A program made the translations under genes and the position numbers. Shown piece by piece: positions 1-64,000 of a stretch of DNA of 64,000 nt. Source of the DNA: Geosiphon pyriformis uo1 (lineage: Eukaryota > Fungi > Glomeromycota); assembly GCA_016748015.1 (NCBI GenBank), contig JAAOMT010000518.1, forward strand, positions 124,001 through 188,000, read 5' to 3'. The number at the start of each line of letters is the position of its first letter. Within the stretch, counting starts at the first letter, position 1. Below the pieces are notes generated by a model that worked only from the letters and a program-made list of their open reading frames with translations, made no database searches and was not told where the DNA came from.

Positions 1-100
1 AATACATTATAAAATAACCCCCGATTTGTTGTAACATCTGAAAGTGATCATTATGATGGGCTAAAATGATTATCTGGATTGTTATTATTTCATAAATATG

Positions 101-179
101 TATAGTAGACACCAAAGTAACCCCCGATTACATGTGTAACAATATAAAAAATTGGGCATTACTTTTGGTGCCTGTTGTA
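101..179. repeat. Short imperfect inverted repeat, possible Tc1/mariner-type MITE remnant
   Basis: TATAGTAGACACCAAAGTAA (101-120) resembles the reverse complement of 159-179 (TACAACAGGCACCAAAAGTAA), with TA at both ends. The motif AA(A/G)TAACCCCCGATT also occurs at ~12-26 and ~115-129. Confidence 0.3.
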
Positions 180-944
180 CAAACCCTTTTGAATAATCAA
201 TTGGGTGGTGGAAAACAAGATTTCTGGCATAAAGATAGGATTAATAAAGAAATAAAATTATAGGTTAAATTAGAAAATTATAATTTAATTAACATAAAAC
301 CATTATATATAGTAGCTCTAAAGTTTTATTTTGCTGCTATCCAATTATTTAAATTAAAATAAAGTTTAAAATATTATAAAGAAATTTAGTAGCTTTTAAT
401 TATTAATTTTATAATAAAATATTTCTAAAATTCAGAAAAAACTCTACTAAATAAGATTGAAAAAAATGATCATAAAAAGATAATTGGAGTTAAGAGGATA
501 AATATTAAAAGATATTATAAAATTTATAATTATTATTAATCAATTAATTAAATTAATAATAAAAGATAATTAAAAATAACTGTTAATTTTTAAATATAAA
601 TTAGTTTTATCAAAAAGATGTTTACGTTTTATTCCCAATATGAGAATTTTAAAATTTTTCTTTTTTTCTCTTTCTTATTTATTTCAAGATTATCTTTTAT
701 ACACTTTTATGGCATGGAATCTATTTAAAATAATACAGCTAACTGTACTTAGGTCTCTAAATCAGATTCTTAATTATTTTGTTTACTGCTTAAATAATTC
801 TAAAACAAGAAATAATTTTTTTTTTTATTTTTTGTTATTTGTTGCTGAAAACTAGATTGAAAATTTTAAATTTTTTTTTATTGTTTGAACTAAATTCTTT
901 AATAAAAATACCATTTTGTGATATTAAAAATATTTCCTTTCTAT

Positions 945-3180
945 ATCAGGTTTTTCCTTTTTAATTTTAAAACCTGCTAGAAAAATTAATTAAGTTACTA
1001 ATTTTTTAATGAGCAAACATCAGTGTCTTTTCTAATCGCTCTTCAACCATCTTTTGCACCCCGACTTTTATGATAAAAACTAAATAAAAATTAGAATATC
1101 AGTACTAATCTATATTTTTATTTACAGATGAAATAAAACGCTGGAACAGATATCCAACTTGTTTTACAAGTTGAGTGCAAAACATGTTTAAAAAGTAATT
1201 AACAAAGGTACTGAAGTTTGCTCATTAAGAAAATTAATTGACTTTTTCCAGCATATTGCCAACTGTTTTAGCATTAAAGAGGAAAGGCCTAAAATTTTGA
1301 TAAATTTAAGGTGGTAGAATTAGAGTAAAAGTTATTCATCAAGTATTAAAGACATAAAATTTTTTTATAATAGCTCCGATCCATTATTAGTTTTTAGATT
1401 GATTAGAATTTAATTACTGCTATTTTTAATTTTGGCTTTTGTTGCTTCTTATAACAATTATTTAAGAAAGTAAGAAATAATTCATTTCAGTATTAAATAA
1501 AACGTTAAACTGTTAGATAGTTTCTTCTTTTTTTAATATTTGATTATTATTGTAATAACTTTAAAGAATGAATCATCTTTTGTTCTTTATAAATATCTCT
1601 TTATTAGACACACTTATAAAATTCGAAATGATTGTAAAGAGTTTTTGAAAAGATGCTGGCAAAAGGTTTAGAATATATAATAGCTAAAGACTAGATTTCT
1701 AATTTTTTATTCTTGTTATTATTATTATTATTATTATTAAGTTAAATGAAAAAAATTGCTAAAGAATCTGAACTTGAAAGGTTTTTTCCATTCAGTCAAC
1801 TTGAAAAGATTATTAAACTTGATGGTTTTCTCAAAGAATCAATGTGATATAATGAGCATTTTCATATCCAGTTTTATTTTTATTTTTTGACTATTTTTAT
1901 GTAAAAATTTTCTCTGGTCTTTAATTTAAATTACCAAAGACAATATTTCTTCACTACTAATCTCACTTTCAAATATATATATCAAATTCCTTCAAGTAAA
2001 GTACTATAAAACAGTTTGAATATTTTTTATATATTATCAAATTTACTAATAAACTTTAATAATTTTTTTTAACTGCATTTCTAGAAAGATTAGTATTCAC
2101 AAACTTTTTAAGTATTATTAAAATTGAAAAACTTCAAGATTCTAATCCAACTGAAATTTGATAATCTTATATATTTTAATAAAGATAAAACAGCTATTCA
2201 ACTAACTGTTGTTTAGAGTTGGCCAAAACAATTGTTTTTTCCAATACTTCAAGCCAAAGGCCTTTTTTTGCAATTTTAAGATTAGTTTTGTGGATAATAT
2301 CAAAGCAAAAAAACTTATATTTTGAAGGAATGTATAATTTTTCTATTGATAGTATAATTTTTGAGAAAATATAATATAAAACTTTCTGAAAACTAATTAA
2401 AAGTTCCAAGTTTTAACCAATTTAAACATAATATCTTAATTAATTACTTTTATTATTAGTAAATCTCTCATTTTTCAGTTTAATATGCTGTAATTTATTT
2501 TAGCTTTTACCAAATTTTATGTTTTATATCTTTATAATAATGTTTTAAACTTAAATCTTAATTTAAAAAAGAAAGTTTTAAAATTTTTTTTATTACAGAA
2601 TAGGTAAATAAGTTAATTAACAATAAGACATAATAAATAAAGAAAACTTTAGCATAAATTATTTATACTCTATAAAATCAATTATTAATTGGCAAGTTAT
2701 ATATGTTCTAAACCAATATATTAATAATGCAAAAAATAAAAATGACAAATTTTATCTTAGAATAAAGAAACGTTAAAAAAATTAATAAAATTAATAAAAT
2801 GAATTATTAAAAAATAAAATATCAAAAAAAAAGATATGTAAAATTTATAAATTACTTTACATTTTGTATTCACATTAATAATTTTCAAAACTAAACATAG
2901 AATAAGAATGTGCTAAAACAAAAGATATCAATACTAATCTATAATTTTATTTACAGTTAAAATAAGATCTGAAAACAAAAAATTAAAAAAGTAAATAAAT
3001 GTAAAAATTTCTATTGTTAGACCTGCTTAATCTCTTTTTAGTTTAAATAATTCAAAACATAGATTACTATGCTAGAAATTGGAGCACAAAAAATAGCTAA
3101 AAAGAAATAAAATTTGCTTATTAAAAAATTTGTAGCTTAATTGGTTTTTTCCAATAATTTTAAAAAAGTCTAACATAGAA
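945..3180. repeat. Heavily decayed dispersed repeat, three partial copies
   Basis: GTTTGCTCATTAA..AAATT..TTTTTC(T/C)AGCA appears inverted at ~960-1018, forward at ~1216-1255 and again at ~3113-3155. An intron-like TACTAATCTAT..TTTATTTACAG is shared by ~1095-1127 and ~2925-2956. Confidence 0.4.
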
Positions 3181-4699
3181 AAAACTATTTTTATTTTCGT
3201 TTTACATGGCCAAATAATAAAATATTGCTTATAATAAAGTCAAAAATAAAAGTTTTAATGATAAAAAATTTTTAAAAATATAATTAAATAAGTTAACTAT
3301 ATATAATTTTTATTTTATCATTTTTTAATATATTTAATAAACTTTATTTTTTAAAATATTTTAACAAATTAAATAAAAAATTTTCAAAATTTTCAGAATT
3401 AAAACAAATTATAATATACAGTATACAAAAACAATTTTAAACTTTAAATAAATCAATAAAACAAAGTTTTTAATTGCTTTTAATTTTTAAATTTTTAAAA
3501 TCTAATTTAATTTGTTTAAAATAAAAAATAATTAAATTTTTTTTCTTTGTTTAAAAATTGTTTAAGAGAAAAATATAAGTTACTTATTTAATTAATTAAT
3601 TTATTAAATCTTATTAAATTAATTTTATTATATAGTTAACTGTTTATATAAAATGTACAATTTATTTTGATTTTAAAAATTATTATAAATTAATATAATT
3701 AAAAATCAATATTTATATTACAAATTTTTTAAAAAATTAACTATAATAAAAAATAATGTAAAATAATTAAAAATTAATTAAAAAATAATGTATTTTAGTT
3801 ATTATAATATAGCAAATAACACAAATATTACATGATAATATTTTTGAATTAACCAAAATAAAAACTTTAAAATAAATCTCTAATGTTGACAAATGTATTA
3901 AGTTTTTTAATAAAAATATCAAAACCAAAGCTGTTTATTAAGTAGCAATTAATTATATAATTTTGGTATAATATTATATGTTATCTAATTTTAATATTAT
4001 ATAGATATTATAAAAATTGTATTTGTTAATTTTTAATTGTTTATTTCTTATTATACCATTTTACAATATAATTATTATTTTTATTATTTTTAAGAAAAAA
4101 TTTGATCGTATATTGAATTTTTATTTTCAAATAATATAATTGTTTGGTTTTAAAAAAAAATCATAAATTGTTCTAAAAATACAAACTAGATAAAAATAAT
4201 GAAAATAAATTTTTAATAAATGTGAAGATACAAATAATAATTTTAATAAGAAAAATATTAAAGAATTTGAAAGCAGTTTTAATATAATAATAAACATATA
4301 TTAAGTAAATAATTTACTGAAGAAATTTTAATAAATTATTTTAAAATATATGTCGAATTAAATAGTTTATTTTCGAGAGTAGCTTAACTAGGAGAAAAGG
4401 AGTATTTTTATAGCGTGTAAATATAATGTTCGCATCACTGCCGATAGTCACGTGCACCGTACATTTTACATTTTTCGCCATGGCTAGGTATTAGGAAAAA
4501 TCACGAGGTTTGAGCGTGACTTCGTTTAATTGTTATTAGAGTTGATGATCAAATCAAATTTTTTTAAACAAAATAAACTCCCATTGGGAAAAGTTTTTCA
4601 ATTACAGGAAGTTTTTAATGCTTGTCTTCGTAAACTTGAAGCGGCTTCTTTTAGTCCCATTTCGAAATATTAACTATTTGCCAGCTTTTTTCATTTATC

Positions 4700-5625
4700 T
4701 TCTGAATATAATGCTCACTTTTTCTCTCGAAGTAAATAATATATTAAGTATCATATGCTTTTGATGCTGATATAGCGGTTAATGGTGTTGGTAATAGCAC
4801 CCAGAGGCCTGCCGGAATACCTATATACACTTAGCCTGAAATCACAAAAAAAAGAAAACTAAATAATCTTACACCAGTTTCCAAAAGTACCAACGTGGGG
4901 AATGGGTACTATATTAACTAAGGGAGTTAGATGCAAAGAAATAAGTAAAAAACTCTGTATTTCGGCTTTGGGTATATTGAAGGAGCAAAGTTGCATTGCT
5001 ATGATTGTTGCTGGGCTTGGTATTTGGCACGTGATTGCTCAAACAATAGCTCTTGTTGCCGCAGGAGTTCTTCTTCGGTGATACCAGAGTTTTCCAGCCG
5101 TGAACTCTTTTTTTCACGATCCTAAGGAATGAATACAATCGTTTCATACATTAAAAAACTTTTGATACATAGGTTTCACACAATGTATATAAAAAACAAT
5201 TTATTAAGCAAACCTTTTGCAATTTCCTGTGTTCCTTGAAGACTTCTTGCACCTCAGCAAGATAACTTTCGAAACCCAAAGCCTATTATTTACAAAGCAA
5301 AAAAAAGTATATAAAACTTTTAGAATATTAAAATTTTATTTTGGTTTGTCATTTAATTTTACAATAAAAAATATTCATATGTACCTTGAGCGCCGAAATT
5401 ACATGTTCAGCGGCAATCGTCTTTTTGGACTCTTTTTCGCATATTTCATTGGCCTCGGATGCGATCAAGTGTATAAATTCTTTTAAAGCAATGAAAAATA
5501 GTAATCAGAAAGATGGAAACAACGAAAATGTGTTGAATAAATGGAAAGATATCGCTAGTAGAGAAATTGAAAAAGTATGCTTCAAGTATACTTACCAACA
5601 CAACAATCAATTAAAAGATCCCTAG
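4700..5625. other. Possible small spliced gene fragments or pseudogenes of unknown function (4914-5147 minus, 5386-5625 plus)
   Basis: Higher GC with retained CpG, short ORFs and plausible GT/AG sites. No recognisable domain. Confidence 0.2.
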
Positions 5626-6440
5626 TATCTTTTGCACATAAAATATCTACCGGAAGCATTTCCGTGATGAGTTTTTGAACAGTAGCTAATCATTATCAGT
5701 TTAGTATGTTAATTTGTAAATAATAGATCATAAACCCTATTCAAATAATCTTCACCAAATTCTCATGAGTTTAATAGTACATTCAAGCCCCAAGCTCAAA
5801 CAAACCATTTCCAATAAACTCACAATTCATACCTTTTGGCAACGACAACTCATCATCAACGCCGCCGTTACCGGTTGTCTCGTGTTCGTCGCTCATTTTG
5901 ATGAAGGTAACAGTTATTGTATCGCACGAATGGCCTACCTTTAATATCAATCGTCGTCGTCAGAGTTTTTTGACTATAGCTCAACATTGTGTCTTTATAT
6001 AAGGGAGAGAACACAGCTTTTACACCATAATCACCCACACCCGCTTACAAGGAGAAAATTTCTTGTGCTCACTGGTGACGCAACAGATGGGGTACTTGGA
6101 ATTGGGGTACTTAATGTTAACTATTTTCTAAATTGAGAATTTTTATAAAATTGAATTAATAATCAAAATAGTTACTAAGTAAATTAAGATTAACTAAAAA
6201 TTATAATGATAATTAATTGGTTTTATTACAAAATTATTATAAATAATATTATCCACAAATACATTAAACATTTAAAATAAAGCAAATTAATTTTATTTAA
6301 AAAACAAGATGAATATTAAAATGTTATAATTCTTAATATAATAATAAATATGTTTAGTTATTTTTATTATTATAAAAAAATCTTGATTAATCTAATTTTT
6401 AATAAATTCAGCTATTTAAAAAATATGTTAACGAAAATTC

Positions 6441-6524
6441 GGGTGGCTGGTCACGTGTAGAAAAAGCATGAACTGCGTTTAATATGGAACATGTATATTT
6501 AAATTAGCATCATATAAAAAAAAA
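6441..6524 (+). mobile_element. Extremely 5'-truncated LINE 3'-tail fragment ending in an A-tract
   Basis: GGGTGGCTGGTCACGTGTAGAAAAAGCATGAACTGCGTTTAA matches the 3' terminal motif of the LINEs at ~35965-36006 and ~61838-61875, and is followed by A9. Confidence 0.7.
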
Positions 6525-6764
6525 TTAATTTATAAATAATTAATGGTATTTTAATACATCTTATTTATACAATTGTAGATAAAACTGCAATAGAACAAAA
6601 GAATGCTTTTAATGTCTAGCCTTACTAAGAAAGTTTTAATAAAGAAAAAATTGGTCATTTTGGTAACTGTCCTTCATTAGAAAAACTTATCATATGCGCA
6701 ATATGTTTATGCCAAAGTATTCTTGTCTCGTCGAATGCGTATCTGATGATGGATATATGCAAGA

Positions 6765-8932
6765 CTATAGTGCTAAATCACATTCTTCATCTGGTTCATT
6801 TTCTCGCTTTCTTTTCTGATGTATTGACGTATCTTCTGCTGATTCAGTTAAATTCAAACTAACACTAATATCATCTAAATCATTGTCGCCATCATCTATA
6901 ATCTCCCATGATACTGTAGAAGTTACAAGAGGTAAGCCCATATCATCTCTGGGGATGATAATGCCATGAAAAGGACATCGAAACAGGTCGCGCCTAGGAC
7001 AGAGAAGTCCATTTTTCAAACGCGCACGACATGGGAGTATCTCTGGTTTTTGTGGTGGAGAAACACTCTTAGCTGGCGATGTCTCATATGATGAAAGAGC
7101 ATTCATCGGAATGATCTCTTTTTCATCAACCTGTGGGATAATTACTTCCTCAAATTCAGTATCATCATCTGCTTTTTCCTGCATATTAGTTGAAAAGTCT
7201 GAATAAATCAATTGAATGGTTATCCTGTTTCGATGCAGTGGAAAGAAGCGACCAGAATACAAAGAATCAAATGAAAAAATACCTCTCAGTTGAACATTGA
7301 GCTCTTCACATCGGAATTTTGCACTATCGAACACCTTTTGGATATCTAAAACCCTTTTTATAAGTACATCTCGCTTTTTCTCGTCCTTCAAAAATCAAAA
7401 GGTATTAGTAATATCATTAAAAACAAGAATTGCATTAACTAGAGTCAAATAAAACCTTGGGGGCCAAACTCGTTAAGTCATTCAGCCATCTGTTCACCAT
7501 GGAAATATACTTTCCTAAAGCTTTAGAGAATTCTCTTAGATTTTCGAAAATTATCGCGTTTTCCGAAGTTTCCACTATTTGCATCGGGTTTCTAGTGGGA
7601 AAAGAAATAGTCAACTCATAACTACTGGATCCTAAACCATGAGCAGCTGCCATCTGTATTTGTTGAGATAAGAGAATTGAAGAATGAAAACCTTGAGCTG
7701 GGTTTCAAGATTCACTAATATAAAAATTTGTGATTTACAGCTTCGCTACCTCTTTGAATGTCTTTAAGGGACGAGACTCCCGAGGAGGCGTCGCTAACGG
7801 CTTGGAATCGATGACAATTTCTTCGACAGGCTTCGGAACCAATATTTCAAAGCATACATTCTATAATGAAAGAATTTTTCTCAAGATTTACATATATATA
7901 TATATATATATATTAGTAATTCATTGCCATACCATTGCCTTCAAGGTCTCTGAGAAGGCTCTAGTTTTTTCTTGAATTTCCATCTCTATCTTATTCAAAA
8001 GAGCTTCACCAAGGCTTTCCTTGCGAGCCTAAATATGATTAATTAAACTTTAAACATGACCTAAATAATATTTGATGAAAACAACTTATTACTTTCTTCT
8101 CAAATGAACTTTGTTTACCTGTTCTTCACGCTGTTTTCTCATAATAGTAGCGTACGAAACAATCCCTACATCAGTTAACTCAATTTTCGAATTGTTTTTC
8201 AAAAAATCGGTAGCAAGACTTAGCTGCCCAATTGAGAAGAAAGAAAAATGATTAGAAGAGTGGGACATTCTCCAGATGAAAAAGATATATCAAGAAATTT
8301 ATTACCTGCTTACACGAAGCTCCATATTTCTCCTGCCACTGCTTAATTAAAGCGACCCCGAGGGACTTGAGCTTAGCGGCAGCATTAGTTGGGGGTGGCA
8401 ATGGTTTACCATTTATGCCAATAGTAAGTTCAAGCATAACAGGCAAGTCTGCAACTAAAAGTTGCCTAAATTGATGAGATCGCGTAAATAATATATCAAT
8501 CAACTGTAAAGAAAGGTATCGTATCTGTACAATTAACAGTCACAGAAAATATTGAGATCCCATGCAGTGTTTCAGAAACACTGCAAAAAAAATCTTTTAG
8601 TGTTAGATATCATTGCGTGAGAATACGCTACTTACCTGAACACGTTTACTCTTTAATTGACCAAAAAGAAGCGAATACGAGTGTCGTAAAATAAGATCAG
8701 ATTTTTTGCAAAGCATTTTGAATTCCTGTTAGAGAATAACTTTTAATATAAAGAATCCAATAGTACAGTCTGTCAAACAATTCAAAAATTGGTTGCAAAC
8801 TTTTAGCTTAATCTCGTCCAAGGAGTCCTCATCGGTTTTGGTCAAGTCGATAACAAGTTTAGTAAATTGTTTAAGCGGGTCTGGAGGTGTAGCAACAACT
8901 ACTTCCCTTCTTTTTTTGTAATGAAAAGACAT
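6765..8932 (-). CDS. UVSSA: UV-stimulated scaffold protein A homolog (multi-exon; 3' end approximate)
   Basis: The N-terminal VHS/ENTH-like part reads HSQIRYLSLQLIDILFTRSHQFRQLL..LPPP..AAAKLK..IKQWQEKYG. The central GLGSSSYELTI..ENAIIFENLRE and the C-terminal zinc finger CRARLKNGLLCPRRDLFRCPFHGIIIPRDDMG are typical of UVSSA. ATG is at 8932 and introns are GT-AG. Confidence 0.85.
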
Positions 8933-9342
8933 AGCTATTGTGTAGAAAGATTTGAATTGTAACAATGATAATAAATGAATCACATGAAAGCATTCTGAAT
9001 TTTCCACTAATCGGGAAAATGGAATCTACAAATGAAATTATTGATCGGACAAAATACTCAGCTCTCAAGAAGTCAAAGCCACTTGTAGCGGGAAAACATT
9101 ACAAGGAGCTCTAATTTCTCGACTTCATTAGTTTGTTACACGACTGTGAACCACACTCCTTTATACTGCATGCGCATAACCCCTCGAATTAACTTCTAGT
9201 TTCTGACTTGCTTTAGCTGCTGCGTTAATAGATTTTGGCCAAATCTTGTTGCTTCTTATCACACATTAACCAAAAAAGGGTGTGAGAGCACAGGGTTGAT
9301 TGAGATTCTAAGGGAACTCAAAAAACTTGAGAAAAACAAACA
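8933..9342. promoter_or_regulatory. Putative bidirectional promoter between UVSSA and CCR4
   Basis: The two start codons are head-to-head and ~410 bp apart. The region retains CpG and contains the near-palindrome TGCATGCGCA. No direct TSS evidence. Confidence 0.4.
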
Positions 9343-12020
9343 ATGGTAAAAGATCTCACCAGACGAAGACTTTATCATAACAGTATCATGGAGACTTTTC
9401 CCCACCAGTTAATTTATAATGGTTCCTCTAACCATGTTTCGCCAATTCACTCACCTACACAAACGCCGTCTCCTACAACGTCTCCCACCCCAACTTCACC
9501 CTCTCTCGGCTTCTCCGGAAATCACAATCACATGGCAGGGCCTTCGATTTACGCCGCGAACATACCTCTCTTTTTTCAATCAAAACTTCGACCAAAATTA
9601 CAGGAATCGCAACAATTAAACCACACATTCCCAGCACACTCTCTCCTTAGCCAAAATCAAGGACCTCCTTCGCAAGCTCTAAACTCTCCGGCTAACATGA
9701 GTGTCTCACAGCCCCCACTGTCTCTCTCTAGCAGTTCTTCAAACCAACTCAATAATACTGTAAGTTCACCACATTGGCAGCAACAAGTTAACTATGCACA
9801 GCTATGTAGACAATCAGCCGCTCCTCACCACCATGCACGTCAAGCAGCAGCAGCAGCACGTAATAATAGTTTGGGCAGTTCTGCTATCGCGATCACTGAC
9901 CCCAATAATCCCAATAAGCCTCCCGTAAATGGAGTTTCTCCAAAAAAAGAAGTGAATGGCGATAAAAAGGATCCGCATCCCTCCCAACAATGGTTAACGA
10001 TTGATTTAGGTGGTATGGGATTGAAAAACATTAGCAAAGAACTATTCGGTTACAAATTCCTCAACACTCTCTATATAAATCATAATAATTTGACTTACAT
10101 CTCGCCTGAGGTATCAAAACTGCGAAATCTGACCTTATTAGATATATCTGGGAATAAATTAACCTCTATTCCTTCGGAGATGGGCATGCTGACTAGTCTT
10201 CGAGATTTGCTTCTATTCGACAATGCTTTGATGACGCTTCCAGCAGAATTGGGTACTCTTTACCAATTGGAGACCCTTGGGCTGGAGGGAAATCCATTAA
10301 ATGAGCCTATCAAGACTATATTACAAAATAAAGGCACAAATGCTGTAATAACTTACTTGAGAGATGGTTGTCCAGGTCTGGAACAAGTTTTTCAATTAAA
10401 ATTGAATTGGTTTTATTTTAATATTATAGGCGTATAAATTCTTGAAAATTCTTCAGTTCCTCTCGCCCCAGCCGATCGAGATTGGATATTATTAGAGAAT
10501 GAACAGACCAGTACAGGTCCTGGTATGTCTCGGATACCTGGGCGTTGGCATTGACTTAGGAAATTAGATAATCGTTGGCACAATGAAATGGTATACCTAC
10601 TATATTTCTCACTTTTGATGCATATTGGGCAAAAATTTTTTTTATATGTGTGCGATAGATACCTTCACTCTGCTTTGCTACAATGTCCTATGTGAAAAGT
10701 ACGCTACCACACAATTGTATGGCTATACTCCTTCTTGGGCACTTTCTTGGGATTATCGTAAAGACAACATTTTACAAGAAGTCTTATCATACAATTCAGA
10801 TATCATTTGTCTTCAGGTAAATTTTTTGGCTTAGAATTTACTTTAAGTTTGTTTCTCTAATTTTTTTTGTCGCAGGAGGTTGATATTTCACAATATGAAG
10901 ACTATTTTAAAGAAGAGCTCCATAAGTCTGACTATGATAGTGTATATTGGCCAAAATCTCGTGCAAAGACAATGGGTGATTGGGAAAGGAAATCGGTTGA
11001 TGGGTGTGCAACTTTCTTCAAGGCATCGAGGTATTTCTTGAATTCTGCTTCATAATAGTGCTTTTGATAGAATAATGAAAAATTATCACGTAGGTTACTA
11101 AATTCTTGGTCTAATTTCTGGTGACTTTTTTTACCTGATAGGTTCACAATGGTTGATAAAGTTTTAATTGAATTCAATCAAGTTGCCTTACAAAGATCTG
11201 ATATTAAAAAAACTGAAGATATGTTTAATCGTGTTATAACCAAAGACAACATCGCGGTTGTAACATTGCTTGAGAATAAGGACAATCAGTCTCGTATGAT
11301 TGTCGTTAATTGTCATATTCATTGGGATCCTACATATGCAGATGTCAAGCTTGTTCAAGTAGCAATGCTAATGGATGAATTGGACAAACTTGCTCAAAAA
11401 TGGTGCACAATACCTAGTCAAACCCAATCTGGCAACAATTATATTGGACCACAAAAAATATCGACCATCATTTGTGGGGATTTTAACTCAACTCCAGATT
11501 CTGGAGTTTACGAATTTCTTTCACGTGGTAGCATACGACAAGATCACAATGATTTTGGTGATCATATATATGGTGCTTATACATCAGATGGATTGACTCA
11601 TAAGCTCTCGCTGAAATCGGCATACTCGAGTATAGAAGAATTACCATTCACGAACTTTACTCCATCATTTACTGGGGTGATTGATTATATATGGTACAGC
11701 ACCAACACATTAACTGTCACTGGATTATTGGGTGGCATAGATAAAGAATATTTAAAAAAAATTGTTGGTTTCCCAAATGCTCATTTCCCGTCAGAGTAAG
11801 GCGAATCAATTTCATGTATCTGTTGATTTTTCACGTTCGTTTTCAATTTATTTTTGATTGATATTAAGGATCAATGAAAATTTTCTTTTACAGTCATGTA
11901 GTCATTCTTGCTGAATTTCGACTAAAGCCGCCTGCTCCAATACAGCCACCACCACAATTTGGTATTTCAAGCCATTCTCATCATCGAAGAGTTCACGGTC
12001 ATCTAAGTACAAAGAAATAA
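9343..12020 (+). CDS. CCR4: CCR4-NOT deadenylase subunit Ccr4 (LRR + EEP nuclease); exons ~9343-10375, 10457-10523, 10659-10816, 10876-11030, 11142-11794, 11894-12020
   Basis: Fungal N-terminal motif [20 protein letters not shown] is followed by LRRs ([24 protein letters not shown]). EEP motifs YNVL, DIICLQE, CHIHWDP..DVK, CGDFNS, FTN..IDYIWY and PSDH are present, and the GT-AG introns join in frame. Confidence 0.96.
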
Positions 12021-12860
12021 CGATATTCGGCCTTGACGACATATGAAGATTACACTGATATCAAAAAAATCAACATCAATGTCAACATAAATGCACATTT
12101 CCTACGTTTTGGACAATGTTACTATTATTTGCAACCAGCTAGTCACAAATTTTGGTTTGGAATAATTGGTGCGTGTGGTAAAATATAAGAGAGACATGTA
12201 AGATTTTTTGTTCACCTTTTGGACTTTGTAAAGTTTTTGGGGCTTAATAGATCATTATCATTATAATCACAACAAAACATCATCATCATTCACATTCAAC
12301 AACATCACGCACGTTTTTACCATTAGTATTCGCTTAATCACAATCGTATTCCTCTTCGGATCACTTCTATCAAAAAGCCATTTTCCTTTTGTTTTAAATG
12401 CCCTTATACCTCCTCATTTCGGAAACTTGTTTCGTACGCTACCGCCGTTCCGTTTTAATCCTTTAGCAAAAAATCATACGCTCGTTTTCCCAAAATCTCT
12501 TTTTTAATTTCCCTTACTTTCTATAATGTAAATAACCATAGCGTTTACCCGTCTAACTCAGTAAAACAGAACATTGAGACAATTGAAGAGGAGAGCGGGG
12601 GATGGTCCGGATACATACGTATTGAGACTACGCTGACATACAATATAAATTTTTATTTTCCCTCTTTTTTTCAAATAATGATCGTGCCATGTTGTAAATT
12701 GGCTTCTTAGCATAATATGATGCTTCTTGATGTGCATCATGTGATATGTTGCAATTTATTGTTTGATTTGATTAAGATTTACATATTAACTTGACGAATT
12801 GTTATCAGTTTTCAGCTATTCTCGAAACCTTTAGCATAACTTTGAACCAAAATTCAAAAA

Positions 12861-13688
12861 ATGGTCCTCAAAAGGTTTACTTTCGCTTTCAAATTAATTG
12901 CCTCAAATCCTCTGACCACATTCGCAGTTGGAGCAATAGTGGCAGTGGCAGTAAACGTAGGTATTTGGGCTATTCCGTTGTTTTACCCTAAAAAATTGAC
13001 GGACAAAGCCAAGAAAACTAGCAATAAAGGTAAGGATGAGGTCGACGAACAAAAGAAAAACGAAACCGCTCTTAAGAGTAAACAACTCGAGGGTATGAAA
13101 TCTAAACTTCACGAAAAAGGCAAAGAACAGTGGACTGCCAAAAGCAAATATCCATTCAGTGAAAAAACTGGGGCCGAATTCGGCGAAGAAAGTAACGTTG
13201 AAGCCAGTGAAAAGAGCACTAAGAAATTCAGCAAGCATCCTAAAAGGAATGAACAAGAAAAAGAACGGGAGTCCAGCAAAGGCCACTCTTTTATACCGGC
13301 TGAAATTGAAAAAATAGCTCACAAAGACAGGCTGTCGCTAACAGAGAAGTCAAAGGGAGGAGCAGTTGAGACGAAAAAGCTTAAGGAAGAAGCGACTAAG
13401 CTGCTTAAAATGCACTCTGTTTATGCTAAATTACTAGAAGATTTTAGGTGTCTCAATGATGATATTGCAAGAGAATATAAAATTTTGCATCAGTGGATTC
13501 CCCATGAAGCCAAAAAGAGAAAGGCTGAAAAGAAAATCAATGCAGACGAAAAAGAAAGGAACTTCGAGTTGTACCAAGAAAATATGCTCATTTGGGAAAA
13601 AAACTTGGCGCTTAAAGAAAAAATACTGGATGAGAAATTTTCAGAGGAAAGACTGCTTGAATTAAGTTTAATGCAGAAAGACGAATAA
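12861..13688 (+). CDS. Hypothetical 275-aa protein with an N-terminal hydrophobic segment and a Lys/Glu-rich coiled-coil region
   Basis: Long intronless ORF with coding-like composition. Hydrophobic stretch FAVGAIVAVAVNVGIWAIPLF. No family recognised. Confidence 0.6.
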   Translation: MVLKRFTFAFKLIASNPLTTFAVGAIVAVAVNVGIWAIPLFYPKKLTDKAKKTSNKGKDEVDEQKKNETALKSKQLEGMKSKLHEKGKEQWTAKSKYPFSEKTGAEFGEESNVEASEKSTKKFSKHPKRNEQEKERESSKGHSFIPAEIEKIAHKDRLSLTEKSKGGAVETKKLKEEATKLLKMHSVYAKLLEDFRCLNDDIAREYKILHQWIPHEAKKRKAEKKINADEKERNFELYQENMLIWEKNLALKEKILDEKFSEERLLELSLMQKDE

Positions 13689-13939
13689 AGCGGGGTTGTT
13701 TGTTGATGAGACTTTTCTTATTGATCTTTTACAACAATTTATATCGTCAAAGTATCAAGAAATGACTGGAGAACCAGTTTTTTAATGATGATGATATTTC
13801 TCGAGAACCAGGTTTGAAATAACTCATCAAATGAGAGCGGTATACATTCTCAATGAATGGTGAGCGTCGCAGAGTATCGAGAATAAAGGGATTTCTGTAT
13901 CAATCTCCAATTTGTTAAGACACCTAAAGAACAATGAGG

Positions 13940-15203
13940 TATCTGTATGAGTTGTTGCATTCATCCGAAATAAGGACCTTGATTGGCCAAGGAACCTTCA
14001 GTATACTGCTGGCCGCTATTGCAATACTGCAACGCACAAATTTAAATTTTTCGATAGTAAACCATCAACCATATCAAATTTCTGATGACAATCACATAAT
14101 TGGGGAGGGATCCAGTACTCAACACTTGAATGGACATTTTTTTTGATGTCACTGCAAACTGGGAGACATGATCATTTGTGTGCGTCACTCGCAAAACAAA
14201 TCATGTTCATTAAGGCTGACCATATGTACAAATCCCCGCTTCACCAAAAATTTTCCATCACCACCGGTGTAAGCTTCCAATCGGTATAAGGCTCCTGGTA
14301 AGGTAGCGTGTGCTAAGTTAATATTTTAAAAACACTCACTTTTTTAAAGCATAAATGAAATTAAAAAATGAAAGCTCTTAAAAATCACAAATTTTTATAA
14401 TTTTCGAAGTGCTTACTATCACCTACACCATGCCCAGTCAAGATAATCGTTAACTAGCTGCGGATTAACTGGAGCTTTCCTGGCAACCATCACAACCCTT
14501 TCTATCTTTGCAAAAAGTTTCCCTTCCATTGAACATACACGATCAACGAAAAAACTTTTAAATCTTTGGTCACGCGTGTTCGATGGCCGAAATAGTTGAA
14601 GAGTTTCCGCAATATCATATTTAATTAAAGCTAAATCTTTTTTTCCATTCTCTAGCGATAATTTTGGACCACGAAAATACACGACAACTCTCTATGGTCA
14701 CTTTTTGTCAGAAAAAAATCAACTGATTATAAATTAGAACAAGTTTAAAAAATTCTTAAAAAAAAAATTTTAACCATCAAGGACATGAAAACTGCCAATT
14801 GTCCCATTCTTAACAAAATTTGCCATGTTTAGGTATTTACTTGACAAAGTTGTATTGCTTTGACTATATAATTGTTTTAAAATTTTAGATCGAGCCTCGA
14901 ACAGGGATTGATTTGTTGCTGGATTGAATGCATTTGATTTTATAATATTTTTGAATTGAGTTTCTTGTAAATTTCTATCTAAAAATATTCATCAAAAAAG
15001 AAAAGCTGAAGCATGATAATAATTTAAACCTTATTTTTTAAAAAGTTTTAAAATTTCTTGTATTTATTTACTCTTTTCGGGAGTTTCTACGATTTGAAAG
15101 ACCTCATAGGCCGTATTTTTAAGTATTCTCTTATCGAGAGATAGAAAGGAAAGCCAGAAGATAATTATTATAATGAAGGTGAGACCTAAATTTTTTTGGG
15201 ATA
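13940..15203 (-). pseudogene. Inverted, internally deleted pseudogene copy of the adjacent lipase-3-like gene
   Basis: The reverse complement of ~14800-15203 is near-identical to 15439-15840, including intron 1. ORF 14419-14682 matches exon 3 (YFRGP..ALIKYDIAETLQL.RPSNTR.QRFKSFFVDRV). Remnants of RVTHTND, VEYWI and EGSLAN.GPYFG extend to ~13960. The ATG is missing and there are frameshifts. Confidence 0.85.
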
Positions 15204-15422
15204 AATCTCTTTATTTAAATTCCCAGAAATAAATATTGTCGATCACACCTTATGACTGTAACAATAATAAAGAATAAAATTTATGCATTTTGTGGGAAAT
15301 AATAAAATTACGCTTTATTTTATTTTACCTCATGATATAAATAGATAAAGATACAGCCATATTGTAAAAAATTTTGCGAATCAAACTTACTCCCCGTGAT
15401 CAAGGAAAAATATTTTAAAATT

Positions 15423-17100
15423 ATGATGAAAGGGATTCTATCCCAAAAAAATTTAGGTCTCACCTTCATTATAATAATTATCTTCTGGCTTTCCTTTCTA
15501 TCTCTCGATAATAGAATACTTAAAAATACGGCCTATGAGGTCTTTCAAATCGTAGAAACTCCCGAAAAGAGTAAATAAATACAAGAAATTTTAAAGCTTA
15601 TTAAAAAATAAGGTTTAAATTATAATCATGCTTCAGCTTTTCTTTTTTTGATGAATATTTTTAGATAGAGATTTACAAGAAACTCAATTCAAAAATATTA
15701 TAAAATCAAATGCATTCAATCCAGCAACAAATCAATCCCTGTTCGAGGCTCGATCTAAAATTTTACCACCATCATATAGTCAAAGCAATGCAACTTTGTC
15801 AAGTAAATACCTAAAAGAAATGGCAAAATTTGCTAATATGGCTTATTGCCCACCCAGAAACAGCAGGGTCAACTGTTTTGCTAAGCATGGGATAATTGGT
15901 AGTTTTCATATCCTTGATGGTTGAAGGTTTTTTTTTTTTTAAGAATTCTTAAACTTTTTCTAATTTATTATATAATTAGTTGGTCTTTTTTTGACAAAAA
16001 GTGATCTTAGGATCGAAAGAGCAGATTATTGGAGAGTTATTGTGTATTTTCGGGGTCCAAATATATCGCTAGAGGAATGGAAAAAAAGAGATTCAGCTTT
16101 AATTAAGTATGATATTGCGGAAACTCTTCAACTATATCGGCCATCGAACACTCGTAACCAAAGATTTAAAAGTTTTTTCGTTGATCGTGTATGGTATGAA
16201 CATGTTCAAACAATCCTAACGGAAGGGAAACTTTTTGAAAATATAGAAAGGCTTGTGAGGAGTGCTAGGTAAAGATGGCATCTCAATAATTTGCAACTTC
16301 AAATAATATATATGCACTTATGTAATGCTTATTTTTATATTCAAAATCTCATCTTTAGGAACAGAGGATCCATATCTAAAGATATAGATATACGATTTAT
16401 TGGGCATGGTGTAGGTGGTGGTAAGCACTTAACAAAATTTATAAAAACTACGGAATTTTTAAAAGCTTTGATTTTTTAATTTCAATAATTTTTGATGCTT
16501 AAAAAAATTCAATGTGTTTTTAAAAATATTAATTTAGCGTACGCTACCTTAGCAGGAGCCTTATACATGTTGGAAGAGAAAAAATTTTACACCGAAAACA
16601 GTAATCTAGGTCTAACTCCCCCATTTCCTGACCGTACGCGGATTTATACATTTGGTCAGCCTCGAGTTGGGGATAAACTTTTTGCATGGTTTCTCAATCA
16701 ATATATTCCGATTTCGCGAGTGACGCACACAAATGACTATGTCTCGCAGTTTCCAGTGGGAACAATTGAAGAAAGAAAATATTTTCATTCAAATGTTGAG
16801 TATTGGATCTCACACGACTCATGTGATTGTCATAATAAGAATCTAAATTATTATCAGCTGATTGAATGCAATGTAGATAACTCACCTGGTGAAAATCCGG
16901 TAATAATTCTGATGATTTACTCTCGAAAATTTGAATAATTCTTATTGTCATTTTAATTTTGTACGTTGCAGCATTGTAACAGCGGCCAGCGGTATACTGA
17001 AGGCTCCTTGGCTAATGAAGGCCCTTATTTCGGTGTAAAAATGGGTGAATGTAATAAGGGCATGGAAGATATATTTTCTTTACCCAATTGGATAAATTGA
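15423..17100 (+). CDS. Class-3 lipase-like alpha/beta hydrolase, probably catalytically inactive; exons ~15423-15570, 15665-15919, 15980-16268, 16359-16420, 16538-16899, 16972-17100
   Basis: N-terminal hydrophobic segment, then the motifs FANMAYC, VIVYFRG, IRFIGHGVGGAYATLA, IYTFGQPRVGD..FA, RVTHTNDYV, YFHSNVEYWI and GPYFG. The exons splice in frame. Confidence 0.85.
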
Positions 17101-18081
17101 ATTTGCAAGATATGTTGATAACAAACAGAGTAAGACACAGAGATATCACAGTTTATCATTATCATTGATAAGATCACCTTAATAATAATAACCAGGGTCA
17201 TGAGTTTAATAGATATGTTGCAAAAATCAAAGATTATGCTGGGGGCCTATTTTGATTATGCCTTTGGTTCAACATCCTAAAACTTTTATAATGAGAATTT
17301 TGAAAGCCATGTTTTATTTGAATGCCTATGAAATAATCACTATTTAACTCTCAAAATACTGAAATGAAAGTGTAAATGATTTCTAGTAATAATAATAATT
17401 TGTTTTCTCATAAAAATGGCAAATTTTAGTTGCATTTCCAAAATATTTATTATTCCTTTTTCAAATTTTCTTTCTTTAGCAATTTTTTAAGACAAGCAGA
17501 AAAGTCACCGGGAAATTTTGCAAAGTTGGATTAGAATCGTTTTTCGTTTGGAAATATATGTCTAATATTTTAAATCAGATTTTTTAAATAGGCTTGACCT
17601 AATACAAAGTTTTTAAGACAACCACCTCATTGCAATCAATTGCAATTCTAACCTTATTTTTTTATATAAACTTGAACTCCTCAAATGTTTTGCATAATGC
17701 TATTTAATTTAATTATATACATTTAAACTAAACATGAAAATTCTACGTTGTTTTATTAACAATTTTTAACTCGAATTTTTAACCTAAAAATTATTAAATA
17801 TTTATTTTGACAAAAATTTAATAATTGTAAAAGCCAATAAATTAACTTGAAGTAAAAATTTAATTATAATTATTAAGGATGTCATTCTTTTGAGTTCAAA
17901 ATTTAATTAGAATTTAAACCACTTTTGTTTTATATTATATTATATTATATTGTAATGTTTTTTTTTAAAATTTACACTTTTATTTTTAATATTAATAAAT
18001 TGCTGCTTAAAATTATATAAAATATAATAAATTTTAATTTATTGAAGAGTTCCAATGATATTGATTGAAGAAAATAATTAA

Positions 18082-18176
18082 AATTACGGCACACCGCAAT
18101 ACTGACAGGGCCGTCAGTGTCTTAATTTCGGAGATTGGAGGGGTTCCGGTGCTTTTCACTGTGTATAGCCGTAATT
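18082..18176. other. GC-rich 95-nt fold-back element (candidate structured ncRNA or MITE)
   Basis: Terminal inverted repeat AATTACGGC/GCCGTAATT encloses two hairpins: ATACTGAC/GTCAGTGT and TCGGAG..TTCCGG. Confidence 0.4.
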
Positions 18177-21100
18177 AAAATCTTTCCAATTATTAGCTAT
18201 TTGTTCTGAGCTGATTGAAAATCTCATTTTTTGAAAGCTCATTTAACTAATTTGAGTCCTATGTGTAGAAATAAATCTGATACTATTAGCTATTATAAAT
18301 GACTTTTACAAGTTACCAAGTTTTTAAAATGATATTATAGATAACCTGACAATATTAATATCACCTGAAAACCCCCTATGATAAAATCGCCTTTTATAAT
18401 TATTTAAAAATATCATTTTTTTCATTTTCTTAAAGAAATTTTACATCTTTAAAGTTTATCTGCAATCTAGAGAATTCATTCACGAGCTATATTATTTTGA
18501 CGCCAAAGGTTTTTTCAGAGAGAATATTTGACTGTACACCAAAATACCTCTTATTTGCAAACCGGGCACTTTTGAGCCAATGTTATTTAGTCCTGTACAG
18601 TCTACAAAATTTATTAAACCTGGAGCGTTGAGAATGGTCGCATCATATCTCCTAATGTCGATTAACAATTTCTTTTGTGATTGTGAACGTTTTATAGTTT
18701 GATTCGTATGTATTGGATTTTGTTTTTTAAATGTCTCTGGAAAATAAACACATTTATCTATTAAATAAACAATCCTAATGATATATTCTATATCTCACAT
18801 GGTTTTCATTCTTCAAGAATTTGTTTCTTTCTTCTTTATGAACATTTATGAAATAAAATTCAATATATTTACTTATTTATTTTTTTAAATATTTCTGGGA
18901 ATTACAAGAAATGTTCCATCAATTTTGAGATTTTAAGGTTTTCCCACACATAACATAAATTTCATTTTTATCAAAAGAGCATTCGATAATAAGGAGCATG
19001 CTACGATAATTGAATTGAAACTATACAATATTCGGTAAAATTTCTGAAAATTCTCGAGGAATTTTCTCTAATGTATTCTATAATATATATCTGTAAAATT
19101 CCTGAATTTTTATTTTTATATTATTAAATATGAAGTTGATATATTAATCCATTTGCTGGATAAAGCAAGTTTTCTAAGAAATAATTATTGATTCAATTTT
19201 TAATATATTGAAAAAACATTTTTTTTATAATTATAATTCTGTTTTGGATTCTAAATCTTTGTTTATAGTATATATAAATTGACTGATAATATTTTTGAAT
19301 TGTTGTATCAAATATGGTTTTTATTTTAAATAGTTTATTACTATATTGTTTTTGAAAAAACACTAAATATTATCAAAAGTTTTGATTATTTTTTGAATTG
19401 TTGTTAATACTGTTTTGGTATTAATTTTACTGTCAATAAATTGATAAATCTTTAATAAGCTAATTTATCTTTAAAGTGTTTTCTATATTTTAAATTATTA
19501 TTGTCTGTTGAACTTAGGATAAAATAGTCAATTCTGTGCTAATTACTTTGTTTAGTTATTTTACAATAAAAGTTAACTTTTCTACAGAAATTTTTATCTA
19601 TAAATTTTTTAATAATATGTAATTACTTTGCTATAAAGTCAACTTTTTTACAAAAAGTTTTGATTATAGACTATTTAATTATAATAAAAATAAAAAATAA
19701 AAAAATGTAAAAAAAATTGTTTTTAATTTAAAATTAACTAAGTAATTATTAAATTTAAAAGTTAATTAATTTCAGAATATTAATTAAATTGTAAGTCTAA
19801 AACAGTAATAATTAAAAAAAATTATTGTTTTTAAAGTATAAATTTATTGAATTAAATTATAATAGCAAATTGATTAGTCTAAGCTGAAATATATTTTCTT
19901 AAAAAAAAAACTCTTTTTTTATATAATTTGTTATAATACTATTTTATGCTTTTGTAATTTTTTTTAATATTTCAATAAATTAAAAATATATTTTAATAAA
20001 CTACAAGTTGTTTTTACAAATTATTAATTATTTTGATAAACTATTAAGTATTTTATTAAATTTCTAAATATTTTAATAAACTTTTGAATATTATATAATT
20101 TAATATATCTAAACTGTTCTTGTTTAACTATAAGACTGTTGTTGGTTTTAATATTGCTATTATAAAGAAATTTACTAAGAGTTCTGGCTCTGGTCTTACT
20201 AATAAAGATGTTTTTTTTAAGAAAAAAAAAGAAAATGCTTTGAAAAATGATTTTGTTAATAGAAAACACTTTGCCAAAAAAGTAGTTAAGTGTTCTTGAG
20301 GGTTTAAAGTTAATAATATTATTAAGTCTAATAGTGTTAATATAAAAAAAAAATTTTGGGTAAAGAAAACTAATATAAATTATAGCAAAAAAATGTTTTA
20401 AAAAAGAAAAATATAAACTAAATACCAAAAAAACCTAGATTAGTAATTAAAAAAGCTTTAAGTATGTTTTAAAAAAAGATCAACTTTCTGAATAATAATT
20501 ATAACAATAATATTTTTTTGGATTTTCTTATTATTTTTTCTTTTTCTTTTAAAAATTTGATCTTAGTAGCTGTTAAAAAATTCTTTACATTAAATATTAA
20601 TTTAGATATTATAATAAAAAACTCATCTTAGGAAAAGTTAAAAGTGATAAAAAAGTTGTTTTCTGAAATTAATGATTTTGAAAAAAAAATTATTTTTTTA
20701 AAATTTGCTAAGATTATCTAAGTGTTATTTACTTCTGAATTAAGTTTGATACAAGTGACTAAAAAAACTAAAACTGTAAATATTTTGGTAAATACTGATT
20801 TCAAAAGTTGGCTGTATACTTAAATTGAATTGTAATTATTAAGAAAATTCTAGTAAAAACATATATAGAAATTGTATATATTGTATTATATAAATTTAAA
20901 ACAATTAAGTCAATTAACATGTAACTAGTAAAGCTATAACAGAAAGCAGTTATAAAATTTAAACAATTAGATTATACTAATTTGGCTACAATAAAATAAT
21001 TTATTTTGATTGAAAAAAATATTGTATGGATTACTAAAGTTAACAAAAATAAAAAAACATAAAATGCTAAAAACAATAATAGGGCACTGCTTTATACTTT

Positions 21101-21469
21101 TTTTATAAAAACAAATATACATAATCTTTAATACTTTTTGAAGTCTATTAATAAAAAAACTTGTATTATAGATCAAAATTTAATTATATATGTCAAAGCC
21201 AAATGTGTTATAGTGTATTTTAAATTAAAGTTTGTATTAAATACTGTTTTTAAACCAATATTAATATTAAAGAATACTAATTTGTATTAATTTTCTCTAA
21301 ATTTAGCCAAATATGCCAAATATGAAAAATTAAGTCATATATTATACTATTAATAGAAAAACTTTTTTTGGTAATTTGTCTTGTAAGATTTTTTTAAAAG
21401 TAGATAAAAGCAGGCTAATAACTATTTATGTCAAATAATCAACTTTTATTATTTATTTAGTGTTTTTGG

Positions 21470-22336
21470 TGTTACGGTTTAAGAATTTAGCAAAAAAAAT
21501 TATAAAAATAATATAAACTATTCAATCATAATATAGCACAGTAATAATCTTAGAAAGGTAATGATTAACATAGTAGCAAACACCATCTTGCGATAGTGGC
21601 AAGCACCAGTTCACAATAGCAGCCAACACCAACTGGTGATAGCAGCAAGCACCAGGTTGAAATATCAAAAAGAAAGTATTTTCTCGTAGAACTACAAACA
21701 TGTATATATACAGTAGTTTTAATATTGGGAAAGAATCAATCAAGTAATAAAAATCATAACTTATCAAGCAACAGATCCAATTTTATCCAACAAACCCTAC
21801 TTTAAATCATACTTTCAAATTAAATATCCCAAGAAACCTTTAAAAATCAAAAAGAAATGAAAAAGAATATTTAAAACAGAACTATCACAACCCAAAGTAT
21901 TAAGAAACTTACTTGTATTATTTATTGAATGAAACTATCATTCATCAACTAAATCCCTTGGAAGAATAATCCTTGATCAAGATTATTCACGTTGCTACTA
22001 ATTGATAAAAGCTTTATTGTGAGAATTAGAAAAGCGCTAAAGACCATTAACATTCTGTGTTTCTAGATTAGAGAAACACATCAGGCAATTGCAAGGATAG
22101 CCTCAGAGAAGACCCCAAACAGTGGGTAGATTTCAGTTCAGCCTCTAAGAAGGAGTACATAAACACACACAACAATCAAGAATTAAAGAATAACTTACAT
22201 TGCAACAGTAAAAAGAAAGCCTTCAGTGTAACAGTGACATTATCACACAAATAGAATTAAGGAACTCACCAAAGACTGATTGCAATTAAAGCAGGATATC
22301 AGCAATTAAATATAACAAGAAAACCATCCCATAACA
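21470..22336 (+). repeat. 5' LTR
   Basis: Direct repeat of 26115-26981 with TG...CA ends. Confidence 0.95.
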
Positions 22337-22338
22337 TT

Positions 22339-22356
22339 TGGTGAACCCTACGAGGA
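22339..22356 (+). promoter_or_regulatory. Primer-binding site
   Basis: TGGTGAACCCTACGAGGA starts 2 nt after the 5' LTR and is complementary to a tRNA 3' end (..TCCTCGTAGGGTTCACCA). The tRNA was not identified. Confidence 0.8.
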
Positions 22357-22418
22357 AAGAAAATCAAAAAGGAAATAATAATTAGCAATAATTCATTGCT
22401 AAAAAGGAAAAGACAAAA

Positions 22419-25400
22419 GTGGCGACAAAAACCTCTAATCTTACTGTTCTTGAATTCTGCCGTGCTATTTACACACAAAATCAAAGTGATCTTAGATTAC
22501 CAGAAGGGTGTTGTCCAGCAGAATCTGCTCTCACTTATTATATCAACGCCAGAATAAATTATCATATAGGAAAGGAAGAAGAACCACACGATGCAAAACT
22601 TAGATTGTATAGAGAATTATCACAATACACTACAAAAGAAGTAGCAGTAATAGCCGCAACTATTGTCAAAATCCATCGAGAAATTGAGCAATACGCCAAC
22701 GAAAATTTTCCAATATCTACAGGAAACACTAGGGAACGTGCCAACAAAACCAAAGAAAATTTAGAAACTAATCAGGAAAGTAACCAGATGTGTATAAGAG
22801 ACAGCCGACTCGTGGTATCAAAGCCTGGAAACAAAACCCACGAGCTTCGCCGAATTTAAAAATGCACTCCTGGAGTATTTTAGCGACCCAAATGCCGTAA
22901 TCCAACTACAGAACGAATTCAATACTATCAAGCAAAATACTGGTGAAACTGTCACCCAATACCTTGCTCGATTCAATCAAATTCGCCGTCAGATTGAAGC
23001 AATTGAACAAGGATACTACACTGATCCTCAGGTTTTAAATCAGTTTATTAGAGGATTAAAAAGCAGCATTTTAGGAAGAGTACACCCTGCCCACCCTAAT
23101 TCCTTACCAGAAGCCGTTACACTCGCCAGAGCCCTTGAATCGGCTGAGAAAAAAGCTAACCATAGTCAAATGGTTAACATGGTAATGGAGGAAAATAAGA
23201 CAGAAACATTAGAGAAAAGAGTAACGCGATTAGGGGAGGAACTCTCTAAGAAAATAGAAAGTTACCTCATCCCGGATCCGAGAAAAAATACATACCAACC
23301 ACCTCAAAGACGCAGCCAGGAAGTCAGCAACAGTCGAAATAATCGCTCGTCACGCCAGGAATTCAGAACAGAAACACGCACCTGCCATTTTTGCAAACGC
23401 ATAGGACATTTGATTAGTCAATGTCGAATGCAAATGATGCAGGAAGCATGCGAAAATAATTACTATGCACCACTCCAAATGCCCAGAAACCAGTACACGC
23501 CAATACCACGCCAATATCTCACCACATATCAAAATCAAGGAGCTTACCAGCAACAGCCCATGATAGCCAACCCGAATTGGCATCCCGAGGCCTGAAATCA
23601 GCCCATGTGGAACCAGAACGCGTTGGTCCAGAGGAATCCAAACCGCGCCGGAACCAATCAGCAAACCAATCCAAACTACCAAAATTATCAACAAACTTAC
23701 CTTAATATACCAGAAAACCTGATCATCGGAAACAATGACGGTAGAAACATAAACAGAACCAAGAATTCCTCCAAATTGAGCCAGACAATACCACCAGCAG
23801 TTGCCACCGAAGATAGCAGCCTCGCAGCTATTTTTCCTTTTGAATTAGAGGAAAACGAGGCTATGTTCAGTGGAGCAGCATTGGACGAAAAACGCCCAAT
23901 TACTGCTATGTATACGGAAGCCACTGTAAACAATACCCCAATCAAACTTATCTTAGACAGCGGATCCGCTGGAAGCATCATAACGCTTCAACTAATAAAC
24001 CAACTGGGTTTCAAAGTTGATCATGCCACGATGTCCCAAATCATAACAGCCGATAGAAGTACAAAGCTGCCTTATGGCGAAATTGACTCATTCCCTTTCG
24101 AAATTAACAGCATAGTAATACCTACAAAAGTATTAGTAATGGACACTACACAATATCAAGCGTTAGTAGGGAATGACTGGCTAACAAAAGCCAACGCCAC
24201 CTTAGACTGGACCACCCAAGAGCTTCTGATCAATTATAATGGCCACCAGGCCAAAATTCCAGCCACCTGTGGCCACTTCCAAAAACCCAGCGCCAACCAA
24301 AGACCTACCTTTGAATTTGAGGAAAATCCAGCACTACCAGCCATTGAAACCTATCAGCTCTCTTGGGCTGATGACCAAAAAACAGGACTACCAGCCGTAC
24401 CAACGTGGACCAGCGAAGAAAAATCCGAATGGAACCAGGTAAGTTCACAAAGAAACCACCAGCGACGCAGACCAAAGCTAGAATGCTCGGTTTGCAAGAA
24501 GAAACTCTCGTCTATGACTGCATGCAGCGCACCAGATGAAGACCCAAGAAACTCCACCCACTACTATTGTAACCGTTGTAACAAAGAAAAATACGGTTAC
24601 TCAGAAAGACACGGAAAATGGGACGAGAAACCGTGCCTCGCTTGTGGAGAACCGTTATCAAGAGGGTGCGACTAGAACGACTTACCAGGCAGAGGAGAAA
24701 TGTGTGACACAACTTGCCAATACATGATCCTCATCTGTGACTGGGTAAGAGGAGGAACGCCGTTCGAAGCAGCGTTCAACAGAGCGTTAAAAAGACTACA
24801 GCACTACTCACACGATGAGGACAAGTTGTACAACACCGCACAAGCCAAAGTAAGAGGAGGAACCGCCGAAGAAATACAACGTTGGAAAGAGTCAGCCGAA
24901 GTAGCCGACGAAGTCGCCAACTACAACATGTTTGACCCAGTGGACGAATTCCAGGACTACTACCAACAACTATGCCCCACTCGACAAGAGCAAGAACAAT
25001 ACCTCGCCCAAATCAACACTTACCTCTGCGAAAACTGTCTCATCCCATGCCAAAGTCAGTGCTATGAAGAGTGTCAAGACGAAAGGGACTTAGAAAGAAA
25101 AATGGAAATTGAGAATCAGCAGTCTCAAAATCAATTAATAAATCAACAAGACTCACCTGACGGTCCCGAGTCAGAAAAATTTGTAGCCTATACTGACCTA
25201 GAACAGGTGACTGACATCCGATACTTCGACAACGGGCACTTAGGAATAATACCCGAAAGAGCCCATCCAACCGACGCCGAATTCGATCTATGTTATTCGG
25301 AAGACCAATCCACAACGTTACCACCCAGGAGCATCACCAAAATTGACCTAAAAATAGCGGTTGAAATTCCGCCAGGAATAATGGTTCAAATGGCGTCGCG

Positions 25401-26022
25401 ATCAAGCTTCGCGAAAAAAGAAATAAGCGTTTAAGGAGGAGTAATTGACTCCGGATACACTGGAAATTTGATGGTTTTGCTACAGAACAATTCAGAAAAG
25501 CCTTATACTATTGAATCTAAGGAAAAGATTGCACAAGCAATTTTCCTACCATTGGTAAAAATTGGGAAATTTGTGCCAGTGGAAAATCGTGAGGAATTGT
25601 CACAAACAACGAGAGGAACTTTTGGTTTCGGATCGACAAGAAAAAGAATTGAAGCGAATTTCACTGAAACAATAGAGGAAAAAGGCGAAGTAATTAAAAA
25701 TGAGCGGTCCATCACGCTCCTACCATATGGAAAATCAGAAATAAGAATAAAAAGGACAATTAAAGAAAAAGACCTAATAATTGAGCCCTACTCAGAAACT
25801 TGCCAACAGTTTCTTATAGGACTTACTAACCTTTTTATTCCAGCTGATAAAGCTCAATAGATAAAAATTCCTATTGCAAACACCACAGAAGAACCTGTCT
25901 ACATTTCGGAAGACACCATCATTGGATACCTCGGAACGGAGCTAGAAAACACGTCAACACCACAAGAAATTCTAAATTTCCCAGAAATCGCCCTCTACTG
26001 TGAACTCACTTCAACAAATTAA
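22419..26022 (+). pseudogene. Gag-protease-dUTPase polyprotein remnant
   Basis: Capsid-like ADSWYQSL..LQNEFNTIKQ..ETVTQY..F, knuckle CHFCKRIGHLISQC, protease LILDSGSA and dUTPase motifs DAEFDL, ASRSS, GVIDSGYTG, IAQAI, RGTFGFGST. ORFs starting at 23170, 23605, 24700 and 25468 share one frame broken by single stops. Confidence 0.9.
22786..22804 (+). other. Tn5 mosaic end / Nextera adapter (assembly artefact)
   Basis: Exact 19-mer AGATGTGTATAAGAGACAG inside gag, at a point where the frame changes. Confidence 0.95.
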
Positions 26023-26099
26023 TAACACAGTATTGAACCACTATAGTAACTTAGAATTTAATGAAGAAATTAACTTCAATTTTGACGGAGCTCAATCTT

Positions 26100-26114
26100 G
26101 AAAGGAGAGGATAA
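26100..26114 (+). promoter_or_regulatory. Polypurine tract
   Basis: GAAAGGAGAGGATAA lies immediately before the 3' LTR. Confidence 0.8.
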
Positions 26115-26981
26115 TATTATGGTTTAAGAATTTAGCAAAAAGAATCATAAAAATAATACAAACTATTCAATCATAATATAGCACAGTAATAATCTTAGAA
26201 AGGTAATGATTAACATAGTAGCAAACACCATCTCGCGATAGTGGCAAGCACCAGTTCACAATAGCAGCCAACACCAACTGGTGATAGCAGCAAGCACCAG
26301 GTTGAAATATCAAAAAGAAAGTATTTTTTCGTAGAACTACAAACATGTATATATACAGTAGTTTTAATATTGGGAAAAAATCAATCAAGTAATAAAAATC
26401 ATAACTTATCAAGCAACAGATCCAATTTTATCCAACAAACCCCACTTTAAATCATACTTTCAAATTAAATATCCCAAGAAAAAAAAAAAAATCAAAAAGA
26501 AATGAAAAAGAATATTTAAAACAGAACTATCACAACCCAAAGTATTAAGAAACTTACTTGTATTATTTATTGAATGAAACTATCATTCATCAACTGAATC
26601 CCTTGGAAGAATAATCCTTGATCAAGATTATTCATGTTGTTACTAATTGATAAAAGCTTTATTGTGAAAATTAGAAAAGCGCTAAAGACCATTAACATTC
26701 TGTGTTTCTAGATTAGAGAAACACATCAGGCAATTGCAAGAATAGCCTCAGAAAAGACCCCAAACAGTGGGTAGATTTCAGTTCAGCCTCTGAGAAGGAG
26801 TACATAAACACACACAACAATCAAGAATTAAAGAATAACTTACATCGCAACAGTAAAAAGAAAGCCTTCAATGTAACAGTGACATTATCACACAAATAGA
26901 ATTGAGGAACTCACGAAAGACTGATTGCAATTAAAGCGGGATATCAGCAATTAAATATAACAAGAAAACTATCCCGTAACA
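26115..26981 (+). repeat. 3' LTR
   Basis: Direct repeat of 21470-22336. Its start is mutated to TATTATGG. Confidence 0.95.
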
Positions 26982-29900
26982 TTGGTAATGTATTTTAAAC
27001 AAAAATTGTTGGTGGCTTTTTATTTTTCTCTCTTTATAAACAAAATAATTCATCAAAAGTTGACTTTTTCTCAAAAATAAAGTCTTTTTTATTGGTTATA
27101 TTAGACATTAATAATAAATTTACAGTTATTAAACACAGTTTTACAGATCTTACAAAACAAATTAATAAGTTGGCAAAAAGATTGAAAACACTTAGATTAA
27201 TAGTTTTCCAGTTATGTCTTGAATGTCAATTATTGGTAATCTTTTTATTGCAGAATTAAAAGATGAATATAGTAATAAGTAAGAGTTTAGATACAGTTAC
27301 TAGCAACAAAACTATAACAAAAAAAAGTTTTCTTTTATTTCAAGACATTATTAGTTTAGAAGCAAGCATAAACAATTTGTTTAATATAATTATAAATCTG
27401 TTAACCAAAATAGAGAATATTGGTTTGAATTTAGGCACTTTTTTCTATTAATAATTAATTTAGTTTAAAAAATTTCTATATGTAATATTTGAGATATCAA
27501 TGTTTCTATTAAGCAAAAGAATATTGTTTGTTGACATATAGATTTGAATAACATAATTTTTATTATTATGATAATAAAATTAAGATTTAATATTAGATTA
27601 TAAATTATGAATAAGTTTAATTAGATACAAATTTTTACATTTGGTTTAGATAAAAGTTTTTTTAATATTAAAGTGGCTATTATTATAAACAGTTTTTGGC
27701 TTAACATGTTTTAAAAATAAAAAAAATTTCTGGTTGAATTATTTCTATTCAATTTTTGTTTAAAGGAAAATTTTCAATTACAATCTTTAGTTTGTATACT
27801 GGTTTTTTTGCTGAGATTAAATTTAGTTAAACATCAAAGATTAATTTTTTTATTGTTAAAATAGTTAATTTCAACTTTTTTATAGTTTTGAGTAGAGATT
27901 TTAATAAAGATAAATCAAAAAAAAGTGCAAGTTTTAAGTTTTGCTTAAATTTAGGTTTAGTTAATTTTTTTAGTGACTACTTATTAATTAAAACTTCTAT
28001 GTAAAACAATTTTAAAGATATTAAAAAAATTATTGATTATATTTTTGTGGATAAAAATTTGTTATCTGTAGTTGTTAGTTATAGAGTTTATCTTGTGGTT
28101 GAATTTTTTAATGCTAATTACAAAGTGGTTTTGGTTTTGGTTGGTCTAAAAGATTTTTTAAATATTTATTTAAACAATATATGCAAACAAGCTAACAAAA
28201 ATTATTGAAAGTTTAAGATAAAAAAGCAAATAATTTCAAATAAACATGTTTTAAAAAGTGCTCTTTAATTAATTATTTATTAAGGTTAGGTGAATTTATA
28301 AATACTAAAAGTCTTAATAATTTAAATGTTATGTAAAAAGTATTAAAAGAAATAATAGTGAATTTAACCAATAAAATGTTTTCTAAACATTAGTTTAATA
28401 AAGTTGATTGTTTAAAAAACAAGCAATTTTTAAAGTTTTTCAAATTAAAACTATTGGTTTTTAAGATTGTTAAGAAATTGAGTTTGAGTAATAAGTTTAA
28501 ATTTGATTATTTTACTAAAACTTGGTTGTTTATTAATAGTATTAAGACTTTAAAAATTTGTAAAATGGTTTAAAATAGCATAAAAATAATGAATATTATT
28601 AAGCATTTATTAATAATCAAAAAAAATTATAGAAAGTTCAAGTACTATAAATTTAAAACTGCTAAAAATATATTTATTAAAAAAATAATAGAAAAGCATA
28701 TAAAAAATTTTTGTTTTAACAAAAAGTATATAATAAAAAAATTTTTGAAATTTTTTTTTTGTAAAATAGTTTTTGATTATTTAGTAATAAAAAAAAAGTT
28801 AATTCTAAAGCTAAGTAAAATAAAACTTGAAGTTGACAAAATTATGAAAAATTAGACAAAAAAGCAGATTGTGTCTTTAAAGTTATCTAATCTGTAGTTT
28901 TATTAATATGTATTCTTAAAATATATAAATAATACTGCTTTTTTAAATATAATAAAAGATTTTAGCATAAATAAGTTGGTTTTAATAATTAAAAATCTGC
29001 TTAATAGTAAAGCTACTAATCTGTTTAATATATTTAATGAACTTTAGAATTATTATAATAATATAATGATAAGATATCTATTGGTTCTAATGAACTTTTA
29101 TTTGGTTTTTAGTAATATTCCAATTGTCTTAAAAAGGGCATAAGTTTCAATGATCTTTAAGTCTTATAAATAATATGATATTTTAACAAAAATTTGTTTA
29201 TTGTACTAATTGAAATTGCTAAAAAAATCTTGTTCAAGATTTTTTTAAATCAGATTTTAATAACTTATAGCAAATTTGGTGTTCTTTAAAATAATAATTT
29301 CTCGGTTTTAAAAAGCATTTTAACTCAGTTTTCTGTGTTTATTATTGGTTTAATAATTAAAAATGTTCTAAAAAAAACAGAAAGCTTTAATTAATATTAC
29401 AAGATATATATAAAACATATAATTTGATTGAATATTATTATTTAAAAACTAGCTTACAGCATATTAAAATATATGACCAGTTTATTGAATTTTTTGGCAA
29501 TATACATAAAAAAAAATAAACAAAGTAATAACTGATTTTAGACTTTTAAAAAATTATAAAATACATAACAAACTAGATTAAAATAAAATTTTTTCATCTT
29601 TTTTGTGAAAAATATTTTATGATTCTTTTTGTGTAAGGTTAAAAAACATAAATATTTATATAAATACCAAATTGATATTAAGTTTATGATTAAGACTGGT
29701 AAAATAAAGAATATAAAAGAAAAAATATTGTTTTTTGCAGTAAATGTTTTGTTAATAACATAATTTAAATTAAGAATAGTTAAGCTACTATGCAATATAT
29801 TTTGGATATAATTAGCAAATTTTTTAAAATTAATAATATTTTGATCAATAATAAAAAAACAATCGCTATTCTTATTAATTAGAATATAAAAATAGCATCT

Positions 29901-30020
29901 TTAAAGATTAGTAGTGTTACCCAAGTAGAAAAACCAAAAAGCTATAGAAAAACGTAACAAAGAAATGTGACAAGAAAAATGTGGTACAACTCAAGGTAAC
30001 ACAGAACAAATGAAAGCAAT

Positions 30021-30150
30021 AGCTAGCTATAACAAGCATTAGCTAGCAATAACAAGCAATAGCTAGCAATAACAAGCAATAGCTAGTAATAACAAGTATT
30101 AGCTAGCAATAACAAACAATAGCTAGCAATAATGAACAATAGCTAGCAAT
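30021..30150 (+). repeat. 20-bp tandem repeat AGCTAGCAATAACAAGCAAT, ~6.5 copies
   Basis: Directly visible, with no unique spacers. Confidence 0.9.
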
Positions 30151-30385
30151 AGTGAAACAATTGAAAGCAATCTTATAAAACCAAAAAAATGTATAAAAGC
30201 AAGTAGTTGTAAAAGTTTTTTAGTTAGTTAGTAATCAATTTTACTTTGTATTATACTTATTATATATCCATAAGTCCAAAATACAATAATTATCAAAAAC
30301 AAAATCTAATTTACCAATTCATGTTCTCCAATCTTACAGATTTTAATTGAAATTAAAATCAGTATTTCCTATCTTTGTTCCAGGA

Positions 30386-30730
30386 NNNNNNNNNNNNNNN
30401 NNNNNAGCTAGCAATAACAAGCAATAGCTAGTAATAACAAGTATTAGCTAGCAATAACAAACAATAGCTAGCAATAATGAACAATAGCTAGCAATAGTGA
30501 AACAATTGAAAGCAATCTTATAAAACCAAAAAAATGTATAAAAGCAAGTAGTTGTAAAAGTTTTTTAGTTAGTTAGTAATCAATTTTACTTTGTATTATA
30601 CTTATTATATATCCATAAGTCCAAAATACAATAATTATCAAAAACAAAATCTAATTTACCAATTCATGTTCTCCAATCTTACAGATTTTAATTGAAATTA
30701 AAATCAGTATTTCCTATCTTTGTTCCAGGA
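30386..30730. other. Scaffold gap (20 N) followed by a re-copy of 30061-30385
   Basis: 30406-30730 appears identical to 30061-30385, as expected for an unmerged contig overlap. Confidence 0.9.
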
Positions 30731-33329
30731 CAGATGTCATTAGCATAAATGCTTTGAATTCTTAACAATTTAGACCAATTGCTCTTGATTATGGTAATTG
30801 ATGGAAACTAATTCTTTTTTTTTTTTCTCTTTATTTTTTTTATTTTTTTTTTTTGTTTGGAGCAGCAATATAGAAAAATTGACTGTCTTGGAATAAACTT
30901 TGTGATAGTCTGGTAAAAAAGAAAAGCTCTCTCTAAGTTTTGGATATTAATGTTATCTTAGTAGCTTACCAAAAGGGTGAAAAGACAATGCCAGACCCTA
31001 ATAACTGCACTTGTTAATGTGGAGAAGAAAGTTCACATCTATGGAAAACATTGCAATCAACAAAAAACAAACTCTGTGTCTTATAACCAAAAAACTCAAT
31101 GGGTAAATTCATATCCAAGAATAGACCTTCAGAGATTGATAACACAAACACTGTGGAAAGAGCAAACAACCTTGAAAGACCAAAAAAATTAGAGTACCAA
31201 ATATTACTATTATACTCTATCCAGTTTATCCATAACAGTAATTTACTAATTTTAATTGCTAAAAAGAATAAATTACACAATTATTTAGAAATTTTTTTGT
31301 TAACTGAGGAATTATTAAAGCTAAGTATAGCTAAAACTTATTCTAATGTTCTGTTTTTTGCCAATATAATACTAAAAAAAAACAATTAAAAAATTTTAGA
31401 TAATAACAGAACTGATTTGTTGATAAAAAAAACTGCTTATTCCTTCTATTTTTTGTTAAGTGATATATATAAACATTTTATGATGACTAAAAAGATGGCA
31501 GTATTTGGCAATACTTGTTATTTTGTTTGTAATTTGTATAGATTTGTTTATTATATTTAATAGAAAGTTGGTTTTAGTTTTGATATAATTTCTGATTCAT
31601 TAATTTAAAAAGTGAATTAATCTTTGACTGTACAAATATAACACTCTAATTTACATATGTTTTCTAGATTTATTAGCAAAATTTCAGCCAATTTGCATAT
31701 GTACTTAATAAAAACAGTACATAAAAAACTGTCAATAATAATTAAAAAAAGATTATATAACAAAACCTATCCTAATGTTTTATGTTTATTATATAAAAAG
31801 ATGAAAATATTAGATTATGTATTTATTTATTCTAAAGATATTGGTGTTTATAAAAAACTACTGTTGAAACTTTTTGATTATTAAATATTATTGGCTGGTG
31901 TTTATACTTTTTTTATCTCTATTGTATTATAAATATTGGTTTTATGTACATTTAATGTAGATTTGTATGCTGTAATTTGTAAAGATTTTGTTTTAAAGAA
32001 GTGGTTATTAAAAGCTGTATTAATTTTAAAAATAAAAAAAAGGCAGTTTTAACTGTTATTAAGTTTGTGTAATGTTTAGTAAAATAGCACTATTCAAGAA
32101 TTTGGCTTCTTAAAGCTAAGTATAAAATTAATATAAAAAAAGCTGGTTTAATTGATAATATTAATATTTAATTGTTTTGTAAATTACTAGTTTGCTTGTT
32201 AAATGAAGTAATTTAGTTATTGGAAGTTATCAAGTTTTTTATAATTAGTTTTGGTTAGTGTAATCTGTATTTCTTTTTTTCTGGTTTAGCAAGTAAAATT
32301 ATTATTAATCTAAATATGTAATAGTGTTTTATTTGATTTAAGTAGCTGGTCACATAAAGTAAATATATGAATTATATTTAATTTAAACTTTTTAATTTAA
32401 TTTTATGTATTAGATAACAATTAAACTTTATTTATAAAATAATGATAATAAAAAATTAGATTATTAATTAGATAATAATATTTAATAATATAATAATTTA
32501 ATAAAAATAAATTAAATTGTAATATATATTAATTGATAATAAAAATTATTAACTTAAATTTTTATTAATAATAATAATAATTTAAAAATTTAAAAATTTA
32601 TTTAATTTAATTTAAACAAAAACAATCTGATAATTAATATTAAAAAACTTTATTATATTTAATATTTTTTGACCAATTATAATATTTATAGATAATATAT
32701 TAATAAAAATATAGTTTATTATTTCTTCTACTTTTTTAAAAAATTTTTAAGTTGTAATTTTAACCAAAAAACTATTGTTTAAAAAATTAACTAGTTTTAA
32801 ATCTAAATACTTTTTAAAGTTTGCATATTTTTAAAAACTATTTTTATTAAAATTACTATTTATAATTACAAAAAAATTTTATTTACAGTTTTCAAATTAA
32901 TTTTACCAGTTTAAACATGTTTTATTTTTATAAAAATACCAATATAAAATTTTAAAATTACAACAAAAAGTTTGATTTTAAAAAACAATTTAATTAATAA
33001 TAGTTAACTAATTATTTTTAAAACTTTATATATATATTTAACCAAACTTATTTTTATAATAAATATAATACCAAACTTTAAATAACTAAAATTCAAACTA
33101 AAAATAAAGATTTTTATCTTATTAAACTTATTTATAATTTAAAATTTAATTTAATTCTTTAATTTAATTTTAATAATAATAAATATTAAATTGTTTGAAT
33201 TTTTTTGCTATTTTACAATGTTTTTTTGTTTTATAAAATTATTTATTACTTTTATTTTACATGTAATAATTTTCCAAAATAAATTATTTATTAAAAAAAA
33301 TATATAAAACTTATTTTTGAAAAACATCT

Positions 33330-34340
33330 TATTTAATCTTGAAAGCTTGACCAATTTAGTAACTATATATAAATACTTTATTATGGCTAATAGTCTGCTG
33401 GTTTCTGGTAATGTTTGTCATTTTGTTCAGAACATTTTTAAGTCAGTGAATTAGATGCATTAAAAAACTGGTTTTGGTTCTAGAGTTTTAGGTAGTTTTT
33501 TAGTTTGTAATATTGATTAATCTATACTATAGCAGTTTGACATCCTGATTCACATATATTATTAGAGTTTATAAGCAAGACTTCAGTTGAATTGCACACT
33601 TATTTTATGAAGATTGTCTATGATAAACTGTCTATTGTTGTTAAGAAAAAACTTTATGCCAAATATTACTCTGGTGTTTTATGTTTGTATTATGAGGAGA
33701 TTAAGTTTTCTAATTATGTGTTTATGTGTTATAAGAAGTTCATCTCCTGCAAGGCAATTTTGTTTAAGTATATTTTATGTTGAAGGTTTCTGGCTGGTTC
33801 TTGTCTTTTCACCTCTTCTGTAGTTGTGAAATCTCTTCTCTCATGTTTATCTGATGTCAGTCTGTATTCTCTTTTTTACAAAAACTTTGTGCTTGCAAGG
33901 TGGTTTGAGAAAATGATACAGATTTTTGATGATTATAAAGAAACTGCTCAGATTTTGGTTGATTTTGTGTATGGTTTGGATGTTTGACACCATTCTAAGT
34001 TGTGAAGATTTAGGTCTAGGTTTAGAGTAGATATAGAGAGAAATAATTTAGTTAGTAATTTAAGGGTAATGTCTGTGGTATTTGTTGGCTTAGTGCCAGT
34101 TTTTTTGGATAATGTGATTAAATTAATTGATATTAATGATTTATTTAGAATTAGTTTTGGTTTCTGTATATCTTGCTTGTTTTTTTCTGGTTTAGATGGT
34201 GAAGCTACTATTTATATAAAGGCTTAGTGTTGCTTTGATTAGTCTAAATGACTGGTTACATATAGTAAATACATGAATTGTATTTAGCTAAGGTCTATAG
34301 TTTTGACTCTATATACTAAATAGTGATTGGGCTGCATTCA
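33330..34340 (+). mobile_element. 5'-truncated LINE fragment (ORF2 C-terminus, 3' motif, A-tail)
   Basis: HTYFMKIVYDKLSIVVKKKLY..YSGVLCLY is homologous to 61190-61320. The 3' motif is at 34225-34325. Confidence 0.8.
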
Positions 34341-35499
34341 TAAAATGTTAATAAAAAAAATAACTAATTTAAAAACAACAAAAATAAAAATACTAAAACT
34401 TACAATTAATATACTAAAAAATTTTCAAAAAAAATATCTAAAATTAAATCAAAAACAGAAATTAATACTATAAAAAAGTAACAAATTATATAAAAAACAA
34501 GTAAAAACAAAATATTCAATCTAAAAAGTATTTTTAAAATTTTATTATAATATATTCAATTTTATTTTCAAAATAAAGACTTAAGCTTAAAAAAATATCA
34601 AATAAAATTGGTTTTAACTTATTATTATAACCAAAAAAATAATTAAAATAATTAGATATACAAAATATAAACGTTTTTTTTGTATAAAAACCAACAAAAT
34701 AAATTTAAATAATTTCTAAAAATACATATTTATTAAATTTTTTGGAAAAAAATTATATTCTAATTTAGTATAACCAAAACATTTACAATTTTTACAATAA
34801 ACCAAATTCAACTTAATTTATAATAAATTAATTTTATTAAATACAAAAATAATATAATATATTTTATTTTATTGTTAATAAATATGTAATTAATAAGTTT
34901 TTTTACCAGTTTTTTTAAAAACTTTTCAAAGTTATGTACAGTAAGATTTATAAGCAAAATAAATAATACAGCTCTAAACTTATTTTTTTGTTCTTAAATA
35001 ACTTAATTTTTAATAATTTCAGTTATAAAATTGAATTTTACCAATTAAAATAGATTAATTAAAAGCTAAAAAATTAATTTGACTTAATTTAATAAACTTT
35101 ATTATAATTTTTTGTTACAATTTAATTAATTGTAATTAAATCAATATAATTTTATTAAATTCAGACAAAACTAAAACAATTGTATTTTTAAAGCATTTAT
35201 TAGAATTTTTTTAATAATTATTATCAGATCTAAATATATATTTAGCTTTTTAAAATTATTATTTACTAAAATATTCTTATTAATAGTTAATACTATAGCT
35301 TTTTTAAACAATTGTCTAATATAAACATAGATTTAATAATTTTTTAAAATTTTAAAAAGATAATAATCTTCTTAAAACTATTTATAATTAAAAATAATTT
35401 TATAATCATTTATATTTTTTCGATAAATTTTTTTTTAATAGTTAAAAGATTAATTTAATTTTTTTTAATAGTTATTTTTATTTTTTTTATTGCTATAAA

Positions 35500-36085
35500 A
35501 GCTTGCTGGGAGTTTCTACTAATGGAAATATAATTGCTGATTCACTATATGAGATTACTTTTTCTATTGACTTGTACATAGCACTGGTTAAGAGTTTTGT
35601 GTTAAAGAGTTGGGTGGCTGACACAGTAGGCTGTTTGGGTGCTGATTTTGGTGGAGATGCATTGGTTGTTAATTTTGTTCATCATTTTGCTGAGAGTTAC
35701 AGATCTGCTGTTTGGCTGCTTATAGCTAAGTTAAAGTTTTATTATGAGAAGCATAAGCTCCTGCTGCATAATAGTTCTTCTGTTCCTTTAGTATCTGGTT
35801 TGTCTTCCTTATGGTTTGCCAGAACAATTCGGGATTTCAGTTTCAGGTTAGGTATTCATGTGTGCTTTGGATTGTATCTATGTCTAACCAAATCAGATTT
35901 TGGTTTCTTGAGTGATGTTTTTGTAGTAAAAAATTTAAGTGTGTAGTGCTGTCTTGATTGGCTTAAGTGGTTGGTCACGTATAGAAAAGGCATAAGCCAT
36001 GCTTAATTTAGATTCTGTTTTTGATTCTATGTACTTAGGTAGTGATTAGGCTGTACTCGTAAAACTTATAAAAAAAAAAAAAAAA

Positions 36086-36140
<55 letters not shown>
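35500..36140 (+). mobile_element. 5'-truncated LINE fragment with long poly(A)
   Basis: ORF 35503-35946 is homologous to the ORF2 C-terminus (LVKSFVLKSW vs LCKGFVFKKW). The 3' motif spans 35945-36057 and is followed by a ~70-nt A-tract. Confidence 0.85.
35945..36057 (+). ncRNA. Conserved cis-acting four-way-junction RNA structure in the LINE 3' UTR (best-resolved copy; others at ~6441 partial, ~32322, ~34225, ~38290, ~39375-39494 minus, ~42525-42640 minus, ~61818)
   Basis: Manual fold gives P1 35945-54/36048-57 (central U-U), P2 35955-62/35970-77, P3 35978-82/35990-94 (AGAAAA loop) and P4 35995-36006/36035-47 (bulged A). Pairing is largely preserved across the divergent copies. Confidence 0.65.
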
Positions 36141-36141
<1 letters not shown>

Positions 36142-36599
36142 CCAATTGTTTAAATTTTAAAGCAATAAAATATAAAAATAAAAGACAAATATTTTTTATT
36201 ATTTATTTTAAAATTAATGCTAAGTAATAAAGCTACTAACTTATTTATATTTATTTTTTTTGTTTTTAAAATATTTGTTTAAGAGTTTAAAAAAATCTTA
36301 TTTTTATTATTTGTTTTACAATTATTATTAACTACCAAAACAAATTTTTTTTTTAAAATTAATTTTTATATTATTAAATTACTTAATAATAATTAAAAAT
36401 TTATTCAAAAATTTAGTTAAAATAAATTTGTTTTATTATTCAAATTTTTGATATTTTTAATCAAATTTTTCTTATAATACTATTAATAACAATTATTAAA
36501 AAAATTAATGTTTTGAAAAATAGTTGAAAAATAAAAGAAAAAAAAAGTTTTGTTTTTTGTTATTTATTTGTTATTGCATTAAAAAAATTAATATTTAAT

Positions 36600-38415
36600 A
36601 ACTTTTATTTAAATTTATTTTTTTTAATTATAATTAAAACAAAATATAAAAAAGTTGTAAATATTACTTTTTTATAATAATTAAAGTTTTATAAAATATA
36701 GATAAAATATTAATAATATAATAGTTTTTAAGGCATTTTTTTTTAATTAATAGTTTTTTTTCAGTTAAAATTTTTTTTTAAAAAACATATTAAAGTTTTT
36801 AAAATTATTTTTATTTTTTTTTAAAACTTTAAAATTTTTAATAATATGTCTCTTAAAATAAATTAAAATTAATTATTAATTATATTATTAAATATAATAT
36901 TATATTGTGAATTTTTACTAATTTTAAAAACAAAACAAAATATATTTTTATATATTTTTTCAATTATTAAAAATTTTTTGAATAAATAGTTTTTATTTTA
37001 ATGTTTAATAAAATTATTAAAATTAAAATAGCTTATATTAAGAATATATTCTAGTTTCTATATGGTTTTTTTAAACTTAATTATTAAAAACAATATTAAG
37101 TTTTTTTGTATAAAATTTATATTTTAAGTTTTTATAAATATTATTATATAAATTAAATTTGCTAAATTTTTTTTTATTTTGAAAATTATAAAGTCTTTTG
37201 TAATTTTTGTTAATATTTTATTTTTGTTATTATTATCTTTTATAATGTTTTTTTAATACTATTTTGATAATATTAAACTATTTAAAATGTTTTTAATAAA
37301 GTTGTTTTAGTTAAATTAAAGCTTATTAATTTGTGATTTTATATTATTGTTTATTTTTATTTTTAATATTGTTTTTGTTTATTGGCTTGTATTAATATAA
37401 AATAGTATTAAAATTTTGTTTTTAGTTAGTTAAAATAAGATAATTGCTTTTTAAAATACTTTTAAAGCCAAATTAATTAACTTTTTTTCAAGTTATATTG
37501 TCTTTAAAATTAGCAAACTGGTTTTTTAAATTTATAATTATACTTGTTTTATTTTTTATTTTTTTAATTCTACTTAATAATTACAATATGTAATTATATT
37601 TGATTTTTAAGAAAATTTGAATATTATAATTATTAAACCTAATATTTTAAAAAAATATTGTATTTGATAATAAACTTTTAATTATTAATATTGTTTTAAA
37701 TATTAAATTTCAGATTATTTAACTGTTAATTATATGATATTATTATCTTTTTTTTTAAGTTTTTTAGTAATTTCCAAGTTTTTAATTCATTTTTATTAAT
37801 ATTAAGTTTTATATCAAGACTTTTGTTCTTTTAATTTTTTTTTTATCATATTTTTGGCTATTTTTGTTATTATTATTGTTAATTTTATGGTTAATTCTAG
37901 ATTAAATTTTTTGAAATTTCAAATCTTTTAATTAACTGTATTAATAAAATTTGTTGTTGAATTAATTAGTTTTTGGTTATTTTTTTTAATTATAAATAAT
38001 TAATTAAGTTATAAAGTAAAATTTAATATTATTACAATAATTGTTATTATTATAAGCTTTACTGTTTTTTGGCTAATTTGTTTAAAAATTTTGTTAATCT
38101 TAAAAATAAGATTAAATTTGGTCAAATAAATAATAATAAAATAAAATTTGTTAAGTTATTTTTTTTAAATAAGTCAATTTTTAAATATTTAATAATATTA
38201 TTATAAATAAGTTTTTTTAATATTAAGAATGATTTAGAAAAAATTAGATTGTTTTTAAATAAGTTTATTTTTACTTTTAGTTTTTTAGTTTAATTTAGTT
38301 TTAACTAACTTAAGTGGCTAATTACATGTAGAAAGTACATTAATTATGGCTATATTAAAATTTTTTGAATTTTATGTAATATTTAATAATTAAATTATAT
38401 TTTGTTAAAAAAAAT
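36600..38415 (+). mobile_element. Heavily decayed second copy of the ORF1-only element
   Basis: 37432-37525 aligns to the reverse complement of ~40330-40425. The 3' motif at ~38290-38405 and an A-tail follow at a similar distance (~0.9 kb). The 5' boundary is approximate. Confidence 0.6.
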
Positions 38416-39358
38416 TAAAAATTTGTATTAACAATATTTGATTAAAAAAAACTTAAAATTTATTGTTTTTAGCAATTTTTTTAAGTGTATAAAGATATTA
38501 TTTTAAATTTCAATAACTATTATGTTAGTTTTTGAAACAAATAAAATTTCTTAAGTTAAAATATTATGCTGTCTTGAAATTTATTTTGAATTAAGATATT
38601 TTTATCAATTATCTTTTTTATAAGTTTTAATAAAATTAAACAAGATAACAATATTATAAAAGTTAAAAAAAAAATTTTAAAAAATTTAACTTACTACTTT
38701 AACTTAAAATTTAAACCAAAAATTAATAATAAAAAAAACAAAAAAGATTATTTTAACTTAGTCAAACAATTTACAGCACATCAAAAATTATTACCAAATA
38801 TTTACAAATATTTAAACAAGAAATTTACATTAAATTATCACTTTTAATCATATTTTTTTCAGCTTTATTTGCTTAAACTTAAATAATTAACTTATCACTA
38901 ACTTATTTTTTAAGATTGAAAAACTTTTTATTACCAAAAAATCTAACTCAATAATAAAAACAAATTTACACAAGTATAAATATTATTAATTACTTAACAA
39001 AAAATTAAAATAAATATTTAGAAACACTAACAAATAAAGAAAACATTTTTGAATTTATTAAAAAAAAAAAAAATAATAACTATATATATTATTAAAATCT
39101 CAAAATTTTCAGAGAAATATTAAAACCAGTTCTTAAAAATAACTTGATAAAATCATAAAAACAAAAGATATAAATAAATAAAATACAACAAAAATATTAA
39201 AACAATTTTTTATTTTTTTTAAAAAACTATTGTTAAATAGTTTAAAAACTTAAATACATTTTTTAACAGCTAATAAGTATTTAAAAATGCTTTTTTTAAG
39301 CTATTTTTTAAAATAGCTTTTAAAACATTAAACAAGAGTTAATTGAATCTGTAATAAC

Positions 39359-41630
39359 TTTTTTTTTTATTAGAGTTTAATAAACAAGATCCAATCATTA
39401 TCTAATACAATATGACCATATAGAATCTTAAATTAAATGTGGTTCACGTGTTTTCTACATGTAACCAGCTACTTGAGCCAGTTCAGGTTATACTATGTTG
39501 ATGCACTAAAAGAAAACTTATCCAAAGATGACATTTTTTGAATGACAAGAAACAAAGTCACACTGCAAAGAACCAATCCAACCAGTCATTCAGCTGTCTT
39601 CAAGGCATTAACTTTAATATCAATAGATTCATGTTTCCAAAGGAACATCAAGTTAAAAAACACTTCATTATCCAAACCAACTGGGTGTTTTGAATCACCA
39701 GACATATCAATATCCTCCATGTAGCATTCTTTTTTTAAAGAAACCACTTCTCTTCCCAACTTATCAACAATTTTACTAAAAGAATCCAAATGTATTATAA
39801 TCTCATTAACTTTAAAGCCAAGTTTACTGCTTAAGACCAAATCTCTATTAATAAAATGTTTGAACAATTTGACCAAAAAACCAACTGGTTTAACAATAGA
39901 CTCAACCAAAGCAGAAAGCTTGACCAAATCAAACTTCAAAGAAGCCAACTGAAAAGACACTAAAAGATTACCAATAATTATAGAAGAAGAAACAGGAGCT
40001 GCCAAGAGAAGAAACTCAGAAGAATTCAAGAAAGCAGAAGCTTTTACATAAGAAACACTACTCATAAAATGTGTTCTAAACACTTTGGGAGCCTTAAGAG
40101 AGAGAGGTGAAGAAACTTTGCAGTCTACAGCCAAATGGTTCACCTCTTAATATTTAAAGCAGTGTTGACAATTAGGGATTTTCCACCAAATACGGCATTT
40201 TCTTAAGGTACTAGTTTTGACAATTGCAGAGTCCAAATCAATTTGGAAACCAAACATAACCAGAGCAAATTAAAAACAACAACCAGAATCAAGCAAACAA
40301 AGAATGAAACAAGTCTGGCCACCAACCTAAAAGATCATATCACTAATCTCAAAAACAGTACAACCAGAAAAAAGATTGACCAACTTGGCCTTAAACTGAT
40401 CACAAAACAAAATTGTCTTATTTTGATTGATAAGAGAAAAAATATAAACACTATCTTTGTCCACCAAAATCAACCAGTAAATAAGAGCAAAAGCAGCAGC
40501 ATCCAATTTTTTAAAGTAAACAATCACATATTGCCAAACACTAGCAGGTTTCAGTATGACACAAAAAACTTCACCAAAAACACTAAGAGCTGACTTAATA
40601 TTAGCAGCAGATACATCCAAAGGCACATCACACAGTGCAATAGCAGCAAAAAAAGAACTAGACTCAGAAACCACCAAAGACTTGGCAATTTTAAAAGAGG
40701 CAAGATGAACAAAGCTTGTAAGCTCAACCAAAAATGCAGCATTTAGAGAACTTAGGGAAGCAAACTCCACACAAAAGAGTTTTATATTGTCCTTAGAAAC
40801 AGATTTTGCACCCAAAAAACCATGTATAGACTAAAAAACAGTCTTAACATAAGCCAATTTGATCTTAAAAATAGCATCAGACACCAAAAAAGAGGCCATT
40901 CACTCAGCAAATCTTTAATAACTAGCAATAGTTTCCCAAGCACTACCAGCAGCAGCACCAGAAACCAGAAAGGGAGATGATTTGGTTTCCATTTGGTCAG
41001 CCCAGTTTTCTGAAACAGATAACACTACAAAAGATGATTGGTTTGCTTTTAAAACTGGTAATGACCTACTAGAAGACTCTACATTTGACAACACAATTAG
41101 TAATTGATCTTGGCCTATCTTAGATATGTGCTGGATGATATTATAAAGATCTCATCTAAAATCTCATTGGAAACCACAAAGAGGTTTAGTGTAACAATAG
41201 CAGAGGCAAGCGACTGCCTCTACTTTTCTGAACTTTTGGTCTTTTTGACCATTTTTTTTAAAGAGAAGGTGTTAACAGCACCAGATGTTGAAGCTATGAA
41301 GGGGAATACCAGCTTGTTAACTGGTCTATTATTAAATATTTTTGGGCTCTTAGTAGGAGTAAAGGCAACACTGGGACTAATCCAAGTGTGTCTTTTTGAA
41401 AAAACTTTAACTGGTAAAAAACCAGTCAAAAATGAGAAAGTTGCTTTAGTAGCTACCAAAGGCAGCTTTTTATGATTATTAGGTAAAGGAAAGGCTTCTA
41501 AAACGTTCTGCCTAGTTGTTTTTACTACAGAAAGAGCTCTTCTGGTTAAAATTTTATTAAATATTAGGTATAGCTTTCTTACTCTTTGCTTTGATTATGG
41601 TCATAAAATTAAGGAGACAAAGAGTGTTTA
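39359..41630 (-). mobile_element. ORF1-only non-autonomous LINE derivative (half-LINE), ~2.3 kb
   Basis: A single disrupted ORF of ~700 codons (ATG 41604 to TAG 39493). It has an ORF1-like RRM region (IALCDVPLDVSAANIKSALSVFGEV..WQYVIVYF) and a degenerate knuckle CFK(Y)xEVNHLAVDC. The LINE 3' motif and poly(A) follow directly, with no APE or RT. Confidence 0.8.
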
Positions 41631-42505
41631 CTTATTTTAAAAAGTTTTATAAAAAATTAAACAATTAAAAACAAACAAATATTATTTTAATGCTTAAGTT
41701 TTAAATTAATTTATTGTTAAATTAAAAAACAAACTTATCAAAAAAGTTTAATTATATGTTTTATAAGACTTAGTTTCTGTTATTTACAAAAAAAGTTGTA
41801 AATTATTTTACTAACTAACAGCAAAAATATTAACTAATATAATAATAAAACCAGAACAATTTTTTATCATTATTATCTAATAATTAATTTTAAAATTCAA
41901 ATTATTATTATTATTACTATTACTTATCTATTATTTTTTTAGACTTCAAACAAATTATTATTAATTTGTTTTATTACTAATATAATAACAACAATATTAT
42001 TAATTATTAATAAGAAAATTGATTTAATTTAATCAATTTTTATTACAAAATTATTTTTAATTAACAAATTTTAGAAATAGTTTTAACAATTAATTATTTT
42101 ATAAAATAACAAATAACAATAACCAAAATATTTTATACTTAATTTAGTTTTTTAATAATATTTAAAGATTAAATTTTTATTAAACTGTATTTTTTAAAAA
42201 TAAAACTTTAGTACAACAATAAAACTTTTTTAATAATATTACAATTTTATTAACAAAAATAACTAAAAATATTAATTTATTTGATATTTTTTTTTTGAAT
42301 TTAAAGTCAACAAATTATTATTTTTATTTAATAATATAACTGTATTTAAACAAAAAGTACAATAATATATATTAAAACCAAAATTAAGAAAAAGTTAATT
42401 TGGTTAATTTTAGATAGTAAATCTGTTAAAAATATTATTATTTACTAACTAATACAAAAACTTAATAAAATATTAAAAAATCAGCTTAAACAGTAATTAT
42501 TGCAG

Positions 42506-44955
42506 TTTTTTTTATTATATATTTTACAAGTATAGTCCAACTATTACTTAAAACTATAGAATTATATAAGCTTTTATATTAAGTATGGTTTATGTATTTT
42601 CTATATATAACCAGTTATTTAGGCCAATTAAGATAACACTAAGCATCTAAACTACTTACAACAAAAAGATTATGCAAAAAACTAAAATAAACACTAAACA
42701 ACCAAAGATACAAACCAAAACAAACATAAATATTCAGCCTAATATTGAAATCAAAAATCATATCAGAAAACCATAAGAATACTAAACCAAAAATGACCAG
42801 TATCACAAATCTATTATATAGTAAAAAGCCACACTTTATATAATATGTTTTTAGCTTGGCAATCAGCAATTATATAGTAAATCTGTAATCTTTAACAAAA
42901 CCACAGACTAATTTAATAATCAGAGATATACTATTAGAATCACCACTTAGTAAATATATTATATCAACTATCTAATCCTTTATTATAAACTCTTTGATTA
43001 AAGACATATATAAATAATCTAAGGACTTAGTTTTATATAAAGATTTTATTATTACATTATTAGTGGCATAAACATCCAGTAAGCTAGATTAAATTTTAAT
43101 AGTTGTCAAGATCAAGTTTTTCCTAGCACTAGTATTGTAAGTACAAGAAAACATGTAATCTAAGTTCTTAATTAACTTATATCAAATACACAACATATTA
43201 GGATAGCTTAAATTGTACAGCCTTTTTCTCACAACTACAGGTAATTAGTAATGTAGAGCTTTTATAAAGTAAGATTAAAGTGCTGCAGAAACAGAGTTGG
43301 TAAAATTAGCTCAAAATTAACTATCAGAATGCCATACATTAAATGTTTTTTTCACATTAATTTGGTCATGTAGAGTACTATCTACAGCACTATTTGCACA
43401 CTTAGAATTTTAATCAACAAAATTAACAGCATCAAAAATACACCTAACAAAATAATGAGTGTTCTCAAAAACAAGTTTGTTTTTAATAAATAGAAAATAA
43501 CATAACATACTAATTGGCAATATGAAATCAGATACAGTGGCAATATTAGCCAAAAAATCAGCATGCTTATTGTCAATAATTCCAAAATAATTCCTAATCT
43601 TGTTTCAATAAACTGACAAATTCTTTGATATAATTGTCTTGTAAATATGCTCTCTTTTTATTTAGCATTTATTGTAAAAATTAGGACTTGTATTTTTCTT
43701 AAACAAAGCATACATATCCAAAAACACTTAATTATCCATGTACAAATCAACTAAACTAAATGCTGGAATATTTTCTAAAGCAAGAACAATGACTTGCAGT
43801 TCCACCATAGTTGAAAAGAGCAGGTTATATACTTTAACTTTTATATTTTTACCAATATTCGGAAAGTAAACAGCAGTACTATCATGAGCACTAACAAACT
43901 CCAAATTTTTGATTAAACTGTTTATATAAACAATTATACTACTAGATTTATTTTTCAAAAGATGCTTACTAACAGATTTAAAATTGGTCAAACAGCAACT
44001 AGGAGTAAGATCAGAAGCTAAAAAGCCACTATTAATTAAATTGTTATTTTCAATAAACTTGACTAGCAAATTAAACCAACTAGGAATTAGTTTCTTGGAA
44101 TATAATTTCTTTTATCTGCAAAAATTACTCTATATAAAACACATGTTTTAATAATCCAAAAGCTAATTTGTAAAAATAATACCAAATCTCTTTAATGAAT
44201 TTATTATATCCAAATATTAATCCAAGTTCAATATGTTAATAACAGTAACATTATTATTAACTTGGAAAACATTTGGCAGATCAATACCCAAAAAAAGTTT
44301 ACATATTACCAAAATGTTAGTTATATTAGCCAAAAAGCAATTCATAGAATTAATCAATAACATAATTGGAAAATTAAAAGATTGCTAGAACATCTAACTG
44401 ATAGTCTGCAATTTATAGCTTTGTGTTTGAATAACTTGCTAAGAATATCTTTTAAGTTGACAAAAATTACCACATTTACCAGAAGTTTTCTGTCTGTATT
44501 TATTTAAAAGCTTTAAGATTATATAACTTAGAATAAAAAATGGCTTTATTGGAGAAATTTTTAGACAAATTGGTCTTTAGCTTAAGTCTTTTTCTTAACA
44601 ATCTGTCTTATTTTTTACACATATTTGCAAAAATATAACTGAACTGCAATCTGTAACCAACAATTGGTTGTAAAACAGCAAACACCAAATAAAAAAACTG
44701 TTTGTCTAATACTATTTTTTTTAATACTAAGTTTGTAAAAAACTTAATACCAAACTAAGCTTTAAAAAACTAGGCTTTAAAAGACCATCAGTAAACAGAA
44801 AAATGCCCAAGTATCTATGAGATTTGCTTTTTTTAATAATAAAAATATTTGATCTATTTATTAACAAATAATAAATTTCTACCCTTTGGTTAATAGGTAT
44901 AACTACTGTCTTATCTGTATTTATTAAAATATTATTGACCTAAAAAAACTCATTT
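42506..44955 (-). mobile_element. 5'-truncated decayed LINE (RT C-terminus, RNase H, C-terminal domain)
   Basis: RNase H remnant IIVYINSL..STMVELQVIVLALE..VDLYMDN (43728-44069) and a C-terminus similar to ORF 35503-35946. The 3' motif is at ~42525-42640 with a T-tract at 42506. Confidence 0.85.
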
Positions 44956-45416
44956 GTTACAGTTAATAATATAAAAAAAAACCAATTAAAAAAATTGATA
45001 ATTTTATTATTATTATTAATAAAATCACTATTTTAGTTAAAGTTTTAATTATAAATACATTTTAATATTATATTTTTGTTAAAAACAATTGGTTTTTTAA
45101 AGCCAATACAAATTTAGATTAAAAACTCAATAATTAAAATTTTTATACCAAAAACAATACATTAAAATATTTGTTATTTGTAATACTTTTAACAAATATT
45201 CTAAAAAATTTTTAGTATTTAAATTTAAAGAAAAAAAAAAGAAACTTATATGATATTTAATTTATAACTTAATTAATCTAAAAAAACAAAACAATAATTA
45301 TTTAAAAATTATATATTATTATTAAATAGTTGAGAGAAAAACTTTTTTTTCTCCTTTGTCCAAATTCCCAAAAAAGAGTTAAAGTTTTTTTGAAAGAAGT
45401 TTTTTACAATTCAGTA

Positions 45417-47271
45417 TGATAAATTTAAACCCTTTATTCTTGACTACAAAGTCACCATTGGCTGTAGTATTGCTGTCATGAAAAAGACTGCTAAGATTTC
45501 TGGTTTTAGTAATGGCTCCAGGCCTGTTTTTTCAAGAAAAAAAAAGAGAGGTGGTGTTTTAGAGGATGGTTTTGGTGGTAATATTGTTGGTCCTAAGGTC
45601 TAGATTAGTCATTCATGGGGTTCAGAGACTGGTAACACTACTGAGTCTGATAGTATTGATATAGAAAAGGAATGTCTGATGGAAGAGACCAGTTTTGATT
45701 ATGGTAAAGATGGTGTTTTTGCTGGTAATACTGATCAAACACTTACTGGTTTAAAAGTTAAAACCAAGAAGACATTGGGCAAGCCTTTGGGAAAAATTGA
45801 TTTCTCTTTAAGTGACAATGATAATAATGTTTTTTTAGATGCTCCATTGGAGCTCCCCCTATCTTTAAAAAATCTGGTCAACATCTCTGTTCATAAATCC
45901 TTCACTTTGGATATTGGTTTGAACAAGATGGTTGAGAAATCTTTTCAAAAAAAACTTCAAATAGTCAGGAAGTTGTTTTCAAAAATCAATGGTTTTGGGG
46001 AAGCCTCTACCCTCTCAAAATTTGCTGGGATCATCAGAGCAATATTTACTTCTGAATTAAGTTTGGCACAGGCTTCCAAAAAGGCTGAAGAAGTAAAGAT
46101 TATAGTAAACTCCAATCTCAAAAAATTATCTGGGCATTCAGATCAGACTGTAGTGTTAAAGAAGATTCCAATTGGTACATTAACTAAGACTGTACATACT
46201 GTGCTATCTGAGTTTGGCATTATTAAGTCAATCAAGATGCAATTGGTGGGGCTGTGGCAGAAAGCAGTGGTTGAATTTGGTCAGATTGAGCATGCTGATT
46301 TGGTTACAACACATTGGTCTATCTTGATCAGAAAAGATGCTATGCATGTTGCTAAATCTAATGTGAACAAAGAATTATAGGATGTGTGAGATGTTTACAA
46401 AGCTCTTTTGTACATTCTGTTAATAGAAACCAATGCACATGATATTTGGGATTATGTTGCTTCAGTGGGTGAAAAAACTTGTGTAATTAACTGTCATCTG
46501 GTTTTTTATGCCCAGGCCAGGTGTACTATTGTTTATTTTGATTCTGCTGAGTCATTGGATGCTGTCATAGAAATCACACCTGTTTTAAAGGAGACCAATC
46601 TGTGCTGGTCTTGTTTTGTTTTAGCCAAGTGTGCTGGATGTGAGAAATTGGGCCATACATTATTGGCTTGCCATATTGGTGAGAAAAAAAATGTTCTTTC
46701 TGGTGCTTCATTATAGAAAACTCTCTCAAACTCAGATAAAAGTAGGCTGGCTGCCATATATGCCAAATGTTCAGCTCCAGTTGCTCATTCTGTTTCTTTT
46801 GGTGGTATTTCATGAGCACAAATTGCTGGTGGATCTTCTTTCCTTCCTTCTCCTGTTTGAAATGTTTTGTTGAAAGCTGGCTCCTCTTTAGAAATGAAGC
46901 CTATCCCATGGGTATCTTTGAAATTAAATGATAGGTTTGTCACTTTTGAGCACAGTCTTACCAGTTTTGCAGAGCGTGTTGACATGTTGGCTAAGAGGTT
47001 GAACACATCTGAGCCAACGGTTTCTCAGCTTAGCCCTGGATGTTAGCCATTGATGATCTCTTCATCACAGAATTAAGGGGCAAATATAGTGATGAGTGAG
47101 GGTTTGGGTGTGGCCACTGGTGATGAGACTGTTGTGGAAGCAGTGGTTTTTGATCCTACAGTTATTTCAAGATTGAAAAAAACATTGAACAATCTTTTAA
47201 TTACAGTTATGAATCTTTCGGCTAAAATGGACAATGCTGATTTGGTTTCTACTCCTCTTCTTTTTCAATGA
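45417..47271 (+). pseudogene. LINE ORF1 (RRM-like + CCHC knuckle + coiled coil), disrupted by stops
   Basis: VVLKKIPIGT..VLSEFGIIKSIKMQLVGLWQKAVVEF and CAGCEKLGHTLLAC. The stop TGA overlaps the ORF2 ATG. Confidence 0.85.
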
Positions 47272-50200
47272 GTGATAAGATCTAGAAAGTCGTGACTTGT
47301 AATGTTAGAAGAATGAACAATCCTGCAAAACAGGATGATATTATTTGTTGGCATAAAAAAAAGAACAATCTAGTTTCTATTTTCATGAAGTCAAAGTTGA
47401 AAGGAAAGATTTGCACCTGGATTGTCAACAAATTTGATGGTGTACAGGTGTTTATCTCTGGTTTAGAATCCAGTTATCTGGGTGCTAGTGTTGTGGTTGT
47501 TATGAACTCTTCTTTGGCGAGACATGTGTGCAAAATTTCAAAAATGCTTGGTTGGCTCTTGTTTATCAAGTTGCTTTTCAAAAATAAACTTTCAGTGTCA
47601 ATTTTGGGGCTTTACACTAGTGTTTTTTCAGTGGCCCAGTTTTTTCAGGCTGGCAATATTAACTCTCTTATTGCAAAGGCTGTTAATAAATTTTTTTTTG
47701 TCATTCTTGGAGGTGATTTTAATGAAGACAGTTCTCATAAATGTGCAAGTTTCAAGAAATGCCTGGATTTTGGTTTGGTTAATGCCTTGGGTGGAAGCTC
47801 TTGTAAGAAATTGCCAACTTGATCTAATTCTCGAGGCATTGTTAAAACAATAAATTATGTGCTTATTTCTTCAAACTTGGTTAATGCAATGGTGGGTTAT
47901 AGCATGTTTGGTATTGGGAAATACTTTGATACTAATTATCAGACTGTTTTAGTATTGGTAGGTTTAGGTGGTTTGCTCGATGTCTGATTAAATTCTGTTT
48001 GCAAACAAGCAAATAAGAATTATTGGAAGTACAATTGCAAAGGTGCAGATGATATTAAATGGGCCAAATTTAAGGATGATATGGTGGTAAATGCTGCTAT
48101 GTTATATGATGACTTTCTTGTGACTGGAATACACTTGGACTTGGATGCAATGTGGGTTGCTTTCCATAAAGTGTTATGTTTGTCTGCTAAGGCAGTCTTT
48201 AAGAAGAAATGGTTCAAGAACTATGATTATGTTTTTGTTAAAAAATCATCTAAATTTCACAAGCTGGAGCTCTTAGTGTCGAAGTTAGTTAAGATGTCTC
48301 GTTTGGATTTTTTTGGAGAATTTACATCCTTGTTTGACAAGTGGAAGAGTTTGGATTCAGTTAATGCTTCTGTGATGAAGTCTCTTTTTTTGTCAAATTT
48401 TTCTTTTAATGTTATTTGATCAGTTTTGTCCAAAGTTAGGAAGTTATATCACTTCTCCAAAATATCAGAAGCAGAACGTATTAGGAAATCTAGAATCAGG
48501 TTAGCAATAGATAAGAGGATAAAAAGTTTCAAATTGAACAAAGATTATACTATTAGGAGTGTGTTGAAACATCTTTTTTACAAAGTGACTTTGGATTATC
48601 TAGTCATGGATAATGAATTGGTTTTGGAATCTGATCTGGTTAGAGCCAAAGTGAATGTGATTATAGAAAAATGAACTAGAAAGTGCAATGTGGTTTCTGT
48701 TGTTTCTGGTATATGGCATTGCCAATACCAGCCTTTGGAATATATTTTTGATGATGCTTTTTCTGATGTGATGTGCTCAATTGAATTTGATGAAATGTTT
48801 GGTGTTATCTCAAATCTGTCTGATGGGAAAGTGGCTGGTCTCTCTGGTATCTCAAATAAGTTATAAAAACATTATAACAGGTCAGTTTTGGATATGCTTT
48901 TGGTGCTTTTGAACTTTTGTTTGGATTGTGAATCTGTTCTTGGGCTTTGAAAAGAGGCTTGGATGTCAATGATCCCCAAACTGTATAAGTAGAAGAGTGT
49001 TCTCACAAACATCCATCCTATTGCTTTGATTAAGATGGCTTGTAAAATCTTTTCCAAGATTCTTTTGGACAGGATTTCTTTTGTGTACAGTATGTTTAAT
49101 GTTCTTAGAGGGAATAATTTTTCTGTTCTAAAAGGTATGATCACACAATCTTTTATTTTCACTATTGGATCAGTCATTAAAGATGCTTTGGAAAAGAACT
49201 GTGAACTGTGATTGGTATTGTAGAACATGTGGAAAGCTTATGATTCTGTTGGCTGGGAACATCTTAGAGAGAGTTTAGTCAGGATAAAGATGTATGACAA
49301 GTTCATCTGGTTTTTTGGTGGCATTTACAATAGTCAGGTCAACAGAGTTATAACAGATTTTGGGTTGACCAATGGATATCAAGTGCATGATGGTTTGGAC
49401 CAAGAGGAGGTGTTTTCTTCTCTTTTTTGGCACATATTTTATAATCCTCTTTTGTGTGAAGTCAAGAGACAAGAAAGTGTGTGTGGATATAGATTGAACT
49501 CTCATTTCGTGACCAGGACTGGTTGCTTTGAATCTCAGGCTGGTTTGATTTCTTTTCTTACTGCAGGCATTTTTGTCAATGACACTATTTGGGTTGGTAG
49601 CAGCCAGACTGCTATATAACATATTCTTAATGTCACTAGTGAATTTTTTAGAATCAATGACATTTCAATTAATAATAACAAAATGGTAGCCATTTCCATT
49701 AATTGCAAAGTTTCTGAGCCTTGTTTGCTGATCAATAGTTTGTTTATTTTGATAGCCAAGAAAGAGGAGTCTCATCAATACTTGGGCATTTATCTGTTTA
49801 TTGAGAGTTTGTCAAAGTCTAGCTTGGTTAGAGCCTATCTGAATGTCCAGTTTTTTACCAATCTCGTGCTGAGGAAGGCTGTCTCTGATAAACAGTTCTC
49901 ATATTTAGTGTTAGCAGTTCTTCACCCCATCATTGTATATAGGATTCAGTTCAGTTTTGTTTCTATTAACGTGTATGTGAAATAGAACACTATGATTTGC
50001 AAGAGTTTAAAATCCAAATCTGGCTTGCCACATGACTTTTTCAATGATGCTATTCACCACCCTTTTCTGTATAGTTTGAAGTCTTTTAAACAGATTTAGG
50101 CTAAAGGCAAGTCAGTTTTTGTTGTTGGTTTTACCAATTCTGTTGGTATCTTGGGCTGTTTGTTTGCACATAGATCACATAACTTGCAGGTTCTCAGCTG

Positions 50201-50662
50201 GTGCCCTCACCATCCTCTGTTTTTCCCTTCTTATATTAATATCAACCCTTCAAACAATTTTTTGGCTGGCATTGTCTGAATTTTTTTGGGGTGCAATTTT
50301 TCTCTAGGTAATCTTGTGACCAATGCTTTTCATTTTCCAAGTAGAACCCCTATGTTTGTCATTCTTGGTGAGCCCACCTTTTATAAATGTGTCTCTTTAC
50401 TTCAGCAATATGGAATTGTCTTTGTTGAACAGCTTCGCAGTCATACTGGTTCTGTTTTTAAATAGAGGACTTTCAAGCAGTGGAAAAGATTGGACTTTTG
50501 AGGCCCAGTTTCTCATTGGTTTGATGTTTCTGTTTGCTATCTGAATAATTCTGGGCCACCTTCTATTTGTAATTTTCTGTTGCCATGTATTGATTCATCT
50601 AATATTCTTGAGTCTTATAAGTTTGAAGTTATATGTAATCATCTGTTGAAGGTTGATTCTGG

Positions 50663-51644
50663 TGTTACCGGAGATTTTTTGGTCTCTTTTTTTAAATGTT
50701 GTCGATGCTTGTTTGCTGCGAATTTACGTTTTTTGAATGTGGTTAAACCTTCAATAACTGAATTTATCTTCAAATTATCTCCTATAATTTGAACTGCTGG
50801 GCTTATAAGTGGAATAGCCAATTCTGTGCCAGTTGCTTTATGTAGTTACGTTGTAGTAAATGTCAACTCTTTCCCAGAAAATGCTCGTCTGGAAGCTCAC
50901 TAAAAAATGTGTAGTTATTTTGCTGTGAAAGTCAACTCTTCTACAAGAATTTCGTCTGTAGGCTACTCTAATGATTGTAATAAGAAAAGAAAAAAAAATA
51001 AAAGAAATGTAAAAGAAAATAAGATTTTATCAAGGGAAACGTTTTCTATCCAGGCCTGAAGTCACTAACAGTTTACTGAAATTGGTAGCTAATCAATTTC
51101 AAAACGTTTGTTGGGTTTTGGAGATTTTTCAAGTGCAATAATTAAAGAATTTGGTTTTTTAAATTATTTGGTATTTATTTCTTTGTGTGTGTGTAGGAAT
51201 GGTTCTAAGTGATAAATCTAAAGTAAGATACATTTTTTTGAAGAGAGATGTTCTTCTTTTATACAACTTGTCATAACACTATTTTATGAACTTGAACTTT
51301 GCTATTTTCTACAATTTTGCTGAACTAAAGATACATTTTGGCGAACTACAAGTTATTTCTGCGAACTATTAGATATTTTGGTAAACTATCAATTATTTTG
51401 GTGAATTTCTACAAATTTCGGCAAACTTTTTGAATGTTACATAGTTCGGGATATTGCATGATTTAATCATTGCAATTAGGTTACATTTGTGTTGTGTACA
51501 AATTGGGTTATTAATTAAATAATAATTTTGGACATTTTGTTAATGTAATAAGTGATAATTTGAAACAATAATATATGCTAATTAATGGTAGGATTTATAA
51601 GATAATTTCATGCTAAATAATATCTCTAATTTTGTCTGATAACA
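50663..51644 (-). repeat. 3' LTR (982 bp)
   Basis: Direct repeat of 59539-60521. The PPT GAAGAGAAGATTA is at 51645-51657 (minus). Confidence 0.95.
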
Positions 51645-51655
51645 TAATCTTCTCT

Positions 51656-52332
51656 TCAAGACTGAGCTCCATCGAAGTCCAAGTACTGTCTCTAATTTCC
51701 AGATAGTAATTCACAATTATTGAAGAAATTTGGTCTGAAAATTGTTGAAATTTCAGTTCTGTGAGCTTTTCAATGTATTGAATCTTCAAAGGTCATAAAA
51801 TTGGGTTTTGTAGGACATTTTCACAGATGTGGAATAAGTCATAAAGTTTAAGAGCAGCTCTGAGCTTGTAGTGACTGTTTGTTGGTCCAGCTGTTGTCTT
51901 GAATTCGTTGTGAAATTGTTTCTGAATAGCTTCTTTTGTAAGGTTTGCTGTTGTAAGTTCCAGTTTCCGTTCGTAGAATGTTTTTCCAATGTAGAAATAT
52001 CTATAGATTGGAGAATATTCAGTGTTTTCCTCATTGAGACACAGTTGAAGTCTTTGTTGAATTGTAGCATTTGGTGAAATACTAATTGGTGTGAGCATTA
52101 GGTTTTCTCTTAAAACAAGCTTTAAAAATTCTGGCAGGTGAATTCCAGAATAACTTCTTGTGTTCTTCTTATATGAGTGATATTTTCATGAATTTGGGGC
52201 TAAATTTGTAACTATTTCTGTTTGGGTATAATTAATGTGGTTTCCAGTAACAGTAATGGATAATTCGAGTATTGTTTTTAAAGCTAACATTAGTTTTTGG
52301 AATAATTGTTGAATGTTTTGAGGAATAGTCAT
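51656..52332 (-). pseudogene. Additional ORF downstream of integrase, function unknown
   Basis: ATG at 52332 (MTIPQNIQQLFQKLMLALK). It contains YRYFYIGKTFYERK..YKLRAALKLYDLF and ends DFDGAQS* at the PPT. It is frameshifted. Confidence 0.6.
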
Positions 52333-52449
52333 TATAGGAGATTTGAAATAAAAGAAAATTATTTTTGGTGTATGGGTTTTTATGTTATTTTTGTTTTGTT
52401 TTTGTGAGATTGTTTCTAAATTATAAGGGAATAACTAGTAAAATTAAAT

Positions 52450-55400
52450 TAAGTGTTCAGGTTGGAAGGTTGTTTAATAACAATTATTGGTTCTAAGTTT
52501 CAGGGAATATCTTCGGGATTAACTAAAGGGGAATGTGTACCAATTTGTAGAATTAATAGTTCAGGATTGTTTCTGGAATGATAGTGTTTCAAATGATCTC
52601 CATGTGCAACTTTTGCTAGGATTTTGTCATCAAGTCTTAGCTTGTATAATCTGTTGCCTAGGATTTCATGGATAAAGAATAGTCCATTCCATTTATTTTC
52701 AAATTTTCTACTCCATTGTTTTTCAGCTTTAGTTCTGTGTAAGAGAACTTTGTTTCCAATTTTAAATTCATTGGTAACTGGAGGCAATTTGTCATCATGC
52801 CATTCTTTTTGTCAAGCTTGGGAGTGTTCAATATGGGTGGCTGCTATTTGTCATTTTTCTTCTAATATGCTATGCAGAGTGTAGGCTCTTTGCTGAAGCG
52901 TTTCTTGGAAATTGTGTTCATTGATTAGTTGTGCTGGGTATGTTTCTACTGTGAAACTAATTGGTAATGTTGCTGTCCTTCCATAAGTTAAATCAAATGG
53001 TATGTGTTTTGTGGTATCTTGTTTTAGTGTTCTGTATGCTAGCAGCACTAATAGAACAAAGATATCCCACTTTTGCTCAAAATTGGTTGAGACTTTGGCT
53101 AATGACTCACACAATGTTCTGTTAAAACATTCCACAAGTCTATTTGTTTGTGGATGGTAGGGCGAAGACAGAGGTCTTTTGACATTGAATCATTCGCAAA
53201 TTTCTTATATCAGATTGTTCACAAAGTGTGTCCTCTGATTGGATAAAAGTTCAATTGGACATCCATGTCTACAAATGATGTCTTTGTAGATGAAATTTGC
53301 TACTGATTTTACATCTGCTCATTGAATGGCTCTGGTTTCGGACCATTTAGTAAGATAGTCTACAGCTACTGCAATATAATGGTTTCCTTGAGTGGTGATA
53401 GATAGTGGTCTGACTAAATCGATACCAACTCGGTCAAAGGATTGTCCAACTTTGATTGGATTTAATGGTTCAGTAGGGCGTGTTCCTCCTTTTTTTTGAC
53501 AACTATTATAAGATTTAACATATTCGTGAATGTTTTTTCTCATTCGAGGCCAAAAGTAGTATTCTAGTGTTCTTTGGGTGGTGCCATCTTTTCTGAAGTG
53601 TGCTGATGAAGAATTTAAGTGTATGTTGTATAATATGGTCTCTTTTTCCTGTTCTTGTATTAATCTGAGTGGTTTGTTTGGGTTTTTGAAATTTTGATGA
53701 TAAATAATGTTGTTGTGTAGAAAATATTGTTTGGCTTGTTGTTGTAGTCGATGTTTTTTATCTGGAGACCAATTTGTTGGGATTGTTAATGTTTCCAAAT
53801 ATTGCTTGAGATTGTTGTAGTTTTTTGAATTCATTGTTTGTTGGCTCTTTTGGTTGGTTAAGTTGAGTGTTGGTTTTTGTGTTTTCTAATCTTGTCTTAT
53901 TCTGGAGAGACAGTCAACATTGGTGTAGAGTTTTCCTGGTTTGTGATGTACTATGTATTAATAGTTTGCGAGAAATCTTGTCCATCGGGTTTGTTTTGCA
54001 TTCAGCTGAGTATTTTTGTTCTGAAGCCATTTAAGTCCAATATTATCAGTGATAATATCGAATTCTTTAGGTCTGAGATAAAGGTTGAAGTGGTGTAGAA
54101 CCCAAATTATGGCTGCTGTTTCTAGTTCTGTGACAGGATAATTTTTCTCAGCTGGTTTTAATGTTCTGCTGGCATAGGCGATTACTCACTCATTTCCATT
54201 GTCATCCAATTGTGATAGGATAGCACCAAAGGCAGTATAAGAGGCATTTGTTGCTAATCGGAATCAGTTGCTGAAATCTGGATAGGCAAGAATTGGAGCT
54301 GTTGTCAGTTTTTCTTTGAGAATTTCAAAAGCTTTTTGGTGTTCGGTAGTCTATTTGTATTCAACGTTTTTGGTGGTGAGCTGGTTAAGGGGTTTTGCAA
54401 TTTCCGAGAATCCTTTGATAAACTTCCGATAGTAGGATGCTAATCCTATGAATCCTCTTAGTTCTGTAGTGTTTCAAGAAGTTTTGAAGTTTTTAACAAC
54501 GCTGATTTTTCCAGGGTCTGGTTTGATTCCATCTTTACTAACGATATGACCAAGAAAGACCAGGCTTGTTTTTCCAAAGTAGCATTTTTTGACATTGAGT
54601 TTTAGTCCTGCTTTTCGTAATCGTTGAAAAACTTCTCACAGGTTTTTTAAGTGTAATTCGAATGATAGAGAATAAACATCAGTATTATCAAGATAAACGA
54701 CTACTGACTTCCAAAGAAGTTCTTGATACACAACATCCATTAATCTCTAAAACGTTGCTGGTGCATTGCATAATCCAAAAGGCATTATATTGAACTCATA
54801 ATTTCCGCCTTGGGTGGTAAATGCTGTTTTGGGGCAATCTTTGGGATCCATAGCAACTTGCCAGTAACTGCTTTCTAAATCTAGTGTTGAAAAGTATTTG
54901 GATTTTCCAAGGACATCTAACATGTTATTGATTCGAAGAAGGGGGTAGGCATCTCCAATTGTAACACTGTTGAGTTGTCAATAGTCAACACAAAATCAGA
55001 TCTTTTCATTTTTCTTTTTAACTAGTACTACAGGTGAAGCCCAAAAACTCATGGAGGGTTGGATGAGCCCATTGTTAAACATTTGTTGTACTTCTTCTTA
55101 GATGAATTGGTGGCTTTCTGGAGCAACTCGATATGCTTGTTGTCTTCTTGGTTTGGCATTTCCTGTATAAATTTGGTGTTGGACCAAATTGGTTCTTCCT
55201 AAGTCATTGTTGTTTTTAGTAAAGATATTGGCAAATTCTGCAATTAGCTCTTTGAGCTGGGTCTGTTGTTGTGGTTCAAGTTGTCCCATGTTGATTTGAG
55301 ATAGTTTTTCTATGACAACATGATAGTTTTCGGAGCTGGGGTTTGAGTTGATTTTTGGTAGTGAATGTCCAATAATTTCAGAGAAATCGGGAACTGTTTG

Positions 55401-58400
55401 GAGTAATTCTTGTTGAAATATATTACTGTAAATAACTTCAATTTCTAAATTATTTAATAAAATTATGGGGTAATTATTGGGGTTGTAAAAAGTAACTCGG
55501 ACTTTCTTTGTTCCTTCTAGAATATAAATATTTGGGATCGAAATATTATGTTCCAAACAGACTTGTTCATTGGACTCAAAAATTTGTTGTGTGGTTGTTG
55601 GCTTTGGACAAGTGTAGATTTCCAGATGTTCTCCAAAGGGTAAGATGGTAATCAGTTGTAGAAGTCTGAGAATCTGGTGGAATTTGTTCTGTGTGTTAAG
55701 GGCTATATTAACTGGAACTGTAAATTGTTCAGTTGAACCAAAACCTTGGGTTCTTCTATCACTTTTTCTTAATTGTTCTCTTTGATTGATTAGTTGCAAA
55801 CCCAAAATGTTGATTAAGGGTAGGTAAATAGCTTGGACAATTTTTTCAGCATGTTCGATCTTGAATGGTTTGTCAGTTTCATTTTGAAGCATCACTGTAA
55901 TGTCTCCAGTATATCCAGCATCGATTATTTCTCCTCTGACATTGATTCTTTTGCTTGCCAGAGAGGACTGGGAGGTGATTTGAACCATTGCTCTTGGCAG
56001 GATTTTGAGTGCAATTTTGAGGTTGATTTTTGTGTGAGATTTGGGTTTAAAAACAAGAGTATCCTTGCCTGGATATTTTAGGTCATATCCAGCATCAATT
56101 TCGTGTGTTTTTTCAGGTTTCATTCCTTGTCCGTTGTTGTTGAAGTATTTAAGTTGTAAGGCAGGCTGATTTTTGATAAAGTAGATAAGTGTTGTTTCAA
56201 TTTTTTCCGTTGCTTCAGGTTCTTCAAATTCAATTTTGTTCTCATCATTTTTACTGGGCAAAGGGATACTAAGAGCGTAGCATTCAGGACACTACTGTTT
56301 ATTACAAGACATAATGTATTCTTCACATAACCTAATGTTCATTTGCTCTAATCATTGAATTTGAGCTTTTTGGATTGGATAGGTGTGACTTGCAATTTGG
56401 TAGTAGACTTCTACTTCGTTTTCGTAATCGAATCCAGCTAATTTCATGGTGTATTCAATATATTCTGCTTCCTTTATTTGATGAACATCTTCTTTGGTAG
56501 CTCCATTAATTAATGCCATTGCTAAGTCGAAAATCATCTCAGCATCATAGGGGTAATGATAAAGTTTGTTGAAAGCACTATTGTATCCTGCATTAAAAGG
56601 TGTTTCTTTTTTTACTTTTTCTGAAATTGATAAAGCATATTGGCAGGTCTGATCACAGACTCCTTCTCTCATGGCTATATCAATCCAATTGCATTTTTCT
56701 GATAGTATATCTCCACAAGTCAAACAAGGAGTGTTATCCTATTTTCTGCTTCTTTTTATTAGATGGCCCCATCATTCTCTGTGGCAAGCCTTGCAGTAAT
56801 AACAAGTATGATTTTCATATTCTTCTTCAGGTAAAATGCAGGCTTTCATTAACAATAGTTTCTTGTGGCAGTCTTTACATTTAAGGGGAATATAGGGGCA
56901 TTGTTTTCTTGGTTCGGGTTTTGAGTAAGGAATATTTTATCCAGAGGTTTCGGGTTCAGAGTGTGGGGTAAAATGTTTTTGTTCTGTTTTATCAGCCCAG
57001 TTGGACATTGATCCAAGAGCCATGAATGTTTCGATGAGGGGTTTTTCTTTTTCTGGTTCGAATTCAAAAGCTGGGGCTTTTTCAGAGCATTTGTTGAATG
57101 TACTACAAGTGGCAGGTATCCGGGCATGTTGTTCTTGGTAGGAGATTGTTAACTCTTGTGTTTCCCAATTCAGATTAGCATTGGCTTTTTGAAGCCAATC
57201 ATTTCCAATGAGAGCTTGGTACTGGGGTGCGTCTATTATAAGAACTTTGACTGGAATGGTGATTCCATCGAGAGTGAATGGAAAATTGTCAATTTCTCTT
57301 ACTGGGGTTTTTTTCATGCTATTGGCAGTAATGATTACTGTTTGAGCTGGTCGGTCGACATTTCTCTTCAACTGTTGCATTAACTGGTAGGTGATAATGC
57401 TTCTGGCGGATCCACTGTCTAGGATCAAGTGAATTGTCTTTCCTTCAACTTCTGCTTCAGTGTACATAGCTGTGATTGCTTTTTGTTCATTGGCAGCTAC
57501 ATTGCTAAGCAAAAATGGTGACTTATTTGCTTCAAACTCAAAAAAGAATATATCTGAAAGGTTAGTGTTTTCAGCAATTCTGGCTGGTGGGATTGTGGTG
57601 AGAGTATAAGAAGGGTTTTGTTGTTGTGCTGCAGCTCTACCTTCCGAGGGTGCAGTATGGTGAAAATCCTGTTCTTTTGGCATTGTTAAATAACTGGGTT
57701 GAGTGTGGTAGTGGTTGAGTGGAATTTCGGAGAACCAATTGGTTGTTTGAACTGATTCTATTGTTGTTTACTTGGTATTGGTTTTGTGGTGTGAATTGAT
57801 TTTGTGTAATTAGTCTTTAAGCAGGTACTTGATAATGTTGTGTGGGTGGTTGTTGGTACTGCTATTGGATTGGCTGTGGGATGGGCTGATAATAGTTATT
57901 TTAGTATTGGGGTCTTGGTGGATAGTAAGCTAGTAGTGGTGGTTAATAATAAGATTGCTGTGGTGAAGAGTAACGTTAATTACTCCTATTTTGTTGGTCT
58001 TGTTGTAGCTTTCTGTAATCTCTTTTCCAGTGACCAGAGATTCCACAGTAATGGCAATTCTAAGGCTGGTTATTAGAAAGTGGTGCAAAGTTATTTTGAT
58101 TTCATCTTTGGGGTGGTTGATATCTTTGGGGTTGCTGTTGTTGTTGATTGGTGAAATAGTTTTCAACCTTTTTTGTAAGTTGGTCAATTTTTTCCTCAGC
58201 TGCTGAGCTAGGTTTCTCCAATTGCCAAATTTACAAGTTTTGTGCAATTGCTCTCTTCCATGGTCATTTCATATCTTTTTGTATGCTGTATGGCAGAGTT
58301 TAAATCTTCTGGCGCATGTGGGTGAATCTTTTTAATTAGTTTATCTTTTAGACCAGCAATAAATTGATCCAAGATTTGAGCATCAGAATAATAATTGTTT

Positions 58401-59400
58401 GTTTCAAGTTGGCGAATTCGTCTGAGAAGTTTGTTGAATTTCCCAATATAAGTCATAACAGATTTGGAGGGTTTTTGTTTGATATTTTGAAAATGATTGC
58501 AAAGGGTGATAGAGGTATTATTGTCGGTGAACTGTTCAAGGAAAGCTGCTTTGAAAGTGTTCCAATCATTGAATGGGGCAGCCAAGTTTTCAAACCATTC
58601 TCCTGCTGTTCCTTTGAGAAAGTAGGAAATTGTTCTTAACATTCTGGCAGCATTCCATCTATTTGCATCTCCAGCTTTAGTAATTTGGTCGAGTCATTCT
58701 TGGAGACTGGTCTTAATATCTTCTCCATTGAATTCAGGAATTTTTGCGATATATGTTGTCATTTTGTCTTCTTCATTTTCACTGTCTATTGATTCTTCTT
58801 TAGTTATTTCAGAGTTATTTTCTTTGTTTGCTGCTGTCTCAGAGTGTTCACTTTGGTTTTCAGCTAGAAAATCAAGGAGATTGGAACTAATTTGAAGGGG
58901 TTCTTGTTGTCTGGTGGGACTTCTGAGTGATGTAAAATCTTCTGGTCTTGCAAATCAATTCAAGAGTAAATTAGGTGTTTGTGCTTGTGCAAGTGAAGCT
59001 GGAAAAGGTGTGATAGTAAGTGGAAGTTTTGAACTGGTTCCTTGTTCAGGTGTTTGTAAATGTTTGGCAGTTGTTTTTGGTAGTGTTGGAGTATTTGGGG
59101 TGGCCCTTGAGTATTGCTTCAATTTGTTTTTGTCTTTGTTGCTTGTTTCTGTTTCCGATTTAAAATCAATAGTGTATTGAGACTGCACTGAATATGTTTC
59201 TTCACAGTATTTAATAATGTTAAAATTAAGTTCGTGAAAGTAAGTGGCAAGTGTTTCACTGTTAAGGTCTTCAGTTCCCAACTGTGAATAGTGTGCTAAA
59301 TTATTGTAAAAGTTGCTTCTAACTTCTGAAATATTGTAATTTCCAAAAGATAATTGTTGATGTGGTTTTCAATGTATTGGTATACTGATTTCTTAACAAC
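52450..59400 (-). pseudogene. Gag-Pol polyprotein remnant
   Basis: Gag YFLKGTAGEWF..QFIAGL plus a knuckle; protease LILDSGSA; dUTPase DAGYDL/IIDAGYTGD/GFGST. RT SPVVLVKK..FCVDY, IMPFGLCNAP, VYLDN; RNase H ATNAS..GAILSQ..IAYASR..ELE; integrase FDRVGIDL, YHPQTN.LVE.FNRTL and a GPY/F-like C-terminus. Confidence 0.93.
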
Positions 59401-59519
59401 TTCAATTCCGTCTGAAATGTTGAATCTTTACTTGCAGTGGGTGTAAATTGACTGATAATACTCTAGAGTTGTTGTGTCTGGTGTGGTCACCACTTTGAAT
59501 TTGTTGTTGCTGTGTTATT

Positions 59520-59536
59520 TCCATGGGAGAGCACCA
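59520..59536 (-). promoter_or_regulatory. Primer-binding site
   Basis: TGGTGCTCTCCCATGGA starts 2 nt after the 5' LTR on the minus strand. Confidence 0.8.
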
Positions 59537-59538
59537 AA

Positions 59539-60521
59539 TGTTACTAGAGGTTTTTTGGTCTCTTTTCTTAAATGTTGTCGATGCTTGTTTGCTGCAAATT
59601 CATGTTTTCTGGATGTGGTTGAACCTCCAATAACTGAATTTATCTTCAAATTATTTCTTATAATTTGAACTGCTGGGCTTATAAATGAAATGGCCAATTC
59701 TGTGCCAGTTGCTTTATGTAGTTACATTGTAATAAACATTAACTCTTTCTCAGGAAATGCTTGTCTGGAAGCTCACTAAAAAATGTGTAGTTATTTTGCT
59801 GTGAAAGTCAACTCTTCTACAGGAATTTTGTCTGTAGGCTATCCTAATGATTGTAATAAGAAAAGAAAAGAAAAATAAAAGAAATATAAAAGAAAATAAG
59901 ATTTTATCAAGGGAAATGTTTTCTATCCAGGCCTGAAGTCACTAACAATTTACTGAAATTGGTAACTAATTAATTTCAAAACGTTAGTTGGGTTTTGGGG
60001 ATTTTCCAAGTACAATAATTAAAGAATTTGGTTTATTGAATTATTTGATATTTATTTCTTTGTGTGTGTGTAGGAATGGTTCTAAGTGATAAATCTAAAG
60101 TAAGATACATTTTCTTGAAGAGAGATGCTTTTCTTTTATACAACTTGTCATAACACTATTTTATGAACTTGAACTTTGCTATTTTCTACAATTTCGCTGA
60201 ACTAAAGATATATTTTGGCGAATTACAAGTTATTTCTGCGAACTATTAGATATTTCGGTGAACTATCAATTATTTTGGCAAATTTCTACAAATTTTGGCA
60301 AACTTTTTGAATGTTACATAGTTCGGGGTATTGCATAATTTGATCATCACAATTAGGTTACATTTGTGTTGTATACAAATTGGGTTATTAATTAAATGAT
60401 AATTTCAGACATTTTGTTAATGTAATAAGTAATAATTTGAAACAATAATATATGCTAATTAATAATAGGATTTATAAGATAATTTCATGCTAAATAATAT
60501 CTCTAATTTTGTTTAGTAATA
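59539..60521 (-). repeat. 5' LTR (983 bp)
   Basis: Direct repeat of 50663-51644. Confidence 0.95.
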
Positions 60522-63500
60522 CTGGTCATCTTTCTTTGTTTACAGATAGTTCTTTGAGTAGGCTGGGTACTCTTAGTATAAAAACTGGTACTGCTGTTTT
60601 TTTTGAGGACATTAATTTGGGTTTAAGTGTAGGGGTGTTTGGATTGGTTTTTTCTACTATGGCAGAATTGCAGGCCATTGCTATGACTCTCAAGTGTGTT
60701 TCTCTTTCTCATTCGGTTGACTTGTTTTTAGACAGCCAGGCTGTTTTGCATGCATGCAAGTCAAAATTCATGTTAATTCATCCGGATTTCAGGAATCGGT
60801 GTTGGATCAAGCATTGCCACATTGCTAATGTCATTCGATGCAAAAATTTGAATGTTAATTGGATTAAGATTAAAGATCACTCTGGTGTCTTGGGCAATGA
60901 GCATGCTAATGCTTTCGCTGGGGCTGCTGTATTCTCTGATATGCATCTTTTTCACATGATTAATAAACATTTTTTCAGGACTGGTGGTACTGCAGTGTTT
61001 GGTAATTCTAGGTATTTTATTCATGATGTTTTCCAATCTGTTTACCATGCATGTTGGGAGATTGGTTCTGGTTTCTGGGTCTTGGTAGATAGCCTGTATG
61101 CTGATGTTGATTGGTCTAAATCTTCTTTGGTGTGGTATCTAGACTTTTATTTGGCTGCTGGCTTCACTAGTGCTTGGACTGCTGGTTTTTAGACATATTT
61201 TATAAAAGCATTGCATCATCATCTTTCTGTTGCTGTATGTAAACATCTTTATAATAAAAGTTATTCTAGTGTAATATGTCTATTCTGTGACAATGTTGAG
61301 ATCTCGGACCATGTGTTTTCTTGCTTATTTGATGCTGCTGGTCATGCTTGGTTGGTAAAAGTTCATGTGTCTACTTGGGAGGCATGCTTGGGTTTATTTC
61401 ATTCTTCTTCGTGTGTTTCACAGTTGCTTTCTACTTGCATCTTCAATGTTAGTGTTGATACAGTTCTGTGTAAAGGCTTTGTTTTTAAGAAGTGGTATTA
61501 TGAATCTGTTGCTGTTTTTAAAGACTCTAAGATAGTGGCTCGGAATATTGTGGTCTTTGTATATAAGTTTTGTTTTGCATTTCATGATAATGTTTGGCTA
61601 ATATGTATTAAGTACTGGGCTGTTATAGAGAAAGATGGCATGATTTCACATGATAATTCTGTTCTTGTTTCTATCTCTGGTCTTTTTTTGGTGTTTTCGG
61701 CCAGTGTAATTAAGTTGTTAGGTATTGCAGATGCATTTGGTGTTAGTTTTAGGTTTCATAAATCTTGTTTATTCTTTTTAGGTTTAGGTAACATGGTTTC
61801 AGTGCATATAAGTGTCTAATATTGTCCTGACTAGTTTGAGTGGCTGGTCACATATAGAAAATGCATGATTTACACCTAGTTTAGATTACTTGTATAATGT
61901 ATTATACTAGGTAGTATTTGGACTTCATATGTTAAATTGAAGAAAAAAAAATAATAATTATTTAAAATATTTGAATTATAATCAATATCTTATTAATTTA
62001 AAACTTTAAATTAAAACTTTAAATTAATATTAACAATTAAACAAACTAAATAATTAATATATTTTTTATTTAAAACAAAAATTAAAAAAAGTCAGTTTAT
62101 GTTTTATTTAAATACAAAGATTATAATAAAAAACTTTTATTTATAAAAATCTGTATTTATCAAAAAATTATGCTTATTATTATTATAAAATCTGCCATAA
62201 AAAATAATTTAATCATCCAAAACAAAACAAAAAATAAAACAATAAATCATGTTTTATTTATATATAATTATTATTTAATAAAATATAATTAAGTTAATAT
62301 TTTAATAAAAAAAAATTTATAACTAAATTTGTTAATATACTTTATTTATTTTAAATAAAGTAAAAAAAACCTTATTTTAAACAATATAAAACAGTATTTT
62401 AAACAAAGTGTATTATTAGCAATAATTTTTATTAATAAAAAAATCCAAAAAAATGTTTAATAAATAAAAATCTAAGAATAAATTTAAAAATAAATACAAT
62501 ATTTAATTATGGGTAGCATTTAGATCTTATTTGTTAAGCATAATAATAAAAAAATTTTAGTTATTACAAAGTAAAAAATAAATAAATAATTGACTGTATT
62601 TTGTGCATAGTTTTTTTTTTGTAATAGACTTATAATATTTGGTTTTTAAGTATTCTTTATATTATAATATTAATGAATTTTCAACTTGTTTAAGCTTATT
62701 TTCTTTATTGGCATTATTAACTTAATTGTTTTTTAAGATTTGATCTTGATTTTGAAGTATAAATACTACTTTTTTATGTTGACCAATAAATTGTCTTAAC
62801 TATATTATTATCTTACTATGATTGTTATATTTAATAGTAAGCTAAACAACTTGTTATATGAATTCTTATATTTTACTATATTTTTGTTTTTTCTGTGTTA
62901 CAAGACATGAAACATTAATAATGGTTTTAAGTATAATTAAAAAATTTAGAATTACTATTTAGTTGGAAGAATTTTTTGTAGTCTCTTAATTTGTAAAACA
63001 AAAAGCTTTAATAACTAAATTATTGTTTTTTTTTTCATTAGTATACTATTACAAAAGTATTATTTAAATGTGAAACTCTACAATTTTTGAATATAACAAT
63101 ATTTAAAAATAATGATAACAAACAATATTACAAGATATACTAAACAAATATGAACAAAAATAAGAAACAAAATCAACAATTATAATAAAATATAAATACT
63201 TGTTGTTTTCTGGTCATAGATCTGTGATTTTCTACACTTTTTTGATGTTTTTTTATTGGCTTCAGCAATTATTAATTTCAATAAAATTTGTTTCATATTA
63301 TACAAATTCTTAATAAAATTATTTGTTATATTAGGATTGGAATTTTAAATTTCAAAATGTTGTTAGATAAATAACTTGAAAAAGTACATTAGGAAATAAA
63401 TTTTTTTACCTCATTATAAGTATTGATATTTAATAATAATTAACTTACAATAAAGTATAAATATTGTGCTATTTCTAAATATTTCATAAATAAGATATGA

Positions 63501-64000
63501 AACATAAGATATTAAGTTATTTGTTTGTTAACTTCAGAAAAGAGATTATGGTTAATTAACATAATTTTTATATAAAATGAAAGTATACAATATTCAAAAA
63601 AACAATTTTATTCTTTATTTTTAAGTTTTGTATTTAATGCACCAGCAAAATTACACAAATTATTATTTGCTAAAAGCATATATTTAATAATATTGTTAAA
63701 GTTTTTAATACAAAAAGTAGTTTAAGTTCCTATAATAAATATTTTTGATGTGAATGCACAAGTTTATACTTGTTAGCTGAAATAAAAAACTCTCATTAAA
63801 TAATTTTTAGTATTAATATATGTTTTAGTAAGTTGTAATTATTGTTCATAGAAATTTTTTTTACATAAATTATTGTAACATAAAAAAAATTATAAACAAA
63901 GCTTTCATATTAATTGTAAAGCTTTGACTTAAGATTCCTTGATAAGTTTTTATTAATGTAAAAAATACAATAAATTTGGTAAATTGTTTTATATACTTAA

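Follow-up and report, generated by a model that had tools for sequence, protein, structure and literature searches.

Results

A recurrent module closes the LINEs of the window

The stretch of DNA analysed here (the window; 64 kb, contig positions 124001-188000, 28% G+C) comes from the 128-Mb assembly of Geosiphon pyriformis, a glomeromycotan fungus that hosts Nostoc. The NCBI homologues of the LINE protein all carry this species name, and one of them is 100% identical. At the locus under study, an open frame of 147 codons at the 3' end of a LINE remnant terminates in TAG, and from that triplet onwards a module of ~120 nt leads into a short tail and an A-rich tract. We mapped the LINEs of the window by tblastn with full-length Geosiphon LINE proteins, and scanned the 64 kb with a covariance model that was built from six window copies of the module (alignment A2) and run without filters; BLAST of the focal stretch against the window likewise returns relatives on both strands. 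The elements are as follows.

27.5-32.3 kb, + strand: LINE (tblastn)
33.3-34.2 kb, + strand: LINE remnant (tblastn)
35497-35943 (35.5-35.9 kb), + strand: remnant of an ORF2 C-terminal domain, 5'-truncated, stopping at the stop codon of the focal module (tblastn 25-30% identity; BLASTP E 1e-5)
40795-39496, - strand: body of an ORF1-only element ('half-LINE'), with an ORF1-like part at 40599-40081 (E 3.5e-9)
44.97-42.7 kb, - strand: LINE (tblastn)
45600-50660 and 60518-61816, + strand: RNase H-bearing LINE, in two parts around a 9.8-kb insert (tblastn)

The module copies and the tail of the focal copy are located at:

6418-6519, + strand: 5'-truncated copy that starts inside helix P2 and is followed by an A-run (24.1 bits, E 0.017; BLAST 89% over 27 nt)
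30636-30742, - strand: marginal ninth match (E 0.17)
32319-32439, + strand: heavily decayed copy (14% G+C) that closes the LINE at 27500-32318 (84.9 bits)
34225-34345, + strand: copy after the ORF2 remnant at 33308-34224 (119 bits)
35944-36064, + strand: focal copy, ~120 nt, running from the stop codon TAG at 35944-35946 up to the base that precedes the A-rich tail (120.6 bits, E 1.5e-23)
36058-36141, + strand: short conserved tail CGUAAAA, a few variable bases and a tract of ~70 A in the focal copy (sequence, column conservation)
38291-38409, + strand: decayed full-length copy (47.4 bits, E 1.4e-7)
39376-39495, - strand: copy at the end of the ORF1-only element (106.8 bits)
42522-42641, - strand: copy that closes the LINE at 44969-42708 (106.3 bits)
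61817-61936, + strand: copy that closes the RNase H-bearing LINE, the RNase H being assigned by Pfam (121.6 bits)

The scan thus yields six strong full-length copies (85-122 bits), one decayed full-length copy, one 5'-truncated copy and the marginal ninth match, reproducing the eight copies, seven of them full-length, that had been counted in a first-pass annotation of this DNA. That annotation had also put the module at the 3' end of every LINE and half-LINE, and indeed each LINE mapped in the window, as well as the ORF1-only element, ends with a copy. Its placement of the module between the stop codon and a point just before the A-tail is borne out for the full-length copies by tblastn and by the positions of the A-tails: these copies open with TAG or TAA, the ORF2 alignments reach that very triplet, and the A-rich tail begins ~5-15 nt after the module. 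The same holds for 45 of the 45 genomic copies aligned below, in which the module starts at the stop codon and stops 5-15 nt short of the A-tail. Directly after helix P1, the short tail reads CGUAAAA in the focal copy and YRUUAAA in most copies. No open frame runs through the module in any reading frame. A diversified group of non-LTR retrotransposons has this module as its entire 3' untranslated region, and, as is expected of the tail of a stringent-type LINE, the conserved sequence and structure of the module lie directly upstream of the A-tail. At the focal copy, the length of the ~70-A tract suggests that the insertion is young; no target-site duplication was found there.

Beyond the window, 200 kb sampled at arbitrary points of long contigs contain 10 copies detected by a sequence-only nhmmer profile, which extrapolates to about 6,000 copies in the genome (roughly 3,000-12,000). 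When genome candidates were scored with the covariance model, 150 of 150 reached E <= 2e-15. For comparative analysis we used an alignment (A3) of 45 full-length copies, all from one genome, in which 28 are top matches of a model that already rewards P1, P2 and P4 and 17 were found by sequence alone. Since 26 of the 45 belong to one subfamily, the counts that follow are per sequence and not of independent events, and the p-values are indicative.

The upstream proteins are diverged versions of one ORF2 domain

The layout of the carrier elements is best seen in a near-complete copy outside the window (L046), in which an ORF1 with a CCHC knuckle precedes, in this order, endonuclease and reverse-transcriptase regions, RNase H and a C-terminal domain of ~230 aa, after which come the stop codon and the module. 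Pfam scores RNase_H above its cut-off and leaves RVT_1 sub-threshold (23.1 bits against a cut-off of 29.6), Exo_endo_phos likewise falling below its cut-off, and on decayed LINE copies Pfam is mostly blank; the nearest ESM Atlas clusters carry RVT_1, RNase_H and Exo_endo_phos_2. This is the layout of the RNase H-bearing AP-endonuclease LINEs (Tad1 / I group), and taken together with the host it makes 'Tad1-like' a plausible label. A Cys/His motif is visible in the ORF2 C-terminal domain, for which AlphaFold returns a poor model (mean pLDDT 46.7).

Scoring 1.5 kb upstream of each aligned copy, we obtained a match to the ORF2 C-terminus of scorable length in 38 of the 45, with identities to a reference copy (L004) of 25-80%. 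The earlier observation that the proteins upstream of the module differ therefore stands as regards their divergence and falls as regards their kinship, as the supposedly different proteins are diverged versions of a single domain, all of them C-termini of the same ORF2 family.

This common yardstick allows the divergence of the module to be set against that of the coding sequence. Relative to L004, nucleotide identity of the module is 86-95% where the ORF2 C-termini share 52-80% of their residues, 76-87% where they share 47-50%, and 59-71% where they share 25-43%. At 50-60% protein identity the module is 82-91% identical, and in lineages whose ORF2 C-termini are 25-37% identical it is still 62-68% identical. 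In distant lineages, nucleotide similarity is confined to the module, beginning ~10 nt before the stop codon. Judged by these identities, the module evolves much more slowly than the coding sequence that adjoins it and appears to be under strong constraint. Furthermore, its identity tracks that of the ORF (Spearman 0.93, n = 38), which argues for vertical inheritance without swapping between families. Both observations weigh against a module that has no function of its own and whose resemblance between copies comes from recent common descent or from a swapped tail: conservation far exceeds that of the adjoining coding sequence even among the lineages at 25-37% protein identity, and the correlation is not that of a tail passed between families. 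A degenerate 21-nt pattern of the P2/P3 core, run against metagenome contigs, gave three matches, none of which was confirmed by the covariance model.

The sense RNA is predicted to fold into a four-helix junction

Numbered by alignment column and positioned on the focal copy, the predicted fold consists of the following parts.

35945-35954, + strand: P1, 5' strand, columns 2-11, holding the last two bases of the stop codon (pairs 2-115 to 11-106)
35955-35977, + strand: P2 hairpin, 9 bp (columns 12-20 with 26-34), with the 5-nt loop YRAGU at 35964-35968 (95.6% of cells paired)
35978-35994, + strand: P3 hairpin, 5 bp (columns 35-39 with 48-52), with the loop AGAAAAN (90.7% of cells paired in 45 copies)
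35998-36044, + strand: P4 long arm, with base columns 56-64 paired with 93-102, bulged A99, an internal loop and a variable tip (base, 93.8% of cells paired)
within 35998-36044, + strand: P4 tip helix, columns 67-73 with 81-87, and tip loop (91.5% of cells paired)
36048-36057, + strand: P1, 3' strand, columns 106-115 (RNAalifold, pair counts)

On the 45-copy alignment, RNAalifold recovers P1 (columns 2-5 with 112-115 and 8-11 with 106-109), P2, P4 and the tip helix; P3 is absent from this prediction. The same four-helix junction, P3 included, is nevertheless the minimum free energy fold of nine out of 12 single copies drawn from different subfamilies, with z-scores of -1.8 to -4.1. The focal copy is a decayed example, in which two of the five P3 pairs are mismatched and the minimum free energy fold is not the junction (z -1.2), as it is in copies that have decayed less. 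Support for P3 comes mostly from conservation and from these single-sequence folds; its pair 35-52 is CG in 29 copies, UA in 4 and UG in 3, and just one P3 pair has double changes in more than one copy.

Helices P1 to P4 had been drawn by hand beforehand, and the alignment and pair counts reproduce them as drawn, down to the two P3 mismatches of the focal copy and a near-constant bulged A (column 99, 98% A). The helices had also been said to join without linker nucleotides, which is so between P1 and P2 and between P2 and P3 and does not extend to P4, which RNAalifold makes three pairs longer than first drawn and flanks with a 3-nt linker on each side. Conservation is not limited to paired columns: unpaired positions conserved at 87-100% include A23 and U25 of the P2 loop (98% and 100%, respectively), the AGAAAA loop, A53, U65-U67, A99 and U104-U105, a pattern that may reflect the requirements of a specific protein contact or of a tertiary contact. 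Additionally, G·U pairs make up 18% of paired cells and pairing drops to 78% when the opposite strand is read, from which it follows that the folded strand is the sense RNA.

A search for an already described Rfam family, proposed along with the hand-drawn fold, yielded none: at gathering score Rfam 15 has no match for the module anywhere in the window, and with the module alone at E <= 10 it returns one chance-level match to a bacterial sRNA (E = 2). Five further loci scanned with Rfam gave only artefactual miRNA-precursor matches, MIR841 and MIR5070 in L004, which stem from two inverted module copies. A tRNA or tRNA-like structure was also rejected, given that the arm lengths and loops misfit and that ARAGORN finds 0 tRNA genes in the window.

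Pairing is conserved beyond what decay explains

Across the 38 pairs of P1, P2, P3, P4 and the tip, 92.3% are pairable in the 45 copies, compared with 29-39% when the 3' partner is slid by 1-3 columns, and 23 of the 38 pairs have changed on both sides, compared with 3-10 in the slid controls; on each of five measures, 0 of 500 shuffles reach the observed value. Because 28 of the 45 copies had been picked by a model that rewards pairing, we repeated the count on the 17 sequence-only copies. In this small sample 89.6% are paired (30-40% slid), 20 pairs are doubly changed (3-9 slid), and 0, 6 and 0 of 500 shuffles reach the observed values of three measures. The claim of a four-helix junction conserved with covariation is thereby upheld.

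It was rightly cautioned at the outset that some apparent covariation could arise from C>T and G>A decay, and this is the remaining leg of the proposal that the module lacks a function. Indeed, the spectrum of unpaired columns is dominated by such changes (C>T 0.32 per C, G>A 0.23 per G), and the double changes in the helices are mostly GC to AU transitions. However, the substitutions within pairs are biased towards keeping them. In pairs with an A-U majority, A>G, which keeps the pair, occurs 46 times and U>C, which breaks it, 8 times, the reverse of the order in unpaired columns (A>G 0.027, U>C 0.062); in G-C pairs, C>U occurs 137 times and G>A 50 times, set against unpaired rates of 0.32 and 0.23. 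Transversions, any of which breaks a pair, are 3-20 times rarer in paired than in unpaired columns (T>A 0.009 vs 0.087; G>T 0.003 vs 0.065; G>C 0 vs 0.027). Furthermore, each of the six tip pairs shows double changes, UA to AU and AU to CG among them: pair 71-83 reads UA in 32 copies against AU in 4, and pair 73-81 reads AU in 32 copies against CG in 5. Outside the main subfamily, pair 6-111 is CG, UA, AU or UG according to lineage. Swaps of UA for AU, of AU for CG, and among CG, UA and AU cannot be produced by C>T or G>A decay. The distribution of variants among copies agrees with this, with 43 canonical and 13 non-canonical among pair variants common to at least 3 copies and 14 and 14 among singletons (Fisher p = 0.024); variants of the former kind were probably inherited from active lineages, and the singletons mostly represent decay after insertion. 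The transversion swaps, the pair-preserving bias and the depletion of transversions all counter the decay account, and, considered with the slow divergence of the module and its correlation with the ORF, make it highly improbable that the module is without a function of its own.

An ORF1-only family retains the module

The half-LINE family is represented by two good copies and fragments, the good copies being the window element at 40795-39376 (- strand) and a second at L045:2910-4328. Their bodies are 75% identical over 1300 nt (window element against L045:2910-4208), both include ORF1-like sequence, and neither body contains an ORF2 match; the module of the second copy lies at L045:4209-4328. 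The half-LINE ends an ORF of its own, different from ORF2, at the same stop triplet of the module. On the evidence of these two good copies and fragments, the tail is common to the LINEs and to a non-autonomous partner, another hallmark of stringent-type LINEs.

Discussion

A candidate handle for template choice

Here we have mapped a module of ~120 nt that probably acts as a cis-acting template handle, that is, as the 3' recognition element of a stringent-type LINE, with protein binding and template choice proposed by analogy to known elements. This is the most likely explanation for the combination of adjacency to the A-tail, constraint on both the structure and the loops of the sense RNA, and retention by an ORF1-only family. 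The same three features are compatible with the RT-recognition or RNA-stability element suggested in the first-pass annotation. In such a handle scheme the sense transcript would fold into the four-helix junction, closed by a P1 that contains the stop codon; the junction would serve as a binding site for ORF2p, perhaps joined by ORF1p, and the reverse transcriptase would so be placed at the adjoining A-tail for target-primed reverse transcription; and ORF1-only derivatives that keep the junction could be mobilised in trans.

The position of the stop codon raises a different possibility, namely that the module is a post-transcriptional element that stabilises the transcript against 3'-to-5' decay, directs 3'-end formation or export, or acts at translation termination. 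The stop codon is always part of P1. Its A2 and G3 pair with U115 and C114, and pair 3-114 is intact in every copy (GC in 35, GU in 6, AU in 4); where the stop codon is UAA, column 114 is U in four of four copies, without any A·C (hypergeometric p = 0.0014, with two of the four being sister copies). With the stop codon inside P1, a terminating ribosome would have to open the junction. That in the ORF1-only family a different ORF terminates at this very codon fits a role linked to termination or stability as well as it fits recognition by ORF2p, and adjacency to the A-tail is expected of a post-transcriptional element too. Additionally, an alternative pairing is possible between the P2 loop and the tail that directly follows P1 (92% pairable), which would allow for a switch; since the loop is complementary to columns 113-117, this pairing overlaps with outer P1. 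Covariation between columns 21-25 and 113-117 is, however, not above that of shuffles (134/500). There is also no known precedent of such a shape among post-transcriptional elements, and constraint of this degree across very diverged LINE lineages is rather the expectation for a specific protein-RNA contact. We consider a post-transcriptional role unlikely as the main explanation, bearing in mind that it and a template handle are not mutually exclusive.

A more speculative idea, and in our view a quite improbable one, would unite the two, with the junction serving as an assembly switch coupled to termination and giving cis-preference a physical basis written into the RNA fold. The stop codon lies in P1 whichever ORF precedes it (ORF2, or the ORF1-like frame of half-LINEs), and the terminating ribosome would melt outer P1 and free columns 113-117 for the P2 loop. 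As the ribosome leaves, P1 would re-form, offering a binding site to the protein just released.

The proximity of the A-tail also invites comparison with ENE elements, in that a U-rich P4 internal loop or junction strand might clamp the A-tail in a triple helix and block deadenylation. U65-U67 and U104-U105 are 96-100% conserved, the A-tail adjoins the module, and plant and fungal transposon RNAs offer a precedent (PMC12501189). Yet the opposed U-rich tracts are absent, the P4 internal loop being UU / UUGUA; the predicted fold pairs U67 and A68 with A87 and U86; and there is no Rfam match. An ENE-like clamp is accordingly very unlikely.

It had further been suggested that the module is possibly catalytic. 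A compact multi-helix junction with a conserved unpaired AGAAAA loop, A53, A99 and U104-U105 would suit a self-cleaving ribozyme that processes the LINE transcript. HDV-like ribozymes lie at the 5' ends of R2 and L1Tc, and hammerheads occur in Penelope-like elements and retrozymes. Against this, 0 ribozyme families of Rfam 15 match the module alone at E <= 10. Moreover, ORF, module and A-tail are contiguous in the genomic copies without exception, which means that the reverse-transcribed RNA had been cut neither beside nor within the module. Self-cleavage is therefore exceedingly improbable, and the suggestion finds no support.

For an RNase H-bearing group of fungal LINEs, the present analysis thus supplies a candidate template handle whose helices, conserved loops and natural compensatory variants are mapped. 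If the handle reading is true, the range of 'stringent' template choice would come to include a LINE with a poly(A) tail, in an early-diverging, mycorrhiza-related fungus. With a stop codon in its closing helix, the junction also makes it possible to test whether translation termination is linked to RNP assembly. Practically, the module is a precise marker for annotating the 3' ends of thousands of LINEs and half-LINEs in Geosiphon and probably in its relatives.

Comparison with known systems

In the full-text literature searched, of which coverage is incomplete, we found neither a 3' recognition element for the fungal RNase H-bearing LINE group nor a description of a structured 3' UTR in these LINEs or in Geosiphon. 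Related solutions are nonetheless known from other elements and RNAs, and they delimit what is particular to the module.

The cloverleaf of tRNAs shares with the module the meeting of four helices at one junction, and P3, with 5 bp and a 7-nt loop, has the dimensions of a tRNA arm. The module departs from it in a P2 of 9 bp with a 5-nt loop, in a P4 of ~45 nt and in having no U33-type loop. ENE motifs, which are reported to raise mobility in plant and fungal transposon RNAs (PMC12501189, citing Tycowski et al. 2016), are likewise structured 3' elements that sit beside the poly(A) tail of these transcripts. Their defining pattern is a pair of opposed U-rich tracts in an internal loop with flanking G-C pairs (PMC12501189), and this double U-rich internal loop between G-C pairs is absent from the module.

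Closer in kind are the stringent LINEs of the L2 clade, whose retrotransposition depends on a 3' tail to which a region of the ORF2 protein binds (PMC4176376, PMC1636434). Like the module, the tails of eel UnaL2 and of zebrafish ZfL2-1 and ZfL2-2 are conserved structured RNAs directly upstream of the terminal repeat, show compensatory changes in the stem and conserved bases in the loop, and are common to non-autonomous partners, which there are SINEs. However, an L2-clade tail is one hairpin, a few tens of nucleotides long, with short tandem repeats at the end, whereas the Geosiphon module is a four-helix junction of ~115 nt with the stop codon inside it and poly(A) at its end. The carrier is also different, belonging to an RNase H-bearing group with a CCHC ORF1, and its partner is an ORF1-only derivative of the LINE, in contrast to the tRNA-headed SINE of L2.

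A multi-helix fold is found in R2 of Bombyx and birds, where the protein grips a folded 3' UTR of several helices, positioned for target-primed reverse transcription (PMC10499050, PMC11194090, PMC12222951). Recognition by the element's own protein is established for R2 and predicted for the module. R2 differs in having a restriction-like endonuclease, a single ORF and one rDNA target, whereas the Geosiphon LINE has an AP-type endonuclease (weak Pfam matches) and is dispersed in thousands of copies; the two 3' UTRs have no sequence or Rfam-level similarity.

For a poly(A) end combined with a required 3' UTR, the closest precedent is SART1 of the R1 clade, which is of the stringent type though it ends in poly(A), its 3' UTR and poly(A) both mattering (reviewed in PMC3747384). 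SART1 differs from the Geosiphon LINE in being telomere-specific and in residing in an animal. Its 3' element is described as a stem-loop region and not as a four-way junction. The principle of a structured 3' recognition element is thus a known one, and it is the fold of the module and its host clade that are new among the literature and Rfam sources searched.

Arrangement and pairing of the LINE 3' modules

Among the 3' modules, the roughly 120-nt four-helix junctions that end these LINEs, convergent tail-to-tail pairs are frequent, their members lying 70-1000 nt apart across an A/T-rich spacer, both in the window and at other Geosiphon loci:

window 38291-39495, convergent module pair
L002:1501-2306, convergent module pair
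L004:1501-1810, convergent module pair
L006:1501-1813, convergent module pair

This tail-to-tail arrangement around A/T-rich sequence suggests that the LINEs concerned inserted into or beside older A-tails. At L004 the two modules make a long hairpin, which produces spurious Rfam matches to miRNA precursors.

Within the module, the loop of the P2 hairpin is complementary to bases that run from the end of the closing helix P1 into the beginning of the tail:

window 35964-35968 with 36055-36059 (columns 21-25 with 113-117 of A3, the alignment of 45 full-length copies), P2 loop and P1-end/tail-start complementarity

These columns are pairable in 92% of cases in A3, where they carry no covariation signal; this pairing and outer P1 are mutually exclusive.

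The module also ends an ORF1-only, non-autonomous LINE derivative:

window 40795-39376 (-), ORF1-only derivative
L045:2910-4328, ORF1-only derivative

The two bodies share 75% identity over 1.3 kb, with the module's stop codon ending the ORF in both, and body fragments of the same derivative occur at L027, L017 and L009.

Other features of the window

9343-10437 (+), leucine-rich-repeat open frame (LRR_8, E 9e-17)
18081-18176 (-), 5S rRNA match (Rfam, 43.1 bits)
23605-25434 (+), dUTPase and aspartic protease pair (domain search)
30386-30405, assembly gap of 20 N within the LINE at 27.5-32.3 kb
50660-60518, insert of ~9.8 kb in a LINE, ORFs on the minus strand (domain search and LINE protein map)

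The leucine-rich-repeat frame is probably a host gene; transposon remnants surround it. The 5S rRNA match, barely over the gathering score of 38 bits and internally deleted relative to the Rfam model, may represent a gene or a pseudogene, or it may form the head of a SINE derived from 5S rRNA. The assembly gap adjoins short repeated module fragments from the region of the long P4 arm (~30292-30313 and 30637-30658). The ~9.8-kb insert interrupts a full-length LINE, whose parts lie at 45.6-50.66 kb and 60.5-61.8 kb; its minus-strand ORFs encode domains of a dUTPase and of an aspartic protease of the retroviral type, resembling the plus-strand pair at 23605-25434, and the insert looks like an LTR-type retroelement bearing a dUTPase.
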